From IMG/VR virus record IMGVR_UViG_3300022205_000001, positions 1 to 64,000 of that record: a stretch of DNA of 64,000 nucleotides; one strand, given 5' to 3'. The DNA is from a virus. Lineage: Duplodnaviria; Heunggongvirae; Uroviricota; Caudoviricetes. This document shows, piece after piece, positions 1-64,000 of the stretch. Each line of letters opens with the position of its first letter. Within the stretch, counting starts at the first letter, position 1. The notes below the pieces were generated by a model. That model worked only from the letters and a program-made list of their open reading frames with translations, ran no database searches and was not told the DNA's origin. Both the position numbers and the translations under genes were made by a program.

Positions 1-97
1 TCCAACCATCACAAAAGAAAACCCATCTGTTTTTCCCTGCGCCTGGTCCTGAACCGTCTCAAGATTTCGTCCTAGTGCTTCGCTCAACATCCCCATG
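1..97 (-). CDS. hypothetical protein, N-terminal part only (continues past window start)
   Basis: rc ATG at 95-97 preceded by AAAGGGGA Shine-Dalgarno and a class-2 promoter copy; frame open to position 1. Confidence 0.3.
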
Positions 98-111
98 TTG
101 TTATCCCCTTT

Positions 112-157
112 CTTCATCATATTAAGAGTATAACAAGAAAGCGGCAGATTGTCAAGT
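112..157 (-). promoter_or_regulatory. sigma70-like promoter, class 2 (TTGACA-17-TATACT)
   Basis: rc reads TTGACAATCTGCCGCTTTCTTGTTATACT; near-identical copy at 15948-15989. Confidence 0.5.
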
Positions 158-564
158 CCGAATAATCCCTAGAAATATCAATAACTTATGATCCACGGTC
201 TACTTATCTGTTACTTCTACCCAACCCAAACGCCGGAGTTTCAGCTTTCGTATGGTTTTATTCGCCGCTTCGTTTCCATGTTCCTTTGCTATCGCCGAAA
301 GAGCCAGGGAAATGATATTATGTGAAAACGGCTTTATATCAACAAAGGGAACTTCTTTTTTGATTGACTCTTCCCACTCGTTGAGCGTCTTAGGTATGCT
401 GGCCATTGATAAACACCCTTCTCGTCTTTCCGTTTGCCGTTCTATGAGCGATTTCCTCATGGGCGCCCCGCACTGCCCCCGAAAGACATAGAAGAGTCAA
501 CGCATTCCGCAATCGGCGCCGCTTTTGGATGTATTCTTTTACAACAGCCAATGGACTTCTCATA

Positions 565-1098
565 TTATCCCCTATACTTCTTCGACAATTCTGAGAGATA
601 CGCCGGCGCATTAGATAAACTCACGGCTTTACTCTTTGACGCCTTACCTTTTGTCTTCAACTGGTCCACCGTGAACGGCTCCATAATGATCGCGTCTTCC
701 TCAGACTCCTCAACCTTCTCAGGATCAAAGTTATCCAGGTACCCAGCATACCGCACTGTACCCCGATATCCAATCACAGTGAGTACTAAACGATGATTGT
801 CCGGGTGCATATCAATCACATACGTATAATCCTGCCCTGCATCGGTCACTGACGGAGGATACAAGTAAAATCCCCCAATACTTTCTTTGAAATGAGCGAC
901 CAATTGAGCCGCGAAACATCCCATACCATTTGCCGCTTTTTCTGGGCAATCAGACCCAATACCATTGACAATGGTGAACCCCTCGGCGAAGTCTTTCAGT
1001 TCTTTGCCGTGACCCGTAGGATATCCATCCATCTGACGATATAGCACGGTAATCGGTTCCCCATCTTCCTGAATGACGGTAATTGATCGCGTACCCAT
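565..1098 (-). CDS. hypothetical protein (177 aa)
   Basis: long minus-strand ORF in gene-dense co-oriented block; no recognisable motif. Confidence 0.5.
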   Translation of the reverse strand: MGTRSITVIQEDGEPITVLYRQMDGYPTGHGKELKDFAEGFTIVNGIGSDCPEKAANGMGCFAAQLVAHFKESIGGFYLYPPSVTDAGQDYTYVIDMHPDNHRLVLTVIGYRGTVRYAGYLDNFDPEKVEESEEDAIIMEPFTVDQLKTKGKASKSKAVSLSNAPAYLSELSKKYRG

Positions 1099-1358
1099 TA
1101 TGTATTTTCCTTTCTACTAAGATTGGACCACTGTTTATTCAATTGATCGAACCTGGATATCGGCCACACTCTCGTTACCTGGTCCTCGTCATACACCGAA
1201 TCCACCCAAGCATCTACCGTTGTCGGATTACGTACTTCTCCATCCTCAAGCATATTCTTTGCTTCAAGAGGGGCATCTGCTTCGATCTCATACACAACAA
1301 TCGAATGTACGTGATACTTAGGCATTAGATCGCCCTCAACAGTTCTTTGCGGAACCAC
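1098..1358 (-). CDS. hypothetical protein
   Basis: ORF abutting neighbours on dominant strand. Confidence 0.4.
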   Translation of the reverse strand: MVPQRTVEGDLMPKYHVHSIVVYEIEADAPLEAKNMLEDGEVRNPTTVDAWVDSVYDEDQVTRVWPISRFDQLNKQWSNLSRKENT

Positions 1359-1600
1359 ACCTTGACGTTCTTTCCCGTCAACGCCACTTGGATATCGTAA
1401 TCAATCCATGTCTTGGTTATTGGTCCAAATAAAATTTCGGTTATACGACCAGTGGCACCCTTATGATGCCCGGCCGTTACTTCCACAGGCGTATTGAGTG
1501 CAAGAGGATATCCCACCACATCTTTCATAGGCCGCATCCGCATTTTCGACAATGCAAACTTTGTTTTCTGGTATCGATTTCCTCGTGGTCGGAAGGTCAT
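1325..1600 (-). CDS. hypothetical protein
   Basis: ORF on dominant strand, small overlap with neighbour. Confidence 0.4.
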   Translation of the reverse strand: MTFRPRGNRYQKTKFALSKMRMRPMKDVVGYPLALNTPVEVTAGHHKGATGRITEILFGPITKTWIDYDIQVALTGKNVKVWFRKELLRAI

Positions 1601-1607
1601 GATATCC

Positions 1608-1796
1608 TCAATCGTTATACACTATCAATTCTCGGTCAATCGAGGGTGAAGTCCGGTATATTGCTGAACGAACATCCCCCTCACCATCAACATTATGCCG
1701 AACAAACTGAAATGTAACAGACTGAAATTCTACCGTTGTGGGCCAGTATCCTGGACGCCAACCCAGGTCCGATGCAAAAGTGGTTTGCTTTTTCAT
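1608..1796 (-). CDS. hypothetical protein
   Basis: short ORF on dominant strand. Confidence 0.3.
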   Translation of the reverse strand: MKKQTTFASDLGWRPGYWPTTVEFQSVTFQFVRHNVDGEGDVRSAIYRTSPSIDRELIVYND

Positions 1797-1797
1797 C

Positions 1798-1944
1798 TTA
1801 TTTCACCAATCCCATGAAACGCGAAGGCACCTTGATCTTCGCCTTTTTCTGAGCCCCATACGCTTTACGGGGAGCCGCAACGGTCACTTTTCCGCCACGC
1901 TTCAAGAACTCCGCAACAGTTTCAAACTTAGCTTGCTTGTTCAT
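1798..1944 (-). CDS. small basic protein (48 aa)
   Basis: start moved to internal Met (rc ATG 1942-1944) with AGGGAGG SD, directly downstream of promoter copy at 1981-2022; the ORF-track start would overlap the promoter. Confidence 0.4.
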   Translation of the reverse strand: MNKQAKFETVAEFLKRGGKVTVAAPRKAYGAQKKAKIKVPSRFMGLVK

Positions 1945-1980
1945 GAGAACCTCCCTTGTGTTAGACTTACATCGTTCATT

Positions 1981-2022
1981 CACTATGATATAAGTCTAAC
2001 ATAGGGAGGTATTCTTGTCAAG
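1981..2022 (-). promoter_or_regulatory. promoter class 1 (TTGACA-17-TAGACT inside palindrome)
   Basis: rc: TTGACA AGAATACCTCCCTATGT TAGACT TATATCATAGTG. Confidence 0.5.
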
Positions 2023-2056
2023 TGCTAATTTTCTATAAGAAAATCAACAACTTATG

Positions 2057-3226
2057 TTATTCTACTCCTTTTCCATGCCGCAAATCAAGTGCCAAATCCC
2101 TCGCCGCTTTCGCGCCCATGATTTCCATGAAGTTCACGGCTCCATTTGTGCCCTGACCACTACCACTTTGAATTGTCGGAACCACGGCACCCTGGTACTT
2201 AGAAAATGCTTCCGCCCACGATTGTTGAGCCGTTACCCAAGCTTCCAACTTCTGTTGGAGGGCTCCATCCGCTTGCATCACCAATCGACGCTTTGCCGCA
2301 TCACCTTCACCAATCAAAATTTGCTGTTTCTTATACTGTTCGGCCGCTTGTGCTTCCAATTGGGCTACTTCAAGTCTCTGTCTCGCTTCCGTCACTGCTT
2401 GGATCTTCTGGACTTCCTTCTCATATTGCGCTTTCGCAACATCTGCCTTACCAGTCGCTTCCGCGGTCAACTTTCGCTGTTCCGCTTCACGAGTTTGCGC
2501 CATTGCAGTTTGCACCTGCATGGTGATATCCTGCTGACGCTTAAACTGTTCAGTGACTACGGCATCATAATCAATGTCACTGGGAGCAAAGTTCACAATC
2601 CGAATCCCGAATTCACTCAACGCAGATTGCTCTTGACGTTCAGGCTTCCCATCCTTACCAGTAACAATTTCAGCAACAACAACTGAACGGGTTTCCTTAG
2701 AAATAGGATCAACCACCGTTTCAACTTTCTGTGTCGTTCGATACACACCGTTCTCGATTTGATCAGTGATATAACGAATCAACTCGGTCTTTTTCGATGC
2801 CACAGACTCTTCTGACGACATGGTTGGACCGGTCATATAAATGACCTTATCAATGGTCGGCTTCACCAAGCTTCGTTCGATGGCTTCTTGGCTTCCATAC
2901 TTTGTATGCAATGCCGTCAACAACTCAGGCTGCAACGGAAGTTCCAATTGGAACTGTCCCTTCATCACACCCGTTCCCTTATCGTTGAACTGGATCTTGC
3001 TGTTCAGATCAGTGTTTGACATTTTCCGGTAAATCGTCACAGTCCCACCACCTTGCCACTTGATACCTGGCTCGGTGTACCAACTCAATTCTCCACTTGT
3101 GGGATGCTGTACGACCATAATTTCATCGGCATTTACATTTTCAAACGCCTTACCCGACAATGCCATGAACATAAACAACAGGATCACTGCACCAATACCG
3201 GCGACTTTCAAGTGTATCGAAGACAT
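2057..3226 (-). CDS. SPFH/band-7 (prohibitin/HflK-like) membrane protein
   Basis: N-terminal TM helix, SPFH-like core, long Ala/Gln/Glu-rich coiled-coil tail; start set to MSSIHLK Met with AAGGGAAGAAATAAG SD. Confidence 0.65.
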   Translation of the reverse strand: MSSIHLKVAGIGAVILLFMFMALSGKAFENVNADEIMVVQHPTSGELSWYTEPGIKWQGGGTVTIYRKMSNTDLNSKIQFNDKGTGVMKGQFQLELPLQPELLTALHTKYGSQEAIERSLVKPTIDKVIYMTGPTMSSEESVASKKTELIRYITDQIENGVYRTTQKVETVVDPISKETRSVVVAEIVTGKDGKPERQEQSALSEFGIRIVNFAPSDIDYDAVVTEQFKRQQDITMQVQTAMAQTREAEQRKLTAEATGKADVAKAQYEKEVQKIQAVTEARQRLEVAQLEAQAAEQYKKQQILIGEGDAAKRRLVMQADGALQQKLEAWVTAQQSWAEAFSKYQGAVVPTIQSGSGQGTNGAVNFMEIMGAKAARDLALDLRHGKGVE

Positions 3227-3365
3227 CTTATTTCTTCCCTTTCTTGGAAAATGGACGCTCGCCCATGAGTAACGGTGTGATAATCTGCCACACCACATAC
3301 GCCACAACAAATAAACCGACCGCATACTCCATCACCCTCAATATGAGCATAACACTCGCACCTCC

Positions 3366-4826
3366 TTATTGCAGTTCCTCTCGCACCCTCCGACGAATCT
3401 CACTCAACTTATGAGTCACATGGACCCTCCCATCTACAAACACTGTGCGAAGCAACCCTCCTTCAGCTTGAGTATAATCCAATCCATCCGAAAGAACCAA
3501 TCCATTCTCACCACGATCAACACTCAAGAAACCACGAGCCGATTTCTTCAATCCTGGATCAGTCTTCGGGTTCTTTGATACATGCACCTCATTACCATCA
3601 ATGACGCCCGCGGTCGCCTTGATTGCAAATCCAAACGTATCACGAGTCACATACTGATACGTGTAGCTTCCAATACCGAATACGATGTTGGTAGAGGCAA
3701 ATCCCTTCTCTTGCAATCCCTCACAAATCTGTTTAGCTCGCTCAAGGGTAATGGAGTCGCCATAGATCATTCCGATCTTCTCGGACAACTGCTTATACCC
3801 TTTGTTGTTTACCGTTCCCCCAAATGTCTCCCACAACAGAACCGCAGTTCCTTTGTATGCAGGAGAATCCACCGGAGCATCAGGATCACCACAAATGATC
3901 TTCACAGGGTCACCGGAGTCAGGTCGCACCACCACCTTCCCATCACGAGCCTCGATTACAGACTTCAATGAAGGAAGAATATCGGTCAACACTGCCCAAT
4001 AATCCCATGTATCCGACACAATGGATACGATTCCCTTTGGGTAAACTTCGGTAATCATCCGAAGAAATGTTTCCCGCTCACCCTGCTCACCACCGAAACA
4101 CATCACCGAATGCTCAGTAGCAGGAACAGAACCCCCAATGAAATCATCCCCTGCCTTATAAAACTCCTCAAGAAAATCGATAGCAGGAATAGTGTCTGTT
4201 CCGGTAAAACTCAATAGATGGGCTCCACCCGAAACGGTAGCACTCTCAATACTAGCATGTCCTCTCATCGAGAAATCATGCCCCTGCCAATCGACAAACT
4301 CAGGGATATCCGACGTTTCCATTGCATACTTTTGTAGCAACTTCCGATACTCAAATGCAATAGTGGCGGATGTAATCGGATGCCAGAGAACCGTAGACAT
4401 CAACGTTTCAAGGAAATTCGTCAGCCAGAAAAACTCCGGCATTGTGTTCTCAATCGTCAAGAATGGAACACGCATCGGAACCCGGGTACCCTCTTGCAAG
4501 GCCCGAATACGAATCGGAAGATATCCCAAATCATACAACTTCTCAACATGATCCATTGGAACCGCATCCGGTCCTAGTGAAGTATCCAGCCGGCGCTTGT
4601 ACTTTGCTATCACTTCCTCTTTCGGCTTCTTGAAGAAGTTCGCATTGAAATCATCACACAGGTACCGCTGAACAAAATACTGAAGTCCAAAGAATACCAC
4701 ATGATCAACCCCAGGCATTCTCGATCCCCGCGCCGTCATATTGGAGTAGACCACCTCGGTCCCTTTCGGATACTGACGGCGATGATCAGTTTTATACATA
4801 TCTGATAAATGAATAGCACTATACAT
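3366..4826 (-). CDS. nadV: nicotinamide phosphoribosyltransferase (NAMPT)
   Basis: full-length similarity by eye to NAMPT (N-terminal DxYKxxHxxQYP block, GGxxxxS/T regions); size 486 aa as expected. Confidence 0.85.
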   Translation of the reverse strand: MYSAIHLSDMYKTDHRRQYPKGTEVVYSNMTARGSRMPGVDHVVFFGLQYFVQRYLCDDFNANFFKKPKEEVIAKYKRRLDTSLGPDAVPMDHVEKLYDLGYLPIRIRALQEGTRVPMRVPFLTIENTMPEFFWLTNFLETLMSTVLWHPITSATIAFEYRKLLQKYAMETSDIPEFVDWQGHDFSMRGHASIESATVSGGAHLLSFTGTDTIPAIDFLEEFYKAGDDFIGGSVPATEHSVMCFGGEQGERETFLRMITEVYPKGIVSIVSDTWDYWAVLTDILPSLKSVIEARDGKVVVRPDSGDPVKIICGDPDAPVDSPAYKGTAVLLWETFGGTVNNKGYKQLSEKIGMIYGDSITLERAKQICEGLQEKGFASTNIVFGIGSYTYQYVTRDTFGFAIKATAGVIDGNEVHVSKNPKTDPGLKKSARGFLSVDRGENGLVLSDGLDYTQAEGGLLRTVFVDGRVHVTHKLSEIRRRVREELQ

Positions 4827-4917
4827 TATTAGTTGACCTTTCTAAATAGTCGGCAGCCATTCGTAATCTAATTGGGCACTCCCCCAAAAGACCAATTCCC
4901 CTATTACACCTTCATTC

Positions 4918-5751
4918 CTATACAGCCCTCCGATTCATGGTGTCTTGCAACAACGGAGTCACGCAATACCTTCCCTTATAGGTGAAAATCTCGTCTATCA
5001 GTCCATCAAACACCTTCAACCCTTTCGAGAAAATCCCATGCGTTACCATCAATACAATTTTTTTCGGTTTATGATTCTTCCGAATTTCCTTTGCAATTTC
5101 AATAAACGTTCTACCTCCATCACAAATATCATCAACAATCACGCAAACATGTCCATCCAATGAGAATGCGGCATGTACCGTTGTTCCTGTGATTTCACCT
5201 GTCCCTGGGTCTCTTCGTTTACTACACTCAACCACCCCACGATGAAATGTGCTTGGAATATGCTTTGCCAAATCAAACGTTTTTTTAGACGCCCCGGCAT
5301 CCGGCGAAATCAACACCGCATGATCTTCATCTTCCAACACATTCATCAACATTGAACGAAAAATCTGTGTTTGTGTGACAGGAGAACAATTCTTGAGAAG
5401 TGCCGTCAGAACCGGAGAATGTGGATCATAGACCACCACTTTCTCGGCATTCAATCCATTGACCAAATCACACATCACACGCAACGAAAAACACTCGCCA
5501 GGGACGGCGACCCGATCTTGGCGGGAGAATGGAAAGTAAGGAATAACCAACTCACGCAATCGAATACCTGCTTCTTTGAGGGCATTGCAATATAAAAGCA
5601 ACTCTACTATGTCCTCGTTTTTCTGGAATTCCCACGTCACCTTGATACCATGGCTCAAGGCATTCCGAAATTCTTGATCAGTATTCAAACGAATATGCAT
5701 TTCACCGGCGGGAAAATTGAACGTTGAGTGGTCTACAAAAGACTGAATCAT
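4918..5751 (-). CDS. prs: ribose-phosphate pyrophosphokinase (PRPP synthetase)
   Basis: IPYFPFSRQDR, VVYDPH, ISPDAGA and VDDICDGGRT blocks match Prs PRPP/divalent-cation motifs; start at Met with GGAGGGG SD; own promoter copy at 5771-5811. Confidence 0.8.
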   Translation of the reverse strand: MIQSFVDHSTFNFPAGEMHIRLNTDQEFRNALSHGIKVTWEFQKNEDIVELLLYCNALKEAGIRLRELVIPYFPFSRQDRVAVPGECFSLRVMCDLVNGLNAEKVVVYDPHSPVLTALLKNCSPVTQTQIFRSMLMNVLEDEDHAVLISPDAGASKKTFDLAKHIPSTFHRGVVECSKRRDPGTGEITGTTVHAAFSLDGHVCVIVDDICDGGRTFIEIAKEIRKNHKPKKIVLMVTHGIFSKGLKVFDGLIDEIFTYKGRYCVTPLLQDTMNRRAV

Positions 5752-5770
5752 ACACCCCTCCATAACAACG

Positions 5771-5811
5771 ACTATGATATAATCCTATCATAGATAGGCA
5801 GAATAGTCAAG
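5771..5811 (-). promoter_or_regulatory. promoter class 1 variant (TTGACT-17-TAGGAT) upstream of prs-nadV
   Basis: palindrome TATGATAGGATTATATCATA. Confidence 0.45.
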
Positions 5812-6090
5812 CACAAAAAACACTATACAAATCAATCATTTGGGGGATTAAGATGATCGCAGAAGTCGCACCCTCTACGGCTCACCTCATGACAACAATG
5901 CATACAATGTGAGCACCAACGCACTCCCATGGTGCCCACAGTTCTATGACCTCGGAAATGGCAGACGATGGGGTTCCACACTCGTATAATCCATTGCTGC
6001 CAAATGTCAGGCACCCACAAAGAAAGGCCACGATTATACCCCCAGGCAAGCCACCACCCCTCTTCACTCACCACCACTCTGAGGCGTCGG

Positions 6091-6660
6091 TCATTCATTC
6101 CCCACCATACCTTTCGGCTGTTCATCATGCTCCAAGGTCTTCTTGAAATACTGCTGGGCAGCAACGTGATAAATCACGATACCCTCAGGCTTCATGAAAC
6201 CTGGAGATGCCACACTCCCATACTCTCGCAAATCCTCAACACACTTCTCCGCCACACCTGTTTCAAAAAGCCCTGTGTACAATACCGGGACCACATGGCA
6301 GCAAGCGGGGCGAACCGCAGCATCGCTCCATATTGAAGTGTTGAACAAAGAGAATCGCTTCTCTTTCAATCCATACTTCCGCTGAATACCGGCACCCCAC
6401 CATTCTCCATAATGACGACCGATCCCAAGACCCTTGATCAACTCTTCTTTGTGTTCAAGTGCCCAACGACCGAACCCAAAGTTATCACTCGACAAAGATT
6501 CATCGTCAGGAGTCACGAGCCAACGGCTCCGGCTCCCCACATAAAACTTCAAATCCTCAGTGACCACAATCTGTCCATTAGTGCCATCGATTTTCTCAGT
6601 AATCACACACTGTCTCGACAACCGCGGAATTTTTCTAAATGTTTCAAATTCAAGACTCAT
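6091..6660 (-). CDS. RNA ligase, Rnl2-family nucleotidyltransferase domain only (189 aa)
   Basis: motif I EKIDGTN (T4 Rnl2 EKIHGTN), GEWWGAGIQ (Rnl2 GEFAGPGIQ), PEGIVIY (motif IV EGYV); no C-terminal domain. Confidence 0.65.
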   Translation of the reverse strand: MSLEFETFRKIPRLSRQCVITEKIDGTNGQIVVTEDLKFYVGSRSRWLVTPDDESLSSDNFGFGRWALEHKEELIKGLGIGRHYGEWWGAGIQRKYGLKEKRFSLFNTSIWSDAAVRPACCHVVPVLYTGLFETGVAEKCVEDLREYGSVASPGFMKPEGIVIYHVAAQQYFKKTLEHDEQPKGMVGNE

Positions 6661-7012
6661 GATACGGTACCCATCCTTCCTGTGTTTGCATTTCCACTTT
6701 CAAATTCTCAGGCGCCATTGCGTCTTCAACTCGCTCCTCGACTGTCTTCACTCCACGCAACTTTGCCGCTTTCGCTTTCGCCCACTTCTGAAACTCTGGT
6801 GTTGCACCCATACGCCGAAACGCGGCTCGCTTGTTCTCCAATTGCGAACGATATTCCCGCGATTCTCCCCGCGCACCTGACGGAGGATGAATAATCCTCA
6901 CCCCTGATTCTGTTTTGTTTTGATTCTGTCCACCCTTCCCACCAGACCGAAAGGTCTGAATAAGACAATCACTAATAGTGACTGAGAAGAGAGGTGTTCG
7001 TTGAGGTGTCAT
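6650..7012 (-). CDS. GGQ-motif peptidyl-tRNA hydrolase, ArfB/PrfH-like release-factor domain protein
   Basis: SGGKGGQNQNKTESGVRIIH matches RF-1/ArfB GGQ loop; EYRSQLENKRAA matches ArfB QEYRSQELNREAA; basic C-terminal tail; stop overlaps ligase start by 11 nt. Confidence 0.7.
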   Translation of the reverse strand: MTPQRTPLFSVTISDCLIQTFRSGGKGGQNQNKTESGVRIIHPPSGARGESREYRSQLENKRAAFRRMGATPEFQKWAKAKAAKLRGVKTVEERVEDAMAPENLKVEMQTQEGWVPYHES

Positions 7013-7185
7013 ACTGAGGTAAACCCCTATTCGCTCGCATATTATCTTGCTGATTCTTCCAGCGTTCTACATTAAAAGGAATAGTGAGTGTTTTTGGTAA
7101 CCGTGTCCCTCTAAGGGTCACTTCAATGTAGGGAACTATCGCAGGATCATGTAACCGTGAAGATGTATCTGTTTTCATAATAAGT

Positions 7186-7474
7186 GTGAGGTGGAGGGGA
7201 TTCCAACCCCCTCAACGTTCGTCCGGCGTCCGATTATTCTGCCACAGGGCTCAATCTGCTTGCAATCAGATCTCAACGCCACCGGGAGGATTGACTACCT
7301 CCATGCTTCCGTCTACTGGTCGTGTAATAGCTACCAGAAGCATCGAGCTTGATCACCAGGGGTTCCTAATGATCTCCTTCGGCATTATCTCCGCCTTTCT
7401 ACTTGTTCTTTCCCCGGTCCCACGGGTACTCAGCTTTCTCCCTGTAGAATGAGAGAAATTCAGCCACACCTCAC
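7186..7474 (-). ncRNA. candidate structured RNA with tRNA-like T-arm and acceptor end (tmRNA-like?)
   Basis: no credible minus-strand ORF in this 290-nt span; 3' end reads GGGGG-UUGGAAU-CCCCU (T-arm) then CACCUCAC, complementary to 5' GUGAGGUG; CGGACGC upstream of T-arm as in tmRNA; internal long hairpins. Confidence 0.3.
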
Positions 7475-7479
7475 TTTTC

Positions 7480-7716
7480 CTATTCTAAGTCTCCTAAACC
7501 TGGGTTCACAAAATGCACCAATTCTCTCGGCACTGGGTATTCCCAAAACCCATTGACATCCAATTCCCCATACCCATACTCAATCGTGTCTGCTATTGAA
7601 GTAGTCACGCCAACTTTCTCACCGCGGAGAAATTTATGGATGCCGATTCGTTCGGCTCTCAGCATGGCATTCTCGGCTCGCAAATCTTTCAGTTCTTGCT
7701 GCTCTTGTTCTGTCAT
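7480..7716 (-). CDS. hypothetical protein
   Basis: ORF on dominant strand. Confidence 0.45.
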   Translation of the reverse strand: MTEQEQQELKDLRAENAMLRAERIGIHKFLRGEKVGVTTSIADTIEYGYGELDVNGFWEYPVPRELVHFVNPGLGDLE

Positions 7717-7756
7717 GATGTAAGATTATACTCCTTTCTACGCCCAATGTCAAGAA

Positions 7757-8317
7757 CTATTTTATCAACTCAGCCTTTGGAATGATGCCAGGTCCGTATG
7801 GATCATGAATATCAATGGTAAACCCATTCATGGACGGAATACCTATTCCAGGCAACACCGTATCCCAAGCCTCGCGGCGAGCTTCCCACTCTTCCTCTGT
7901 CACATCCTCAAGAGGATCGGTATTGTCCCAATACCCATACTCAGACACACCAGGCATCTTCAAAAACTTTTCAAACCATTCCCCCCGTTCAGTATACACG
8001 ATACCCAGAAACTTGTCCTCATACGGGAACACAACAAGCTGGAAATCCGTATCAACGACAGTGTTCCGCAGACCTGTCTTTTTAATTTCACGACGGAGTT
8101 CCCACCACAACGATTCCGCACGAGAGAGTTTATTTATCCCCTCTTCATCCTTCTCTTCGGGGTTCTTACATTCCGACAGAACTATCTGCATAAACTTTTT
8201 CTTCACCTCATAGGCATCCTTCAGCCAATGTTCATCATGATACTGACGAACAAGGCGCAGCACTTCCTTGAGGTCGGAGGTTGCGATACTCACTCCATAA
8301 TAAATCTTCGTGCTCAT
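7757..8317 (-). CDS. hypothetical protein (186 aa)
   Basis: ORF; ATGA start/stop overlap with upstream gene. Confidence 0.5.
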   Translation of the reverse strand: MSTKIYYGVSIATSDLKEVLRLVRQYHDEHWLKDAYEVKKKFMQIVLSECKNPEEKDEEGINKLSRAESLWWELRREIKKTGLRNTVVDTDFQLVVFPYEDKFLGIVYTERGEWFEKFLKMPGVSEYGYWDNTDPLEDVTEEEWEARREAWDTVLPGIGIPSMNGFTIDIHDPYGPGIIPKAELIK

Positions 8318-9108
8318 GCAATACCCCCGAATCGATCATTGTTTCGTCGCTTTGCCTCCAACAAGAATAACAACACATCCGATACCTCATACTCCTCAAT
8401 CTGCTCAATCCTGACCCCTCGTGAAGCACCTTTTCGAGGATGCAAGAACCACAACGTCACTCCAAGCTTAGGGGTATCACTAATGAACACGGACCCATCA
8501 GCATTGCAGGTTGGACACGTCTTTGGAAGTCCCATCCGTTTCAAACGGGCTTCAGTCAAAATCCAACGATTGATTGCATCATGTCCCAAACCACGGCGAT
8601 GCCGCTCAGAAGCGTTCACTTCCTCCGCGGTTGGCACATATCCCTCAGGCTTCCCACGAGTGAAGTCACCCAATCTACCTGCTGCAACCAGCGCCTCCAC
8701 TTCATCCTGAGTAATCTTATCGTTCCAATGAATGCCCTCAGAATTCATGTGAGGATAAAATGAATTTACCACCTCTTGTGCATCGGGGTGATAACCGTTT
8801 CCACCACAAGAAGGGCATTCTTCTGAATCTCTATTGATATGGAAATAGAAATTCACGCACTCATTCAATTCATCCAACGCCCACGGTCCAAACGCTTTCC
8901 ACGTTTCATGGATTACAGAACTTCTCCAACCATTCTCTTTGTTACCAGAATCCATATAGTCCTCACCTGGACCCCAATAGACATACTCCGGGTTATACTT
9001 AAGAGCTTCCAGTTGCCAGGGGTACGCACCCAATTTACTGGCTTCTTCACGATCACGAGCATCATTTTCATCATATGTTCTCATTTTTCTACCCCCGTTC
9101 AAATTCAC
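8314..9108 (-). CDS. hypothetical protein with two CxxC-x-G zinc-knuckle pairs
   Basis: CPSCGGNG and CPTCNADG motifs; 264 aa ORF. Confidence 0.5.
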   Translation of the reverse strand: MNLNGGRKMRTYDENDARDREEASKLGAYPWQLEALKYNPEYVYWGPGEDYMDSGNKENGWRSSVIHETWKAFGPWALDELNECVNFYFHINRDSEECPSCGGNGYHPDAQEVVNSFYPHMNSEGIHWNDKITQDEVEALVAAGRLGDFTRGKPEGYVPTAEEVNASERHRRGLGHDAINRWILTEARLKRMGLPKTCPTCNADGSVFISDTPKLGVTLWFLHPRKGASRGVRIEQIEEYEVSDVLLFLLEAKRRNNDRFGGIA

Positions 9109-9433
9109 TCAATGCCAAAGGCAGTCCCTTCAACAACCTTGCAGACTTCACACCAGGTTCTACAGCAAATGCCGTCATTTCAAAATCCACATCCGGCTCA
9201 AAAAATGGCACGACATGAAGATGTTTACCCAGCGCAACTCGTGCGAACGTCCGTAAAGCTTTTTCATCTTGTACAGACAACCAACACAAGTAATTTGATT
9301 GTCGGTGCCATTGTCTAAAGATTACAGGATATGCACAGGCAAATTCCGCCAAGGCATGTTGACTCTGAACCCCCTGGTACCCAGGTGTCATGTCCCGACG
9401 AGTAACCACATATAAATGCTTACACTTTTTCAT
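9089..9433 (-). CDS. peptidyl-tRNA hydrolase, PTH2 family-like
   Basis: KHLYVVTRRDMTPGYQGVQSQHAL vs archaeal/human Pth2 KMVVVIRNDLxMGKGKxAAQxxHA, W..Q..K.VV block, D..E.TAFAVEP vs DAGxTQ..PGT.TxxAIGP; start set to internal Met forming ATGA overlap with upstream gene. Confidence 0.55.
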   Translation of the reverse strand: MKKCKHLYVVTRRDMTPGYQGVQSQHALAEFACAYPVIFRQWHRQSNYLCWLSVQDEKALRTFARVALGKHLHVVPFFEPDVDFEMTAFAVEPGVKSARLLKGLPLALSEFERG

Positions 9434-9807
9434 GATACTTTCAACCACTCCACAATTTCCCCCACCCAATTATACAACCTCTGGTGGTCTACGACCTCTG
9501 TTGAAAGTGAGTCATTCGATTCACGTTTCATTACAAGGACCATTTCTTCCTCTTCAAACACAACAATGAGCGCATAGGCATCCTCCATTGGCTTGAAGAA
9601 GTACAGCGAGACTCCGTTGCCATCACTTTCACGAAGAATGCGCGATGGCATGAGATTTTGGTTCCCAAGTGTAAACAATACTTTCGCTAGGAGCGAACTA
9701 TCCCCTCTCCACAATGCAATAGTTCGTTTCCACAACACCTGCCAATTCAACAATTTCTCCATCATGGTCGTGTAATCCTCAATGTGAGAGATGAATTCGT
9801 TCCCCAC
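9430..9807 (-). CDS. hypothetical protein
   Basis: ORF. Confidence 0.45.
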   Translation of the reverse strand: MGNEFISHIEDYTTMMEKLLNWQVLWKRTIALWRGDSSLLAKVLFTLGNQNLMPSRILRESDGNGVSLYFFKPMEDAYALIVVFEEEEMVLVMKRESNDSLSTEVVDHQRLYNWVGEIVEWLKVS

Positions 9808-9959
9808 TCTTTCGAGACTTCCGCCGCCTCAAGAGCTTCCTGCTTCGTCATAGGACGGCAAGCACCCGTGTTGTCGCATACCTTATAAGGTGCTACTGGC
9901 ACACATGCAGCCGTGACCAGAATCAATAGACACACGATCATACTCTTATACATGATCAT
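9762..9959 (-). CDS. small putative lipoprotein
   Basis: hydrophobic N-terminus ending ...LVTAAC (lipobox-like). Confidence 0.35.
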   Translation of the reverse strand: MIMYKSMIVCLLILVTAACVPVAPYKVCDNTGACRPMTKQEALEAAEVSKEWGTNSSLTLRITRP

Positions 9960-10878
9960 TCTCCTTTGTCCAATTCACAGTTTTCAACAACCCTTCGACC
10001 AATGACACCTTCGGACTCCACTTTACATTATCATGTATCTTTTGCGATGATAACAGACTTCGCATTTGCTCACCTGGTTTGGCCTGAGTATACACAGGTT
10101 CACACTCCACTCCAATAGTCTGCGCCAAAAGAGCATGTAGACTCTTGATTGTCGTTCCCTTCCCTGTTCCAACATTGTAAGGACCTGGGACCGGGCATCG
10201 TTCAACCACTGCGGCAATCGCATCTACTACATCACTCACATACACAAAATCGCGCACCTGCTCACCAGTGCCATAGATTGTTGTTTGAATGCCGTTGAGT
10301 AGTTGATTGATAAAAATGGCAATGACCCCGGCCTCACCATGTGGATCTTGTCTAGGTCCGTAGACATTCGCAAACCGCAATGACACAACAGGCATACCAC
10401 ACCGCGAATAATACGTACCGTATTGTTCCATGCAATATTTGCTGACCCCATAAGGGGAGGCAGGAAGGATAGGATGGAACTCTTCCATTCCAGTTTTTGA
10501 TAACGGTTCGGAATAAATGGCTCCACCGGAGGATGCCAACACCACTTGTTTACAGCCAAACAAATGTGCCAACCGCAAGACATTAACTGTCCCAAGAATA
10601 TTCGTATAGGCATCATGATGTGGATCTTTTACCGACTCCCTCACACTCACTTGGGCCGCCAAATGAATCACCACATCAGGGCGCCGACAGAGAAATACCT
10701 GGTGCAACCGGGTTTCATCACAGATATCCACATAGTCCACATACACACCTGTGGGGATGTTTTTAAAATTCCCACTGGTCATATTGTCCACCACAGTGAC
10801 CTCGTGTCCCTCGCGCACAAAATACTCGGCCACATGACTCCCAATAAAACCTGCTCCACCTGTTACGAGTACTTTCAT
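9946..10878 (-). CDS. NAD-dependent epimerase/dehydratase (SDR family, GalE/RmlB-like)
   Basis: N-terminal VLVTGGAGFIGSHV Rossmann motif, YxxxK-type SDR architecture, 310 aa. Confidence 0.85.
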   Translation of the reverse strand: MKVLVTGGAGFIGSHVAEYFVREGHEVTVVDNMTSGNFKNIPTGVYVDYVDICDETRLHQVFLCRRPDVVIHLAAQVSVRESVKDPHHDAYTNILGTVNVLRLAHLFGCKQVVLASSGGAIYSEPLSKTGMEEFHPILPASPYGVSKYCMEQYGTYYSRCGMPVVSLRFANVYGPRQDPHGEAGVIAIFINQLLNGIQTTIYGTGEQVRDFVYVSDVVDAIAAVVERCPVPGPYNVGTGKGTTIKSLHALLAQTIGVECEPVYTQAKPGEQMRSLLSSQKIHDNVKWSPKVSLVEGLLKTVNWTKENDHV

Positions 10879-11102
10879 CGTTCATCATCCTTTGTTGGAA
10901 GATCCCCCACTTGTAACAATTGCGACCCCTCTTGTGGGTAGGGTAAGAGAGAACAGCTATCCGTTTCATACCCCCGTCTATCTAGGAACTCACGCACACT
11001 GGCGCAGTCTTGCCACGAGTCATAGGGACCAACCATCACTGGCCACTCTTGTCCAGACACCAGCACACCAAAATAGAATGCTATGATTGGTAGAGAAATC
11101 AT
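10875..11102 (-). CDS. hypothetical protein
   Basis: ORF. Confidence 0.4.
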   Translation of the reverse strand: MISLPIIAFYFGVLVSGQEWPVMVGPYDSWQDCASVREFLDRRGYETDSCSLLPYPQEGSQLLQVGDLPTKDDER

Positions 11103-11113
11103 CCTGTTCCCTC

Positions 11114-11383
11114 TTACCAGGTCCCTTTCCAGGATTCATTGACAAGAAATTTACGTACCGCATTTGGTGTGAGAACCTCAGCACAGGTATCGGGGTTATT
11201 TACCTCGATGGTATCCTGACCGAATGCTCGACCTACGAGCCGAGCCAGGCGCATTCGTTCCTCTTCATTCTTTTCAATAGTGCGATAGGAACTCTTTTCC
11301 CACACATTCACCACGAATTCATCATACACTTGTAGCGCCTGGCGGGTTCGGTCAAATTTCTTACTCATAACTCGTCCGTTCAT
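11114..11383 (-). CDS. hypothetical protein
   Basis: ORF. Confidence 0.45.
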   Translation of the reverse strand: MNGRVMSKKFDRTRQALQVYDEFVVNVWEKSSYRTIEKNEEERMRLARLVGRAFGQDTIEVNNPDTCAEVLTPNAVRKFLVNESWKGTW

Positions 11384-11420
11384 ATGATTCGGCAGTTTTT
11401 GCGTATATGGTACAACCGAT

Positions 11421-11672
11421 TCACTTGATCCTCACCGCGGAATTCATCACGTCCGCGGCATACACGTCTCCTAATTCCCCGTTCGGGCAAATGGGGGTGA
11501 CAACATCACAGAACCACCGAGCATACGGCTTGCGGTCGTCCGCCTGGTACTTCTTCAGGACATACCAGGTCCACGTTCCCGCCTGCCACACCTCATACGC
11601 ATTTTCCCGCTTGACCGTTTTACCACAAGGATTCTTCATAGCCATGATCAACTCCTTTTCTGTTCTTGTCAC
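11421..11672 (-). CDS. hypothetical protein
   Basis: ORF. Confidence 0.45.
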   Translation of the reverse strand: MTRTEKELIMAMKNPCGKTVKRENAYEVWQAGTWTWYVLKKYQADDRKPYARWFCDVVTPICPNGELGDVYAADVMNSAVRIK

Positions 11673-11676
11673 GCGG

Positions 11677-12102
11677 TTATTTCACCACCTGATAGGGGCT
11701 ATCCCACTTGCCGATATTCACACTCAGATACCACCCCACGTCAAAATAATCACTCCGAATATCAGAATTATCGTGGTTCCCCTTGTTCATTACTGTGATG
11801 ATCGTCTTTAGGACTTCCAGGGCTTTACCACTGAAATGCTCATGAAACCAGTAATCATTCACTTGAATATGGGTGGGTGGATTCTTTCGCAATTCCGCGG
11901 CACGTTCAAGTGACCGAACATCATGCGCCTGGCTCATGGTCTCGATCATGTTTTGAATAAAATCGATGGGTCCCTGCTTGATATTGATACACAGGGTTGA
12001 ATGATGATGCACACCGAGGGAATACTTCAAACCGGAACCTTTCAGAACCGTTTTCAATTCCGCCGCAATTTCCTTCTTCTTATCTTGACTCATGTAGGCC
12101 AT
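11677..12102 (-). CDS. hypothetical protein
   Basis: start moved to MAYMSQD Met (AAGGGAG SD) downstream of promoter copy 12130-12170. Confidence 0.5.
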   Translation of the reverse strand: MAYMSQDKKKEIAAELKTVLKGSGLKYSLGVHHHSTLCINIKQGPIDFIQNMIETMSQAHDVRSLERAAELRKNPPTHIQVNDYWFHEHFSGKALEVLKTIITVMNKGNHDNSDIRSDYFDVGWYLSVNIGKWDSPYQVVK

Positions 12103-12129
12103 GTGAATCTCCCTTGTTGATCGTTCATT

Positions 12130-12170
12130 CACTATGATATAAGTCTATCATAATAGGGTAGGGATGTCAA
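12130..12170 (-). promoter_or_regulatory. promoter class 1
   Basis: TTGACA-17-TAGACT; palindrome TATGATA-N6-TATCATA. Confidence 0.55.
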
Positions 12171-12199
12171 CTCCTTCTAAGTGCTTGATTTTCAAGCAC

Positions 12200-12523
12200 T
12201 TATCGCCATCCAAATTCATCGGTCACCTGGTAAAACTGATCCTGGATCTCCGAAAAGTAATCATCCCAGGTCTCACCATGTTCTTCCGTACCCGGAACGG
12301 ACGGCTTATCAGGCATCTGATGCCCAAGAGTTTCTAACACAATCTGTTCTACTTCTTTTCCATCATGTGACTGAAGAAACGCTTTTCCGCCACTATCAAT
12401 ATCCGTGTCACGATACATTTCCATGATCGCCACCAAGGAGTCCCGATTCAGGGTCTTCTGATCATAGCGTTCAATCACTTGTTGCTCAAACAAGGTAAAA
12501 CCTTGATTCCATCCCATGGTCAA
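12200..12523 (-). CDS. hypothetical acidic protein
   Basis: ORF. Confidence 0.5.
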   Translation of the reverse strand: MTMGWNQGFTLFEQQVIERYDQKTLNRDSLVAIMEMYRDTDIDSGGKAFLQSHDGKEVEQIVLETLGHQMPDKPSVPGTEEHGETWDDYFSEIQDQFYQVTDEFGWR

Positions 12524-12544
12524 CTCCTTCTAAGTGCTTGATTT

Positions 12545-12850
12545 TCAAGCAACTATGGCATCCCGCAAATCAGCAATATACGGCGCCAAGCTACCAGGTC
12601 TACGGATAAACTCAACGCCAATGGTCCTATCCTGCACCCACTGCACCTTTGCAAGATCCACCAGCAACGTCTCACGAGACGTTACTATCGCCAGGCGAAT
12701 ATACGTACCTACAACGGCAGGCAAATCCAACACCACCTTCGCCCCACTCTCATGAATATCCAGCAACGTACCCTCACCCATTTCATTGGTGCTGGTCCGA
12801 TACAATACCGGGGCCATTTTCAACACTCGTTCTCTGACTCGATTTTTCAT
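12545..12850 (-). CDS. hypothetical protein (weak PilZ-like RxxxR ... DxxxSG pattern)
   Basis: start at MKNRVRER with AGGGAGGG SD downstream of promoter copy 12866-12906; PilZ resemblance is weak. Confidence 0.45.
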   Translation of the reverse strand: MKNRVRERVLKMAPVLYRTSTNEMGEGTLLDIHESGAKVVLDLPAVVGTYIRLAIVTSRETLLVDLAKVQWVQDRTIGVEFIRRPGSLAPYIADLRDAIVA

Positions 12851-12865
12851 GCTATTGCCCTCCCT

Positions 12866-12906
12866 CACTATGATATAAGTCTATCATAGGGGTCGGAATG
12901 TGTCAA
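12866..12906 (-). promoter_or_regulatory. promoter class 1
   Basis: same 23-mer CACTATGATATAAGTCTATCATA (+ strand) and TTGACA. Confidence 0.55.
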
Positions 12907-12934
12907 GTCCCATAAGTGCTTGATTTATTTGAGT

Positions 12935-13270
12935 TTACCAGGATACCCGTATCACATAATGACCAGGCGGAACCGATAGGGTTGAGGTACACAGTGATTC
13001 AAGTAAACTATACAACCCCACGGCATGAGGCTGCTTACCGTTCACCCATTGAATCCATACATCCCATTTGAATTGGTCAAACTTATCCATCTTACTTCTC
13101 GGTATTGAAGGTAGCCGTTGCACATCCAGCACCACATGGTCGGTATCATTCGACCATCCAAACTGACTCACACAATCAAACTTCCCGTACCACTCAGGCC
13201 ATGTAAAATTCACAATCTCATTCAATTCCCGAAACGTCAGAACATTGAATGGCATTTGCTTGATTTCCAT
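12935..13270 (-). CDS. hypothetical protein
   Basis: ORF. Confidence 0.45.
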   Translation of the reverse strand: MEIKQMPFNVLTFRELNEIVNFTWPEWYGKFDCVSQFGWSNDTDHVVLDVQRLPSIPRSKMDKFDQFKWDVWIQWVNGKQPHAVGLYSLLESLCTSTLSVPPGHYVIRVSW

Positions 13271-13272
13271 GT

Positions 13273-13620
13273 CTAGTTCCTCTCACTATGCTGAAACCAC
13301 CACACCATCGTAAACACAATTTCTTCCCATGCTAACCAGAACAACTCCCGAAATACATCAGCCCGTTCTAAGGTGTCTTTTCCCTTTGCCCATGTTTTCC
13401 TCGCATAGGCCTGTAACCACGCGGCCTCTTCGATCATCCGCAGACCATCAGGCACTTGAGGAAACTCACGCTGCAACCGGGCCCCTTCTTCTTTCATCTG
13501 AATGGATCTGTGATACCATCGAGCAGCATCACGCTTCAGCTTTTTCCCCTCATACTGCAACACCTGGACACGATACGCTCTCCGAATCAATTTCCGAATC
13601 ATAATTCCTCCACCATCCAA
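13273..13620 (-). CDS. hypothetical protein
   Basis: ORF. Confidence 0.45.
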   Translation of the reverse strand: MDGGGIMIRKLIRRAYRVQVLQYEGKKLKRDAARWYHRSIQMKEEGARLQREFPQVPDGLRMIEEAAWLQAYARKTWAKGKDTLERADVFRELFWLAWEEIVFTMVWWFQHSERN

Positions 13621-13859
13621 TCTTCAAGCTTTACCGGCAGTAGAACATTATACCCAGGTTCCATGTGAGTATAGTACCGATCCACCATCCTGGCCCACGT
13701 TGTCAAGTTCGGTTTCTTGAGATAGACTTTCCCTTTCTTTGATAAGTTTGACTTTGTGTATCCTGCGTACCCACTATCATTCTTGAATGCCGACTGGATA
13801 GACCGAGCCGGTATGAAGTACAGCCCCGTAGGAATATGCTTAATTCGATACACAGTCAT
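13599..13859 (-). CDS. hypothetical protein
   Basis: ORF. Confidence 0.4.
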   Translation of the reverse strand: MTVYRIKHIPTGLYFIPARSIQSAFKNDSGYAGYTKSNLSKKGKVYLKKPNLTTWARMVDRYYTHMEPGYNVLLPVKLEDWMVEEL

Positions 13860-13861
13860 GG

Positions 13862-14179
13862 TTACCTCGTTGCTGAGTGAAGGACAATCCAGCCATGTGA
13901 ATATTCAGAAGGTTCACCATCCTGAATCCATTCAATCCTGCACCGCATAGCAGGAGCCGAGAACTTTCTCCAATTCACAGTGCGACCTGTGATTTTTATA
14001 GAAACCGGCAACGTCGGAATAAGTTCCAAGCCGGTGGTCAAACGAAAGGGTGCGCCTTGATAGGATTCATCCACATACGCATCGCCGGGTTGTAGCACTC
14101 CACCAATCCTACTCACCCATCCATCGGGGAGTACGTAGTCACCTAATGTCGGCGTGAAATGTTGTTCCCTATTAGTCAT
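13862..14179 (-). CDS. hypothetical protein
   Basis: ORF. Confidence 0.45.
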   Translation of the reverse strand: MTNREQHFTPTLGDYVLPDGWVSRIGGVLQPGDAYVDESYQGAPFRLTTGLELIPTLPVSIKITGRTVNWRKFSAPAMRCRIEWIQDGEPSEYSHGWIVLHSATR

Positions 14180-14511
14180 TATGACCTCCGATTCTCGGCC
14201 TGTGCCATTGCCGTCTTTGCCGCAGCATACGCCGCGGTCATTTTCTCAGCAAATACAGTCGGCCCGACCCCGTTACCATCAAATGCATCCAAGAACAACC
14301 GTACCGCCTCTTTGAGGGCGGGAGCCGCTTCCAACAGGTATGCCGTTGCAACATCGGCGTCCCGTTCTTCTACCGTCGCATATGTCATAGAAGCAATGAG
14401 GCTCCGTTCATCTGAATCCAGTCTCCAGGCCGGAATACCTTGAACCGTGGTATCTTTTGTCACTGTGAATTGTTCCATGATCAACCCCCTTAGAATCCAA
14501 ACATTGTTCAC
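14179..14511 (-). CDS. hypothetical protein
   Basis: ORF. Confidence 0.45.
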   Translation of the reverse strand: MNNVWILRGLIMEQFTVTKDTTVQGIPAWRLDSDERSLIASMTYATVEERDADVATAYLLEAAPALKEAVRLFLDAFDGNGVGPTVFAEKMTAAYAAAKTAMAQAENRRS

Positions 14512-14723
14512 CGGCGCAGTGAATAGGACAAGACCTCTTCCTCAAGTTTCCGCCCACTTTCAATATCCTGGATTTCATCGGACGTATAACCGCACATGGA
14601 ACATTTCAACAGACCTGTGTTAGGGATCGATCCCGTCCACGAGAAATGCATATGCCGACAAACTTCTTCTCGGACTTCAGGATACAGAGCCAACCGCTTT
14701 TTTATGGGTGTTTTTTCGTCCAT
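14508..14723 (-). CDS. small zinc-ribbon protein
   Basis: CxxH...CxxC pattern; start at internal Met with AGAAAGGGAGAAACAAG SD, downstream of promoter copy 14742-14782. Confidence 0.45.
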   Translation of the reverse strand: MDEKTPIKKRLALYPEVREEVCRHMHFSWTGSIPNTGLLKCSMCGYTSDEIQDIESGRKLEEEVLSYSLRR

Positions 14724-14741
14724 CTTGTTTCTCCCTTTCTC

Positions 14742-14782
14742 CACTATGATATAAGTCTATCATAGTGGGGTAGGTGTGTCAA
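14742..14782 (-). promoter_or_regulatory. promoter class 1
   Basis: same motif; upstream AAAATCAATCACTTA element. Confidence 0.55.
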
Positions 14783-14807
14783 GTGGATATAAAGGTAGGA
14801 AAATCAA

Positions 14808-15149
14808 TCACTTAGGAAGTCCGGCTTCCCGGCGCATCCAGTCCGGCCACGTCTCAATGTCCTTTCGCGCCAACTCAGCTTGCCGCTTGAGCCAGCCCCG
14901 TTTCAATTTGAGATGGCGAGACCAGAATTCTATAATAGAACGACGCCTAGACTCTTCCATCTGGTCAATAATGGTCTGGTAGTACTGTTTCAATTCCCAA
15001 CCGATCACTCGATCACGAAGGGATTTGAAATACGAAATGTCTCTCTCTTGCGCGGTCATCACGTACTCCATCGTCACACCTCCATTGATCAATTGCCACT
15101 CCACCAAACACTCCACCAAATAGCTTGGTAGGAATGCGTCTTCATCCAC
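14808..15149 (-). CDS. hypothetical protein
   Basis: ORF. Confidence 0.45.
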   Translation of the reverse strand: MDEDAFLPSYLVECLVEWQLINGGVTMEYVMTAQERDISYFKSLRDRVIGWELKQYYQTIIDQMEESRRRSIIEFWSRHLKLKRGWLKRQAELARKDIETWPDWMRREAGLPK

Positions 15150-15481
15150 TCCGTCAATGCCTTCTCTACATCCGAATAGGTATAGGCCGGGTCACCATAG
15201 GCATGATGCTGTTCAATACGCTCGATGAACGACACCGCCCGATCTGGGCTTGAGAACCATGTATCATAGAACCCCGCCTTATTGTGGTGGGCAATATGAC
15301 CATACATGTTCGACAAACGATGATAGAACCACTTTGGAAACACCGAATACTTGAACCCACCCGTCACGAACCGAACAAAATGGTTCGCAAACTTCGCCTT
15401 GTCTTCCGCACTGTTCCACTCGGTGGGCGTGAATTGTGATGCATGAAATACTGGTTTCATGATCTTACAGGCTCCTTTCAT
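15089..15481 (-). CDS. hypothetical protein
   Basis: ORF (start may be internal). Confidence 0.45.
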   Translation of the reverse strand: MKGACKIMKPVFHASQFTPTEWNSAEDKAKFANHFVRFVTGGFKYSVFPKWFYHRLSNMYGHIAHHNKAGFYDTWFSSPDRAVSFIERIEQHHAYGDPAYTYSDVEKALTEWMKTHSYQAIWWSVWWSGN

Positions 15482-15713
15482 ACTTACGAATGGACCGACT
15501 CATACCATCAATCGCCGCTTTGAATTGATAGAACCACCCTGTATCCTGGTCAGTGATATCCTGCTCGACCAGGCGCGAATACTCCATCAAATTCCGGGCG
15601 TTTTTCAATAGATTGTCTGTCAATTCCACTTGTGACATGATCATTCCTTTACTTGGTTCGGAAGTACAACACATAGACCCGGGTATCCGTTTCAAAACTG
15701 ACACCCCAAACAT
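15465..15713 (-). CDS. hypothetical protein
   Basis: ORF. Confidence 0.4.
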   Translation of the reverse strand: MFGVSVLKRIPGSMCCTSEPSKGMIMSQVELTDNLLKNARNLMEYSRLVEQDITDQDTGWFYQFKAAIDGMSRSIRKYERSL

Positions 15714-15930
15714 ACCGTTTCACGTCAGCACCACTCGCAATCGCCTTGTTGATCTTATTGACCATCAGCTTGACCGTCCGGTCGTTGACTTCATCCGCCG
15801 TCACCGTATAACCACGGTCCTTGCTGGCCCATGCACGATGGCGCGAAGCATATGCGTATTTTCCTCGGCACCCACAGGCGCACCCAGGTTTTCCACTGTA
15901 TACGCTGGAAACGTTGTCAATCTCGATCAT
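15649..15930 (-). CDS. hypothetical protein
   Basis: start set to MIEIDNV Met (AAGGGAG SD) downstream of class-2 promoter 15948-15989. Confidence 0.4.
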   Translation of the reverse strand: MIEIDNVSSVYSGKPGCACGCRGKYAYASRHRAWASKDRGYTVTADEVNDRTVKLMVNKINKAIASGADVKRYVWGVSFETDTRVYVLYFRTK

Positions 15931-15947
15931 GTGATTGCTCCCTTCGT

Positions 15948-15989
15948 TCATCATATTAAGAGTATAACAGAAGGGCAGGAACGTGTCAA
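15948..15989 (-). promoter_or_regulatory. promoter class 2 (TTGACA-17-TATACT)
   Basis: near-identical to 112-157. Confidence 0.5.
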
Positions 15990-16024
15990 GTCCTCTAAGT
16001 GCTTGATTTATAAAGGGTTATTAT

Positions 16025-16540
16025 TTAGTTATCGAACCAGAACACCACTCGTGCCTTATATTCTCCACTTCGCGTCAAGGCGAACAGTGCCGCATGAATC
16101 GCCTGGTATGGCGCAGGGGCCGGCACCTTTGTTAGTTCTTGATATCTCTTCAACACCTCTAGCAGTTCATCCGCGGTCAACCAGGAAAACGTATGCCAAT
16201 CAGGATTGGTAATCATGGTACGAACCTGATCAAGGTAGCGACTATACCCCTTCTGTACCCACTTTTCAGCATCCTCTCGTGAGCAACGGCGGTCGTGCCC
16301 CCGCGCGGCACCTTCATCATCAATCACAAAGGATACCGCGTCAGTCGTTTGCCAGGACACGGTTTCAGGCAATCCTCGCCGAGGAAACAATCCCTGAGCA
16401 TGATACGCACGAACCCCTGCCAGCAACGCAAACATCAAATAGTTTCGCCCAGGATTGAATCCAGACCCACTAAACGACGACCACCACCGATCCGTATAAT
16501 GATACGTATACTCAATCACACAATGAATATCACACCCCAT
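16025..16540 (-). CDS. hypothetical protein (171 aa)
   Basis: ORF. Confidence 0.5.
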   Translation of the reverse strand: MGCDIHCVIEYTYHYTDRWWSSFSGSGFNPGRNYLMFALLAGVRAYHAQGLFPRRGLPETVSWQTTDAVSFVIDDEGAARGHDRRCSREDAEKWVQKGYSRYLDQVRTMITNPDWHTFSWLTADELLEVLKRYQELTKVPAPAPYQAIHAALFALTRSGEYKARVVFWFDN

Positions 16541-16543
16541 GAT

Positions 16544-16900
16544 CTACTCCTCCCTGATTTCTTTCGCGTTATCGAAAATTTGCAGGAACTTGTTCCCATC
16601 ACAATGGGTATCCACTAGGATCATCGTATACTCCGGTCCCCGATAGACCCACTTCGGAAGAAACCGTTGCCGATAGATTTCGTTGGCATAACACTCACCT
16701 TCTTCTGTAATCACATTGCCTTGTGATTTAGCAAACATCACAGAACGTTCCTCGGCGTCCACTTTCCAATAATACTGGGTGGCATCATCAAATGGGAACA
16801 CACACCAGTCTTCCAGGTATCCAAAGTACCGAAAAATGTCCTGGCGAATCGCCTGTTCCTGTTTCAACAATTCCATCTTACTTCCTCCACCACAAGGCAC
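16544..16900 (-). CDS. hypothetical protein
   Basis: ORF. Confidence 0.45.
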   Translation of the reverse strand: MPCGGGSKMELLKQEQAIRQDIFRYFGYLEDWCVFPFDDATQYYWKVDAEERSVMFAKSQGNVITEEGECYANEIYRQRFLPKWVYRGPEYTMILVDTHCDGNKFLQIFDNAKEIREE

Positions 16901-16957
16901 CCATGTTTAACAGCGCAAACAACACCAGAAACACATACAGCACGGCAACTTCTTGTG

Positions 16958-17287
16958 TCATGATCCTCCCCACTGATCAAACTCGGTAAACTCAATCCCT
17001 TCATACTCATACTCTGCCCGTTGCAACAACAGGTCCAGTGCGCCCCACCCATTCCGCGTTTCGACAAGGCGCTTGATCTTCGCCATCTGTGCCAGGGATA
17101 CATCACAGTCATACCACTCTTCCTCTAGTCGCCTGGCCACGACCGCTAACGCGATACCCTGCACATCTTCAAGATCCCGGCAGAGATAATGATACGTCTC
17201 ATGCTTCTCCTTCACAAGACAGAGCAACGGAAACCGGTCGGGAGTATACTTCCGGGTAAACCATTTCTCATACATAGACGCCATCAT
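16958..17287 (-). CDS. hypothetical protein
   Basis: ORF. Confidence 0.45.
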   Translation of the reverse strand: MMASMYEKWFTRKYTPDRFPLLCLVKEKHETYHYLCRDLEDVQGIALAVVARRLEEEWYDCDVSLAQMAKIKRLVETRNGWGALDLLLQRAEYEYEGIEFTEFDQWGGS

Positions 17288-17643
17288 CGATATCCTTTCT
17301 TTTCATAGAGGTCATAGACCTTTTTGATCCACTCTTCCGACAACGGGCGATCCATCCGCGCAAACACCTCACACAACTTTTCCCACTCTTCATAGGCCAG
17401 CGTCGGGCCCGGACCATACGAGGAACCATACGAGGGGCCATAATACGGTCGATAGGGTGGGGTGTCCTGTAGAGGTTTCGGTTTTGGAGGTTCAGGTTTC
17501 GGGGGGGCTTGCGCCTGTGAGAGCCTGGCTTGCAAGGCCTTGATCTTCTCAAGGGCCAGGCGAGCTTCATCAGGGGTCGCACCGCGGGACACCGTGACCG
17601 CAGACAGCTTGGTAATCAGAATACGGATTTTTGCCGGTGTCAT
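17284..17643 (-). CDS. hypothetical Pro/Tyr-rich protein
   Basis: ORF with PKPEPPKPKP and YGPSYGSSYGPGP low-complexity tract. Confidence 0.45.
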   Translation of the reverse strand: MTPAKIRILITKLSAVTVSRGATPDEARLALEKIKALQARLSQAQAPPKPEPPKPKPLQDTPPYRPYYGPSYGSSYGPGPTLAYEEWEKLCEVFARMDRPLSEEWIKKVYDLYEKKGYR

Positions 17644-17644
17644 C

Positions 17645-17899
17645 CTAGACCTTCTTTCTGATCGTCAGATCCATGACCGGCGCCAAGCCATTCTCCTCAT
17701 AGATCTTCTGCCACATATCCCTCGCCGCAATGGCCTGTTTCTCAGTCTTATAGGACGAGACTTTCCGAAATGTATACTCACCAGAGAGATTGGTTCTGAT
17801 TAGCTGATACGGTAGCTTGCGTGACATCGTCGATTTCCCCTTTCCTGCCATCCATAGGACCAGTTCACCCCGCTTGAATCCAGAGGGAATACGTCTCAT
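17645..17899 (-). CDS. hypothetical protein
   Basis: ORF. Confidence 0.4.
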   Translation of the reverse strand: MRRIPSGFKRGELVLWMAGKGKSTMSRKLPYQLIRTNLSGEYTFRKVSSYKTEKQAIAARDMWQKIYEENGLAPVMDLTIRKKV

Positions 17900-18096
17900 A
17901 CCGTTCCACTCCTCAATGCATTACACGTTTCATCAAGCCGTTCAATTTCTTCCAGGAGCGCCTTAATTCGCTTATCCTTCAGGACAAGCTTTCCTGCCAT
18001 CTGTTCAATGACCATCTGCCGCGTCTTCACGGTCGCCGTCAAATACCTATACTCCTGAAGAGGGATGGTAATCTGTTCCATGGTTATGTGCCCCAT
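17896..18096 (-). CDS. hypothetical protein
   Basis: ORF. Confidence 0.4.
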   Translation of the reverse strand: MGHITMEQITIPLQEYRYLTATVKTRQMVIEQMAGKLVLKDKRIKALLEEIERLDETCNALRSGTV

Positions 18097-18302
18097 TGAT
18101 CCAGGATATACTTAGCTCGATTCAAGGTCCGGCGAATCGTCTCTTTATCCAAGCCAAGTTCGGTCATGGCCTGGACATCACTTAACAGACTCATGACCGG
18201 CATGACCGGTGATTCATGCCGTTGTTTCAATGACCGCATCAAGGTATCCAATTCCGTCAAGGTACAATCAAAACACGCCACTTGTTGTTCAACCGTCATC
18301 AT
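18084..18302 (-). CDS. hypothetical protein
   Basis: ORF. Confidence 0.4.
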   Translation of the reverse strand: MMTVEQQVACFDCTLTELDTLMRSLKQRHESPVMPVMSLLSDVQAMTELGLDKETIRRTLNRAKYILDQWGT

Positions 18303-18318
18303 GATCTATGCTCCTGGG

Positions 18319-18606
18319 TTATTCGTCCGTCTGATCCTGGTCTTCAGGCCATGGCATCGAAGGTAGGTGCGGCAATTCGGTCAGATATTGATAGCCGTTT
18401 TTCTCACAAAACACATGGGCCAGATGTTCATTCAATTGCATACGGATGCCCGTATGAAAGAGTCCGGTGTGACCCTGGTACAAGAGTTCATAGGTATAGA
18501 AATGGTTCATCTCATATTCACGAGGGGCACTGCCGTGATTCGGCACCGAATAGAGGTAGGTGGTTCTCAGCACTGCGACGATTTCTTGACCGTATTCTGT
18601 AACCAT
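18319..18606 (-). CDS. hypothetical protein
   Basis: GGAAAGGGGAAC SD then ATG; downstream of promoter copy 18622-18662. Confidence 0.45.
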   Translation of the reverse strand: MVTEYGQEIVAVLRTTYLYSVPNHGSAPREYEMNHFYTYELLYQGHTGLFHTGIRMQLNEHLAHVFCEKNGYQYLTELPHLPSMPWPEDQDQTDE

Positions 18607-18621
18607 ATGTTCCCCTTTCCT

Positions 18622-18662
18622 GACTATGATATAAGTCTATCATAGTGGGGTAGGGATGTCAA
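18622..18662 (-). promoter_or_regulatory. promoter class 1
   Basis: same motif; flanks nearly identical to copy at 14742. Confidence 0.55.
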
Positions 18663-18700
18663 GTGGATATAAAAGTAGGAAAATCAATCACTTACAAGAT

Positions 18701-18919
18701 CTAGTGCTGGAAATCGACCGCGCCAGCTATCGGAATGGCGTGAATACCAGGGTCCTGGATACCGGCATCCTGTAACGCATAGAGAATACGGTCCATGGTC
18801 CCTCGATGCCCGTCAGGACTTCCACCGACCCGGCACAGCAGGCGCACCAGGATTTCCGCATCCCTGGTGGTCATCGTGATAGTACAGGTATCCTTTTGTA
18901 TGTGTGCATGAGGTGCCAT
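18701..18919 (-). CDS. hypothetical protein
   Basis: ORF. Confidence 0.4.
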   Translation of the reverse strand: MAPHAHIQKDTCTITMTTRDAEILVRLLCRVGGSPDGHRGTMDRILYALQDAGIQDPGIHAIPIAGAVDFQH

Positions 18920-19079
18920 GTGTTATACATCCTTTCCAAATAATTGCCGAAGTGCCCAAAGACCTCCCATGGCGACGGCTAACCAGAACAGGGTTTGTGC
19001 AATATGAAAGCCAACCGCAGCCCCCAACAGACCAGCCGCGGCACCAAGTACCCCATACGCCATAAGATCTTTGATCATG

Positions 19080-19307
19080 TTATCCTCCGCCATATAGATA
19101 AAAGCCTTCAGGGTCTTTCACCACCCGCGGCTTCCGCATCACGTCCCGATAGAAATCGGAATGCTTGTAATCCACCATGGTACGCCCACCCCATTTCTCA
19201 ATGAGGATGTTACGAGCCGTCCGCACATCAGGCGCCAGGGCAAACATAATACCTGAGGTCCAGTCTTCCAGGACATTTTCCCACACATAGAGTTTTAACG
19301 GTGTCAT
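19080..19307 (-). CDS. hypothetical protein
   Basis: ORF. Confidence 0.4.
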   Translation of the reverse strand: MTPLKLYVWENVLEDWTSGIMFALAPDVRTARNILIEKWGGRTMVDYKHSDFYRDVMRKPRVVKDPEGFYLYGGG

Positions 19308-19437
19308 GCCTTTCCCCTCACATACCAGCGTTCCAAGGATTCAATCAAATCCTTCTGGGCTGCCACAAGGGCTTCCAGTGACTTGATCCTCCGTTCAGCC
19401 GCTTTCAGCTTCTTAGCACTCTCGACCTGCTTGCGTA

Positions 19438-19638
19438 TCATCGTTTGCCACTTTCCAATTCTGCCACCTTTGCCCCGATCTTATTGAGGGCATCCAGTGC
19501 CGCTTGCTTGTATTCATCCCGTAACCGTTCGTCGGTCAGATCCCTTCCACAGAGATACGATTGCAGGGCATTCATGGTACCCCACCACTCATTGTCGGTC
19601 AACGTGACGGTAATTGATCCAAAGTCTTTCATGATCAT
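19438..19638 (-). CDS. hypothetical protein
   Basis: ORF. Confidence 0.4.
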   Translation of the reverse strand: MIMKDFGSITVTLTDNEWWGTMNALQSYLCGRDLTDERLRDEYKQAALDALNKIGAKVAELESGKR

Positions 19639-19824
19639 CCCTTACACATACGACCTTCCGGCGGACCGGTCCTTGACTCGTGCATCGATCATCTCAACCA
19701 AACGTGCCAGGTCGGTATGGTTCATCGTGACCCCATAGCGTTCGGCCACATGGACCTGCCGGGTCTGATCAAACCGAACTCGCCAACCACAGTAGAAAGA
19801 ATTGTGTTTCATCGGAGACCTCCT

Positions 19825-19977
19825 TTATGCACCATCCAATCCATCTAGATCTGCCAGGCCGGCCAGGACCGGATCACACTCAGCCTCAACCAGAAAAACA
19901 GACTCCTCATACCCCTCATACGGATCACGGTCATCCCATTCATCTAACCCGTCTCGTATGTCGTCCCGTTCACTCAT
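19825..19977 (-). CDS. small acidic protein (50 aa)
   Basis: below ORF-track cutoff; GAAAGGGGAGCAC SD then ATG, directly downstream of promoter copy 19993-20034. Confidence 0.3.
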   Translation of the reverse strand: MSERDDIRDGLDEWDDRDPYEGYEESVFLVEAECDPVLAGLADLDGLDGA

Positions 19978-19992
19978 GTGCTCCCCTTTCCT

Positions 19993-20034
19993 CACTATGC
20001 TATAAGTCTATCATAATGGCAGGAGTCTGTCAAG
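19993..20034 (-). promoter_or_regulatory. promoter class 1
   Basis: CACTATGCTATAAGTCTATCATA + TTGACA. Confidence 0.5.
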
Positions 20035-20062
20035 TCCTTCTAAGTGCTTGATATGCTTCGTC

Positions 20063-20293
20063 TTACCAGGCTAACAGGGTCAGCGTATGGATAGGACCCT
20101 GGTACTCATAGCAATGCACGACACCACTATGCTTCTCTGCAACGGTCTTGACATAGGTAAAGGTCTCACCTTCATGCGTCAAGGTCTTCATGGGCCAGTC
20201 GCCATTCGCATAGACCAGGGGCATATTGGACACAAATGCCGACTTCCGCTTTTTTGGCATCGAGGCAATGTTGGTGTCTAACATCCAGTTCAC
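20063..20293 (-). CDS. hypothetical protein
   Basis: ORF; ATGA overlap with upstream gene. Confidence 0.4.
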   Translation of the reverse strand: MNWMLDTNIASMPKKRKSAFVSNMPLVYANGDWPMKTLTHEGETFTYVKTVAEKHSGVVHCYEYQGPIHTLTLLAW

Positions 20294-20640
20294 GCGACCA
20301 CCTCCGGCAACAAGGGCGCCAGGTGCCCATACAATGTGATACCGATATCCTTCCCACAGAAAATGGAATGCTCGACCAGGACGATATGCGCCGGCAATCC
20401 AGCAAGCCGCGAGGGTTGATTCGGTTCAAACCACGGGTGATTAGAATGCACCGGCAGGACTTCCTTGGTATCCAGGTTATAGAAACAAAAATAATCCCGG
20501 CTCCCTTCATCCCAATAGGACCGCAGTTCCTTCGGTGCCCGAGCCGCAGGCTCCAGGCGCACCTTGCGACCTTTGTAAGCCGGATAGCAAGCTTGAATGA
20601 TGGACTTGACGGCTTTCTGTCCTTTGGCATCGAGTTTCAT
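20290..20640 (-). CDS. hypothetical protein
   Basis: ORF (preferred over overlapping alternative frame 20172..20630). Confidence 0.45.
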   Translation of the reverse strand: MKLDAKGQKAVKSIIQACYPAYKGRKVRLEPAARAPKELRSYWDEGSRDYFCFYNLDTKEVLPVHSNHPWFEPNQPSRLAGLPAHIVLVEHSIFCGKDIGITLYGHLAPLLPEVVA

Positions 20641-20644
20641 GATC

Positions 20645-20836
20645 TTACCGCTTTCCTATCTGAATTTCATAGCCACTTCGCTTCTCAACCAGACCAATGA
20701 CCTTCAGGCGCTTCATGGTTCTATAGGTCTCTTGAAGGGCCAGGTTCAATGAGGTACGGTCCCCGATGCCGCGCTCAATGGCCTGAGACGTGGTATAGAT
20801 GGAAACGGTCCGGTCAATAATCACACGCAGTTTCAT
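20645..20836 (-). CDS. hypothetical protein
   Basis: start at MKLRVII with AAGAAAGGGAAGAAATAAG SD, identical to the SPFH gene initiation region. Confidence 0.4.
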   Translation of the reverse strand: MKLRVIIDRTVSIYTTSQAIERGIGDRTSLNLALQETYRTMKRLKVIGLVEKRSGYEIQIGKR

Positions 20837-20853
20837 CTTATTTCTTCCCTTTC

Positions 20854-21039
20854 TTAGTAGAGCCAATAGTGATAGGTGGGCACGTCATGCCCGATCATGG
20901 CAATTCGGTTCCACTCGTTGAGTATGCTCAACATCTCTGCGCGGCTGATTTCCCACTCTGAGGTCAACGTGGTCGTGCCCAGTTTACGGTCTGCCACTCG
21001 CACCCAGTGATAGGTCCAACTTTTACTTTTTTGATTCAT
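20854..21039 (-). CDS. hypothetical protein
   Basis: GAGGGAA SD then ATG, downstream of promoter copy 21050-21090. Confidence 0.4.
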   Translation of the reverse strand: MNQKSKSWTYHWVRVADRKLGTTTLTSEWEISRAEMLSILNEWNRIAMIGHDVPTYHYWLY

Positions 21040-21049
21040 CTCATTCCCT

Positions 21050-21090
21050 CACTCTATTATAAGTCTATCATAGAGTGGCAGGTATGTCAA
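21050..21090 (-). promoter_or_regulatory. promoter class 1
   Basis: CACTCTATTATAAGTCTATCATAG + TTGACA. Confidence 0.5.
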
Positions 21091-21170
21091 GTCCCAGGCG
21101 ACCTGGGTCACTGTATGCGAAGTGATTGATATTGTAGGGAAAAGGAGTGAGGTGTATCAAAAAGGATACA

Positions 21171-21434
21171 CTATGGTTGACGTGTGGCGAGCAGCCACCT
21201 GGCTAATTGTGCGGCCTTTTCATCTGATAAACAAATTTCATCCGCCCATGGTTCCCCGGTTCTCAGAATGCGCCAGATATGTCGAAGGCGTTGAGACCAG
21301 GACGTACCGCGCCAGGACCGCGGTTTCCACAGGCTCACATAGTAGGTCTGATCGTCCGCCCAGTAGGTGACGCGAAGACCCTCCGCGAAACATTCACAGG
21401 GTAAAAAGAAATCGTTCGGTTCTTCAGGTCTCAT
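21171..21434 (-). CDS. hypothetical protein
   Basis: C-terminal 87 aa of ORF 21171..21584 look protein-like; Gly/Arg-rich N-terminal extension rejected. Confidence 0.4.
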   Translation of the reverse strand: MRPEEPNDFFLPCECFAEGLRVTYWADDQTYYVSLWKPRSWRGTSWSQRLRHIWRILRTGEPWADEICLSDEKAAQLARWLLATRQP

Positions 21435-21643
21435 GATTCGTCTTTCACCATCACGCCCATACCCAGGTGCGCCAGGCACCCGAGGGCGAGGTACATGAAC
21501 AGCACCGGCGCGGCGACCCAGTGCCAATGGAGATCCACCACCTCCGCGAGCTTCGCCGCGGCCAGGAGCAACGAGACCACCCACAGGCCGTTGGTGAATT
21601 TCAAGAGGACCAACACACCATTGCCGATATCTGAAGACGCCAT
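21431..21643 (-). CDS. small membrane protein
   Basis: hydrophobic; ATGA-type overlaps with neighbours. Confidence 0.35.
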   Translation of the reverse strand: MASSDIGNGVLVLLKFTNGLWVVSLLLAAAKLAEVVDLHWHWVAAPVLFMYLALGCLAHLGMGVMVKDES

Positions 21644-21813
21644 TATGACCGTCCTTTCAATTTCGAGACTTCTGACCAGGCGATTCCAAACACAATGACC
21701 AGGCTGATCACGATCACGGCGAGCGATGGTGTGAACACCCACCACCAGGAAATATGAATCAATTCCATCAACTTGAGAACAATCAACACACATGTTAAAC
21801 TATGCCATATCAT
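21643..21813 (-). CDS. small membrane protein
   Basis: hydrophobic Trp-rich ORF. Confidence 0.3.
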   Translation of the reverse strand: MIWHSLTCVLIVLKLMELIHISWWWVFTPSLAVIVISLVIVFGIAWSEVSKLKGRS

Positions 21814-22019
21814 AGGAACCTCCGTGACCTCCAGGTATGCTGAATCCCATAGACCGTTGCGACGACTGACGAACCGAGACAACTGACGATGGCCATCCAG
21901 GAACTCCCATCCCACAACACCCACACCACACTCGCCAGGTACCAGACGAACCAAACAATTACCCAGTAGGCCATAATTCCTCCAATAGCTGCCAGGACCT
22001 GAGATCTTGCATCGTCCAC
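21810..22019 (-). CDS. small membrane protein
   Basis: hydrophobic ORF; competes with overlapping frame 21959..22168. Confidence 0.3.
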   Translation of the reverse strand: MDDARSQVLAAIGGIMAYWVIVWFVWYLASVVWVLWDGSSWMAIVSCLGSSVVATVYGIQHTWRSRRFL

Positions 22020-22170
22020 CAGGTCCCTTCACCCTCAGGGTTGACCACCCACGCCATCAACCCCTGAGGCCCCCGGGCGAACCCACGAACCTGATACCCC
22101 CCGGTCAAGTCATAGGGGAGTCTGTCAATGACCACACCTCGTGTCAATTCTAATTCATGATGCATCATAC

Positions 22171-22204
22171 CCCCTATTCTATCACAACACCGCCCATATG
22201 TCAA
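22171..22204 (-). promoter_or_regulatory. promoter, degenerate class 1
   Basis: TTGACA with weaker operator. Confidence 0.35.
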
Positions 22205-22221
22205 GTGCGCCTGGTTTTCGG

Positions 22222-22644
22222 CTATTCCTGACAGGTGCAGTGACCCACCTTCACTGAGCATTCATCGATCTTTTGGCGAATATCAAACGGCAGCTTGGCA
22301 TCAATCCGCAACGCATAACACCGTATGAAGGTCTCAGGTGTGACAGGTACCCAGCGGCGATCAAAGCACCTGTCACACGAGGGCCTGGGCTTACCGTCCA
22401 TCAACATCCAATACATGAGCCATTCTGATTGTGTTCTCATAACGTCCGTATTAATCCCATCGTATCGATCACCAAAAACATACCATAGAGCACCATCAAC
22501 CCAACGGACCCTCGATGCCAGGCGCATAAGAGCAATAACGTACTCGCCAGGTTCCATCCAAGATACGCGAGGAGCATCGGTGGGTACGGGGTCGTCAACG
22601 CTAATAACAGCGCCACACCCACAGATATAACCATCCCTAGACAC
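22222..22644 (-). CDS. hypothetical Cys-rich protein
   Basis: ORF; N-terminal part overlaps a membrane ORF 22437..22706 in another frame, so the true start is probably internal. Confidence 0.35.
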   Translation of the reverse strand: MSRDGYICGCGAVISVDDPVPTDAPRVSWMEPGEYVIALMRLASRVRWVDGALWYVFGDRYDGINTDVMRTQSEWLMYWMLMDGKPRPSCDRCFDRRWVPVTPETFIRCYALRIDAKLPFDIRQKIDECSVKVGHCTCQE

Positions 22645-22706
22645 TCAGCGACCATGCGAACCTTGTGTGCCTGGTAATCGGCACGTATGTACTCAAAGGT
22701 CATCAT
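22437..22706 (-). CDS. small membrane protein (2 TM)
   Basis: hydrophobic ORF. Confidence 0.3.
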   Translation of the reverse strand: MMTFEYIRADYQAHKVRMVAECLGMVISVGVALLLALTTPYPPMLLAYLGWNLASTLLLLCAWHRGSVGLMVLYGMFLVIDTMGLIRTL

Positions 22707-22914
22707 TAATCATCACCGTCTGTAAGAGCACCGCCGTTTGATCGGGGGTCTTCCCCATATCCTCATAGTATGCCAGGGCTTCATCGAATGCGTCAAACCA
22801 TTCAATCCATGACTCAAAGACTGTATGGGTGACATAGACGGCAAACATCAGGACCACCAGGCTCGCAATAGGGCGGCAAGACTCCCGGTCACCAGGAGCC
22901 CTATCCAGGACCAA
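22693..22914 (-). CDS. hypothetical protein
   Basis: ORF. Confidence 0.4.
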   Translation of the reverse strand: MVLDRAPGDRESCRPIASLVVLMFAVYVTHTVFESWIEWFDAFDEALAYYEDMGKTPDQTAVLLQTVMINDDL

Positions 22915-23008
22915 AGGATCAATGACGGATTGAGAAGGTCATGGGCCAGAGAGAGAAGGACCAGGCTCAACAGAAACCCGGCATTCAGAATATTCCGTAT
23001 CATCAATT

Positions 23009-23236
23009 TCATGATGGTAACCCATGCGCCTGGCGCACTGGTGTTTTGATTTGTCTCAGGACCTGTTCAATACGCTCTAAGCGAACCTGCGCCTCGATGC
23101 ACCCCTCTAGAATCGCCAGGTTCTCGTCGGTCTGCTCTTGATAGGATAACAAGCGCCTGGCATCCTGAAGTTCAAAGAGTGCCTGGCGCACATGGTCCCG
23201 TATCATCGTCGTTCGTGCAAGGTCTAAGTCAGTCAT
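23009..23236 (-). CDS. hypothetical protein
   Basis: ORF. Confidence 0.4.
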   Translation of the reverse strand: MTDLDLARTTMIRDHVRQALFELQDARRLLSYQEQTDENLAILEGCIEAQVRLERIEQVLRQIKTPVRQAHGLPS

Positions 23237-23454
23237 AATACATCTCCTGGTACCTGGGGCATGAATTCTGGGCTCTTGACTCGTAATACAATCGCATCGT
23301 CGGGGTCCAATCCAATCTGCACCCCACCCACGGTTTTCTTAATGTCATCAATTTCCTGGGCCGTAAAGACCTGCTGGCCTCCGAGTCGAAATAACAGGCA
23401 CCCCATCAAGAGGCGAACAAGGTCCCCCTCTGTTTTCGGTGATAATACAGGCAT
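23233..23454 (-). CDS. hypothetical protein
   Basis: ORF. Confidence 0.4.
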   Translation of the reverse strand: MPVLSPKTEGDLVRLLMGCLLFRLGGQQVFTAQEIDDIKKTVGGVQIGLDPDDAIVLRVKSPEFMPQVPGDVL

Positions 23455-23524
23455 CTAAATACTCCTCTCCTTTTTGGTGTTGTGACAGTATCCTGGCAGC
23501 TATCTATCCTGGTGCACTACAGAT

Positions 23525-24163
23525 CTAACTCGGTACTGTTACCCCATAGGTTAGATCGGTATTCATGCCCTTCTTCTCATATTCCTTGCTGGCAAGGTGA
23601 ATAAGACACGTCAACGTGTCAGTGGAAATGGTATAACCCTGGTTCGTATACTTCAAGACTCGCAGATACGTGCCTATGGCAGAATGCAGGTCAGGACTGA
23701 CAAGGTTCATGCGTTGTGCAAGGAGATCATGATAGGCATGTGGGGTCATCCACAGGTGCTCACCATCCCATATGGTTTGACACAGGGTAAAATCAAATGC
23801 ATCAATATGAGCAAAGGCGGACGGACGGTATCGGGTACTGACCAATTGGACGGTGTACTCTTGATAGGCAAAGGTCATATGATTCGTGGTTGACGTGAGA
23901 AGGGTCGTCTCACGGGTCAGCATATCGGCGACGGTGAGTGCATACTGTTGCTGGCTGGCAAAGAAATAATCCACATCATGGTGTGGTTCATCCAGGAGAA
24001 AATGTCTCACCGCGCCGCCGGCAATCCACGGTCCAGTGGGAGAACAGACCGGTAACGGGGCCACAAAGTCGTGCCAGCGTTGTTGATCCTGTGGTGACAC
24101 ATGGGGCAGAAGATCCATGTACGGATGCCGATCAGGTTCACTCAGACAGACAGGAAACATCAT
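23525..24163 (-). CDS. Pol-beta-superfamily nucleotidyltransferase (CCA-adding-enzyme head-like)
   Basis: IAGGAVRHFLL...DVDYF resembles the GGAVRDxLLG...DxD motif of class II tRNA nucleotidyltransferases/poly(A) polymerases; only 212 aa. Confidence 0.45.
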   Translation of the reverse strand: MMFPVCLSEPDRHPYMDLLPHVSPQDQQRWHDFVAPLPVCSPTGPWIAGGAVRHFLLDEPHHDVDYFFASQQQYALTVADMLTRETTLLTSTTNHMTFAYQEYTVQLVSTRYRPSAFAHIDAFDFTLCQTIWDGEHLWMTPHAYHDLLAQRMNLVSPDLHSAIGTYLRVLKYTNQGYTISTDTLTCLIHLASKEYEKKGMNTDLTYGVTVPS

Positions 24164-24170
24164 CGCCTCC

Positions 24171-24662
24171 TCAACGGGTAATCATAATACGAGAGGTGTA
24201 CGGGTCGGTGGAATCTCGTAAGGTCGTCGCCATCAGTCGATACACGGTCCCGCACATTTTTTCCGCGGTATAGCGGTCCCCTGGGGTGCGGGTGGGATTG
24301 ACATGATGGTCCCAATTGAGCCGAGGGTCCGAGAGGACGGGCTTTCTCGGCAGGATCACCTCAAGCGTCTTGGGCAATTCGGTACACATCGGATACCCAC
24401 GTAGGATACGTGACGTGGTGGGTAAGAGAATCGTCAGGTCCATGTTCACCAGGGTGGTCGGTGTGTCCTGCCCTTGGAGGCGCGACATCAATTCCTGTTC
24501 AATCATCGCTCGTACCTCATCTGCATACCGAGCATCAAGGAGTTCACGTTCTGAGACGGCGACAGTGGCATACGTCCGAGTCAGCGTATCCTTGGCATGA
24601 ACCACGCGAGTGCCATCAACCGCAGGTTCCCACCACACCCGTATGGTATCCTTATTGACCAC
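24171..24662 (-). CDS. hypothetical protein
   Basis: ORF. Confidence 0.45.
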   Translation of the reverse strand: MVNKDTIRVWWEPAVDGTRVVHAKDTLTRTYATVAVSERELLDARYADEVRAMIEQELMSRLQGQDTPTTLVNMDLTILLPTTSRILRGYPMCTELPKTLEVILPRKPVLSDPRLNWDHHVNPTRTPGDRYTAEKMCGTVYRLMATTLRDSTDPYTSRIMITR

Positions 24663-25128
24663 GACACTCCATCGGAATAAATCCGCCTCCGAACAATTGA
24701 ATCATGGGCGCCATCAAGGGGTCATAATACAACCCACCACGAGTCTTCAAACTCAGATCCATCCATTTTCCATAAAGGTCACAGACCTGGGCAGCGACAT
24801 TGTGACCGACTCCTGGGTGCATCGCAAACCCACCGCGGATATCGGTGTCTAACGGATACTCATGCACCTCGTCCACCTGCGGCGAGGCGGGCAATGGGTC
24901 CGCGACGGTCATGGTCGCTGGATACGACGGCACTTCACTGACTTGCGGTAATCGTATTCGGGTACATGTCGCGCCCTTGGGGGGATGGTTGGTATAGATC
25001 TTTGATCCATCCTGAAGGGTGCATTCATACACCACATCCGCATGAGCCAACGAAGGGCTGAGCATGAATCCAATACCGGCTAATAAGAGGAACAACAACA
25101 GCAAATAGAAATAGACATACTTCAACAT
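24652..25128 (-). CDS. secreted protein (signal peptide)
   Basis: start at MLKYVYFYLLLLFLLLAGIGF...AHA signal-peptide-like N-terminus. Confidence 0.45.
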   Translation of the reverse strand: MLKYVYFYLLLLFLLLAGIGFMLSPSLAHADVVYECTLQDGSKIYTNHPPKGATCTRIRLPQVSEVPSYPATMTVADPLPASPQVDEVHEYPLDTDIRGGFAMHPGVGHNVAAQVCDLYGKWMDLSLKTRGGLYYDPLMAPMIQLFGGGFIPMECRGQ

Positions 25129-25307
25129 GACATCACGCTTTCTTGGTGTGTTCAGCTTGGACCTCTGCCGCAAATTCTGCTCGACGCATCCGGGCTCGCT
25201 GCCTGGCAGATTTCCCTGGTCGGGTATCCAGGATGGACCGACGTTGATCATGGGTCAACGTATTCCAATAGGCCTGACGTTCAACTGCCTCCTTTTGCTT
25301 CCGTTCC

Positions 25308-25502
25308 TTATTTCTTGGAAAGTTTTTCGAGTTCATGTTTCCAGTCCTTTCGTGTGATAGGGTAATAGTAACGGCGCCAAATCATTCGTTGCAGCCATTC
25401 TCCACCACGAGTGATATACGAGAGGAGAATAAACAACACAATGATAGGTGCCGTTACTGAAAAAATAATCAATCCAAGGGCAAATAGGTTCATGTTACAC
25501 AA
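25308..25502 (-). CDS. small membrane protein
   Basis: hydrophobic ORF. Confidence 0.35.
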   Translation of the reverse strand: MCNMNLFALGLIIFSVTAPIIVLFILLSYITRGGEWLQRMIWRRYYYPITRKDWKHELEKLSKK

Positions 25503-25926
25503 CCGCGATAAGAATTCCCATCAATCCCGCAACACCTAACAACGTGAGAATGGCGAGCGTCAATGAATCAACGCCCGCTGGAGTAAAATCCACGTCGGTC
25601 ACCGTGCTGTAATTGAAGGAGCGCCAGCCCTCGGCTTCAAGGTCATACACTCGCATAGTGTCAGGATTGGAATGCTTGACGACCCCTTCAGTATTGCCTT
25701 TGGGGTGCTTCTCGGCAGGAATCAGATCAACCTTCTGGGTGCAACGCATCACCCGAACCGTTTGATCCTTTTTTGTGAAGGTGACGGTGACTTCACCCTC
25801 TTGCAGCAATGCTTTCAACGTATCTTGCGTGACCATGATATAACCCTCCATAATGAAAACATCCAACAACACGTTCAATGATTTAACTATAGCACACTCA
25901 ATTCGGTTTGTCAAGTATCCCGGCAA
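25495..25926 (-). CDS. hypothetical protein with C-terminal TM helix
   Basis: ORF. Confidence 0.45.
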   Translation of the reverse strand: MPGYLTNRIECAIVKSLNVLLDVFIMEGYIMVTQDTLKALLQEGEVTVTFTKKDQTVRVMRCTQKVDLIPAEKHPKGNTEGVVKHSNPDTMRVYDLEAEGWRSFNYSTVTDVDFTPAGVDSLTLAILTLLGVAGLMGILIAVV

Positions 25927-26353
25927 GTGCGTATTTATTCAGGATATTTTGGCAGGTTTGGACGATAACATTGGAATTTTCGTGGTTGTCCTTGATCAAA
26001 AATCCCATATACCCTACATCCAACATATGCTTGGCATACGCAACTGGATCACCGAAATTCGATGTAAACGGCGCATCAAGCTGAATTTTCCCATGCTTCT
26101 CCGTACAGAGTAACACATGGCACCTGGTTCGATCATGAAGGAATGGGGGCACGGTAGAAGCAGAGGGTGAAGGATATCGAAAGTTCAACGCTTCAAGAAA
26201 CGCACCCGGTCCCTCTAGATAAAACATCAATACATTCCAGCTATCATCATCAATCATTTGCTGAAATTGTTCAGACATTGGATTTCCTTGTGAACAGTGA
26301 GGTGATCCACATAACCAAAGACACTGGTACCGCGAAGATAAGAGCAAAAACAA
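25898..26353 (-). CDS. hypothetical protein
   Basis: ORF. Confidence 0.45.
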   Translation of the reverse strand: MFLLLSSRYQCLWLCGSPHCSQGNPMSEQFQQMIDDDSWNVLMFYLEGPGAFLEALNFRYPSPSASTVPPFLHDRTRCHVLLCTEKHGKIQLDAPFTSNFGDPVAYAKHMLDVGYMGFLIKDNHENSNVIVQTCQNILNKYALAGILDKPN

Positions 26354-26459
26354 GAATCGTTGCCCATATCGCGTAGACGGCGGCTACCACAACCACCAAC
26401 ACGATCACGAGCACCGCCATCAAAAGCAGTGCACCTATAGTTTCAAGAACATTCATCAT
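26271..26459 (-). CDS. small membrane protein
   Basis: hydrophobic ORF downstream of degenerate promoter copy 26471-26509. Confidence 0.4.
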   Translation of the reverse strand: MMNVLETIGALLLMAVLVIVLVVVVAAVYAIWATILVFALIFAVPVSLVMWITSLFTRKSNV

Positions 26460-26470
26460 GACGCACCTCC

Positions 26471-26509
26471 TAATAAATATAGTCTAACATAATCTCAGGT
26501 ATTTGTCAA
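26471..26509 (-). promoter_or_regulatory. promoter, degenerate class 1
   Basis: TTGACAAATACCTGAGATTATGTTAGACT. Confidence 0.4.
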
Positions 26510-26964
26510 GAGGATATATGCCAAATTGCTGGATGTATAATAACACAGAATTCATTGATTCAACGGGGTTTTATGGCATGATCTACATGATCACCCATAT
26601 TCCTACCGGAAAAAAGTATATTGGGAGAAAATTCTTCACGAAAGCGGCTACCCGTCAAAAGAATAAGAAGAAGAAAAAGATTCGCGTGACCAGTGATTGG
26701 GAAACATACTATGGTTCAAATGCTGAATTGTTGGAAGACGTTGAACGTCTAGGAAAAGATCAATTCAAACGCGAAGTGTTACGGTTGTGTAAAACGCGAG
26801 GTGAGACCAATTACTATGAAGCCTATGAAATCATCGTTCGTGAAGCATTGCTCCGTGGTGACTACTATAATAAGTGGGTCTCACTGAAACTCCATCGCTC
26901 AACACTCGCCCACCTTCAATCATCCCATTCAACATCAGGTGTCAATGCATTAGGCATTTCATAA
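26503..26964 (+). CDS. GIY-YIG homing endonuclease
   Basis: FYGMIYMITHIPTGKKYIGRK gives GIY ... YIG spacing; opposite strand to all neighbours; Lys-rich linker. Confidence 0.7.
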   Translation: MSRGYMPNCWMYNNTEFIDSTGFYGMIYMITHIPTGKKYIGRKFFTKAATRQKNKKKKKIRVTSDWETYYGSNAELLEDVERLGKDQFKREVLRLCKTRGETNYYEAYEIIVREALLRGDYYNKWVSLKLHRSTLAHLQSSHSTSGVNALGIS

Positions 26965-27096
26965 TCTCCATCGACCCCGTCAATCTCTTCCCCGCAAAAT
27001 GGGCAATACTCCGGTGTGCTATTTGCTTCATCATACTCCAACTTGATTAGAGTTTCGCAGGATTCACATTCGCGTTTGATTTTCATAGTAGTCCTT

Positions 27097-27357
27097 TTAG
27101 AACTTTGCCATCTTAGCTAGTTCAATAAGCGCACAAACAGCATCGTGAATCTGTTTCGTGAATTCAATGGTATGGGTGTTCTCAATCGTCTTTCTGAGTG
27201 CTTCCACATCAATCATCAATGAATCAAATTCATCATACGTCAATCGTCCATCCTCTAATTCATCTTTGATTGAAGCAATCAATTCCCCAAGTCTCTTACT
27301 ATGCACATCATTAGAATGGATCAATTGTGCAACAGTCGCAAGAATGATATCGCCCAT
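27097..27357 (-). CDS. hypothetical protein
   Basis: ORF. Confidence 0.45.
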   Translation of the reverse strand: MGDIILATVAQLIHSNDVHSKRLGELIASIKDELEDGRLTYDEFDSLMIDVEALRKTIENTHTIEFTKQIHDAVCALIELAKMAKF

Positions 27358-27359
27358 GG

Positions 27360-27743
27360 TTACTTACCTCCTGCTCCCTGCTGAATCACTTCAACGGTTT
27401 CCCGCATGACTTGTAATTTCAATTTACAAAACGTCTCGGACACTGAGGACCGACCTGCAAGATCCTTCACCTGACCCCTGAATAATGTAGCAGACTCCCA
27501 CGTCTGCTCATTGTTCGGTAGGTGTCGGGAATAATGATCCAGGAATGCCGACAAGGTCACCAGCTTATCGATTGTTTCCTTGTCGCATGTCCCAAGATCG
27601 AGGACCGTAGCAATCTCTGCGATGGTCCGATACTCCGTCTCATAGTACTTAGGAGGCGAAATCACTGCACAACCAACAAGCATTGTGACCATCAACACAC
27701 CGCAGAGAAAGGTTTTCATATCTGACATACTCCCGAAGGACAT
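27360..27743 (-). CDS. lipoprotein
   Basis: signal peptide ending LVGC lipobox. Confidence 0.5.
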   Translation of the reverse strand: MSFGSMSDMKTFLCGVLMVTMLVGCAVISPPKYYETEYRTIAEIATVLDLGTCDKETIDKLVTLSAFLDHYSRHLPNNEQTWESATLFRGQVKDLAGRSSVSETFCKLKLQVMRETVEVIQQGAGGK

Positions 27744-29590
27744 TCCATCGCGCCTTCTGTTCCGGTAATGTGGGTTTCTCGGAAACGTTTCTTCGCTTCT
27801 GCTAATGGAATAGGGGTCAACGGTGGAGCTTCCACTTCACCTTTCGCATTCACATATCCACGGGTTGACTCACGATAGAATGTTGTACCCTTGAGGTATG
27901 GAAGATACTCCAACCATGCCTTTTCCATCTCCTCGATTGGATAATCGGCAGGGATATTTATCGTCTTTGAAACGGCGTTATCGACGTGTTTTTGGATAAT
28001 CCGTTGCACTTCTAAGTGGTCACGCACACTGAGTTCTTGTGACCCCACAAAATGCTCCACGCTCTTATGTTTGGTCATAAACTGTTCAAAGAGAGGATGG
28101 AACACCAATTCCATCTTCCGTTGATCCCCTTCCCAATATCGACGCTCATACGCGGGCGCAAACATCGGCTCGACGCCTGAGCTACAGTTATCACTGAGGA
28201 TGCTCACCGTTCCGGTAGGGGCTTGAGTGAGAATCATGCAGTTTCGGATGCCATGTTCCATCACCAAGGACTTGATCTTAGCAGGCATACGCTTCATGAA
28301 TCCAGACTCGACATGCTTGAGTGAATGACACAATGGGAATGGTCCCTTCTCAATCGCCAACAACACCGACGCTTCGTAAGCGGTTTTTGAAATAAAACGG
28401 TACAGCTTATCAACAAACTTATTCCCTTCTTCGGACCCATAACGATATCCCAAGAGGGCGAGGGTATCAGCAAGCGCCGTGGTGCCCAATCCAATTCGTC
28501 GTAAGTTGTCTGCTTTTGTTTTCATCTGAGGGAGTGGGTAGTTATTGATCGATAGAACATTATCAAGGAACCTGACGCCCAATCGAATAGTATCACCCAA
28601 CATGGCATAGTCAATCGCTCCATCTTTTACAAAACGAGAAAGAACAATATGACCTAAGCAGCAATTCCCGAACGGCTCAAGAGGAATTTCTCCACAGGGA
28701 TTGGTGGTGACCAGTTCCTCGATATAGGAAATGTTACTCTCACTCTCCACCAGTTCCCAATTCAAGAAGCCAGGTTCAGCAGAGTTGTAGGCATTCTTCA
28801 CGATGGTATCCCACAAGGTTCTTGCTTTGACGGTCTTTTTGTATTGTCCTTTCCAATGCAATTCAATCTCAGCATCATCTTTGATTGCCTTAATGAAGGC
28901 TTTGGTATGGCGTGAACGAACGCTCACATTGGCATGGGAAAGTTCACCCTTCACCAACTTTGCATTGAGAAATTCTTCAATGTCAGGATGTGAGAGGTCA
29001 AGACTAAACATCAACGCTACACGCCGCTGCCCACCGGCGCGGATCGGTCCTGCACAGTTATCGATCAAACGCATCAATTCAACTGCACCAGGAGCCGCGC
29101 CGCGTTGGCCATTGATTGTTGCACCACGAGGGCGGACATCGGAGAAGTCGTCCCCACAACCACCACCCATCATCGAGGTAACAATCATATTGTATGCCGA
29201 TTCTCCCCACCCCTCTTTACTATCTTTTACATTGTTCAGAACGAAACAATTGAGTAACTGTGGGTTCGGTCGACCTGAGTTATACCAAATACGACCACCA
29301 GGAACAAATAGATTACTAGAAAGAATCCCATAAAACTTATCCAAGTAGGCTTTCTGTTTTCCTGGGACTTCAGCAGATGCCACCTGGTGTGCCACACGCT
29401 CACAGGCTTCTGCCCATGTCTCTTCCGGTGTAAATGCGTAGCGATCTTTGAAAATCTTGAGTGAAAACCCAGTCGGGTTATACGTAGGTTCCTGCATGGC
29501 ATATATCCTTTTTATTTTTTGGGACTCTAAGAGCCTGTTTATGTTGTTCTGATTTTGGTTTACCCCTAAGAGACAAAGAAATCTTCTCAC
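27716..29590 (-). CDS. nrdJ: ribonucleotide reductase, class II (adenosylcobalamin-dependent) type
   Basis: TNPCGEIPL active-site motif, single ~600 aa chain with no adjacent small subunit; start is probably the internal MQEPTYN Met near 29497, since the upstream part overlaps the GIY-YIG gene. Confidence 0.75.
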   Translation of the reverse strand: MRRFLCLLGVNQNQNNINRLLESQKIKRIYAMQEPTYNPTGFSLKIFKDRYAFTPEETWAEACERVAHQVASAEVPGKQKAYLDKFYGILSSNLFVPGGRIWYNSGRPNPQLLNCFVLNNVKDSKEGWGESAYNMIVTSMMGGGCGDDFSDVRPRGATINGQRGAAPGAVELMRLIDNCAGPIRAGGQRRVALMFSLDLSHPDIEEFLNAKLVKGELSHANVSVRSRHTKAFIKAIKDDAEIELHWKGQYKKTVKARTLWDTIVKNAYNSAEPGFLNWELVESESNISYIEELVTTNPCGEIPLEPFGNCCLGHIVLSRFVKDGAIDYAMLGDTIRLGVRFLDNVLSINNYPLPQMKTKADNLRRIGLGTTALADTLALLGYRYGSEEGNKFVDKLYRFISKTAYEASVLLAIEKGPFPLCHSLKHVESGFMKRMPAKIKSLVMEHGIRNCMILTQAPTGTVSILSDNCSSGVEPMFAPAYERRYWEGDQRKMELVFHPLFEQFMTKHKSVEHFVGSQELSVRDHLEVQRIIQKHVDNAVSKTINIPADYPIEEMEKAWLEYLPYLKGTTFYRESTRGYVNAKGEVEAPPLTPIPLAEAKKRFRETHITGTEGAMECPSGVCQI

Positions 29591-30143
29591 GAGTCTCTTC
29601 TGTTCGTTTCATGCCTCTGGTATGAGCATGGAGTCTTTCAAGTTGAATTTTCTGAGCATCAGTTAGACCGTTTTGTTTTACACGCTTCATACCCTCACTT
29701 ATTGCTTTTCTTTCTTCTTCCGTTCTATTCCTCCCTTTTAGTTTCTTCCCTCTTTCTTGATACTCTTCAGGTGTCCACACATGACTTCTCAATGCTGCAA
29801 TTGCTTTTATTTTATGTTCAGGGGAAAGAGGCTTTCCCTTATTACTATTTCCCTCTCCCCCCTCTGTCATGTTGTATCCCTTATCGCGCATATTACTCTG
29901 ATACTCGGCAATGAACTTTTTCTCTAGTTCTCTTGCTTCCGCTACCGTATCACATGTTTTTAGGGAAAAACTTTTCCAGCACTCAATTCCATATTTTCTT
30001 ATTGCTTTATGAAATAAGAAATCAGAATTTCTTTTGGAGTATGCGATGTGATTGTGAAAACGCCTATCTATTGTCCATCTAGTGTATCCAATATAACTTT
30101 TTCCGTTAATTACATTGAGATGCCGGTATATCGTAAACATCAC
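29478..30143 (-). CDS. GIY-YIG homing endonuclease with NUMOD-like repeats
   Basis: IYRHLNVINGKSYIGYT, NMTEGGEG; C-terminal repeated EEhRxKIS-type (NUMOD3-like) DNA-binding motifs; sits between nrdJ and thyX. Confidence 0.7.
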   Translation of the reverse strand: MMFTIYRHLNVINGKSYIGYTRWTIDRRFHNHIAYSKRNSDFLFHKAIRKYGIECWKSFSLKTCDTVAEARELEKKFIAEYQSNMRDKGYNMTEGGEGNSNKGKPLSPEHKIKAIAALRSHVWTPEEYQERGKKLKGRNRTEEERKAISEGMKRVKQNGLTDAQKIQLERLHAHTRGMKRTEETREKISLSLRGKPKSEQHKQALRVPKNKKDICHAGTYV

Positions 30144-30898
30144 AACCCATGTTCTTTATATGCCTTCACTGCTACGGGCACAACAGGTTCAATCAATTCT
30201 AGTAATGCTTCAGCGTAGACCCGTATTTCCATCTGGGCATGTGAATGTCTACGTAATGTTAGAAATCTAAAAAGGTTCAATAAATCTACACTCGCAAACA
30301 TATGTGAATAGGTATTCAACCCCAATAAGCATCGAGCCAATTCACGAGGAACACCGGCCTCCAAGTGCTTTCGATACAACGCAAATCCTTCTTGTGAATG
30401 ACGCTGAAGATCCTCGATAAAAAAGAGATCCAATTGAGTGATTCCTGCGTTTTCAGCAAGGATTCTCATTTGTTTATTGCTACTGGATTGTACACCAACA
30501 TGTTCCGGTTTGGGGATGTAGAATTCTTCGGGGAGTTCTGAGTAGCGAGCGGAGACTTCATTATACGACCAGGTGCGGTGACGATGCCATTGACGAAATA
30601 CGAATATGGGAGCCTTCACTTCAAATGTGAAGTTCACACATTCTAATGGAGAGGTATGTCGATTCTTGATCAGGTAATTGATCAACTTAGCATCTTTGCC
30701 TGCATCTTCCCCCGTTCTCCATTCAGCATCGTAACTCACGCGAGCCGAACGCACGATAGACAAATCGTTGCCCATATGATCAACTAAACGCACCAGTCCA
30801 TGATCTAAAACACGTCTTGTGATAGGTTCCGCCATGGATGCCATATTCATTTCATTAACAATACTCATAACAATTCCTCCAGTTAAACTTTCTTCCAA
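30140..30898 (-). CDS. thyX: flavin-dependent thymidylate synthase
   Basis: ThyX signature RHRxxSxNExSxRY present as WHRHRTWSYNEVSARY. Confidence 0.85.
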   Translation of the reverse strand: MEESLTGGIVMSIVNEMNMASMAEPITRRVLDHGLVRLVDHMGNDLSIVRSARVSYDAEWRTGEDAGKDAKLINYLIKNRHTSPLECVNFTFEVKAPIFVFRQWHRHRTWSYNEVSARYSELPEEFYIPKPEHVGVQSSSNKQMRILAENAGITQLDLFFIEDLQRHSQEGFALYRKHLEAGVPRELARCLLGLNTYSHMFASVDLLNLFRFLTLRRHSHAQMEIRVYAEALLELIEPVVPVAVKAYKEHGL

Positions 30899-32013
30899 AA
30901 TGTCCAGTGAGTGCGAGCGACAATATCTTGATACGTGTGTTTATGTATAATGTCCTGTATAGCGTCTGTGGTATACCCTGCTTTGATCATGTCATTGATA
31001 TCTTTTTCTTTTATCCATTCCGGCCACACACATACTCGAAAATGCTTACGAATCGCGCGGTCCATCTGCTTTACAATCTCTTTGTTCCGCGGTTCGTTAT
31101 CATAGACCAGTGTGATAGTTGCTGCCGACAATCGTTCTGCTACCTGAATAAGGTTAGAATCCCCCGATGCTACGGCATTCCTGAGAAACAGTGAATCAAG
31201 CGGACCCTCGACCACGAGTACAGGTTTCGATTGATCCACACGATCTAACCCATAGACAAGTTTGTTTGTGTCTGTGTTTGTGCGTATCGTTATGTAGCGA
31301 AGTGTATCATGACGACCAACTAAATCTCTCCCTGTCACGGCGACCACCGCCCCGTAAGCATCATAATAGGGAATAACTAAACGGCAATCATCTTGTAAGT
31401 CTTTGCCATGATTAGGATAGATTTCATCGAGGAAGGTTTTGTAGGACGGGGTGAAATACAACTTGTGCCAGTATTCTTTTGGAACACGTCTTGCCTTCAC
31501 ATACTCAACACACAAATGCGTGTCTGGTAGATCAATAACACGTTCCGCATGTGTGTAGGAAACCGGTTCCAGCTTATCAAATCGTATTTCCCCAGGTTGA
31601 TCGAAGAATCCAGGCTTTGTAAGCAATTCCTTGATCCTGAACAACCCAGGTTTCTTTTCCTTCAAGACCTCCAACGTCCATTCTTTATGAAGATTAGGGT
31701 CCATGTGTTTCAACAAGGAGCCGAATCCCATACTAGCGTTACAATTATGGCACTTATATGCCAGGTTCTGTTTTACGCGGTAGATATACCCGCGCATCTT
31801 CGTTTTCTTGACCTCAGAATCCCCACAAATCGGGCATCTCACATTGAAGAGATAATCCGACTTGCGAGTGAATCGCTCAAATTTGTTTGAGAGTAGATTG
31901 GTATATTTCAAATCAAGGTGTAAAATTTTCAACTCCCATAAATATGTAGAGCAATTATTATACAGGATTGGAGTTGTTATGTCAAGTGATAGTCTCCACA
32001 AACACCACATCAT
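30883..32013 (-). CDS. DNA primase (T4 gp61-like)
   Basis: CPICGDS...CHNC zinc finger, VVEGPLDSL TOPRIM; the consensus promoter at 31957-31985 lies inside the ORF-track N-terminus, so the true start is downstream (below ~31945) and likely non-ATG. Confidence 0.75.
   Translation of the reverse strand: MMWCLWRLSLDITTPILYNNCSTYLWELKILHLDLKYTNLLSNKFERFTRKSDYLFNVRCPICGDSEVKKTKMRGYIYRVKQNLAYKCHNCNASMGFGSLLKHMDPNLHKEWTLEVLKEKKPGLFRIKELLTKPGFFDQPGEIRFDKLEPVSYTHAERVIDLPDTHLCVEYVKARRVPKEYWHKLYFTPSYKTFLDEIYPNHGKDLQDDCRLVIPYYDAYGAVVAVTGRDLVGRHDTLRYITIRTNTDTNKLVYGLDRVDQSKPVLVVEGPLDSLFLRNAVASGDSNLIQVAERLSAATITLVYDNEPRNKEIVKQMDRAIRKHFRVCVWPEWIKEKDINDMIKAGYTTDAIQDIIHKHTYQDIVARTHWTFWKKV
31957..31985 (-). promoter_or_regulatory. 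consensus sigma70 promoter (TTGACA-17-TATAAT) for primase
   Basis: rc: TTGACA TAACAACTCCAATCCTG TATAAT. Confidence 0.5.
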
Positions 32014-32500
32014 TCCCCTTCACGAATGGAAAATTAGAATCAATCCCACTGCTACTAGGCGTGATAAGGACTTCAATTCTCCTGATAATGTGGTTTATTT
32101 AACTCTAGACCAACATATCGAATGCCATAAATGGTTATGGGAGAACAACGCATCGGAAAAAGACAGACTGGCATATCTAGTTCTTTCTGGTTCTATTGGG
32201 ATAGAACAATTTAGAAGCGAAATTGTGCGGCTTAGTTGGAAAACACGCCCAAGAAAATATCCCCAGGAAATTCGCGCCAAAATGGGAGCAAAATTGGGAA
32301 ACCAAAATGCAAAGGGAAAAAGGTTCACTTTGGAACAACGAGAACGAGTTTCAGCTTCTAGAATGGGAAAGAAGCGTGGGCCATATAAGCAAGAAATAAA
32401 ACCTAGAAAACCAAGAATTCTTACTGAGCAACATAAGGACCGTATACGTGAATCTCTATTAGGAAAGAAACGAGGGCCCTATAAACGATCATCAAATTAA
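31979..32500 (+). CDS. HNH homing endonuclease
   Basis: HKHHIIPLHEW...NxxxLTxxQHxxxH HNH core plus basic repeats (GKKRGPYK x2); opposite strand. Confidence 0.65.
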   Translation: MSSDSLHKHHIIPLHEWKIRINPTATRRDKDFNSPDNVVYLTLDQHIECHKWLWENNASEKDRLAYLVLSGSIGIEQFRSEIVRLSWKTRPRKYPQEIRAKMGAKLGNQNAKGKRFTLEQRERVSASRMGKKRGPYKQEIKPRKPRILTEQHKDRIRESLLGKKRGPYKRSSN

Positions 32501-32997
32501 TGGGCGCCGAATAGGTTCGCCAGAGCACCCCAATTAATATGATCAATCACCCACAAGAACAAAAAGAATATCACAGTAAGGGCAAACTTCCATTTCTCTA
32601 GCTCACGGAGTTTATTCTTTACATCGGTATCTTCTTTAGACAAGTCCGACGGTAAACGGGTAAGTATACCATCTAGTCGTCTGTTAAGTTCATTCCCCAA
32701 TTCGGTAATACTGGATTGTGTTTCACGAGTAGTTGTGGTAATGCGCGAATGGAGTTCTTTGATCTCCTTTTCAATATCATCCTCGGCTTGCTTGATATCT
32801 TTATCCAAATCCTCTTGCGCTTGCTCATGGTTCTCATGTCGTTCTTCATGAACAGCGAGCATCTTGATCACAGAATTATTCATTTCCTGGATCTTGGTGA
32901 TACCTTCAGACAGTTTATCGATAAGTTTTTCGTGGTTACCGATATCCCTCTGAGCAGCTACTAATTCTTTTTGTACTTCGATAAGTGATTCAGCCAT
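32497..32997 (-). CDS. coiled-coil protein with C-terminal TM anchor
   Basis: charged heptad-like sequence, hydrophobic tail. Confidence 0.5.
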   Translation of the reverse strand: MAESLIEVQKELVAAQRDIGNHEKLIDKLSEGITKIQEMNNSVIKMLAVHEERHENHEQAQEDLDKDIKQAEDDIEKEIKELHSRITTTTRETQSSITELGNELNRRLDGILTRLPSDLSKEDTDVKNKLRELEKWKFALTVIFFLFLWVIDHINWGALANLFGAH

Positions 32998-33545
32998 TAT
33001 TTTGATTCTTTTTTAGCTAAGATTTCGTTTTTCTGAGCCGACCCAACACTTGATCCAAAATAATACCCTAAGATCATACCCACTGCGGCATCTAAGGTTC
33101 CAAGTGAACGAAGCACAAATGCTTCCATTGAATGATCAACGATGCCAGACAGTAAGAACCATTGCACATAACAATAGAGTCCAATAATAATACCAGCAAT
33201 AACTCGTGGTGTCCAAGAATCCCCTGTCTTCACTTCACGATCTCTCGCAGATGCACGATCAGCCGCCTGGATTTTTATCACATCAATATCCAAGCGTTTC
33301 ATGTCAGCAATGAATTCTTGTTCAGCTTTCTTGATCGCTAACAATTGATCTGGTGTTGCCGCAACGATTGCCGCTTCTAATTCTGTTTTCGTTGTATCGG
33401 GAGATAAACCCAACGCCCCGATTACCTTTTGTGCTGCAACTCCTGCTAATGGTCCCCCGAACGCCGATGCTGCCATAGGCGCAACTGTTGCAAGGGTAGA
33501 CATTGCTCCACTTCCAAGTTTTTCAAAGAAATCTCCGAACCCCAT
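32997..33545 (-). CDS. membrane protein (Gly/Ala-rich N-terminus, 2 C-terminal TM)
   Basis: hydrophobicity pattern. Confidence 0.5.
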   Translation of the reverse strand: MGFGDFFEKLGSGAMSTLATVAPMAASAFGGPLAGVAAQKVIGALGLSPDTTKTELEAAIVAATPDQLLAIKKAEQEFIADMKRLDIDVIKIQAADRASARDREVKTGDSWTPRVIAGIIIGLYCYVQWFLLSGIVDHSMEAFVLRSLGTLDAAVGMILGYYFGSSVGSAQKNEILAKKESK

Positions 33546-33553
33546 AGTTCACC

Positions 33554-34243
33554 TCAGGTTGTCTTACGAAATTGTGAAAATGTTTTTCGCTTGAACATTG
33601 GTGTCCTCTTCTTGCGAGGAAGCACCCCAGGCTCACCTTGTGGTCCAACACCAATTCCAGCAACGGCACCACTTCCCGCTGCATTCACAGGTGCATCTTC
33701 TATGATCATATTTGATTCGGCAAGTTCCACTGGATATGGAGGGCGCATCGGTTGAGCATCGCTCAATCCTTCATAGGATGGTGTCTGAAATGCATCGCCG
33801 GTGATGCCTGCATTTTCCAGTGAACCTTGCGCGGCGCCCACCCCTAACATATCATCCAATTCCTCTGGATCAGGTTCTACCTCAGCATCATACAATTCAG
33901 GATGTAGTTTATTGTAATCACGCATCAACATACCCGCAACCGCATTGGCTTCATACTCTAGACGATCAACATGTTCTTCATGATCACCATTGCTATGCTG
34001 GAGTTCATGAACAAGTTCATGTGCAAGAGTGCGAAGAATGTCAGCCGTGTGGCGTCCTTCGATAGCAATATTGATTACTCGACTTCCTGGATGGTAGTTT
34101 CCAAACGAGGCCGTTCCAGTTTTTGAAATGAGATTGATAGGGATGTCGTGATCGATACCAAGAGCATCGCACACAAAATGCACGAAATCTTTGTAGTAGT
34201 CGTAGATGATTGGAGTGTTATTTTCAAGTAAAAATTTACGCAT
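33554..34243 (-). CDS. putative zinc metallopeptidase (HExxH; ImmA/IrrE-like?)
   Basis: AHELVHELQH motif; acidic linker; basic C-terminus. Confidence 0.45.
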   Translation of the reverse strand: MRKFLLENNTPIIYDYYKDFVHFVCDALGIDHDIPINLISKTGTASFGNYHPGSRVINIAIEGRHTADILRTLAHELVHELQHSNGDHEEHVDRLEYEANAVAGMLMRDYNKLHPELYDAEVEPDPEELDDMLGVGAAQGSLENAGITGDAFQTPSYEGLSDAQPMRPPYPVELAESNMIIEDAPVNAAGSGAVAGIGVGPQGEPGVLPRKKRTPMFKRKTFSQFRKTT

Positions 34244-34643
34244 GATCAGAAGTCTTTATCTTTCTTAGTGCGTCTATGACCGTGGGGTCTGGAAACAATG
34301 TATTTGAATGAATCGTCTGTCCGTTGATCCCATACACATGTTCAGGCATCTTATCGAGGAATAAGAGAAACGTTTTGAGTATCGCGTAGTCCTCAGGCCT
34401 GATATGATAAAACAACAATCGTGTCGCCGCAGGAACCCCAAAAATATTATAGACGATGATCAAATGATTCAAGATCAATCGCTCTCGTAGTTCCCCATAC
34501 TGTTGATAGCGCCGAAACAACCGTCTCAGATAACTGAAATGCTTTAGATCTTCTGCCAATTCACTCTTGACATATGTGGGCTTTTCATACATCTTAATGG
34601 CATATATCATCACTGTGTCAGGAGTCAAATTCAAATTGTGCAT
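34236..34643 (-). CDS. hypothetical protein
   Basis: ORF. Confidence 0.45.
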   Translation of the reverse strand: MHNLNLTPDTVMIYAIKMYEKPTYVKSELAEDLKHFSYLRRLFRRYQQYGELRERLILNHLIIVYNIFGVPAATRLLFYHIRPEDYAILKTFLLFLDKMPEHVYGINGQTIHSNTLFPDPTVIDALRKIKTSDHA

Positions 34644-34655
34644 GTTATATTCTGA

Positions 34656-34958
34656 TTACCACCCATGTTTGGGTCCATGAGCCGCATCCATCGCACCTCG
34701 TGCTTTTACATAACTATGGAACCGAGAATGATCTGAAAGATGTTTTGAAAGATCATTGGTCTTATGATTGACCTTGTGCTCGAAAGAACCTGTTTTTACG
34801 TGAAGATGAATTTCATGTCCGGTGTGTTCGGGGTGTGTATACACATGGGTGTCATGTGTTTTGTTAGTTTTCTTCCATCCATGTTGTCGTAACTGTGCAT
34901 GGGGTGTGGTCCTCACCTTATCAGTTTTTTCACTCAAAAATTGCTTGAGAGTTTGCAT
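34656..34958 (-). CDS. histidine-rich protein
   Basis: 22 His in 100 aa (HxH / THxxH repeats). Confidence 0.45.
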   Translation of the reverse strand: MQTLKQFLSEKTDKVRTTPHAQLRQHGWKKTNKTHDTHVYTHPEHTGHEIHLHVKTGSFEHKVNHKTNDLSKHLSDHSRFHSYVKARGAMDAAHGPKHGW

Positions 34959-34977
34959 CTTCCGTTATCCTTTCTAA

Positions 34978-35361
34978 TTATTCAGACAGTAGATCGTCTA
35001 ATTCACCTTCGCTGACAATTTCGGCGAGTGCTTCATAAGGTCCATCGGACCCAGAGTATGCGAAGTACAAAAATACTGGCGCATCGTCTTCATCAGGGAG
35101 AAGTCCGACGACCAATTCTTTATCCTCTTCAGTGAATCGATCAAATGCAGGCAGTTCATAACCCGCTTGCAACAATGCATCACCCACTCGATCAAATGTC
35201 ACTGTAGGATCTGACACTGAAGATTCCACGAGGTCCGAAAGGGTATCATTGAACTCTTCGCGGACCTCAGGATCACCAAGATTGATTGCTCCTGGGGTAG
35301 CGAGCACGAGGGGGATTTGAATCTCCCCCTCGGTTGTTGTATGAACAACTTCGCTACTCAT
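34978..35361 (-). CDS. acidic protein
   Basis: ORF. Confidence 0.45.
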   Translation of the reverse strand: MSSEVVHTTTEGEIQIPLVLATPGAINLGDPEVREEFNDTLSDLVESSVSDPTVTFDRVGDALLQAGYELPAFDRFTEEDKELVVGLLPDEDDAPVFLYFAYSGSDGPYEALAEIVSEGELDDLLSE

Positions 35362-35933
35362 TATGCACCCATGATAGCATCGTCAGCACCAGCGTCGGCA
35401 GCGATGTTACCACTTGCCACGATTGTTTCATAGCTGATACGACCTGCTCGTCCACCCATGACCACAGTAAATGAAGCAGCGACCGAGTATGCCGTTGCTG
35501 CATTTGCAGTCACCGCAGTGGTGTTATAGGTGTTACCAACATAGTTGATCACCACATTGTCCACATTCCCGGTAGCATTGACATAATAGGTTGCGTTTGC
35601 ACCCACTCCACTGCCCTGGTTTCCGAATGTGATGAACCCAACTTCCGAAGGAGTGTATCCTGCTCCCCCATCAGTAACCTGAACTTCCTTTACGAAGCCA
35701 GTTCCCTGAGTGCGAAGGACCCATCCAGCATGGGTGGTGTTCGCGCCTTCCTTGACAGTGTTCGATGCTTCTGCGGCTGATACACCGAAAACTCCCAAGG
35801 CAATACCCGTCTTGAATGCACCAACTGTAACATTATCGAATAGGACATTCCCGTTAGCGGAAACGCCCAATCCGCCGGCCACAGCGAATTTTGGTGCGCC
35901 TACATTACTATCAACGGTTGACCATAGACTCAT
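35361..35933 (-). CDS. Gly/Ala/Thr/Asn-rich beta-rich protein (possibly structural)
   Basis: composition; no catalytic motif. Confidence 0.45.
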   Translation of the reverse strand: MSLWSTVDSNVGAPKFAVAGGLGVSANGNVLFDNVTVGAFKTGIALGVFGVSAAEASNTVKEGANTTHAGWVLRTQGTGFVKEVQVTDGGAGYTPSEVGFITFGNQGSGVGANATYYVNATGNVDNVVINYVGNTYNTTAVTANAATAYSVAASFTVVMGGRAGRISYETIVASGNIAADAGADDAIMGA

Positions 35934-35956
35934 GATTTCTCTCCTTTTTGGGATTG

Positions 35957-36460
35957 TTACTTTTGTTTACAATTATCAAAATGCCATCGTCTCATTGTGT
36001 TGCTTCCACCAGTTTTATTACAATGCGTACAAGTTATTTTTGTACGAGGACCACGAAGTTTTCTTAAATGTTCTTCACTAAACTTTCCTAATTTTCTCCC
36101 CCTTTTTATCAAACTAAGTTTTATTTTCGTTTCTTTTGAAACAAATTGCCCCATATGACTTATGCTAAGTTTTCTCTTTACTTCATCGGGGGTATTCATT
36201 CCTTTGTTCCAAGGAATTCTGCCGGTATTTGTAACACTCACCACTCGTGATACTGCTTCCTCTTTCCCAATTTGTCCCGAAATGGTTTCGTGGGCAATTT
36301 TATCGTATTCTGAGCCATTCATCTCCCAGAGAAAAAAATGTACTTGAGCATGTTGCTCCGTAGTCAAATTCACCAAATTATCTGGAGCATTTACTCCTTC
36401 AAGATTCCCAAACCGTTTCTTCCATTCGTGTTTAGGAATTATATGATGCCAAGCCATCAA
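35957..36460 (-). CDS. HNH homing endonuclease
   Basis: WHHIIPKHEW...NLVNLTTEQHAQVH; paralogous to 31979, 36969, 50429. Confidence 0.65.
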   Translation of the reverse strand: MMAWHHIIPKHEWKKRFGNLEGVNAPDNLVNLTTEQHAQVHFFLWEMNGSEYDKIAHETISGQIGKEEAVSRVVSVTNTGRIPWNKGMNTPDEVKRKLSISHMGQFVSKETKIKLSLIKRGRKLGKFSEEHLRKLRGPRTKITCTHCNKTGGSNTMRRWHFDNCKQK

Positions 36461-36966
36461 TAGTATCCCAGTTCTTTCAATTTCAAAATAGTCACCTTGG
36501 CGCTGACATGTAGTATGCCAATTCCGCCTGCGGCCTCAAACTCGTCAACATTCTTTTTGTGATCATCGATCAAGATATTCCGAACGTCACCATTCTTTGC
36601 GAACTTTTGCTTATCGCGTCTATACACTACATGAATCCGTGATACCGGAAGACTAGGAATATGGCGTCTATACCATTCCTTCTTTCCTCGTTCCACTTCA
36701 TCGAAATTATGGTCCCATTGTGGAACCGCGGTCAAGATATGTGGATGATACTTCTCAATATGGGACCAATAGAGCTTCCAATCCGGCATCGGTGGGAGTG
36801 TTTCCCAAAATGCTTCATGGGCTTCTATGATTGCCCCCTGGTCCCGCGCCCCAGGCTCAGGGTCTTGCTTCCATTTATGCCCCAATAGACGTTCGGCTCC
36901 GGTGTAGAAGTCCGCAATAACCCCATCTGAATCACTGTAGATGATGGCTTTAGGGTGTCTTAGCAT
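36457..36966 (-). CDS. 5'(3')-deoxyribonucleotidase (NT5C-family HAD)
   Basis: YSDSDGVIADF matches NT5C DMDGVLADF motif I. Confidence 0.6.
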   Translation of the reverse strand: MLRHPKAIIYSDSDGVIADFYTGAERLLGHKWKQDPEPGARDQGAIIEAHEAFWETLPPMPDWKLYWSHIEKYHPHILTAVPQWDHNFDEVERGKKEWYRRHIPSLPVSRIHVVYRRDKQKFAKNGDVRNILIDDHKKNVDEFEAAGGIGILHVSAKVTILKLKELGYY

Positions 36967-36968
36967 AT

Positions 36969-37454
36969 TTATGCCTTTGCCTGTTTACGTCTAGGTTTAT
37001 AAGGTCCTCTCTTTTTACCAGTTTGCTTCAAAGAGTGGGCTAATCTTTGTTCATCAGTCCATTTGTATTGAACTCGACCTTTCATAGTGTTAGATATTTT
37101 TTGCCTAACCTCAACAGGTCTTTGTTTTCCTATTTGGGATTCTCTTTGTTTTCTTTTCCACTCCTCCGTTCTTGGAGGCCTTTTCATCCCTTTATGCTTC
37201 ACACTATTATTCACTTTCCATTGTTCCGAGTGTTTTCTTCCTCTGTTCACTTTTCCACACAATTCTTTTACAACTTCCTCATGCCCAATTATTCCAGCAA
37301 GACCTTTATATGCCAATTCATCCTGCCATCTACCATATTGTTCCCATAAAATTCTATGCGCCTCAGCATGAGCTTCGATTGTCAGCAACTTAATATTGCC
37401 AGAATCATTCGTCCCACCAGCATGACGTGGAACTATATGATGTTTATGTAACAT
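36969..37454 (-). CDS. HNH homing endonuclease
   Basis: HKHHIVPRHAGG...LTIEAHAEAH. Confidence 0.65.
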   Translation of the reverse strand: MLHKHHIVPRHAGGTNDSGNIKLLTIEAHAEAHRILWEQYGRWQDELAYKGLAGIIGHEEVVKELCGKVNRGRKHSEQWKVNNSVKHKGMKRPPRTEEWKRKQRESQIGKQRPVEVRQKISNTMKGRVQYKWTDEQRLAHSLKQTGKKRGPYKPRRKQAKA

Positions 37455-38917
37455 TATGGAGTCCTTGTAAAGGTGGTCGTTAATGGGGTGACAATTGGTG
37501 AATCTTGGAACTTATCGTTCGCCCCAGGTCCCTTCACTTCTATCTTTTCAGGTTTCTTTATGTCCATAGACTTCTTCTTTTTCTCAAGAGCCGATTTGAA
37601 TGCTTCTGCCACAATGGGATTATTGACAACTGTAGATTCATCTACTTTTGGTTTCTTGGGTGTAGACATTCTCTTGAGTAATTCTTTTCTTGCTTCTTCA
37701 CTCTCTTTGGATCGTTCCTTCTCTAATCCCTCTTTCCAATTATCAGTAGCTTCTTTCACTGTCTTATTATCAGAAACAACTTTTCCATCCTTTTTCACAA
37801 CTGCTCCAGGCTGTTGAGCCGCTTTGCGTAAGAATGCGGTGATAAAATGATGAGTGATAGAGTCGGGATCAACTTTAGATCGTTCCTTTTCTTCACTTAC
37901 ATGCTTATCTAGATCCTTTGGATCTGCGGTTGCAGCACCAAGACGATAGCGATTGTATTTTGGATGAACATTCTTCGGCTTGATATTGACTTTTCCATCC
38001 CCATGCACATGAATGACTTCATGTGGGCGTCCTTTATGAGGACCGATCTTCGGGACTACCGTATCTCCGACCTTGTATTCTTCATGTAATGAGGGGGATG
38101 TCCAATGCATATGGGAAGGTATTTGTTTACGATGTTTTGAGGACAACTTTTCCCAAGCAGCCGATGCTTTTTCACGATGATGTTCTTTATCTTGTTTATA
38201 TTGAATCTTACCAGATCCAACCTCATGTTCGTACTTTCTGAATAGGTTGTGATGTTGAAGGTACTGACTAACAGGACTATCATCGTCGATAGACTCCTCT
38301 AACTTTGCAGCATTCAACTTTGTATAATAGTCAGGCTTCTCATTCAAATGATCTAATGCAATTTCACGAGCATCACTTTCGCGTGTTGTATGTTCCTGCT
38401 CAACCTCGATACCCTTCTTCAACTGGTCTTCGATCTTCTCAACAGAGACTCCATGCTTTTTGGCAATAGCCTCCACCGAAGGAGTGGGAACGTCAAGAGA
38501 CTCTTTCATATCCTTCTTAGAAGGTTCTCCATCTTCCACATGTCTAAAGAGCTTGGCGCGGTTCTTCTTCCATTTGGCAGGATCATGCTTCTGTTTATTG
38601 GCATAGAATTCTCGCTTTGACTGTGCCTCTTCGATAGTGCCTGCCGCTTCTTCCAGCTTTCTTGCTTGTGTGGACATCAAGAGTGACCGTGCCATACCAT
38701 GGCGCTTGGCTTCATCGGGATCTAGAGAAAATGAGGTATGATAATCCCGATCATCCTTACCAACCGAATGCCACTTCTTCGATGCTGTCCCATACGTGAC
38801 TTTATGCCCATGCTTCTTAGCATGAGTAATGGCATCATTGAAAGACATACCTGGATCATGTGACTCTTGAATGTAGGATTTAAATGACTTAATCATGTTC
38901 CACTCCTGCCGCAGCAT
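37454..38917 (-). CDS. large Lys/Glu-rich protein (487 aa), unknown function
   Basis: highly charged, KOW/SH3-like patch KVGDTVVPKIGPHKGRPHEVIHVHGDGKV; candidate virion internal protein. Confidence 0.5.
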   Translation of the reverse strand: MLRQEWNMIKSFKSYIQESHDPGMSFNDAITHAKKHGHKVTYGTASKKWHSVGKDDRDYHTSFSLDPDEAKRHGMARSLLMSTQARKLEEAAGTIEEAQSKREFYANKQKHDPAKWKKNRAKLFRHVEDGEPSKKDMKESLDVPTPSVEAIAKKHGVSVEKIEDQLKKGIEVEQEHTTRESDAREIALDHLNEKPDYYTKLNAAKLEESIDDDSPVSQYLQHHNLFRKYEHEVGSGKIQYKQDKEHHREKASAAWEKLSSKHRKQIPSHMHWTSPSLHEEYKVGDTVVPKIGPHKGRPHEVIHVHGDGKVNIKPKNVHPKYNRYRLGAATADPKDLDKHVSEEKERSKVDPDSITHHFITAFLRKAAQQPGAVVKKDGKVVSDNKTVKEATDNWKEGLEKERSKESEEARKELLKRMSTPKKPKVDESTVVNNPIVAEAFKSALEKKKKSMDIKKPEKIEVKGPGANDKFQDSPIVTPLTTTFTRTP

Positions 38918-40400
38918 AGAAACGCTTCTTATCGAATCGCGGATTTGCTTTAGAGAAAATCTCTGAGTGATGGCTTGCCAATTCCTTACGCTTCTGAAGA
39001 TCAGGGTGCTGCTTGATAATATCCGCCACCTGGCGAAAGTGTTTACGAGTCATAGCTTCATTCAAGACATCTTTGACGATGGAGAATGTTTTTGAGGTCT
39101 CTTCAAGATTTTCTGACCCAGGTCCCACACGCTTGACGTTATGTTCTTTACCACCAGGACCAATATCAGCAATTTTATAACCAATCTCTTTCTTTGTGGA
39201 TACTTTAACAGGGGTTCCAGTCTTTTTATCACTATATCCAAGATAATTCTTGAAAGACTCTTCCTGCACCTTCTTTGCCTGTTTCGTGGCGGTGGCATAC
39301 ATGACTTCCTTCGCACGGCTGCCATAACGCTCCTTAAATCCCGCTTTCTTTTTCTTCATGCTCTTGACAATCTCTTCCTTCTTAGCGGTTTCTGCGGCAG
39401 TCAACGTGCGTTCATTCAACTGGGTAGACTCTTTCAGGGGAGTAAAATATTTTCTAATATGTTTGACCGCCTGATATCCACTTTCACCTCGAATGTGTTT
39501 TCTCACGGCAGCTTCATGTTGTTTAGAAATTTTGACATGTTGTAAGGATGCCTTTAATTTCTCTCCCCGTTTTTCACTTTCCATTCCCCTTGAATAATCT
39601 TTAATGTTTTTGTGTGCATCATTGAGTGAAGTATGTTTTTCTTTTCCTATTCCCCACACATGAATCCCATCATGGTGTATATGAACTCCTTCTTCCAATT
39701 GCTCAGTTTCTTCCTGCACCTTCTTCTTCTGCGCCGCTTTCCATGCGGCCCATCGTGTTCGGCGATTTTCCCATGTCTTTCTCTTCTGTTCTTCGCGCTT
39801 GGCGTCTGCTGGATTCAATGGCTTATTCGGTGCACCAGGTGAGGTGACTTCATTCAACTGTGCAATATGTTCCTTTGCTGCTTTCTCTGAAGAAAAAGAT
39901 CCATAACTATGGCCGCTGTCTGCTCCAAATACATGGTGATCACCATGGACAACTTCATGATAGTATCCTGATTCTTTTTTTCTTGGATGTGGTGGATATT
40001 TCTTTTCTCGACCTTCTTCTAGTTCCACCTCTTCATGCACCTTCACCTTTGACCATTTTGACATAGGAACACCACCCGGAACATGGGGGGAATTTACATC
40101 TACCACTCTCTTCTTTGCCTCATGCTCATTACTTGCGAGCACCTCGTGCGTTTTTCCAGTGTGATCAGTAACACGATAGGTTTTCTTCTGTTCCATAAGT
40201 TCCTCCGAGAATTGTTCATCTAATTTCGTTGCCCTCATCTTGTACCAGTGATTACGGTGAATCAGTTTTGCCGTCGCCACTTGTCCCTTTGCATGTGAAG
40301 AACTGGTGGCATGAACCTGATGGGTTCTCCCCAAATGGTCAGTCACCTGATACTTTCCAGTGGTAGCGTCTTTTGCTTTCTGTACCAGATCCTCTGCCAT
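38889..40400 (-). CDS. large Lys/Glu/His-rich protein (503 aa) with N-terminal tandem repeat
   Basis: repeat KYQVTDHLGRTHQVHATSSSHAKGQV / TYRVTDHTGKTHEVLASNEHEAKKRV. Confidence 0.5.
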   Translation of the reverse strand: MAEDLVQKAKDATTGKYQVTDHLGRTHQVHATSSSHAKGQVATAKLIHRNHWYKMRATKLDEQFSEELMEQKKTYRVTDHTGKTHEVLASNEHEAKKRVVDVNSPHVPGGVPMSKWSKVKVHEEVELEEGREKKYPPHPRKKESGYYHEVVHGDHHVFGADSGHSYGSFSSEKAAKEHIAQLNEVTSPGAPNKPLNPADAKREEQKRKTWENRRTRWAAWKAAQKKKVQEETEQLEEGVHIHHDGIHVWGIGKEKHTSLNDAHKNIKDYSRGMESEKRGEKLKASLQHVKISKQHEAAVRKHIRGESGYQAVKHIRKYFTPLKESTQLNERTLTAAETAKKEEIVKSMKKKKAGFKERYGSRAKEVMYATATKQAKKVQEESFKNYLGYSDKKTGTPVKVSTKKEIGYKIADIGPGGKEHNVKRVGPGSENLEETSKTFSIVKDVLNEAMTRKHFRQVADIIKQHPDLQKRKELASHHSEIFSKANPRFDKKRFYAAAGVEHD

Positions 40401-40402
40401 GA

Positions 40403-42748
40403 TTACCTCTTCCTGAATGCTTGGAATGTTTTCTTCTTGACTGGTCCTGTTGTAGCCTTTCCGCCCTGCAACACGTCCGTCTTCTCTCCTGCCCCCGTTT
40501 GCATCCCAAGAATCGGTCCACCCTCTTCACCAGTATCACGAGTGGCTTCTGTTTCCGTTACCAACGTCTTGCGAAACGTTTCAAATAGACGTTGAGGAGT
40601 CGAAGACGATCCCAACACCGGATGAAATTCACTAACACCCACGCCTTGAAACACAGGTACTTCCACGCTAGTCTGGAATCGTATAGATCCATGATCATCA
40701 TCCTCCATGAATGCAGTAAATGCTTCATCTAACTTCTTTTTCGTCTCTTCCTTCGGAGCTTTGAGGGCTTTTTCCTTCTCCACCAATTTATCATGTAAGG
40801 AGAAGTGTGTGATGGACCCCTTCTTTCCAAAGCGACCGTGACCATAATACTTCAGACCCATGGCTTGGGCTTCTTGTGCAGCTTCAGACTTGCCATGCGG
40901 TGCAGTGACACTGGCCTGCTGCTTCTTGTTGCCAACAGGTTTCTTCGCCAATTGACTCACATTCGTGTAAATCCACTTCTGAGCTTCTGGATGCTTCGGG
41001 GGTTCCTGTGTAAACTTCTTGACGGTCTTGAACAAATCGAGGAGTTCTTTTCCCTTTTGCTGGTGCACTTCAGGATCTTGATTTGTTCGCAAATCTTCGT
41101 CATTGTTGAATTCGTGATAATGGTCCGTTCCAAACTCCTTAGCAAGTGCTACACGAGCATCCTGGGCGTCTCTCCACTTCTTGAGTCGTTCACCTTCAGG
41201 GACAACCCGACCCCCACGCTGACCACGTTCAATGTTTCGTTGTCGTGAGATATCATCCTTGGTGTCCACAAAGACCATCTTAGAATCATATCCCATATCA
41301 CCGAGTTGCTTCTTGATCTTCAAAATCTTCTTGGTATCCAATCCTGCGGAGTTGATCACCAGGCCATTGCGTCCCTGAATGGCAAACTTATGACGCAAAT
41401 CATCTGTTGACTTTGGTCGTGAATCCCCCAAATGACGAGCCACACTATCTACACCAATTTCCACCAATCCATGACCATCAAGGGCTTTCTTGAGCACAAA
41501 GTCTTTTCCAGAACCAGGACCACCTGCCAAGAACACGGCTTTGAAAATTCCGGCATCATGCACGGCTTCAATAAGCAGAACTTCTTCGTTGATCTTTCTG
41601 GTACATGAACATTGTACCGCACCATGAGTGCCATATGAGTGTCTAATTCTCTCCCATCCAGTTCCCTCACATTCAGGACACTTCGGATCAGGTTTTTTGA
41701 TGGTAGAAACAGGATATTTTCCTTTCAATTCTCGTTCTTCATTGGTCGTATGCCCCATCGATTTTCTCACATCATGATACAATTCTTTTGCATGATGATC
41801 CTTCACATGTCCAGGGATACCCTTTTTGAATTCGCGGTAGTTCCCTTTGGATGCATGTTCACGCATCTTACTAGCTGACATACCCGTAGTTCCTTCAGCA
41901 TCCGGGTCCCGCTCTCCAGCAGAATGTACCGTGATGGACTTGAACTTATAGCCGTGTCCTTTTTCATCAAACTTTCCATTGTGCTTATGGAGTGCATCAT
42001 GGAATTCTTTTGCTCGATCACTTCCCATGACCACATGCAAGTGCGTCACCCCTTCTTTATGGGCTTTTGCAGCATGATGGAAAATTGTTGGAGACTCCTT
42101 ATCGGAGCCTGTCACATTCGTGCCTGGGAAAAAACGCTTGGCGTGTTTGATCTTTGCTTCTTGAGAAAGTGGGTTCTTCTTTGCATCTTGTGAGTGTGAA
42201 AGAACGACCTCATGTGATGCCCCATGTGTCTTCGCCACTTCATGCACCTTATCAACTAACTTTGCATGACCAGTGGTTGGGGGATTCATTCTACCAAATG
42301 CGAGAACCTTATGTTTCTCTTTTCCTTCTGTGACGGTCATGAATGACTCCACAACAGTTTTAGTGAATGACTTTGGATAGGCTTTCATAGCAGCCAGTAA
42401 ATCTTGAATAGCACAGTCTACTACAACCGCGGGGATTGTGTCGTCAACATCACTATTCAATAAGGCAAGCCAACGATGGTGCCCATCAGCTACAAAATGA
42501 TCGTTTGAGGTCACAATTGGTTTCCTCAATTGATCACGTTCAGACCCCATGAGGGCGCGAATTTTTGTTTCGTTGAAATTTCCTTGAGAGGGATGAAGTG
42601 CTGCAACGGGGAGTTCGGTAACCTGATAATCGATCTCTCGTGTGGCAAATAACCACTCAAGAAAGTCAGGGAGATCGGCCGATCTGATTTGAGGCAAATT
42701 GGCACGATCAATGTTGAGTCCGTTTTGTGGGATATGCAGTTGTTCCAT
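40403..42748 (-). CDS. tri-domain fusion: ParB/Srx-like domain + HxGH nucleotidyltransferase (NMNAT/PPAT-like) + P-loop kinase
   Basis: DGHHRWLA (ParB-like); AFGRMNPPTTGH and GMSASKMRE (HxGH / ISSTxxR-like); CPEC...CSC zinc ribbon; VFLAGGPGSGKDF Walker A. Confidence 0.6.
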   Translation of the reverse strand: MEQLHIPQNGLNIDRANLPQIRSADLPDFLEWLFATREIDYQVTELPVAALHPSQGNFNETKIRALMGSERDQLRKPIVTSNDHFVADGHHRWLALLNSDVDDTIPAVVVDCAIQDLLAAMKAYPKSFTKTVVESFMTVTEGKEKHKVLAFGRMNPPTTGHAKLVDKVHEVAKTHGASHEVVLSHSQDAKKNPLSQEAKIKHAKRFFPGTNVTGSDKESPTIFHHAAKAHKEGVTHLHVVMGSDRAKEFHDALHKHNGKFDEKGHGYKFKSITVHSAGERDPDAEGTTGMSASKMREHASKGNYREFKKGIPGHVKDHHAKELYHDVRKSMGHTTNEERELKGKYPVSTIKKPDPKCPECEGTGWERIRHSYGTHGAVQCSCTRKINEEVLLIEAVHDAGIFKAVFLAGGPGSGKDFVLKKALDGHGLVEIGVDSVARHLGDSRPKSTDDLRHKFAIQGRNGLVINSAGLDTKKILKIKKQLGDMGYDSKMVFVDTKDDISRQRNIERGQRGGRVVPEGERLKKWRDAQDARVALAKEFGTDHYHEFNNDEDLRTNQDPEVHQQKGKELLDLFKTVKKFTQEPPKHPEAQKWIYTNVSQLAKKPVGNKKQQASVTAPHGKSEAAQEAQAMGLKYYGHGRFGKKGSITHFSLHDKLVEKEKALKAPKEETKKKLDEAFTAFMEDDDHGSIRFQTSVEVPVFQGVGVSEFHPVLGSSSTPQRLFETFRKTLVTETEATRDTGEEGGPILGMQTGAGEKTDVLQGGKATTGPVKKKTFQAFRKR

Positions 42749-42769
42749 TCTTCCCTCTACAGGATGAGA

Positions 42770-43243
42770 TTATTTATAACGAAGGGTCTTTACATAATCT
42801 GAACAGACTCCGAGTACCTGATTTTCGTCAAAAAATGACAAAACCATATCAAGAGGCATAACTGACTCAGGCATGACAATGACCGAATGCTTCCCCGCTG
42901 GATATTTCCCAGGATAGCACCAAATATCTTGCCAACTGGTAAGAGTGTAATCATCTGTCTGGTGCCAGAAATATCGCAATTCAGGTGCATAAGTGTTCAA
43001 TAAGGACATTGCTTGAGTATTCTTACAATGAATCCAAAGGTGACGCATTCGCTCAGAGAGAAATGTAAACGACACAGTATATTTCCCGGCATCATGCCCT
43101 AACCACAGATCCATGCCTTGCCCGCCCCATACATCCACCTCAACATCAAACCCCTCTTCTATTGCTTGATCGATGTATGCCGGGGAGTTTTCTTTGTCCG
43201 GGTTAGGTCCTGCCAGGTTCCCACGGTGAGCAATATAGATCAT
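42770..43243 (-). CDS. GDPD-like (glycerophosphodiester phosphodiesterase family) short protein
   Basis: IAHRGN...ENS...GFDVEVDVW matches the GDPD N-terminal HRG / E.D catalytic block; only 157 aa. Confidence 0.45.
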   Translation of the reverse strand: MIYIAHRGNLAGPNPDKENSPAYIDQAIEEGFDVEVDVWGGQGMDLWLGHDAGKYTVSFTFLSERMRHLWIHCKNTQAMSLLNTYAPELRYFWHQTDDYTLTSWQDIWCYPGKYPAGKHSVIVMPESVMPLDMVLSFFDENQVLGVCSDYVKTLRYK

Positions 43244-43330
43244 AATTCTCCTTATTTTTCAACAACTTAGAGTGCATAAAACACACTCAAAACATTCAAT
43301 AAAATCAATCACTTATGAAGTCTCTAAAAC

Positions 43331-43401
43331 GGCTTTAGGGCGGTGTTAAGATGATAGGGTGATTATTTCCCTATCCTTGTCTCAAACACCACCCTAAAGC
43401 C
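43331..43401 (-). terminator. long nested inverted repeat, putative intrinsic terminator after the methyltransferase gene
   Basis: GGCTTTAGGGCGGTGTT ... AACACCACCCTAAAGCC (17 bp arms, 1 mismatch) enclosing GATAGGG...CCCTATC; followed on minus strand by GUUUUAG. Confidence 0.4.
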
Positions 43402-43421
43402 GATTCTGACCGCTTATCCGC

Positions 43422-44171
43422 TTATTCTAGGGGCTTCTGACACTGCACCCAGATCCATGCGGGGTGCTCGTCCTTACAGGTTCGCGTCAAGACATGTCCA
43501 AGCCAGGTGAAGCCGCAGTCTTCCAAATCTTTCTTGAGAGCGTCCACATCTTCAACCCGCACGTCCTTATCAACAAATTCTGCTTCGGTTGAGAAGGAAT
43601 CGGCAAAATAGTCCACTGACCGCGGATGGCCAGGACCAAACCCAGTCTGGAAACAGAGATACCCACCCGGCTTCAAGACCCGCAAGAATTCCTTATAGAG
43701 GTTCAACCGCACCGAACGGCTCGTGATATGCTGGTGACTGATCACCATGAATATAATATCATACCCCACAAAATCTCCAGATTGTAGGTTCTTAGGGTCC
43801 TTGGCTGCGGAAGGAATCATATCCAATGAGCGGCCGTCATTTGCCCAAAGGTTAGGCTCAGGAAGTCTTTCTGCGGCAAGATGAACTTTCGCCTTCTCGA
43901 TGCATTCAGGAGCAATATCCACTCCATCAATCCGACGAAATTTCTTATTCCATCGGATAATGTTGCGAGCAGGTCCGCACCCATACTCCAAGACCACTTC
44001 ATTTCCGGTGAGAGGGAGATCACGGAACAATACCGTATCATATTCCTCAAACGCTTCATGCTCATAGTACCATCCGACTACCGGATTCTTGTTTTGAAGA
44101 CTCCAGGTCTTGGCGATGTTATTCCAAAAATCCGACTGTCTCTGCAAAAACTGTTCATTACTTACGCTCAT
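43422..44171 (-). CDS. class I SAM-dependent methyltransferase
   Basis: VLEYGCGPARN motif I, VLKPGGYL post-I region. Confidence 0.7.
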   Translation of the reverse strand: MSVSNEQFLQRQSDFWNNIAKTWSLQNKNPVVGWYYEHEAFEEYDTVLFRDLPLTGNEVVLEYGCGPARNIIRWNKKFRRIDGVDIAPECIEKAKVHLAAERLPEPNLWANDGRSLDMIPSAAKDPKNLQSGDFVGYDIIFMVISHQHITSRSVRLNLYKEFLRVLKPGGYLCFQTGFGPGHPRSVDYFADSFSTEAEFVDKDVRVEDVDALKKDLEDCGFTWLGHVLTRTCKDEHPAWIWVQCQKPLE

Positions 44172-44184
44172 ATGATCCCTCCCT

Positions 44185-44442
44185 CTAAGTATTCATCCAC
44201 CGTTCATGTTCTTCCAAATCTCGTTCCATTCTTGGCCAATCCCGTTCATGTTCTTCCTCACTTGGGAATGGATACTCCATACGTACTTCCAAGGTTTCTT
44301 TCCCATACCTCATCTGACGATAATTCATAAGAAACGCATCAAGGTGAGATTTGAGTATCAATGCATCCTCATGTGAATTCACATCAATAACCAATCGAGT
44401 CATGATGCCACCAAATACTTTTTTGTGAACCAGGGATACCAA
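44185..44442 (-). CDS. hypothetical protein
   Basis: ORF. Confidence 0.4.
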   Translation of the reverse strand: MVSLVHKKVFGGIMTRLVIDVNSHEDALILKSHLDAFLMNYRQMRYGKETLEVRMEYPFPSEEEHERDWPRMERDLEEHERWMNT

Positions 44443-45200
44443 TCGATCTCCTGAATCAGTGAGCCAAACGGAATGTCTACTCTACTTATAGGACCTGTCC
44501 CATTGAGCATATGACCCCACTTCGCGCAATAGTGCGCCTGGGAGTGTTCCAAGATAGGATTACAAGACCCCATCTTTTGTTCAATCTCCTGGTGCTGATT
44601 GACATAATTCGCGTCACAGGCTTTCGATTGAATGTGGGTAGGAATATGTCGTTCTACTCCGATGGGATTATGAACGAATCCCCAATCATGACTTTCACTG
44701 ATCGAAAGCCTGTTGGCATCCCACTGCTGCCAAATTCGCTTGAGCCAATCTGCATCCCCACAATAGCAACCCAAATATCGTTCATCAAACCATCCCACGC
44801 GAGCAATGACCTTCTTCTTCACGTAGAAGAATTGATCCCCCGCTGGACCCCAAATCACATCATATCGATTCTTATTATCGAGGATCAAATCTCGAAATGC
44901 TGCGGGGGCGTGTATCATCGTGTCATCTTGAACACAAATGATTTCATCATGATGTTTGAGTGCCTTGAGAAAAATGTTATTCCAGCTTCTTGCACAGTAA
45001 GAATTGGCTTCTTCATCGGAGAGGCTGTTGTAGAGAATGTTCAGCTTTCCTTGTTTCCATAGTTCATGGTTCTCTTGTGTCAATTGAACTTCTGGGTGAT
45101 TGGAAAACACATTTACATCTGTCCAATGCTTGAAGGAATCAATCTGCCGATTGAGTGCCGCGGGTCTATTAAACGTCAAAATCCAACACGGTAGTCCCAT
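44400..45200 (-). CDS. putative glycosyltransferase (GT-A-like, DD motif)
   Basis: ILTFNRP...CVQDDTMI pattern; context. Confidence 0.4.
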   Translation of the reverse strand: MGLPCWILTFNRPAALNRQIDSFKHWTDVNVFSNHPEVQLTQENHELWKQGKLNILYNSLSDEEANSYCARSWNNIFLKALKHHDEIICVQDDTMIHAPAAFRDLILDNKNRYDVIWGPAGDQFFYVKKKVIARVGWFDERYLGCYCGDADWLKRIWQQWDANRLSISESHDWGFVHNPIGVERHIPTHIQSKACDANYVNQHQEIEQKMGSCNPILEHSQAHYCAKWGHMLNGTGPISRVDIPFGSLIQEIDWYPWFTKKYLVAS

Positions 45201-45203
45201 AAT

Positions 45204-45827
45204 TTAATTCTCCTCTTCCCTCCAAAATTCCACATCCACCTCTGATTCATCTTGGTGAACATAGACGATTTTATGTTTGAAATGGTTGGCATCTAAAAAC
45301 TTCACTACCGATGGATAAGAGTTATCAACCCCCTCGTAGATCGGTACTTTGTATGTGCATTCCAATCTCCCCGCACGAAGGATATGAATCAACTCCCCCA
45401 TACTCTTGAGAGCAATCAAATCATTTCCTTGTGCATCGATCCACATAAAATCGATGTGGGGAATTTCATGTTTCCGTATAAGAGTATCTAGACGAAGTGT
45501 TTGCACAGTAAGAGAATGAGTCATCCCCTTCTGATACTGCCAATGCTTCTGAAGCGGGGTATTCAACAACTCTGGGTGTAATGGATACAGACTATTGATC
45601 CCCCGTTCGTGCTCCATGATATGTAGAGTCTTTTCACCCTCTTCAAGATCGATGGCATATGGCCATATGGTGACTCGTGGATCATGACCAAATCGTGAGA
45701 CCAACTGATTCACCAATGCTGGATCTGGTTCACATGCATACATCTTATCGGCGCCTAACAGGAGCCGAGACGTATCATCACCGTTATTTGCGCCAATCTC
45801 AACAACTATTCTCATTAGTTCCTCCAA
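45204..45827 (-). CDS. FkbM-family methyltransferase
   Basis: VEIGANNGDDT matches FkbM hDhGAN.G motif. Confidence 0.6.
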   Translation of the reverse strand: MEELMRIVVEIGANNGDDTSRLLLGADKMYACEPDPALVNQLVSRFGHDPRVTIWPYAIDLEEGEKTLHIMEHERGINSLYPLHPELLNTPLQKHWQYQKGMTHSLTVQTLRLDTLIRKHEIPHIDFMWIDAQGNDLIALKSMGELIHILRAGRLECTYKVPIYEGVDNSYPSVVKFLDANHFKHKIVYVHQDESEVDVEFWREEEN

Positions 45828-46357
45828 AAACGAATGTCAGGATGTTCAACATCACTTGATAGAGTATCCTGTTGAGTGGAAAACCCATGATCATACAACC
45901 AGGTGATCAATTCATTGTATTGATCGATATCATATGAACGAATTCTTCCACGTTCAACAATCGATGCTTTATCCCCCAAACTCTCCAGGCACATCAATTC
46001 ATTCCATGGTGCATCAATACGAAGATACTCTATATTTTGGATGCCATACAAAGTGAAGAATGTATCCAACCGAATCGTCCATACCATATTATATTTGACT
46101 GGAGCATACGCACTATAATACTGGGCATTGTTCAATGAACTTTTTCCATTCTCACCCTGAAACAATGGCTCTTGACTATCACCTGCATCAACGGCAAACG
46201 GAAGCAGGGTCAGCCGAGGAAATTGTCTTGAGAGAAGATACAAGGAACTAAATTTATCCTTATCAGGTTCAAATGCATACACTTGAGCATCAATATCCTG
46301 AAGAAACTTGATCGTCTCTTCTCCTGTATGGGCCCCAACTTCCACAATCGTTTTCAT
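45815..46357 (-). CDS. FkbM-like methyltransferase
   Basis: VEVGAHTGEET; paralog of previous gene. Confidence 0.5.
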   Translation of the reverse strand: MKTIVEVGAHTGEETIKFLQDIDAQVYAFEPDKDKFSSLYLLSRQFPRLTLLPFAVDAGDSQEPLFQGENGKSSLNNAQYYSAYAPVKYNMVWTIRLDTFFTLYGIQNIEYLRIDAPWNELMCLESLGDKASIVERGRIRSYDIDQYNELITWLYDHGFSTQQDTLSSDVEHPDIRFWRN

Positions 46358-47721
46358 TTGTGATGCTCCAAGTACGTCTTCAAATCTTCAGGAGTTCCAA
46401 TCCCCCACATACGCTCAATATTCTTCACTCGTACCAATTTTCCATCAGCGATAGCCTGATTGAACACTGGGCACACATAAAACTCATTGTTCGTCCGAAT
46501 GTTCTTCTGGATCATTTGCTCGGCGTACTTCACATAATCAGCACCACGTTTCCAATAATAAATCCCCACGGTCGCCAAATCAGAGATCACCTTCTTTTCT
46601 GCCACTTCTGCCACAAATCCCCTCTCATCAATGCGAGCATAGGACCACTTTGGGTGAACGGACTTGAAGGTCAGAATTCCTGCATCAATTTGGTCCAACG
46701 AAAACGCATACAGACATTCGTTGGAATTCCATTCTACATACTGATCAGAATTGGCAATGACTAACGGAGCATCGTTATTGATCAACTCTTTCGCAAGAAG
46801 TGTGGTACACGCCGCACCTTCTGTGACACCATCCACTTGCACGATATCGCACCCAGGAGCAATCATGTTGAGCATATACTTCAACTGATATGTCTCATAG
46901 TGCTCTTTCTGAACGATGAAGATATAATGTGCTTCGATGTTCAAATTCTCCACCACCACCTGAATCATAGGCTTCCCATTGACTTCAATGAGAGGCTTCG
47001 GGAATGTATATCCGGCTTGTGCAAATCGGGAACCGTGTCCTGCCATTGGAATCAAGACATTCATTTTCTTATCCCTCCACGGCACCTTCGGTCCAACAAT
47101 TCCATCAAGACAGGCAATCGCATCCTGGATGGTCAGAAGCGTCAGATCTTCTGGTCCTCCAATCGGAATCAAATGTGCTTTCGACGCAAGGGCAGCTTGT
47201 CTCCCCACATGCGAATCTTCGATGATCACCGTATTATCAGGTGTAGAATTCAACGCCTCCATACACTTCCAATACATATCAGGAAACGGCTTCGGACGCT
47301 TCACATCTTCATTTGAAACCATATAATCAACATACTCTATGAGCCCCATTTTCAACAAGGCAATTTTCATGGTCTCACGGATGCTATTTGACGCCACAGC
47401 AATTTTGATCCCATGTATCCTCAATTGTTCACAGAGTTCTTGGTGATGTTCGCTAACATGAAGACCGTTATAGAGATCTTTCGTATAATGCTGTTTTGCT
47501 CTCCAGATTGTGTCATATGCAGATGGGTGAAGTCCCTTTTCATCAGTGAGGAGTTTCAATTTCTTTGTGGTAGGAAGACCGTCATACGTTGAGAGGTGTT
47601 CCTCCCAAGAAATAACAAGCGTAGGATTGTAGTCAAGTAAGGCTCGATTCAATGCTTCATAATGAATCTTACGACTGTCTACCAACACACCATCTAAATC
47701 GAATATCACAAGTTTATTCAT
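46354..47721 (-). CDS. bifunctional HAD-phosphatase / sugar-phosphate nucleotidyltransferase
   Basis: N-terminal VIFDLDGVLVDS (HAD motif I); C-terminal MNVLIPMAGHGSRF (NTP_transferase G-x-G-S-R-F loop). Confidence 0.7.
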   Translation of the reverse strand: MNKLVIFDLDGVLVDSRKIHYEALNRALLDYNPTLVISWEEHLSTYDGLPTTKKLKLLTDEKGLHPSAYDTIWRAKQHYTKDLYNGLHVSEHHQELCEQLRIHGIKIAVASNSIRETMKIALLKMGLIEYVDYMVSNEDVKRPKPFPDMYWKCMEALNSTPDNTVIIEDSHVGRQAALASKAHLIPIGGPEDLTLLTIQDAIACLDGIVGPKVPWRDKKMNVLIPMAGHGSRFAQAGYTFPKPLIEVNGKPMIQVVVENLNIEAHYIFIVQKEHYETYQLKYMLNMIAPGCDIVQVDGVTEGAACTTLLAKELINNDAPLVIANSDQYVEWNSNECLYAFSLDQIDAGILTFKSVHPKWSYARIDERGFVAEVAEKKVISDLATVGIYYWKRGADYVKYAEQMIQKNIRTNNEFYVCPVFNQAIADGKLVRVKNIERMWGIGTPEDLKTYLEHHK

Positions 47722-47884
47722 AGTTCCTCACTTCTCAAATTTCACACCAACCTCAGCCGTCTTCTGATCCAAATCTACGATCAATAGATATGTAGTATTT
47801 GCTTCCAAATATTCTGGTGAATTCAACGACACAAGAATTTTGTTTTCTGGGTGCGGAATTAAAGGCCTCGCGCCAATTGCAATC

Positions 47885-48547
47885 TTATTCCCCATGTATA
47901 CAGACTCCTGAAAAGAAAGGAAATGACTTATTCCCTACGTCACGATGGCGCTTGTTGTGAATTACTTTTGCATTGGGATTACACACAATCTTCGCATTGG
48001 TGCGAATACGAAGGGACCATTCAACATCTTCTGGACTTCCTGGAAGCATATACTCATTCATCGGATATTTTTGTAACAATTCCCGGCGCACCAGATAATA
48101 ACCACCTGAGATATACTGATATCTAGTGTGACTCCAATCGTCGTAAGGAAGTGAATAGTACCGTCCTAGTGTTGGATGATCCCAAGTGATCCAATCTGTT
48201 GCATGTCGGGAACCAGTAATCAAATATTGTGGGTTGGAGCATACATCCCATTCTTCCGTAAAATTCTTATACGCATCATACCACCCTAAATCAAAAGTGT
48301 AGTAATCGTGCGCCATGACGAGTGTATCATACGTGGCAAACTTCGCAATCAGATTCTTCTTCTTTGGAAGCCAACCATCCGTTAACACATGACGAACATT
48401 CGGGAACGTTGGAATCTCCTCCGTCCCATATGATCCTGCAATGAGAATTTCATACTCAGGAATATTCAGTGCCGAAATAGACCCCACCATCTCAGCTAAC
48501 TGTGGAATGTTACTGTAGGTGCTACAGATCCCAAACGTCAATTTCAT
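47885..48547 (-). CDS. hypothetical protein, possible glycosyltransferase
   Basis: context only. Confidence 0.4.
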   Translation of the reverse strand: MKLTFGICSTYSNIPQLAEMVGSISALNIPEYEILIAGSYGTEEIPTFPNVRHVLTDGWLPKKKNLIAKFATYDTLVMAHDYYTFDLGWYDAYKNFTEEWDVCSNPQYLITGSRHATDWITWDHPTLGRYYSLPYDDWSHTRYQYISGGYYLVRRELLQKYPMNEYMLPGSPEDVEWSLRIRTNAKIVCNPNAKVIHNKRHRDVGNKSFPFFSGVCIHGE

Positions 48548-49581
48548 GACAAGACCCTTAGAATATCACTGACAGTGTTACCAATCAAACGGTTCCCAAT
48601 AACATACTTTTGAGACATTAGTAACTCAGACTGCGGCACTCCCTTGAATGTTTTCAAAAAGGAAGCCAATTCTTCTTGTGAGGTATACGTGTGTCCGTAA
48701 TCCTTCAACACTTCCGCGCCAGCAATATGTCGAGCAACCCATGGTGTCTCATTGAGCATCGCTTCTAACAACACTAACCCAAATCCCTCAGATATGGAAT
48801 TGAGAATATACAAATCAGCATCCCGCAATGCGGACAACATATAGTCTCGATGCAAGAAAAGAAACGGCTTCACAAATTCGGTTTCTTGTGGCATCAACTG
48901 GTGACGATTATCGTACCCCGTCAATACAAGTGTCACATCAGTTCGTCCAAGACTATTGAAGGTCTCCACCAGTTCCCCCATTCCCTTATTCGGCCAGTAT
49001 CCACCTGAAGAAAGAAACATGTATGGGGTACGGATATTAAAGATCTCCTTGAAACCATGAATGCCGATTGAATTGATCCCATTGATCCCATGACGAACGG
49101 TAACCGCTTTCCCTTCAGCATGATAGTCACGCACATGCCTCCAGTCCGCGAGAGTTGAACAGCCAACCCAGCGAGCCTTATGTAGGGCACTCACACATGT
49201 TTTAGAATGAGATGGAAGGATAATCAAATACAACACCGGTCCACCCCATTGATCGGCACGGTCGAGCACAAAATTCTGCAATGGAACATCCCCACCATGC
49301 ACTACAATCAAATCCCACGGCTTGAACAGGATCTTTGGATCATTGGTGACTTGAACTCCATTCAAATCCCCCTGGTGTTCTCCCGCGAACACCGTGACCT
49401 CATGTCCACGGGCCAGTGTTTCTTCCGCCATATCACGGACATAATTTTCAGATCCACCAGGATACGGAGCATAACGATGAACTACATACAGAATTTTTCT
49501 TCGCTGGTTAGATACTACAAAAGGTTTTTGTTGGGGCTGGCCAGTGGGTTGTTTTGACTCAGGAAATTCTGCGATACTCAT
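48544..49581 (-). CDS. glycosyltransferase family 4 (GT-B)
   Basis: HRYAPYPGGSENYVRDMAEETLARGHEVTV N-terminal block and C-terminal SEGFGLVLLEAM E-x7-E motif. Confidence 0.8.
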   Translation of the reverse strand: MSIAEFPESKQPTGQPQQKPFVVSNQRRKILYVVHRYAPYPGGSENYVRDMAEETLARGHEVTVFAGEHQGDLNGVQVTNDPKILFKPWDLIVVHGGDVPLQNFVLDRADQWGGPVLYLIILPSHSKTCVSALHKARWVGCSTLADWRHVRDYHAEGKAVTVRHGINGINSIGIHGFKEIFNIRTPYMFLSSGGYWPNKGMGELVETFNSLGRTDVTLVLTGYDNRHQLMPQETEFVKPFLFLHRDYMLSALRDADLYILNSISEGFGLVLLEAMLNETPWVARHIAGAEVLKDYGHTYTSQEELASFLKTFKGVPQSELLMSQKYVIGNRLIGNTVSDILRVLS

Positions 49582-50471
49582 ACTCGATACTTCCTTTCTA
49601 CCATAGCTCTCACTTCAGGCACACGGTCCCATTGGTGAACAATCGCATACGGCTCATTTCGAGGATTCATCACCAAATCATGCTTCGTACTATATGCAGG
49701 CCTGCATAATCCAATGTGTGGTTGATACATTGCACGTTTTGTGGGGTCCATTGTCGTACCCAACTGTGCGGCCCAGGTAGACGAATGATTTGCGAAAAAC
49801 GTACACTCCTGGTAAACGGGTGTATCTAATAGAATGTTGTATGCAGCTTGATCAGGTCCTCCACCGCCGGGAACAAATTGCGGGGCCCCGCCACACATCA
49901 ATGCTATCGTCTTACACATTCCTAGATATGTCTTTGCTTCACCAGCAGTAACTCCAGCATTATAGATCATGTTTCTGAGGTGAGTTTTGTGAATGTGCGG
50001 ACCAAATGATTGGAGAAGATTGTTGTTCCCCCATGGCTCTTGTTCATATGTCAGTTCTTCGCACGATGCTAAAATATGTTTACCGGACTGCTCCAAGTAA
50101 TATTCAAGGTGAGCACTAGGGTTATGTTGAAAAATGACATCCTTCACGTCTGTGGCGAGGATATATCTCACATCATTCATATGAGATAACAACATGTAAT
50201 AGTGCATGAAACGTTCAACAACGATGGAGAAGGGATTCTTTTTGTAGACGAGATTGCCGACTGGATCTTGCTCAAATGCAAGAACGGTGTATTTACGGGA
50301 AACCAACTCCCGCACTGTTGCAACATCCATGTTGTATGCGAGGACTACTTTATACCCAGAGAATCCTGAACGGTCGAGGGAATTGACCCAAGGAGCAATC
50401 TGATCAAAATTGTATCCTGTGACGGCTCCTACGATGAGGTCCCTCTGTGTTGATCTTTCCATAATTTCCAC
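49578..50471 (-). CDS. hypothetical protein in glycan cassette
   Basis: ORF. Confidence 0.45.
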   Translation of the reverse strand: MEIMERSTQRDLIVGAVTGYNFDQIAPWVNSLDRSGFSGYKVVLAYNMDVATVRELVSRKYTVLAFEQDPVGNLVYKKNPFSIVVERFMHYYMLLSHMNDVRYILATDVKDVIFQHNPSAHLEYYLEQSGKHILASCEELTYEQEPWGNNNLLQSFGPHIHKTHLRNMIYNAGVTAGEAKTYLGMCKTIALMCGGAPQFVPGGGGPDQAAYNILLDTPVYQECTFFANHSSTWAAQLGTTMDPTKRAMYQPHIGLCRPAYSTKHDLVMNPRNEPYAIVHQWDRVPEVRAMVERKYRV

Positions 50472-50998
50472 TTTTTCTTAGCAGCAAGACTAATCTTCTG
50501 CTTAGTTTCTAATGATAATGTTCTTCCTACTCCACTTATAGCAATTTTCTTTTTAGTTTCTTCGGTATGTTTTCTCCCAAGATTATATTTATTTCCAAAT
50601 GCATGTGCGGTACACTTCTGTATATGCTCTTTGGTTAGTTTGCGCCCCTTCGTATGTTGATTACCCTTCAACATAATGCTTCTAGCTAACTTTGCTTCAT
50701 GTGACCAAGGTTTACGAGGATGAATTTTCCAGTATAATACCGATTTCTTTTGATTTTCGCGTGAAATTTCTCTCAACACTTCTTCTTTTCCAATTCGCCC
50801 CGATAAAAATTGATAGGCTAACTTGTCACCTAATTTTGGAACCCCATCTACAGGATCATCATAATATCGTTTATGAACCTCAATATGCTGTTCAAGGGTC
50901 AACCAAACATAGTTATCCTTGTCATTGAATCCTCTCAAATTCCCAAAACGCACCTTCCATTCATGACGAGGAATAATATGATGTTTATGGGTGATCAC
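50429..50998 (-). CDS. HNH homing endonuclease
   Basis: HKHHIIPRHEW...WLTLEQHIEVH. Confidence 0.65.
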   Translation of the reverse strand: MITHKHHIIPRHEWKVRFGNLRGFNDKDNYVWLTLEQHIEVHKRYYDDPVDGVPKLGDKLAYQFLSGRIGKEEVLREISRENQKKSVLYWKIHPRKPWSHEAKLARSIMLKGNQHTKGRKLTKEHIQKCTAHAFGNKYNLGRKHTEETKKKIAISGVGRTLSLETKQKISLAAKKKWKLWKDQHRGTSS

Positions 50999-52236
50999 TT
51001 ACTCCAATCCTTTGCTACGGTAAAGTTCGCATGACTGAACTCCATTCGATCAACCAACTTCACAGCATTGCCAATGTGATCAATGGCCACAAATCCTTCC
51101 GGTCGGGTAACTCGGTATCCATCACTTGTCTTCAGAAAGGTATGTGTGGATTGCACTTGGGAGAGCTTATGTAAGACAAATAGTTTAGCAGAAACCAATG
51201 CATTTTGCAAGTCAAAAATTCGCTTGAGGTCCGAATTATGCGCCCGGAAGAATCCTACCACAAGAGTCTTTTCCTGTAATCTCTTTCGCTGAGTTTCAGG
51301 CTTCTTTGCTTCGCGTACTGCGGTAGACATCTTATCATCTAACCAACGAATAAACGCATTGGTATGAGCCGATGTATCCTTAATACCCTCTCCAGACCTT
51401 ACCGCTCGATTGTTGAAGGTCTTCACATACAACCGATATGTATCATTCAACGCAATCTGGTTGAGTGCTTTGGAATTCACCCCACCCAATATATGCCCCA
51501 CTGTAGTCATTATGGCATTGAATTGTGCCGTTTCTTCTGCGGTGAATGACGCGGTACCTGATTCATCCACAAAACTAGCATCGCGGAACCACACATCTTT
51601 TACATGATGCAGGTATCCCAAATCAACATTGAATGAGGCTTTCATCTGAGAAAGACTTTTGCCGGTGTATTCTGTATGGAACACAATCCCCAACTGTGCT
51701 TTCAGCAGTCTATCAGCAAGAGGAGTATCACGAGGAATGGCATAGGTGATCGTATTTGGAGTGAAGGTGACATACTTCGCACCCTCAATCTCTTTCACTT
51801 CCACTGAGGATTTTGTAAACAACATGTCACCTTGCAGTACCCCTTTGATCCCAAGCTTCGGGAGATAACGCAAGCAGAGAATCAACTTCTCTTGGAGTCC
51901 AGGAGATTCATGGTTCGATAAGATATCTTTCTCAGTATAATTCATTTTCGCATTCTTTGCGAATACACTCTTCGTGCCCACAAAGAATTTCCCATTCTCA
52001 GGATTGATCCCACAGATTACCGCAGGAGCCCCATCCCATTTTGTGGTGATGTTAACTGGGTACTTTGAGTGTCCAGAGAACATATCACGTAGCGATAACA
52101 AGAAATGGATAGCATCACGGGCACCAGAAACTCCCTGATTCAACACCAAATCCTCAATGTGTTCTAGGTGGACATTTTTGTCTGTTGTGGATTCTGTGAG
52201 AAAACTTGTGAATGATAGCATGGTTACACAAAGCAA
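50995..52236 (-). CDS. RNA ligase 1 (T4 RnlA-like)
   Basis: ITTKWDGAPAVICGINPENGKFFVGTKSVFA aligns with T4 Rnl1 [29 protein letters not shown] (motif I KxDG); C-terminal PEGFVAIDHIG vs NIEGYVAVMKDG (motif IV). Confidence 0.55.
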   Translation of the reverse strand: MLCVTMLSFTSFLTESTTDKNVHLEHIEDLVLNQGVSGARDAIHFLLSLRDMFSGHSKYPVNITTKWDGAPAVICGINPENGKFFVGTKSVFAKNAKMNYTEKDILSNHESPGLQEKLILCLRYLPKLGIKGVLQGDMLFTKSSVEVKEIEGAKYVTFTPNTITYAIPRDTPLADRLLKAQLGIVFHTEYTGKSLSQMKASFNVDLGYLHHVKDVWFRDASFVDESGTASFTAEETAQFNAIMTTVGHILGGVNSKALNQIALNDTYRLYVKTFNNRAVRSGEGIKDTSAHTNAFIRWLDDKMSTAVREAKKPETQRKRLQEKTLVVGFFRAHNSDLKRIFDLQNALVSAKLFVLHKLSQVQSTHTFLKTSDGYRVTRPEGFVAIDHIGNAVKLVDRMEFSHANFTVAKDWSK

Positions 52237-52997
52237 CTTATGTTTAATTTTTTCTTGTTGATAACAGGTGTCTTCCCAACAATCGGAGCAATGTTATAGG
52301 GAGATGGATGAATCATACGAAATTGTAATTCAAAAGTGAACTGGTATTTTCCACTTCCCTTATATTGAACACGAGCCCTTGCGGTTGCTCTCGCTGAAGA
52401 ACCAAATGAGGGGACAGGCTGCCTTCCAGCAACTCGTTTCAATCCACTATTCAAACTGAAAGGATCTTTGGGTCCAAAAGTGTAAAATCCATGTGTACCA
52501 ATGTTCACATAGAATGTGTCTTTTGTGTTGTAATATTTCTCGATCTTCGTTGCAGGAACTTCTGTGATAACATCAGGGAATGTCTTCAAATCCCGCTCAT
52601 ATCTCTGCTTGTCCGTTAATTTTCCTGCGGTAGCTTCCCACAATTGATCCGGCTCTCGTTTATATGGAAGTTCACTCCACTTCTTCGCAAGAGTTTCAAA
52701 CAACCCGATTTCCTTAGCTATACCCACCAAGAATAATTTCTCACGCTCATCTGGCTTGATCGTCCCGAATCCCCAAGGGGTTTTCTTGTTTTTAGTGTCG
52801 TATTTCAACACAAGAGAACCTGCGGAAGCAGCCATCAATTTCAACTCACAACCACTCTTTTTCCCCTTATATTGGAGAACAAGGTCAGGCTGATCGTGTC
52901 CAGCACCAGCAGGAACAAAGTTCTTGGGTACAAGATTCATGGGCTTCAAAATTGAAGCTGCATTCTTTTCGTATTCAAATCCCTGTTGTGCTGCCAT
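52224..52997 (-). CDS. hypothetical protein
   Basis: start moved to MAAQQGFEY Met to avoid overlap with upstream gene. Confidence 0.45.
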   Translation of the reverse strand: MAAQQGFEYEKNAASILKPMNLVPKNFVPAGAGHDQPDLVLQYKGKKSGCELKLMAASAGSLVLKYDTKNKKTPWGFGTIKPDEREKLFLVGIAKEIGLFETLAKKWSELPYKREPDQLWEATAGKLTDKQRYERDLKTFPDVITEVPATKIEKYYNTKDTFYVNIGTHGFYTFGPKDPFSLNSGLKRVAGRQPVPSFGSSARATARARVQYKGSGKYQFTFELQFRMIHPSPYNIAPIVGKTPVINKKKLNISCFV

Positions 52998-53026
52998 ACT
53001 ACACCCTCCTGAAAGACTATTTAGTG

Positions 53027-53593
53027 TTAGAGATAGTGTAGGTATGTAGAAAGAATGTACTTCGGTCCCCCGATTACCTTTTCTCCCCAATGGGGATACA
53101 TCCATAACGGAGGAAATACTAACACACTTCCAGGTTTAGGGGTCACAGTGTAAAATGGGGCATCATTGGGGGCATAGGCAAACACCGTCTTTCCTCCCTC
53201 TGGGACTGAATTCAAATAGAAGAGGAATGAAAGAAATCTCCGAGCCGATGCATGACTTCCCACATCGGTATGAAATGCAAATTCATCCCTTCCATTTGGG
53301 AGGTAGCGTTTCAGGCGAAATTGTTCATACCCAAATGTCCGCGGCCACTGGGAATCAAGTAAGATACCGTGGGTATCCATATACACTCGTACCAAGTTCT
53401 GTACCACATTTGTGAGCACTTCTTGCTCTTGGGCCCAATGTGTGTGCTTTGAGACATTCACTTCCTTAAAATGTCTATTCTGCCAATCAGTGTGTTCCTG
53501 CTCATGCGCTTCGTTCTTTTCAAATTTTGTGATCAACTGGTCACAGATTGAAACAGGTAACACACCATCGAATACCGAAATATAATCCTTCAT
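53027..53593 (-). CDS. 2OG-Fe(II) oxygenase (prolyl-4-hydroxylase-like)
   Basis: HTDVGSH...(~45 aa)...GGKTVF: HxD...H facial triad spacing. Confidence 0.6.
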   Translation of the reverse strand: MKDYISVFDGVLPVSICDQLITKFEKNEAHEQEHTDWQNRHFKEVNVSKHTHWAQEQEVLTNVVQNLVRVYMDTHGILLDSQWPRTFGYEQFRLKRYLPNGRDEFAFHTDVGSHASARRFLSFLFYLNSVPEGGKTVFAYAPNDAPFYTVTPKPGSVLVFPPLWMYPHWGEKVIGGPKYILSTYLHYL

Positions 53594-53602
53594 AGCGCAC
53601 CT

Positions 53603-55021
53603 CTAAAATTTAAACTTCTGAACTTGTTTCGTCGTCAATTTTCTCTCAAATGGCTTTTTCGCGGGTTCCGGTTGGGTTGCATCTGGCACTTGTCCTGAGT
53701 CTTGGAGCGTCTGTGCATTCTGAGAGACATTATACAGACGCATCTTTGTCATGTCAACCCCTACCACAAATCGCTTATTGACTGTTTTCCCCATGTATCG
53801 ATTCTTCAACTGCTTGAACATATACTGGTTCAACTTCTCCAATTCTTCTGTCATAACAACCGCAACAAAGAAGTCCGCGGTTGCAGGTAACCCAAATGAC
53901 TCCGATGTATCAGTCAATTCCAAATCACTATTATCAAAACCCCCTCTAGTTGTCTGTGTGGCTGAAACAAGAGGAACTTCATACTCCACGGCAAGTCCAC
54001 GCAACTCTTCTGCCACAGATTTCACATAAGTGTAACTATTCACACTGTTTCCCATCTTAATACGAGAAGACAAACAGAGATTCAAGTAATCCACGAAAAT
54101 AATGTCTGGCTTGAAAGACTTTTTCAGAGCAAGTTCAGTGAGGAGGGATCGAAAGTGCATCACCGATGCTCCAGCCGTCGGATATTCCTTGATAATCAAC
54201 TTCCCATGTGTCTTTGAACGAAGATACGCAAATTTCTTATCAAACTCCTGTTTCCCAAGCTTCTGAAGATCATCAAACGGCACATTCAATAAGTTCACAT
54301 CGATACGTTCAGCAATACGTTCCTCTGCCATTTCAAGTGTAATATAGAGGACATGCTTCCCCTGTGACAACGCATTTGCTGCCAAGTGACACATCACAAG
54401 AGATTTTCCAACGTTTGTACCAGCGAGGATGATATTCAGCGTCTTTGTTGAGAATCCCCCATTCGTGATCTTATTCAAAAAATCAATATCAAACGAAATC
54501 TTCTTTTCCTTCTGGTGGTAGTAGTCATATCGTCTCTCTGCATCAGAGAGATAATCATGACCGACATGTGGATCAAAGGAAACGGCGAGGGCTTGTGTGA
54601 GGAGATCAGGAATGGCTTCTTTAGGTTTTTTACGATCTTTATTCGTATCATCCATCAACTGCACAGCTTCAAGGACTGCGTTATACAACGCTGAATCTTT
54701 ACAGAACTTTTCTGTTTGATTGGTAAGCCACGCAATATCGGACGGCTCCTTACGATCAGCATGAATGGTCTTCAACAAGTCCACAGCATCGCGCACTTGC
54801 TCCTCTTTCAACGAAGGAGCTTCTGTCAGATCAATAACCAGAGCTTCATAGGTGGGGGTATTCTTATACTTCTCTATAAAAGAAGCAATCTGTGTGAATA
54901 GTGTTCGTTCAGCAGACTCCTTGAAGTATTCAACCTTGAGGAAGGGAATCACTTTCCTCATGTATGGTTCGCTGTAAATTAGATTCTTCAGAATCGAGGT
55001 CTCTAGCCGTTGCATACTCAC
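53603..55021 (-). CDS. replicative DNA helicase (T4 gp41 / DnaB family)
   Basis: Walker A GTNVGKS, LYITLEMAEE (DnaB H2), N-terminus aligns with T4 gp41 (..YF.KV.PY....YFE). Confidence 0.85.
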   Translation of the reverse strand: MSMQRLETSILKNLIYSEPYMRKVIPFLKVEYFKESAERTLFTQIASFIEKYKNTPTYEALVIDLTEAPSLKEEQVRDAVDLLKTIHADRKEPSDIAWLTNQTEKFCKDSALYNAVLEAVQLMDDTNKDRKKPKEAIPDLLTQALAVSFDPHVGHDYLSDAERRYDYYHQKEKKISFDIDFLNKITNGGFSTKTLNIILAGTNVGKSLVMCHLAANALSQGKHVLYITLEMAEERIAERIDVNLLNVPFDDLQKLGKQEFDKKFAYLRSKTHGKLIIKEYPTAGASVMHFRSLLTELALKKSFKPDIIFVDYLNLCLSSRIKMGNSVNSYTYVKSVAEELRGLAVEYEVPLVSATQTTRGGFDNSDLELTDTSESFGLPATADFFVAVVMTEELEKLNQYMFKQLKNRYMGKTVNKRFVVGVDMTKMRLYNVSQNAQTLQDSGQVPDATQPEPAKKPFERKLTTKQVQKFKF

Positions 55022-55364
55022 CTTTATCAGATAATAAGATTGCCGTTAAGATATCCCCAATATACTGCTTGAACTCATTGGCCTTCAAGTGCAATTCCAC
55101 ATCAACATGAAGTGGGCAATCAAAAATCGCATAATCGAATGAAAGGATATTGCGATCCTTCTCAGGATATATTTTCACTTGTCCATAATAGTATATCACA
55201 TCTTCATATGGGCCGTCAAGGATCTTGACCCCCGCAAGATCGGGGGCCAGATCGACCAATTGATAATGGATACCCTCTTGTGGAAGAGGTTTAGTTGTTG
55301 TCTTTGAGAATATCCCCATAAGCCAATTGATAACGCTTCTTAATAAATTCATTGAATTCTCCAT
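54930..55364 (-). CDS. hypothetical protein at the T4 gene 40 position
   Basis: ORF between uvsX and helicase; overlaps helicase N-terminus by ~90 nt, so boundaries are uncertain. Confidence 0.4.
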   Translation of the reverse strand: MENSMNLLRSVINWLMGIFSKTTTKPLPQEGIHYQLVDLAPDLAGVKILDGPYEDVIYYYGQVKIYPEKDRNILSFDYAIFDCPLHVDVELHLKANEFKQYIGDILTAILLSDKGEYATARDLDSEESNLQRTIHEESDSLPQG

Positions 55365-56307
55365 CTGCCAAAATGTCCTTCCAGAATCCTGCCGTCTTTG
55401 TATCCGATTCTCTCACTCGTGTGGTGGCACCCTTCTTCAGATACCAACCTGGCGCAGGCTTCGTCACATGCCCACTCTCCAATGCAATCTCCAACAATCC
55501 AGAATACTTCTCAATTCCACCATCAAACATGACAGTCAACGCAAGCTTTGATTTCTCTTTGACATACCGTGACTTCTCAATATTCAAAACGAAGTTGAAT
55601 CCTGCCACTTCACCGTCAACCTTTTCTTGTTGCCTTCCGATGATCCAAATATCATCTGCGGCAAAGTAGCTTCCCGTTCCACCACCCACAATATCCTTCG
55701 GGTACATACCAATTTCCTTGTAGGTGTGATTCACCACCACCAACGGAATATCCTTCAACTTCAAATGAGGAGTCACCATACGGAACAAAGACTTGAAGGC
55801 CTTCGCTCGTGTCATATCTGCCACTTGCTTCCCTTCAATGGCATCCTCAATTTCCTTCGCAGATGCCAACTGTCCAAGCGAGTCTACAAATATCAACACA
55901 TGATCCGTCCGCTTGAATTCCCTCAATTGAGTCATGATATCATGCTTCAATTGTTCCACATCAACGAGCGGACAATGGAGCACCCGGCTCATGTCGATAT
56001 TGAATGCTTTGAAGTAATGCTTCGGGGAACCGAATTCCGAATCATAGAACAACACCACTCCATCCTCATACTTCTTCAAGAATGATCTGACCATGAACAA
56101 TGCAATCATAGACTTGAAGTGCTTCGATGGTCCAGCGATCATTGTCACACCAGAAGTCAATCCACCATTCAAATCAGCAGATAACGCAATGTTGAGAATT
56201 GGCACTTCAGTGGGAATCACTTGCCCGTCACTGAATACAGTGGATTCATCCAAAATATCCGCGGTCTCAATCGTTGAATTCTTCTTCATTCGCTCAAGTA
56301 ACGACAT
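55291..56307 (-). CDS. uvsX: recombinase UvsX (RecA-like)
   Basis: near-collinear match to T4 UvsX: IPILNIALSADLNGGLTSG, AGPSKHFKS (Walker A), LFYDSEFG, VFVDSLGQLASAKEIEDA, DMTRAKAFKSLFRMVTP, VNHTY, GGGTG, FNFVLNIEKSRYVKEKSK. Confidence 0.9.
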   Translation of the reverse strand: MSLLERMKKNSTIETADILDESTVFSDGQVIPTEVPILNIALSADLNGGLTSGVTMIAGPSKHFKSMIALFMVRSFLKKYEDGVVLFYDSEFGSPKHYFKAFNIDMSRVLHCPLVDVEQLKHDIMTQLREFKRTDHVLIFVDSLGQLASAKEIEDAIEGKQVADMTRAKAFKSLFRMVTPHLKLKDIPLVVVNHTYKEIGMYPKDIVGGGTGSYFAADDIWIIGRQQEKVDGEVAGFNFVLNIEKSRYVKEKSKLALTVMFDGGIEKYSGLLEIALESGHVTKPAPGWYLKKGATTRVRESDTKTAGFWKDILADGEFNEFIKKRYQLAYGDILKDNN

Positions 56308-56318
56308 AATGTTCTCCC

Positions 56319-56672
56319 TTAGAATTGGCTGAGTGTTGCAACAACTGCACTGAAAATCAAATCCTTGGCTCGCTGTTCTGGTGGAAGTTCATTGTATGGG
56401 CGAAAGCAAGGGTGCGTCTTCTCTGTCTCACTCTTCACTTCTCCATACTTCCATCCCTGTTCGGCTTTCTTTTTGAGCCAGTTCTCATGGGAGGCTTTTG
56501 GAGATGCATCAGGATTCTTGAGATGGAATTCTACCCCATGCACAATCAAATCACGATGCTCTTGGCTCATTAAGCGCCAGGGCAACTGGCTATAATCACC
56601 AAGCGAATGACAATACGCTCGATTCGCTTCATGTGCGGCTTCGGCAATCTGCTCGTTCGTTAACTTCATCAC
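56319..56672 (-). CDS. hypothetical protein
   Basis: ORF. Confidence 0.45.
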   Translation of the reverse strand: MMKLTNEQIAEAAHEANRAYCHSLGDYSQLPWRLMSQEHRDLIVHGVEFHLKNPDASPKASHENWLKKKAEQGWKYGEVKSETEKTHPCFRPYNELPPEQRAKDLIFSAVVATLSQF

Positions 56673-56673
56673 A

Positions 56674-56916
56674 TTATCCTTTCGTTACAATAGCTGGATG
56701 TAAAGACGTTCCTAATTTTCCTTGACATCCCTTTGTAGGACATAACCATTTAGTCCCATCCCATTCCTTCACAAATACCATTTCCCCCGATGGATACTGT
56801 TCACCACAACGGGTACAAAATACATTCTCAATCACACTCAATTCTCGATTAGCCCACAATTCTTCTTTAGTCATTGAGCACCCCCTGTTTTCGAGAATAC
56901 TCCAAATACTTTTCAA
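56674..56916 (-). CDS. zinc-ribbon protein
   Basis: CTRCGEQ...CPTKGC. Confidence 0.4.
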   Translation of the reverse strand: MKSIWSILENRGCSMTKEELWANRELSVIENVFCTRCGEQYPSGEMVFVKEWDGTKWLCPTKGCQGKLGTSLHPAIVTKG

Positions 56917-57220
56917 CCTTCTGACGTTTCAGGCTCATCAACCTCACACATTCACCTTCATTGTCAAGAATATCTGATGGAATGATCCCCTCTTCCTTAC
57001 ACATATCCACCAAACACGCTAAATCAATCAATTCCGTAACAACCCGGTTTCCCGCCGTTTCATCATCTTGTGTAGGGTACTTATTGTTGGGTCCAAAACG
57101 CAACTGCTTCGCAATTGCTTGACTCACCTCACAAGCTTCTTCACCCAACTGAATCAATAACAAATCTTGTCGTGTCATGCGAAAAAATCCTCCAAGGTTG
57201 ACTGCTTTTCTGTGTGCCAT
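56867..57220 (-). CDS. hypothetical protein (possible MazG-like all-alpha NTP pyrophosphatase)
   Basis: weak EExxE...D pattern only. Confidence 0.4.
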   Translation of the reverse strand: MAHRKAVNLGGFFRMTRQDLLLIQLGEEACEVSQAIAKQLRFGPNNKYPTQDDETAGNRVVTELIDLACLVDMCKEEGIIPSDILDNEGECVRLMSLKRQKVEKYLEYSRKQGVLND

Positions 57221-59736
57221 CCGATACTATCTAGGACGATCTTGAGAGGATCAAGAAACGCCTTATCAAATTGCACACGATAATCAACAATCGTATCCAA
57301 TTTCAATTCCTTCGGAATACGGGTCATGAATGCGATTACCGGAATACCTAACACATTCGGTTGCTTCAATGCGATGAATTTGATCTTGTCACCACTACGA
57401 ATCAATTCATACTCAGCATCCAATTTGTTCTTCTTGAGGAAATGGTTATACATCAACGCAGCCTTCACATGCATGGGTGCACCCTTTATGTAGACACTTT
57501 CATGGTGAGCCCAACCACCTCGACTCTCCGACTCCAATCCATTCACCGTCCGCGGTGACGCAATTTCACTTAACGGAAGGGTAGAGAATTCCTTTCGGAA
57601 CGTCTCAATAAATGTAATCACATCATCCTCTGTTCCACTCACAATCAACTTAAGGGCTTCCTTAATCTTCTTCCGACATGATGATGGAGTAGAGGACTTG
57701 ATAGCTTCAAGTCCCTGGATCTTCAACTCAGGCTCTTTATATCGAACCCCTTCTTGATCCCACACATTCAAGATGTAGCGTTTCTTGGCAGTCCAAATTG
57801 CGGTATCCACCAAACTCTCACGCTTCATCTTCATCTTCTGGGCATATGCATGGACATAGGTCGCCAACTCTTTGTAGGATGCATCGATGAATTCTTGAAG
57901 CTTATTACACGCCTTATCCATCCATTCAATGATATCCTTTGATTGCTGACTCTTACAGCACCGGTTGACCAACGGACCCAAACTCAAATAGATGGAATCG
58001 GTATCCGATGCAAGCACATAATCTGAACCTTTCGTTCCCAACATCTTGTTCATGTGCCCATTCAATCGATCCTCAATCCACCGAATACTCAATTGACCTG
58101 CCAATGTAACAGCTTCCGCAATACGCACATCAAAGAATCGGAAGTGTTCATTCCCCATAGCGCCATACGCTGAATTCAATCCAACTTTGATTGCCATCTG
58201 AAGATTCTTATATCGAGAAATCAAATTCTCCAACTCCTTCTTGCGGGTTGGATCGGTACAGATTTCCTTTTCCTTCTGCGCTTCGATTTGTTTTGTCTTA
58301 TAGATCACACGACGATCATACATTTTCTGCATGATTTCTGCCAGGAATCCTTGACGGGTCGTGCGAAACAACTGTCCATTCGGAGTAATTGTATATCCAT
58401 CAAGTGAATCGAGGTTAATTTGTTGATTCAGCAATGTTGAAACCGTAATCGGCTGTCTCAACAATTCCTTCATTTCATCTGTATACTCTTGAGGTTCAAT
58501 GATCATCTCAGGAGACAGATTATATTGCATGATCAAGTGAGGATACAGACTGTTCAAGTCAAATGATGCGACCCACTGGTGTCGACCAAGTTGAGGGTCT
58601 TTGACATACGCCCCTTCATACGCTTGTAATTTCTTATGTTCCCGCTTCGGTGGAAGCACAATATTCTTCTGCAAGAGTGCATTGTAACAAATCGTATCCC
58701 ACATGCGAACCTGTGAGAACACATCTTCATAGTTCGTCTTGTTATCGTAAGCCAATGTGAGCGCCATGTCAATCAAACGACCTTTGGCATTCAATCGCTC
58801 AACCAATTCAACGTCTTTGACGTTATACTCAATAAACTTCTGGTGATCTTGTTCATAGAGGTGATGGAGACTGTCATACTCAGAATAATCTAACTTCCGT
58901 TCCTTCAATTCCACATGAGCAATGTAGTCCAGCTTATAGGATTCTTGAGCATAGTTCGGAGCATATTTACGGAAGAGTTGCATATAATCGAGGGTGGAGA
59001 CACCAAGCAACTGAAACACTCGTTGTGGTTTGTTATAGAAGGTTTCTTCTCTCAATGAGATACGACCCCACGGCGACAACCACTTCGCTTTTTCTTCACC
59101 AAAGTATGAGAGATTACAGAGACGACCCACAAGGTAGGGAATGTCGAATGTCTTGACGTTCCAACCCGTCACCACATCAGGGTATTCCTCCATCCACATA
59201 TGGAGGAATTTTTCGAGAAGGTCCACTTCATCACTACACAAATGATAACGGATATCTCCGCGGTGTGGAGTGTATGCGCCACATCCAAACACATGGTAGT
59301 ATGGACTGTTGGAAAATTTGATCGTGATTGCGGTCACAGGATTTTGACACTGTTCAACACTGGGCATTCCACTTTCAGAACCGACTTCGATATCCAAGTA
59401 GGCGACCACAACATCATCCATCGACCACTCAATATGTTCTTCTGAGTGTTGATCAGCAATGAAGGAATACTCGAAACGAGAATTTCCATAGATCGTGAAT
59501 CCCTCGACCTTATCGTATCGCTTCAAATATTCTTTCGCCTCATTGATTGAAACAAATTGCACTTCATCAACGAGGTTACCATGTAAGTCACGCCATTTTG
59601 AGGGGGAGTTTTCTTGATTGGAAGGGACGAACAGGGTCGGCGAGTACTCTTGTTTGAGGCGTACCCGCCGACCATTATCAACACCACGATAATAAATGTA
59701 ATTACCCTGACATGCGACATGTGTATAAAACTTCAT
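57175..59736 (-). CDS. DNA polymerase, family B (T4 gp43-like)
   Basis: exo motifs (YLDIEV), motif A DLNSLYPHLI, motif B KVGLNSAYGAMG, motif C LASDTDSIY; N-terminus aligns with T4 gp43 from the MKFY Met. Confidence 0.95.
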   Translation of the reverse strand: MKFYTHVACQGNYIYYRGVDNGRRVRLKQEYSPTLFVPSNQENSPSKWRDLHGNLVDEVQFVSINEAKEYLKRYDKVEGFTIYGNSRFEYSFIADQHSEEHIEWSMDDVVVAYLDIEVGSESGMPSVEQCQNPVTAITIKFSNSPYYHVFGCGAYTPHRGDIRYHLCSDEVDLLEKFLHMWMEEYPDVVTGWNVKTFDIPYLVGRLCNLSYFGEEKAKWLSPWGRISLREETFYNKPQRVFQLLGVSTLDYMQLFRKYAPNYAQESYKLDYIAHVELKERKLDYSEYDSLHHLYEQDHQKFIEYNVKDVELVERLNAKGRLIDMALTLAYDNKTNYEDVFSQVRMWDTICYNALLQKNIVLPPKREHKKLQAYEGAYVKDPQLGRHQWVASFDLNSLYPHLIMQYNLSPEMIIEPQEYTDEMKELLRQPITVSTLLNQQINLDSLDGYTITPNGQLFRTTRQGFLAEIMQKMYDRRVIYKTKQIEAQKEKEICTDPTRKKELENLISRYKNLQMAIKVGLNSAYGAMGNEHFRFFDVRIAEAVTLAGQLSIRWIEDRLNGHMNKMLGTKGSDYVLASDTDSIYLSLGPLVNRCCKSQQSKDIIEWMDKACNKLQEFIDASYKELATYVHAYAQKMKMKRESLVDTAIWTAKKRYILNVWDQEGVRYKEPELKIQGLEAIKSSTPSSCRKKIKEALKLIVSGTEDDVITFIETFRKEFSTLPLSEIASPRTVNGLESESRGGWAHHESVYIKGAPMHVKAALMYNHFLKKNKLDAEYELIRSGDKIKFIALKQPNVLGIPVIAFMTRIPKELKLDTIVDYRVQFDKAFLDPLKIVLDSIGWHTEKQSTLEDFFA

Positions 59737-59796
59737 ACATTCCACCTCATAATAAAGTAAGAAGATTATATCACAGTCGCATAGGAAATGCAAGCA

Positions 59797-60153
59797 CTAT
59801 TGTAGAGGATTTCCAGGAAGCACTATCCCACTACCGAAATTGGTATTGTAGTTGTTCAACACTTCTGTGGTAGGTGTCAAGACCGTCAATACATCCGTCA
59901 CAGAAAATGTGATGCCCGTCTTCCACTCTTCCGCATACTGCATAAATGGCGCGAATGCCATTCCGACCTTTCCTTGTGCCTGGTCAGCTTCACTCCGTGG
60001 CACGAATATCAACGAGACAGGCTTTTCTACCACAACCTTCCCATTTGCCTTATCAGTATCAATCAAATCACCAACAATCTGCAATCCATTATTGAACACA
60101 ATCAACTTCACGCTCATAGGGCAACCTCCATTATGATTTAGGTTTAGGAACAT
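59797..60153 (-). CDS. hypothetical protein
   Basis: ORF. Confidence 0.45.
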   Translation of the reverse strand: MFLNLNHNGGCPMSVKLIVFNNGLQIVGDLIDTDKANGKVVVEKPVSLIFVPRSEADQAQGKVGMAFAPFMQYAEEWKTGITFSVTDVLTVLTPTTEVLNNYNTNFGSGIVLPGNPLQ

Positions 60154-60553
60154 ATTTAGAAAAATCCGCAGGCTTCCAATCAGCCGGCTTCAAAATTTTT
60201 CCATCGGGACGGCGAAGCAACTTTCCAGTTGAAGGATCTTTTTGTAGCTTTGCGCGATTTGCTCGTGTTAACGCATTCCAGGCACCCTCAATATCATAAC
60301 CTTTTGAGATCATGTACCCAAGAGTCACCCAAATCAAATCCACTGCTTCATTGACAATGTGGGTGTCATTACCTGACGTAATGGCTTCAGACAACTCCTT
60401 GTATTCCTCTGTGATAAATTTTGCGTATAGGGCGGGAACATCAGCACTAGTAGGTTCTACTGCGATTTTAGAAGACACTGAAGGATATTCCACATATGCC
60501 ATATGCTCAGACATCATCATAAAATCAGCGACAACATATTCATCAATCATCAC
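60131..60553 (-). CDS. MazG-like nucleoside triphosphate pyrophosphohydrolase
   Basis: EEYKELSEAI...EAVDLIWV (ExxE...ExxD all-alpha NTP-PPase pattern). Confidence 0.45.
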   Translation of the reverse strand: MMIDEYVVADFMMMSEHMAYVEYPSVSSKIAVEPTSADVPALYAKFITEEYKELSEAITSGNDTHIVNEAVDLIWVTLGYMISKGYDIEGAWNALTRANRAKLQKDPSTGKLLRRPDGKILKPADWKPADFSKYVPKPKS

Positions 60554-60570
60554 ACCCCTCCATTATGTAG

Positions 60571-61065
60571 TTATTGATTCAATCCAGGACTATACACTAA
60601 CTTCCCATTCACACGGCTCGCAGTCAAACACTGCTTCTTCACATTATCTTTCACAAAGGACACATGGACCCAACCAGAATTCGGTTGACCTGGAACATAG
60701 AATTCAAGAATGATCTGGTGATACTCTGGTAGATTATCTCGACACCAAGCAGCCACTTCATAATTTGATACACCATCAATCTCAAAGTCTGCGGCTTGAC
60801 CCAAACAATGCTTACTAAGTCTATCTATTGTTGTGGTCATGGGATTGATTGCCATGTTCAATGCCATAGATCGATAGCCAGAATTGATACGCACAGGCTT
60901 ACCGAAATGAACACGTACAGGTTCCAGAACCTTCTCACAAAGGAGTTTCATGTTCCGTAGATGTGTGTCATCAGGAGTGTTATCAATACCCAACCGAGTC
61001 GCAACGTCTGAACGTGTAAATTCGGCAAGTGTGAAGTGTTCTGAAAGTTTCATAGTTAGGTCCAT
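60571..61065 (-). CDS. peptidase M15-like (zinc D-Ala-D-Ala carboxypeptidase fold; candidate endolysin/cell-wall enzyme)
   Basis: INSGYRS...H.LGQAADFE...H pattern typical of Peptidase_M15/DUF882. Confidence 0.55.
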   Translation of the reverse strand: MDLTMKLSEHFTLAEFTRSDVATRLGIDNTPDDTHLRNMKLLCEKVLEPVRVHFGKPVRINSGYRSMALNMAINPMTTTIDRLSKHCLGQAADFEIDGVSNYEVAAWCRDNLPEYHQIILEFYVPGQPNSGWVHVSFVKDNVKKQCLTASRVNGKLVYSPGLNQ

Positions 61066-61658
61066 AGGTGATTGCGGTATTTTATGAGAAGTTGTAGCAT
61101 CTCGGTGTCTTCTTGGAAATATTTATCCTCTAACTCATGAGCAAAATTATAGCACGATTTTGTGAATGGGTCAAGTTCTGGTAGTGTGCCATTATGATCC
61201 TTGGCATACTTTATCATGGCACTAAAGTCTACATCAGGCACCATGTCCCAAGGATCAATTCGGCATGGACGATCATGTTTCCAGAATTTGTAGAGATCAA
61301 AAATTACCTGGGCTGAAGCTGATTGTGAAGGATGTTCATCTCCTAAGCCTATTTCCCATCGAAGACGATGGAGTCCTTGAAGTGCATTACGGTAGGATGG
61401 AAGGAACCAGTGTAAAATAGGAATGTTGTGAAGTGTATCAAGAACCTTTTGGACTGGAGTATTGAAATGATCACCGTTCAATGCTGCACATTCAATTTCA
61501 ACATAGTCTACCAGGAGTTGAAAATTGGCATACAACATACGATGATCGATATCATGGTACGAACCTATGCCAAATTCAGGATCAGTGATGATTACTTTGT
61601 GGGAAGGATGAACCCAACGATTATGAATATACATCAAGGCATCTTTAAAAATAGACAT
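61056..61658 (-). CDS. hypothetical protein (200 aa)
   Basis: ORF. Confidence 0.5.
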   Translation of the reverse strand: MSIFKDALMYIHNRWVHPSHKVIITDPEFGIGSYHDIDHRMLYANFQLLVDYVEIECAALNGDHFNTPVQKVLDTLHNIPILHWFLPSYRNALQGLHRLRWEIGLGDEHPSQSASAQVIFDLYKFWKHDRPCRIDPWDMVPDVDFSAMIKYAKDHNGTLPELDPFTKSCYNFAHELEDKYFQEDTEMLQLLIKYRNHLWT

Positions 61659-61902
61659 TATTCACCATTGTAGCGGGGATTAGGGTATGCTAGGAAGCAT
61701 CTGCCCTCCGCTTCACTTCGTTCCGCTTCGGGCAGGTATTATTTGGAGTTCTAAGGTAAGTATCAAGAAATCTAAGGTAACTCAAGAGGTTACTTGGGTT
61801 TCAGAAGGTCTCTTAAGATATTTAGCCTACATTTTCCTCAATTCAGCTTCATTAGAAAAATTTCATCAAAAATTAATGTAATTTTAATGTATACCGGGGC
61901 AT

Positions 61903-62310
61903 TTATTGAGGTTTCTTGCCAATGGTATACTTTGCTACCAGTTTCCAGTCCGGTTTTTCCTTATATGTCAAGATTTTGACATAGTGAAGGGGCGCTGTGG
62001 TAGTAATAATCTCAGGATTGACAATCTTCAGCAATCCCCATTCCTCTAATAATTTAGCAATCGTGTTTCGCCGGGCTACATCGGAGTCCGTAAACGATGA
62101 AGGCTTCCCATCCAGTTCAAAGAGTTCCTTGAAATGACAGAGATAGTACTTCCCCCGTTTGTGGAGAATGTGACAGGATTGGTAGAGGATCTTGTCATTT
62201 TGTGACGCAATCCCAATGCGGCTCAGGGTTTCGCGGATTTTATGGAAATCGTCGGGTTGTTGTAGAGCAATCTCGACAAAGGAGTGTAAATCAATCATAG
62301 TAGACCTCAT
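61903..62310 (-). CDS. regA: translational repressor RegA
   Basis: aligns along its whole length with T4 RegA: KILYQSCHILHKRGKYYLCHFKELFELDG..., WKLVAKYTIG. Confidence 0.85.
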   Translation of the reverse strand: MRSTMIDLHSFVEIALQQPDDFHKIRETLSRIGIASQNDKILYQSCHILHKRGKYYLCHFKELFELDGKPSSFTDSDVARRNTIAKLLEEWGLLKIVNPEIITTTAPLHYVKILTYKEKPDWKLVAKYTIGKKPQ

Positions 62311-62330
62311 AAGTGAAACATTATGTTCAC

Positions 62331-62729
62331 TTATTTAGTCTTTTTAGATTTTACACGACCTCCGATATCGGTTCGTTCCTTGATTAGATCAAGTTGTTCT
62401 GGAGTGATGGTGTTGAGGATTTCTATTGCCCGCTTATCTGAACACTCAAAGAGGGTCTTGATTGCTTTCAATTCCTCATTGGTTTCAGGTTTCCCCCACT
62501 TATGGAACGGGCGCTTGCGACTACGGACGGTATGTAGGAGGTAGTGGAATTGGAGTTTCTTGTCCAAGTGGTAGCGTTGATTCATTTCATTGGCAGGCAT
62601 GATGCAGTCCAATTCATAGGACAAAGCTTTGTTCACAATGAACGGAAGATACTCTTTCTCCGACTGTGGATCAGTCATGAGATCTTGCTTGCCTGATTGG
62701 ATCTGTTTGACAAAATCAAAGGGGTTCAT
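62331..62729 (-). CDS. clamp-loader small subunit (T4 gp62-like)
   Basis: NKALSYELDCIMPANEMN...FHYLLHTVRSRKRPFHKWGK parallels T4 gp62 ENALSQFPECMPAVYAMN...FNYLMAAVPRGKRYGKWAK. Confidence 0.65.
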   Translation of the reverse strand: MNPFDFVKQIQSGKQDLMTDPQSEKEYLPFIVNKALSYELDCIMPANEMNQRYHLDKKLQFHYLLHTVRSRKRPFHKWGKPETNEELKAIKTLFECSDKRAIEILNTITPEQLDLIKERTDIGGRVKSKKTK

Positions 62730-63316
62730 ATAAAATAATCTAGAATAGATAATGTTGGTTGCTGTTTTTTGGGACTATAATTATTCACACTTTGCCTTAA
62801 ACTCTCATGGTAGGGGAGGGTAAGCAATGTTCCATGATGCTTTATGTATTTGAATGGTATGTTTGGATCATTCAGTTGGCTACCCACTCCTAGTAGATAT
62901 TTCACTTTCTTCATCATAACAACATCAACAGAATTTTTCATCAGTATCTCTATTACCCTATCTCCTATTCTTTTTGATTCATTTAATTTATCTTCTATTG
63001 AATCAATCCACTCTTTCATGTTTTCAGGTGAAAGATGATAAAACTCAGTCAGTTCAAATCTATCATGATAATTAACTCCAAATGCTACAACCCAATGTTG
63101 AGTTCTCCATCTAATAATATGGTTATGATTTACTGCTCTAGCTGTTGATATGTTTTTCCCTCTCTTGAATGAGGTTTTTAATTCATATTTGTTATCGTTT
63201 TCATCTACCGCATCAGAGTGTCCACTTCTCCCAAGACCACTTTCTCGTAATCTTAAGATTTCACGCATTTTTATTTCGCGTAAATCATCTTGAGGCATCT
63301 TCGATGATGGCGTCAT
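62726..63316 (-). CDS. hypothetical protein inserted between clamp-loader genes (possible mobile endonuclease)
   Basis: position between gp44 and gp62 homologues, where T4-like phages carry seg/mob genes; no clear motif. Confidence 0.4.
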   Translation of the reverse strand: MTPSSKMPQDDLREIKMREILRLRESGLGRSGHSDAVDENDNKYELKTSFKRGKNISTARAVNHNHIIRWRTQHWVVAFGVNYHDRFELTEFYHLSPENMKEWIDSIEDKLNESKRIGDRVIEILMKNSVDVVMMKKVKYLLGVGSQLNDPNIPFKYIKHHGTLLTLPYHESLRQSVNNYSPKKQQPTLSILDYFI

Positions 63317-64000
63317 TACACAAACTCACATTGCAACATCAGTTCAGTCAAACATGCCATCACATTGATTTCAGCATCCGCCACAAACGCTTGCTTATAC
63401 TGATAGTCTGCCAGCAAGAGAACCATCTGTGGAATGGATTCTTTCTTGAGGATCGTATACATGTTGTCATAGAGCTTACGATAGAGGGCAGCCGGCTCAA
63501 TATCACGTCCTGCAACCCACTTCCGCAACGCACCAAAATCCTTCTCTTTCAGAAGCTTGACGACCTCGTTGATTTCCATGTCACCGATATGGGTAAGGAT
63601 ACCAACATCAATCTTTCCGAACTGAGCATACCGCTGCAATTCATTGATCACACGGCGGAAATCAGGGAAGAACTTTTTGATCAATTCAGCGACGACCTTT
63701 TGATCAAACTCAACCTTTTCTTGAGTCAGGATGTTCTTGATCCTATTGAAGAAGAGTTCTGCCATCTTCTGCTTCTCATTCGCTTTCAATGTGAAGTCTA
63801 CGACGGCACAACGAGAGTGTAGGGGATCGATGATCCGGCTCTTGAAGTTACAGGTAAAGATGAATCCACAGTTCCCTGCAAATTCCTCCATTGCGTTACG
63901 CAACGCTGGCTGAGTGGAATTGGGATTCAAATAGTCTGCTTCATCAATAATGATGATCTTTCGACCCCCCGTAAGGGACATGGATGAGGCGTAGTTTTTG
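63316..64000 (-). CDS. clamp-loader large subunit (T4 gp44-like AAA+), C-terminal part; continues past window end
   Basis: IIIDEAD Walker B, SRC sensor motif, FPDFRRVINELQ vs T4 gp44 FPDFRKTIGELD; frame open to 64000. Confidence 0.85.
   Translation of the reverse strand, partial: KNYASSMSLTGGRKIIIIDEADYLNPNSTQPALRNAMEEFAGNCGFIFTCNFKSRIIDPLHSRCAVVDFTLKANEKQKMAELFFNRIKNILTQEKVEFDQKVVAELIKKFFPDFRRVINELQRYAQFGKIDVGILTHIGDMEINEVVKLLKEKDFGALRKWVAGRDIEPAALYRKLYDNMYTILKKESIPQMVLLLADYQYKQAFVADAEINVMACLTELMLQCEFV

Follow-up and report, generated by a model that had tools for sequence, protein, structure and literature searches.

A stand-alone GGQ hydrolase domain and a mini RNA ligase encoded behind a new structured RNA in a T4-like phage lineage: a possible counterpart of bacterial PrfH-RtcB

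We analysed a 64,000-nucleotide stretch of a tailed-phage genome (Caudoviricetes; IMG/VR record IMGVR_UViG_3300022205_000001, positions 1 to 64,000; henceforth the window). Its minus strand carries one transcription unit of a T4-like phage lineage with the following order: a promoter, a structured RNA of about 290 nt, an optional small ORF, a GGQ gene and a gene for a mini RNA ligase. These features, together with a further gene taken up below, are:

7482..7511, minus strand: sigma-70-type promoter (TTGTGA, 18 nt, TAGAAT), from a consensus scan
7180..7475, minus strand: structured RNA of about 290 nt, a new family, from folding z-score and covariation
6972..7178, minus strand: small ORF of 68 aa in the interval between RNA and GGQ gene, optional in the lineage
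6650..7012, minus strand: stand-alone GGQ peptidyl-tRNA hydrolase domain of the RF1/RF2/PrfH domain-3 type, 120 aa, predicted from sequence and model
6091..6660, minus strand: predicted adenylyltransferase-only RNA ligase (PF09414, Rnl2/Rnl5 clade), 189 aa
9089..9433, minus strand: possible PTH2-like hydrolase, uncertain (Pfam PTH2 E 0.082, below cutoff; phrog_3668 'hydrolase', E 3.8e-7)

A DNA-level search with positions 5800-7800 against deposited phages returned no match.

The 120-aa protein is a release-factor GGQ domain with an intact catalytic loop, as an initial annotation of this DNA had proposed. It matches Pfam RF-1 (PF00472), residues 11-84 aligning with profile positions 7-82 of 116, at 60.7 bits (cutoff 35; E 1.6e-16), and also phrog_3122 'RF-1 domain peptide chain release factor' (E 7e-35), and the residues G27, G28 and Q29, encoded at 6926-6934, are invariant in 40 homologues. 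The same annotation had called the segment EYRSQLENKRAA ArfB-like and had described a basic tail; both descriptions have to be dropped. EYRSQLENKRAA is the RSQxxNK segment common to RF1, and the PDB alignments to mtRF1 and RF1 extend through it. The NCBIfam models for RF2, RF1 and PrfH score 56.7, 55 and 53.1 bits, respectively, the PrfH alignment being limited to positions 106-177 of 200 with a cutoff of 166, versus 25.8 bits for ArfB, whose model aligns residues 10-41 only and has a cutoff of 100. The PDB sequence matches are likewise RF1, RF2 and PrfH. Foldseek, suggested as a check against ArfB, PrfH and Rnl2, places mtRF1, RF1, RF2 and PrfH at the top for the AF2 model (pLDDT 87), with C12orf65 ranking 41st and 46th and ArfB outside the top 50. 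The C-terminal residues 82-120 are acidic (five K/R against eight D/E), and in sequence and model the basic patch instead falls in the helix region at residues 61-88. The protein is, like ArfB, ICT1 and C12orf65, small, essentially a GGQ domain and devoid of stop-codon recognition; however, it lacks the basic C-terminal tail that marks ArfB and matches the ArfB model and fold poorly. The domain 2/4-like module of PrfH (about 200 aa in total) is also absent. Judged by sequence and predicted fold, it resembles domain 3 of RF1, RF2 and PrfH rather than ArfB.

The adjacent 189-aa ORF encodes an RNA ligase reduced to its adenylyltransferase domain. It matches Pfam RNA_ligase (PF09414) with 56.6 bits against a cutoff of 27 (E 4.7e-15) and phrog_548 'RNA ligase'; profile searches thus support family membership above cutoff for both proteins. 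Invariant among its homologues are K23 (the motif I lysine, encoded at 6592-6594), D25, G26, E86, the S104-N107 block, E159, G160 and K173, which we assign by eye to motifs I, III, IIIa, IV and V. Of the earlier label 'Rnl2-type', the adenylyltransferase domain stands and strict Rnl2 membership does not. The AF2 model (pLDDT 88) shows no extra domain, and its best Foldseek match is the Naegleria ligase NgrRnl (E 5e-5, TMq 0.55-0.59), followed by T4 Rnl2; by sequence, no PDB chain is matched at E up to 1. The phage ligase shares the adenylyltransferase fold, the motif set and PF09414 with both Rnl5 (NgrRnl, DraRnl) and Rnl2 (T4 gp24.1), but it stops about 15 residues past motif V, without the C-terminal helical domain of Rnl2, and has only 16 residues before its first strand, without the N-terminal OB-like module of Rnl5. 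By predicted fold, it is nearest to Rnl5/Rnl2 with the accessory domain of neither. In Deinococcus DraRnl the N-terminal module is described as important for adenylylation and nick sealing (PMC1807946); hence, the domain-only ligase may be incomplete alone. This adenylyltransferase-only family has more than 7,900 relatives, our literature search found no biochemical study of the form of about 180-190 aa, and as a minimal RNA ligase it might also attract practical interest.

The stop of the GGQ gene and the start of the ligase gene do overlap by 11 nt. Co-translation had been read from this overlap; however, 54 of the 111 neighbouring gene pairs of the window, about half in a crude longest-ORF gene set, overlap as well, and the overlap is therefore weak evidence for coupling. 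The gene order is conserved: the initial annotation had proposed looking for the adjacency in related phages, and it is present in all own-lineage contigs examined (L001, L102, L103/104/105, L106, L107-109, L110, L115/116, L119), with GGQ identities of 70-91%. None of the 329 INPHARED records matching either gene carries both, so that the pairing of a GGQ gene with a PF09414 ligase is unreported among deposited phages.

The closest functional parallel, already drawn in the initial annotation, is the bacterial PrfH-RtcB pair, for which rescue followed by repair is experimentally demonstrated (PMC9304027, PMC13166195). As in the PrfH-RtcB2 operon, genes for a GGQ peptidyl-tRNA hydrolase and an RNA ligase are neighbours, both activities being predicted in the phage; the phage domain scores about equally against PrfH, RF1 and RF2; and in sister phages RtcB itself takes the place of the ligase. 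In the T4-like contigs L122 and L002, a GGQ gene 67% identical to ours lies one small gene from RtcB, and RtcB is likewise found beside a GGQ gene of this family in L003. Prophage-type phages of Mycobacterium abscessus show the order: tRNA array, RF-1, tRNA-Glu, RtcB-like ligase, hypothetical gene, peptidyl-tRNA hydrolase. Among 63 unselected IMG/VR loci with this GGQ gene, tRNA genes lie within 4 kb in 28 (about 45%), RtcB or its fragments occur in nine and a PF09414 ligase in two. The analogy, which for function rests on context, gains independent support from these neighbourhoods, and the occurrence of two unrelated ligases, RtcB and PF09414, at one position argues for a real link between GGQ protein and ligase. 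There are also clear differences: the phage protein consists of domain 3 alone, without the part of PrfH that recognises damage in the decoding centre; RtcB joins 3'-P or cyclic-P to 5'-OH ends, whereas the phage enzyme is of the ATP-dependent PF09414 type that uses 3'-OH/5'-P ends; and the bacterial operon is chromosomal, whereas the phage one is viral and headed by a structured RNA. The window itself contains no RtcB by tblastn.

Beyond the lineage the two genes are mostly apart, and this raises the alternative that the adjacency is inherited synteny without a common pathway. The GGQ protein would then be a general translation helper, e.g. clearing stalled ribosomes or dropped-off peptidyl-tRNA when phage mRNAs or tRNAs flood the cell, and the ligase would serve nucleic-acid metabolism elsewhere, e.g. 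sealing nicks with ribonucleotide 3' ends during replication. Most phages indeed carry the genes separately. In Caulobacter, Rhizobium and metagenomic phages the ligase family occurs with no GGQ gene and is surrounded by genes for DNA replication and nucleotide metabolism, a setting documented in cultured phages, and in L123-126 it is on its own; in the cluster C mycobacteriophages (Bixzunavirus) the GGQ gene sits between DnaE and RecA. These observations, with the high frequency of gene overlaps in the window, favour inherited synteny and count against a joint rescue-and-repair function. Synteny is also favoured by the published view of RF-1 genes in tRNA arrays as extra rescue capacity (PMC5966550). 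The mycobacteriophage phrog_3122 RF-1 genes of such arrays belong to the same family (50-57% identity over about 90% of the length), but the window has no tRNA genes by ARAGORN, its GGQ gene neighbours a PF09414 ligase, and a non-tRNA structured RNA stands upstream where other phages place tRNAs. Against synteny alone, one or the other of two unrelated ligase families, RtcB and PF09414, adjoins a GGQ gene of this family in at least three separate phage groups, a recurrence that drift alone does not easily explain. On this balance, we regard mere synteny as a possible but rather unlikely account.

Upstream of the GGQ gene, the initial annotation had noted an ORF-free stretch with a tRNA-like T-arm and acceptor end. 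The ORF-poor gap of 301 nt (7179-7479) and its helices are real, but they do not make a canonical tRNA arm, and ARAGORN is silent on them. The reported 170 nt between RNA and GGQ gene are not empty: they hold the 68-aa ORF, which has no Pfam or PHROG match and is conserved in some relatives (L108, L109 and L110). In L001, L103 and L106 it is replaced by small ORFs of another, unrelated family, and in L119 no ORF lies between RNA and GGQ gene. A further large gap of the window (19639-20171) is not unusually structured (z-score +0.58).

The RNA of about 290 nt is genuine and heavily covarying. It represents a new family of structured RNAs that is well supported and whose promoter and genomic partner are defined. 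Its MFE z-score is -3.47. An 8-bp terminal helix (7467-7474 with 7186-7193) stacks directly on an adjacent GC-rich 6-bp hairpin (7208-7213 with 7194-7199, loop GUUGGAAU), the loop of which has 8-9 nt across copies and the register of which is fixed by covariation. Several internal hairpins lie inside a long-range helix and one pseudoknot is probable; a kissing-loop candidate between loops at alignment columns 187-190 and 215-218 is only 84% paired, with one double change. Eight homologues were found. RNAalifold gives 79 pairs, 37 of them with compensatory changes; 96% of alignment cells pair against about 41% with slid partners, and 39 pairs are changed on both sides against 7-11. The terminal helix consists of G-C, U-A, G-C, A-U/G-C/U-A, G-C, G-C, U-A/G-C and G-C pairs, with no G:U. 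In the searches run, the RNA is confined to this phage lineage, always with the GGQ gene downstream of it. Of the 37 IMG/VR loci picked up by a 14-mer scan, 36 were chance; a 22-mer pattern run on IMG/VR, JGI metagenomes and GTDB genomes hit this lineage only, plus three chance matches in bacterial coding sequences; and a covariance model found nothing in 82 other loci.

It matches none of the known RNA classes searched. Rfam 15 gave no match in the window at gathering thresholds and, at E up to 10, nothing covering the RNA in the window and six homologous loci. This silence disfavours RNase P RNA, group I and II introns, Y RNA, 6S, SRP, T-box, HEARO, ROOL, GOLLD and raiA; a CRISPR-DR36 and an HCV element near the RNA (E 3-4) are chance. 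For a canonical tRNA no cloverleaf was found. A tRNA split by a group I intron is rejected because neither a D-arm nor an anticodon arm can be drawn and the upstream sequence is a promoter rather than an exon.

One could also suppose that the RNA is a degenerate or divergent tmRNA or a tRNA-like molecule that enters the ribosomal A site with the GGQ protein as its partner. It resembles tmRNA in size range, in its paired 5' and 3' ends, in the GC-rich hairpin stacked on the end helix, which recalls a tRNA minihelix, and in a phage context linked to ribosome rescue. It is always directly upstream of the GGQ gene, and other phages have that gene among tRNAs and, in a single case (L056), near a tmRNA; some mycobacterial tRNA arrays combine RF-1, Pth and tmRNA genes (PMC5966550). 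It departs from tmRNA, however, in all the defining tests applied. ARAGORN detects no tRNA, tmRNA or permuted tmRNA in the window or at the equivalent position in relatives, and none of the tmRNA and tRNA models of Rfam gives a match, even with E up to 10 allowed. A G3:U70 pair is missing, no CCA is encoded after the terminal helix, and the hairpin has 6 bp and 8-9 loop nucleotides instead of the 5-bp T stem and 7-nt loop. By eye, no conserved tag frame is seen: frames ending at conserved UAGs are unconserved among homologues and lie inside covarying stems. Moreover, L102 and L115 carry the GGQ-ligase pair without the RNA in the flanks examined. We consider a tmRNA-like identity very improbable. 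A related proposal, that RNA, GGQ protein and ligase form a three-part translation-rescue system without described counterpart, in which the RNA works with the bare GGQ domain, seems to us improbable too. Its minihelix-like end might dock the hydrolase in the A site of stalled ribosomes, a tmRNA/SmpB-like entry without a tag; or the RNA might be a tRNA-shaped decoy or sensor for host tRNA-targeting nucleases.

The RNA may instead be a cis-acting 5' leader, not free-standing, that adjusts GGQ-ligase expression by sensing a tRNA, a metabolite or a component of the ribosome. The promoter lies directly upstream, its 3' edge about 7 nt ahead of the first base of the terminal helix, which is the predicted start; at the equivalent site in six relatives, alignment shows a conserved promoter with TTGACA (TTGACG in L001), a spacer of 17-18 nt and then a hexamer of the TATACT, TATAAT, TAGTAT or TAACAT-like kind. 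The next start codon comes only 8-32 nt past the 3' strand of the terminal helix, and in L119 the RNA leads straight into the GGQ gene, without U-tract or intervening ORF. A closing helix beside expression signals is the usual layout of riboswitches, and the RNA has this layout. On the other hand, most copies have a U-rich run right behind the terminal helix, as would fit a discrete RNA, relatives differ in the gene that comes after the RNA (two ORF families, or none), and the RNA-less flanks of L102 and L115 again count against it. We regard a leader as possible but rather unlikely.

The cleavage of tRNA, rRNA or mRNA by host defences figures prominently in the conflict between phages and bacteria, and the known viral answers are spare tRNAs and heal-and-seal ligases. 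Against this background, the reading we tentatively prefer, at somewhat less than even confidence, is a counter-defence pair for rescue and repair that works like bacterial PrfH-RtcB but from different parts. A host defence nuclease or toxin would break tRNA, rRNA or mRNA and thereby jam ribosomes; the GGQ protein would most likely cut the nascent chain from the P-site tRNA on these; and the ligase would then reseal the broken RNA at 3'-OH/5'-phosphate ends. It is from gene context that we infer which ribosomal substrate is used, in what order the steps occur, what kind of damage is mended and whether the RNA plays a part; the RNA might act as a stable partner or decoy, or else as a leader controlling the operon. 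Some features fit this reading poorly. The GGQ protein has neither a decoding-centre domain nor an ArfB tail by which to find stalled ribosomes. Many ribotoxins produce 2',3'-cyclic-P/5'-OH ends, whereas ligases of the Rnl2/Rnl5 type are described as requiring 3'-OH/5'-P ends; Pfam and PHROG searches identified no end-healing kinase or phosphatase near the ligase, the upstream ORFs of 78, 186 and 264 aa included, and this mismatch counts against rescue and repair, as does the possible incompleteness of the domain-only ligase.

Should stand-alone GGQ hydrolases of viruses prove to be linked to RNA ligases again and again, they would supply a missing step, the freeing of the jammed ribosome ahead of or during RNA repair, which so far is documented, to our knowledge, only for bacterial PrfH-RtcB. 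The pairings of phage GGQ genes with ligases suggest a viral kit for freeing and mending sabotaged translation machinery. More than 1,200 close relatives in metagenomes and hundreds of genes annotated 'RF-1' in deposited phages make the GGQ family a common one; our literature search found no experimental study of this phage GGQ-only family, and a clearly stated hypothesis could thus be tested directly. That phages need to hydrolyse peptidyl-tRNA on ribosomes jammed by cleaved tRNA has been published for PTH2 (PMC7824862).

The wider toolkit against translation-targeting nucleases that the initial annotation had assembled from other genes of the window is weaker than claimed. The PTH2-like ORF has the sub-cutoff Pfam match given above and no relevant PDB sequence match; the 'CCA-enzyme-like' nucleotidyltransferase (23525-24163) matches a PolyA_pol head at E 0.0065; and the 'Rnl1-like' ligase (50995-52236) is a DUF6267 protein with no Rnl1 Pfam match, in which ligase-like KWDG, EGFV and KLVD motifs can be picked out by eye. 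The immediate neighbours, judged by their sequences, are candidate counter-defence genes. Directly downstream of the unit are adjacent PRPS-like (4918-5763) and NAMPT-like (3366-4826) ORFs, a pair resembling NARP1 (Adps and Namat), although ADPR-PP specificity is not readable from sequence, and relatives carry Acb2/Tad1-type genes near the GGQ gene.

The locus comes from a T4-like phage. Its DNA polymerase shares no more than ~50% identity with that of any deposited phage, the closest being those of cyanophage-type T4-likes; the window is contained in the 168-kb metagenomic contig ENA ERZ27296354. All genes in the 6091-7474 region are oriented on the minus strand, and the locus comprises the following:

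7179-7479: stretch of 301 nt without a credible ORF, above the 68-aa ORF
6972-7178, minus strand: small ORF of 68 aa, upstream of the GGQ gene
6650-7012, minus strand: GGQ ORF of 120 aa (Pfam RF-1, E 1.6e-16)
6091-6660, minus strand: ligase ORF of 189 aa (Pfam RNA_ligase PF09414, E 4.7e-15)

The release-factor-like GGQ loop recognized in the initial annotation is borne out by the RF-1 match and is unchanged in 40/40 homologues. RF1 and mtRF1 are among the PDB sequence matches (down to ~E 1e-10), and the NCBIfam models for RF2, RF1 and PrfH score 56.7, 55 and 53.1 bits, as against 25.8 bits for the ArfB model, which covers residues 10-41 only. The AlphaFold2 model (pLDDT 87) has mtRF1, RF1, RF2 and PrfH as its top fold matches, with C12orf65 far down the ranking and ArfB absent from the top 50. 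On sequence grounds the protein groups with domain 3 of RF1, RF2 and PrfH; the segment earlier read as ArfB-like is an RSQxxNK stretch common to RF1, through which the PDB alignments to mtRF1/RF1 pass. The Pfam match ends at profile position 82 of 116, the rest of the protein being a family-specific C-terminal extension predicted to form two helices and a β-hairpin. This extension is net acidic rather than the basic tail previously described, and the basic residues fall within residues 61-88, a helical stretch. The GGQ protein is therefore a bare catalytic domain, without a stop-codon-reading domain, a PrfH-type domain or an ArfB-type tail.

The ligase retains the residues assigned to nucleotidyltransferase motifs I (K23, D25, G26), Ia, III (E86), IIIa, IV (E159, G160) and V (K173), which are invariant in 40 homologues. 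No PDB chain matches it in a sequence search; the best fold match of its model (pLDDT 88) is the NgrRnl adenylyltransferase domain from Naegleria (Rnl5), followed by T4 Rnl2. Unlike Rnl5, it lacks the N-terminal module, a module described as important in a report on DraRnl (PMC1807946), and unlike Rnl2 it lacks the C-terminal domain. Hence, the earlier designation of a minimal Rnl2-type ligase holds for the PF09414 domain but not for strict Rnl2 membership; within the PF09414 clade, the protein represents a domain-only form. It has at least 7,987 relatives at E <= 1e-5, mostly of 175-200 aa among the 120 listed, and our literature search found no biochemical study of this domain-only form.

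The GGQ-ligase pair is constant in all fetched contigs of the lineage, where it could simply reflect inherited synteny. The 11-nt overlap between the GGQ stop and the ligase start (ATGAGTCTTGA) is real, but it says little about co-translation because a crude gene set shows overlaps for roughly half of the adjacent genes in the window. Outside the lineage the two genes are usually separate: none of the 329 deposited phage records matching either gene carries both, Caulobacter and Rhizobium phages have the ligase amid genes for replication and nucleotide metabolism, and it is found without the GGQ gene in other metagenomic phages. The decisive observation on the pairing is the presence of RtcB beside the same GGQ family in other phage groups. 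In two T4-like contigs (L122, L002) RtcB is followed by one small gene and then a GGQ gene 67% identical to that of the window, an arrangement seen in part in a third (L003). Prophage-type phages of Mycobacterium abscessus have, in sequence, a tRNA array, RF-1, tRNA-Glu, an RtcB-like RNA ligase, a hypothetical gene and a peptidyl-tRNA hydrolase. Among 63 loci bearing the GGQ gene and drawn from IMG/VR without selection, tRNA genes lie within 4 kb in 28, RtcB or its fragments occur in nine and a PF09414 ligase in two. One GGQ family is thus found repeatedly, in separate phage groups, next to ligases of two unrelated families, as would be expected if the proteins were functional partners. The bacterial parallel, already drawn in the initial annotation, is the PrfH-RtcB pairing of a GGQ-type protein with an RNA ligase, by which ribosomes damaged by nucleases are first rescued and then repaired (PMC9304027, PMC13166195).

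As a tentative proposal, to which we give slightly less than an even chance, the GGQ protein would detach the nascent chain from ribosomes that have jammed because a tRNA, rRNA or mRNA is broken, and the ligase would then close the break. Ligases of this type require 3'-OH/5'-P ends, and Pfam and PHROG searches found no end-healing enzyme near the pair. Phage kits for RNA repair and ribosome rescue are, as a general idea, already published (PMC7824862, PMC9503650), and RF-1-domain genes in mycobacteriophage tRNA arrays have been noted (PMC5966550). Our literature search found no description of a link between the stand-alone GGQ family and RNA ligases, of its PF09414 version, in line with the earlier impression of novelty, or of the RNA described below.

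The minus strand of 7185-7475 encodes a structured RNA (folding z-score -3.47) whose 5' end (GUGAGGUG) pairs with its 3' end (CACCUCAC), with a GC-rich hairpin stacked on this terminal helix. Homologues occur in seven other contigs. In the eight-sequence alignment 96% of cells form a standard pair, as against about 41% when partners are slid by 1-3 columns, and 39/91 pairs are changed on both sides, as against 7-11. The terminal helix covaries (A-U, G-C and U-A at one position; U-A and G-C at another). A putative six-pair pseudoknot between a hairpin loop (UUCUAC) and a conserved single strand (GUAGAA) is paired in 97.9% of cells; since it varies through wobble pairs only, it is consistent with the data but not proven. 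The paired ends and stacked hairpin of the supposed tRNA-like T-arm and acceptor end are thus genuine, but the 6-bp stem with its 8-9-nt loop departs from that of a canonical tRNA. The RNA is neither a tRNA nor a tmRNA; it lacks a G:U pair, a CCA and, by eye, any conserved tag frame. No Rfam 15 family matches, even at E up to 10, and this is a new RNA family.

Upstream of every copy, at a constant spacing, is a sigma-70-type promoter (TTGACA, 17-18 nt, TATAMT-like hexamer), and the likely transcription start coincides with the terminal helix's first base. The RNA is seen in this lineage only: outside it, pattern scans found none in IMG/VR, JGI metagenomes or GTDB genomes, and covariance-model searches none in 82 other loci. 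The GGQ gene lies downstream of every copy, with varying content between them: one small ORF family (window, L108, L109, L110), an unrelated one (L001, L103, L106) or no ORF (L119, the GGQ start codon being 32 nt after the RNA). These alternating ORFs, of about 59-71 aa, match no family, PHROG included. Two lineage members (L102, L115) have the GGQ-ligase pair and lack the RNA within the flanks covered. These data fit either a leader regulating in cis or a discrete, stable RNA; that the RNA partners the GGQ domain is a possibility, though an unsupported one.

The wider translation-repair toolkit proposed initially fares less well. The PTH2-like gene receives weak support (Pfam E 0.082; PHROG 'hydrolase' 3.8e-7), and the CCA-enzyme-like gene (23525-24163) is a generic Pol-beta-type nucleotidyltransferase. 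The supposed Rnl1-like ligase is a DUF6267 protein of 413 aa (within 50429-52236, minus strand) with ligase-like motifs by eye (KWDG, EGFV, KLVD) but no PDB or Rnl1 match; given these motifs and its position in the replication module, a role as DNA ligase of the phage is possible. The ORF directly downstream has a NUMOD3 motif, which is characteristic of homing endonucleases. A lone plus-strand ORF of 153 aa (26503-26964), set in a 743-nt gap within a block that otherwise runs on the minus strand, has an N-terminus resembling a GIY-YIG homing-endonuclease motif by eye (GFYGMIYMITHIPTGKKYIGRK), and GC content falls there from ~0.51 to 0.44.

Among related loci, Acb2/Tad1-hairpin family genes (anti-CBASS/anti-Thoeris sponges) precede the GGQ gene by 2.4-3 kb in phages without the ligase (L111 1-395, L112 1-395, L114 377-604), which suggests that the GGQ gene tends toward anti-defence neighbourhoods. 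Two loci have a CUA-anticodon tRNA, hence of amber-suppressor type ('tRNA-Pyl' per ARAGORN; L015 6127-6204, L024 5278-5356), 1-2 kb downstream of the GGQ gene; a 215-kb viral contig has a phage tmRNA ~1.1 kb downstream, within a tRNA array (L056 5416-5807). Directly downstream of the window's ligase are PRPS-like (4918-5763, minus strand) and NAMPT-like (3366-4826, minus strand) genes, usually 3' of the GGQ-ligase pair in the lineage and kept in most relatives fetched; they resemble NARP1 (Adps and Namat), a phage NAD+ reconstitution pathway acting in counter-defence. In one relative a LAGLIDADG-type ORF is inserted between them (L110 5150-5530). Elsewhere in the window, a 781-aa protein (40403-42748, minus strand) combines cytidylyltransferase/NMNAT-like and Zeta-toxin/AAA_33 P-loop kinase domains, and may be NadR-like and constitute a second NAD-salvage route.

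Follow-up and report, generated by a model that had tools for sequence, protein, structure and literature searches.

Comparative analysis confirms that the minus strand of positions 7186–7474 of the window, by which we mean the whole 64,000-nt stretch of phage DNA analyzed here, is a real, highly structured, non-coding RNA gene. The RNA (~289 nt; as delimited with covariance models and 15 homologues, it starts with the 5′ strand and stops with the 3′ strand of its closing helix P1) appears to belong to a previously undescribed family of non-coding RNAs of ~285–295 nt from uncultured T4-like phages. Our best reading, to which we assign a probability of about 0.5 jointly with membership in such a family, is that of a new phage RNA, stand-alone and stable, that would act in trans, with a function that we can only infer. 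The initial annotation of this region favored a tmRNA-like architecture and named, as a fallback, a different kind of stable RNA; we judge the fallback to be right.

Covariation and the predicted fold

The covariance models R1 and R2 match positions 7177–7483 of the window at 350.8 and 320.4 bits, respectively, and IMG/VR, JGI, ENA and Logan contigs together yielded 15 distinct homologues (the window counted in), which fall into two clades, a divergent one (clade 2: L136, L144, and L153) and another one that includes the window. A consensus structure of 15 helices and two pseudoknots fits all 15 sequences: 95.9% of the 1225 cells pair, compared with 38–44% in slid-partner controls, and compensatory changes are found at 60 of the 83 pairs, compared with 13–21 pairs in the slid controls. 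Furthermore, none of 500 shuffles reaches the observed pairing and compensation; in an RNAalifold analysis of only two sequences that are ~70% identical, 21 of 78 pairs are already compensatory; and the minimum free energy fold of the window RNA closes with the end helix (z = −3.1 versus shuffles). Folding and covariation, both proposed as checks in the initial annotation, thus came out positive. The region combines a compensated base-paired architecture with the lack of a conserved ORF, as is generic for structured non-coding RNAs, and its abundant G-U pairs can be read on the minus strand only, which fixes the strand of the RNA as minus.

The 5′ strand of P1, GUGAGGUG (7467–7474; minus strand, as for all elements of the RNA), forms 8 pairs, 6 of them compensatory, with the 3′ strand CACCUCAC (7186–7193). 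Adjoining the latter, with no spacer, is the 3′ hairpin P14 (7194–7213), which has a 6-bp stem (3 of the 6 pairs compensatory) and an 8-nt loop, GUUGGAAU (7200–7207), and reads GAGGGG-GUUGGAAU-CCCCUC from 7213 to 7194. The coordinates originally given for the paired ends and this hairpin, there called a T-arm, are exact, and both helices are 100% paired in the 15 homologues. The covariation shows a fold in which P1 would stack on P14 and be followed by a 5′ domain that consists of P2 (3 bp; 7433–7464; 100% paired) around the hairpin P3 (7438–7455; 92% paired), whose loop AUUCUACA (7443–7450) is invariant within the window's clade. The next element is the small hairpin P4 (7413–7426; 90% paired, three of four pairs compensatory), with invariant flanks, AGUA on the 5′ side and GAAA on the 3′ side, that might resemble a bulged-G/loop-E module.

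No part of the RNA is more conserved than the single-stranded segment GAAAGAACAAGUAGAAA (7396–7412), which the consensus structure leaves unpaired: its first 14 nt, GAAAGMACAAGUAG (where M is one A/C position), are the same in all 15 sequences, clade 2 included, and represent a candidate interaction surface. Beyond it, a long interrupted helix, P5-P6-P7 (5′ strands at 7380–7395, 3′ strands at 7225–7244; 98, 98, and 93% paired, respectively, with 10 of 12 pairs compensatory), is predicted to open onto a junction of four hairpins; the 3′ strands of this helix include CGGACGCC, which reads CGAACACC in most relatives. The four hairpins are P8 (7351–7374; 6/6 pairs compensatory), P9 (7303–7343; 9 bp with a large apical loop, 97.7% paired, 7/9 compensatory), P10 (7285–7302; 96% paired, 3/5 compensatory), with the conserved loop UAGUCAAU, and P11 (7245–7284; 98.9% paired) around the hairpin P12 (7253–7272; 86.7% paired), the loop of which, AUUGCAAG (7259–7266), contains the palindrome UUGCAA. 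Across the alignment, many junction nucleotides are invariant though unpaired.

Two loop-loop pseudoknots shown by covariation would dock the P3 and P14 loops side by side on the apical loop of P9 and clamp the molecule into a compact body. The first, PK-A, joins UCUAC of the P3 loop (7444–7448) to GUAGA of the P9 loop (7312–7316); it is 100% paired (n = 15), with four of the five pairs compensatory, and its strands swap fully among the homologues (UCUAC/GUAGA, UCUGU/ACAGA, CCUAC/GUAGG, and, in the second clade, CUUGC/GCAAG). The second, PK-B, joins UGG of the P14 loop (7203–7205) to CCA of the P9 loop (7317–7319) and is likewise 100% paired, as C:G in 11 sequences and G:C in 4; the P14 loop follows the pattern N-YUGSAA-N′ (UUGGAA, CUGGAA, UUGCAA, UUGGCA), in which S covaries with its partner in the P9 loop. 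The supposed T-loop of the initial annotation therefore appears to be a kissing loop that contacts the apical loop of the central hairpin P9. Several other candidates were set aside: a pairing of the P4 loop with the P8 loop, which would have formed a third pseudoknot, was not significant; the P3 loop could instead pair with the invariant strand, but as this involves 6–7 nt in clade 1 and only 4 nt in clade 2, the pairing is at best putative; antisense targets of the invariant strand inside the window showed no excess over chance; and likenesses to rRNA noticed by eye (the sarcin-ricin loop, the 16S 3′ end, and 23S GGAAAGA) are either not conserved or too short.

Distribution, genomic setting and proposed role

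So far, the family is known from a single lineage of uncultured T4-like phages. No true member was recovered in two pattern scans of 185,579 species-representative cellular genomes, GenBank phages yielded no homologue (blastn against 50,697 phage records gave no DNA match), and the nearest RF-1 proteins from cultured phages share <60% identity. Pattern matches that proved to be due to chance, and not members, comprise L101, L102, L110, L113, L114, seven MAG contigs (L172–L178), and 36 of the 37 matches to CTCATTCTACAGGG. None of the 4227 families of Rfam 15 matches the window at the gathering threshold, and permissive cut-offs produced nothing relevant at E ≤ 10 for the window or E ≤ 5 for five homologous loci. 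Leaving aside the candidate list of the IMG/VR structured-RNA survey (PMC10690425), we did not find the RNA described in the literature. About half of the close relatives carry the RNA and the others lack it, in the manner of an accessory gene.

The RNA sits in an accessory island that encodes an ArfB-like protein, an RNA ligase, PRPP synthetase (PRS), and nicotinamide phosphoribosyltransferase (NAMPT), beside a tRNA array; in L109, 21 tRNA genes follow NAMPT. The conserved gene order is orf126-orf186-orf78-RNA-(orf68)-RF1-Rnl-orf110-PRS-NAMPT. The corresponding genes in the window are a 68-codon gene between the RNA and the RF-1 gene (6972–7178), which is kept in five relatives; the ArfB-like gene (6650–7012, minus strand; PF00472, 1.6e-16; PHROG 3122) for a 120-aa RF-1 (GGQ) domain protein that matches release-factor GGQ domains in PDB and is a bare GGQ domain; a small RNA ligase gene (6091–6660, minus strand; PF09414), which shares 11 nt with the end of the RF-1 gene; and the genes for PRS (4918–5763, minus strand) and NAMPT (3366–4826, minus strand), which are the commonest genes 1–2 kb downstream of the RNA in the relatives. 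The initial annotation had placed the element directly upstream of the ArfB-like gene; this holds in L108 and L112, where the RNA abuts the RF-1-domain gene, but in the window the 68-codon gene intervenes. The translation-related character of the neighborhood that it pointed out (ArfB-like gene, RNA ligase, tRNA array) is borne out.

Obligate coupling to the ArfB-like gene was first suspected because the RNA shifts to the other side of this gene in L125/L126, where PRS and NAMPT are absent within 2.2 kb. Such coupling is ruled out by clade 2, whose three phages have the RNA with neither the ArfB-like gene nor the RNA ligase nearby; in one clade 2 contig (L002 and L144), the RF-1 gene is tens of kb away. 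No partner protein consistently co-occurs with the RNA, given that the ArfB-like protein and Rnl are absent nearby in clade 2 and PRS/NAMPT in L125. We infer the function from the neighborhood alone and, within one phage lineage, the shared synteny may simply be inherited.

In 9 of the 15 members (L001, L108, L109, L111, L112, L117, L118, L120, and L122), a near-consensus TTGACA-17-TATACT/TATAAT is followed by 7 nt and then by the first G of P1, the putative +1; the pattern shows what is predicted to be a strong sigma-70 promoter that sets the start at the first base of P1 in most members. At the same place, directly upstream of the RNA, the window has a weak promoter-like site, TTGTGA-18-TAGAAT (7482–7511, minus strand), and further upstream, ahead of a 78-codon gene, a perfect consensus promoter, TTGACA-17-TATAAT (7725–7753, minus strand; 12/12 matches), which could drive the RNA too. 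No good promoter was found ahead of the RNA in clade 2, L115, and L125; without a promoter of its own, the RNA must belong to a longer transcript there, and a cis-acting role fits these members equally well. After P1, we did not find a clean intrinsic terminator, the 3′ flank being merely AU-rich, and the next gene begins 5–45 nt past P1. Its identity depends on the phage, and at least four unrelated genes occur in this position.

Given the unrelated downstream genes and the accessory-like pattern of presence and absence, we consider the RNA to be an independent gene rather than a leader. We propose that it would be made early, either as its own transcript or by being cut from an early polycistronic one, would accumulate as a stable, end-protected species, and would act in trans on a protein or RNA partner via the exposed GAAAGMACAAGUAG strand and the GUAG-rich loops. 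The genes of the island would keep translation and the NAD supply going under host attack; given the location of the RNA within such an island of translation and NAD maintenance, its most likely role would be that of a scaffold or a decoy in this contest.

The same neighborhood could also be read in terms of cis regulation: as a leader or riboswitch-like element at the 5′ end of the early operon, the RNA would sense a metabolite (e.g., NAD, NMN, or PRPP) or a protein and control read-through into, or translation of, the small ORFs, RF-1, Rnl, PRS, and NAMPT. The RNA is always located upstream of the gene run and on the same strand, with PRS and NAMPT within 1–2 kb in 13 of the 15 loci; the start of the operon promoter falls exactly at P1 in nine loci, with no convincing terminator before the next gene; a closing helix such as P1 and numerous invariant junction nucleotides are typical of aptamers; and the two possible partners of the P3 loop in clade 1 hint at a switch. 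We nevertheless regard this reading as unlikely. The diversity of the genes immediately downstream speaks against it, as do the L125/L126 arrangement, the lack of any conserved terminator/antiterminator or Shine-Dalgarno-sequestering hairpin that we could see, the absence of the RNA from 27 of 30 related PRS loci and from several RF-1-Rnl-PRS-NAMPT loci, and the lack of an Rfam riboswitch match; moreover, to our knowledge, ~290 nt exceeds the size of any riboswitch aptamer. An operon-level effect of the RNA on PRS-NAMPT is possible.

Another reading, which we consider rather improbable, would make the RNA the founding member of a new class of ornate phage RNA that is either active in translation or catalytic or self-assembling. 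In its translational version, the RNA would have the shape of a giant tRNA, with acceptor-, D-, anticodon-, and T-like arms in order and a 190-nt insertion, and might dock on ribosomes or on translation or RNA-repair factors during infection. In the other version, it would toggle between two alternative pseudoknots, in which the P3 loop pairs with that of P9 or with the invariant strand GUAGAA.

A catalytic RNA as such, for instance one that processes itself from the early transcript, or an RNA that assembles into a multimer through the P12 loop is quite doubtful. Invariant unpaired junction bases together with two tertiary pseudoknots are found in ribozymes and large ornate RNAs, the promoterless members must be freed from a longer transcript, and the P12 loop is palindromic in 15 of 15 sequences (UUGCAA in 13, CCGG in L001, and UGCA in L118). 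In addition, the location close to phage tRNA genes recalls the setting reported for GOLLD and ROOL, and other large phage-associated RNAs are reported to form RNA-only multimers. However, no known ribozyme or ornate-RNA model matches, no signature of a cleavage site was found, the palindromes of the variant loops are only 4 nt long and could be due to chance (by our estimate, ~0.1), and the known cage-forming RNAs are far larger than 290 nt.

Resemblance to tmRNA and tRNA, and coding potential

In a tmRNA-like or giant tRNA-like reading, which builds on the architecture initially proposed, P1 and P14 would mimic the acceptor and T arms; RNase P would process the RNA, CCA would be added and charged with an amino acid, and the product would enter stalled ribosomes alongside the ArfB-like factor. 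The resemblance extends beyond the spacer-free stacking of the end helix on the 3′ hairpin: P1 is followed by a 2-nt UG linker and GCW, recalling U8-R9-G10-C11; the helix order P1, P2/P3, P4, [P5-P13], P14 parallels the cloverleaf order acceptor, D, anticodon, variable, T, with a 190-nt "variable arm"; the base after P1 is mostly A; the ArfB-like gene, RNA ligase, and tRNA array are nearby; and the tRNA region of T4 contains tRNA-like stable RNAs.

This reading nonetheless appears to be largely refuted already by the sequence, and we consider it very improbable. ARAGORN detected no tRNA or tmRNA in the window, nor did it report one at the position of the RNA in any of 12 homologous loci, and the Rfam tmRNA and tRNA models are silent in the window even at E ≤ 10. 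Instead of the 5-bp T-stem with a 7-nt loop on an acceptor stem that had been described, the stack consists of 8 + 6 bp in all members, not 7 + 5 (12 bp in all), and the loop is the 8-nt kissing loop, which starts with CU rather than UU in 3 of 15 sequences (CUGGAA), always has G or C at the position of the TΨC C, and forms 3–4 covarying Watson-Crick pairs with a distant loop. The G3:U70 wobble in the acceptor stem of tmRNA is its alanine identity element; in the present RNA, the third pair of P1 (alignment columns 12/325) is G-C in 14 of 15 sequences and A-U in one, and never G-U. No CCA is encoded past P1, where the flanks read ACU, UUU, AUU, AAA, etc., although CCA can be added post-transcriptionally. 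Cloverleaf marks are absent as well: there is no U33 in the P4 loop (AAGGGAC or UGCACCU), no GG D-loop, and no TΨC loop.

The sole short frame (GCA/GAA…UAA/UAG, 7 codons) overlaps P5/P6; as a candidate tag frame (GCA/GAA-CAA-GUA-GAA-…-UAA), it was rejected because its first-position changes represent base-pair covariation (RRR in the window, WWR in L001), and it is also shifted by a 1-nt insertion in L125. The initial annotation had itself failed to find a tag frame or a G3-U70 pair, and both are absent across the family too. The sequence echoes of E. coli tmRNA that it noted do not hold up either: CGGACGC reads CGAACAC in most relatives and is part of covarying helix strands, and GGCWGA is located after the end helix, not within it. 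Finally, three phages possess the RNA with no ArfB-like gene nearby.

The idea that there is no RNA gene at all, and that the region instead codes for protein (through the 88-codon ORF of the plus strand or the short ORFs of the minus strand) or acts at the DNA level, has a negligible chance of being correct: plus-strand ORFs of 88–101 codons are indeed open in 9 of 13 homologues, but they lie in differing frames, have no more than 40 residues in common, and are interrupted in L109, L111, L115, and L125, the variable columns lack 3-base periodicity (69/64/66), the neighboring genes are all on the minus strand, and neither coding nor duplex DNA can explain 60 compensatory pairs and minus-only G-U pairs. 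The stretch, previously described as ORF-free, has only 35- and 38-codon ORFs on the gene (minus) strand, but an 88-codon ORF (7186–7452) on the plus strand; no conserved protein-coding ORF was found in the relatives, where each of the three sense frames contains 2–11 stops.

Significance and comparison with known systems

Intricate tertiary folds proven by covariation are rare among large RNAs, and most of these are ribozymes, riboswitches, or RNP cores. The present family stands out because 60 compensatory pairs and two loop-loop pseudoknots emerge from 15 sequences only, and its setting is among phage genes that would counter an attack on translation and the NAD supply. Provided that its members act in trans, the family would represent a novel RNA participant in the conflict between phage and host or in ribosome/tRNA maintenance. 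The size of the RNA favors structure determination, and the pseudoknots are readily testable by mutation and rescue.

GOLLD and ROOL are orphan, intricately folded, pseudoknotted RNAs of phages and prophages that are typically encoded near tRNA genes. The RNA described here shares the tRNA neighborhood, its island abutting the 21-tRNA array in L109, and differs in that no Rfam model matches it and in its length of ~290 nt compared with roughly 580–800 nt.

With respect to gene context only, there is a parallel to the PrfH-RtcB2 system, which frees and repairs ribosomes damaged by ribotoxins (PMC9304027, PMC6514570): here, too, a GGQ release-factor-domain gene overlaps an RNA-ligase gene (6091–7012). 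In contrast to the phage island, PrfH-RtcB2 has no RNA component; the ligase families differ, the phage protein is a bare 120-aa GGQ domain, and the RNA also occurs without the RF-1/ligase gene pair.

Y RNAs, such as YrlA of the Ro/RtcB RNA-repair operons, are likewise structured, with a tRNA-like module and paired ends, and are encoded beside an RNA ligase in an RNA-repair or translation-rescue cluster. The Ro protein, together with a tRNA-like partner, also occurs in some phages (PMC7824862). The RNA described here is three times longer than YrlA, and the ligase is of the ATP-dependent Rnl type (PF09414), not RtcB; no Ro/TROVE domain was detected among 30 window ORFs scanned against Pfam, and no Rfam Y-RNA model matched the window or five homologous loci.

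The likeness to tmRNA (SsrA) consists in a stable RNA of a few hundred nucleotides with paired ends, a hairpin stacked on the end helix, and a long helix that leads into a domain rich in hairpins and pseudoknots; tmRNA, too, is sometimes encoded by phages near tRNA arrays and RF-1-domain genes. Here, however, the pseudoknots are loop-loop contacts and not H-type knots around an ORF. A phage tmRNA was found in L056.

Among T4-type phages, the RNAs rnaC and rnaD (species 1 and 2) of T4 come to mind, as stable non-coding RNAs from a similar tRNA-region neighborhood that combine an acceptor-like closing helix with an adjacent 3′ hairpin. Homology to them was considered and rejected, since an unfiltered search of the T4 tRNA region with model R2 gave only noise (≤7.5 bits), with no real match to either RNA, and the blastn search of the 50,697 phage records was negative. 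T4 rnaC has a canonical T-arm (CCGGGUUCGAAUCCCGG) and is 139 nt long, and rnaD is 119 nt long, whereas the phage RNA described here has twice that length, and the loop of its 3′ hairpin is a kissing loop. An end module that combines an acceptor-like helix with a hairpin need not, as this RNA illustrates, imply tRNA or tmRNA ancestry.

A conserved, compactly folded RNA

Read on the minus strand, which also carries all the neighboring genes, the element at 7186-7474 begins with GUGAGGUG (7474-7467), complementary to CACCUCAC (7193-7186) at its far end, and the hairpin GAGGGG-GUUGGAAU-CCCCUC (7213-7194) adjoins the 3' strand of this end helix with zero spacer. The initial annotation had described this layout accurately, and folding of 7180-7480 bears it out, the minimum free energy structure being closed by the end helix (-108.6 kcal/mol, z = -3.1).

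A syntenic homolog, ~70% identical over the entire element (L001), was found via IMG/VR relatives of the neighboring RF-1-domain gene. L108, L109, L111, and L112 came from one DNA-pattern scan of JGI/ENA metagenomes, L115, L117-L122, and L125/L126 from exact look-ups of RF-1 homologs, and a divergent second clade (L136/L137, L144, and L153) from a looser pattern and from a search seeded with PRPP synthetase; no true member emerged when 185,579 species-representative genomes were scanned twice with patterns. RNAalifold, applied to two sequences only, predicted 78 pairs and showed compensatory double changes at 21. The full structure, 15 helices and the pseudoknots PK-A and PK-B, was tested on alignment A8 of 15 distinct sequences, the window included. 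Standard pairing occurs in 95.9% of 1225 cells (38-44% with the 3' partners slid by 1-3 columns) and compensatory changes in 60 of 83 pairs (13-21 in the slid controls), with none of 500 shuffles matching these values; fitting the alignment to a covariance model biases such figures toward the helices of the model, but both pseudoknots lie outside it and are still 100% paired. Comparison with homologs, a check suggested in the initial annotation, thus supports the structure. Frequent G-U pairs make sense solely on the minus strand, which is therefore the RNA strand.

In window numbering, on the minus strand, the 8-bp end helix P1 (7474-7467/7193-7186) is followed by P2 (7464-7462/7435-7433), which surrounds the P3 hairpin (7455-7438; loop AUUCUACA), by the P4 hairpin (7426-7413), with invariant AGUA and GAAA on either side, and by a single strand (7412-7396), GAAAGMACAAGUAG, constant in all members except for one A/C position. 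The long interrupted helix P5-P6-P7 (7395-7380/7244-7225) leads to a multi-helix junction with the hairpins P8 (7374-7351), P9 (7343-7303), which has a large apical loop, P10 (7302-7285), and P11/P12 (7284-7245). The small, weakly supported P13 (7223-7214) and the 3' hairpin P14 (7213-7194), stacked on P1, complete the fold. PK-A pairs UCUAC of the P3 loop (7448-7444) with GUAGA of the P9 apical loop (7316-7312); four of its five pairs are compensatory, with switches to UCUGU/ACAGA in L118, CCUAC/GUAGG in L125, and CUUGC/GCAAG in the second clade. PK-B pairs UGG of the P14 loop (7205-7203) with CCA (7319-7317) of the P9 loop, immediately 5' of the PK-A partner, as C:G in 11 sequences and G:C in four. 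Given that both pseudoknots engage the same P9 loop, the two terminal hairpins are docked next to each other on a single hub, and a compact particle is expected. The tetranucleotide GUAG occurs 88 times, about four times the 21 expected, and each RNA of the window's clade contains 6-7 copies; in that clade the P3 loop is also complementary to the invariant strand over 6-7 nt and might form an alternative pseudoknot with it.

ARAGORN predicted neither tRNA nor tmRNA in the whole 64-kb window, and Rfam 15 (4227 families) gave no match in the window at gathering thresholds, no relevant match around the region at E<=10, and none in five homologous loci at E<=5, so that the tools proposed in the initial annotation do not recognize a tmRNA or tRNA here. 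Searches of 50,697 GenBank phage records with blastn and megablast were likewise negative, and the RNA is undescribed in the literature searched, a comparison that leaves aside the candidates listed by the IMG/VR survey of structured RNAs (PMC10690425), whose screen the RNA may have escaped because only about four to five IMG/VR contigs carry it (those behind L001, L136, L137, L144, and L153). With no Rfam family, GenBank phage match, or published description found, we consider it an RNA of a new kind; that the region encodes a real, new structured RNA that is not tmRNA is, in our assessment, almost certain.

Expression and genomic setting

The RNA has its own promoter at the end helix in most members: in nine, a near-consensus promoter (TTGACA, 17 nt, then TATACT, TATAAT, TAACAT, or TATGTT) precedes the initial G of P1 by 7 nt. 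At the equivalent place in the window is a weaker site, TTGTGA-18-TAGAAT (7511-7482, minus); a perfect 12/12 sigma-70 consensus, TTGACA-17-TATAAT (7753-7725, minus), lies upstream of the 78-codon gene, one gene before the RNA. Promoters of this type suggest a host with standard sigma-70 and T4-style early promoters. The phage is T4-like (UvsX, gp41-type helicase, family-B polymerase, ribonucleotide reductase) and uncultured, and the closest RF-1 proteins of GenBank phages are <60% identical. The 3' flank of the RNA is AU-rich, with a U-tract in some members only and no clean terminator.

Gene order is constant throughout the window's clade: orf126, orf186, orf78, the RNA, orf68 or another small gene, the RF-1-domain (ArfB-like) gene, RNA ligase, orf110, PRPP synthetase, and nicotinamide phosphoribosyltransferase (NAMPT). 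In L125/L126 the RNA lies directly downstream of the RF-1 gene, and ligase, PRPP synthetase, and NAMPT are absent; in the second clade, which has no RF-1 or ligase gene nearby, two other genes separate it from PRPP synthetase and NAMPT; and the 176-kb contig behind L002 and L144 has its RF-1 gene at a distance of tens of kb from the RNA. No single protein is an obligate partner among the loci compared. Because gene order shifts and the RNA is missing from many close relatives that have the same island, it is an accessory gene of a variable island.

Several other features of the island were recorded. A conserved 126-aa protein at its upstream edge (9089-9469, minus; 53-66% identity in relatives) has no counterpart in Pfam or the PDB; it matches PHROG 1866 and, at a weak level, also PHROG 3668 ('hydrolase'). 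Downstream of NAMPT, the window encodes a Band_7/SPFH-domain protein (2057-3325, minus); in L125, where PRPP synthetase and NAMPT are missing, the first annotated gene after the RNA also encodes such a protein (4456-5280). L117 has an additional 126-aa ORF (4650-5030), weakly similar to LAGLIDADG homing endonucleases, that separates PRPP synthetase from NAMPT. In L109, a cluster of 21 tRNA genes (7999-14655) starts 1.2 kb downstream of NAMPT; since the window has no tRNA in 64 kb and ends ~3.3 kb beyond NAMPT, a corresponding array may be situated immediately beyond its end.

Proposed function and alternatives

The paired and stacked ends, the accessory-gene-like presence and absence, and the variable downstream genes lead us to infer a stable stand-alone RNA that would act in trans via its invariant exposed strand and its GUAG-rich loops; the probable role would be that of a scaffold or decoy in the contest over translation and counter-defense. 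We assign this package of structured RNA and trans role a probability of about 0.5; action in trans, taken by itself, is a tentative proposal, somewhat short of even odds. In the second clade, L115, and L125, no obvious promoter precedes the RNA, which there must belong to a longer early transcript; a cis-acting operon leader or riboswitch, set against the variable genes downstream, is nonetheless unlikely. All members have a palindromic P12 loop, which may be a dimerization site; a ribozyme or self-assembling RNA appears more doubtful still.

A tmRNA- or tRNA-like ribosome entrant, a form of the tmRNA-like reading initially raised, is very improbable. The supposed T-loop is instead the kissing loop of PK-B, which across the family has 8 nt, N-YUGSAA-N' (variants CUGGAA and UUGCAA), on a 6-bp stem. 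The stack is 8+6 bp, in contrast to 7+5 bp in tmRNA and tRNA; the third P1 pair is G-C or A-U, and in no member the G-U of tmRNA (G3:U70); and no CCA is encoded after P1. CGGACGC, taken as an echo of E. coli tmRNA, is window-specific and part of covarying helix strands. The sole short frame of the single-stranded region (GCA/GAA ... UAA/UAG, 7 codons) was rejected as a tag: it overlaps P5/P6, its first positions differ by base-pair covariation (the window reads Arg-Arg-Arg, L001 Trp-Trp-Arg), and a 1-nt insertion shifts it in L125. What is left of the likeness is the helix order and the UG linker after P1, reminiscent of a cloverleaf whose variable arm spans 190 nt; descent from tRNA is supported by no conserved tRNA nucleotide. 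The stable RNAs C and D of T4 do possess a canonical T-arm, and they show no similarity to this family. In the phage contig L056, a tmRNA (4416-4807) whose tag would be 27 residues long is predicted within a tRNA array, ~1.1 kb downstream of an RF-1-domain gene; thus, genuine phage tmRNAs occur in such neighborhoods and are detected by tools that miss the RNA of 7186-7474. In two further phage contigs, L015 (5127-5204) and L024 (4278-4356), ARAGORN reports tRNAs with a CUA anticodon (labeled tRNA-Pyl) that follow RF-1-domain genes at a distance of 1-2 kb, possibly amber suppressors linked to a release-factor-like gene.

A coding or DNA element can be practically dismissed, given that the plus-strand ORF antisense to the RNA (7186-7452, 88 codons) is open in nine of 13 relatives (89-101 codons) in shifting frames, is broken in four, and variable columns lack codon periodicity (69/64/66). 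The description of the region as ORF-free holds for the minus strand, with just 35- and 38-codon ORFs, and fails for the plus strand, where this ORF is probably a by-product of the purine-rich composition of the RNA. It could mislead gene callers: a 145-aa gene is called just downstream of the RNA in Logan contig L115, and in no other.

Relation to known phage and bacterial systems

Phages are known to carry backups for RNA repair and NAD synthesis (PMC7824862), and the proteins of this island plausibly sustain translation and the NAD supply against attack by the host. The adjacent NAMPT and PRPP synthetase genes (3366-5763, minus) form a phage NAD-salvage pair, and a 781-aa protein (40403-42748) with cytidylyltransferase-like (NMNAT-type) and zeta-toxin/AAA_33 kinase-like domains might, judging from these domains, complete the pathway. 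The RF-1 (GGQ) gene and the small PF09414 RNA-ligase gene (6091-7012, minus) share an 11-nt overlap, and their synteny extends to >10 related phages. The bacterial PrfH-RtcB2 ribosome rescue-and-repair module (PMC9304027, PMC6514570) likewise combines a peptide-release domain with an RNA ligase, whereas the phage pair has a ligase of a different family and a bare 120-aa GGQ domain.
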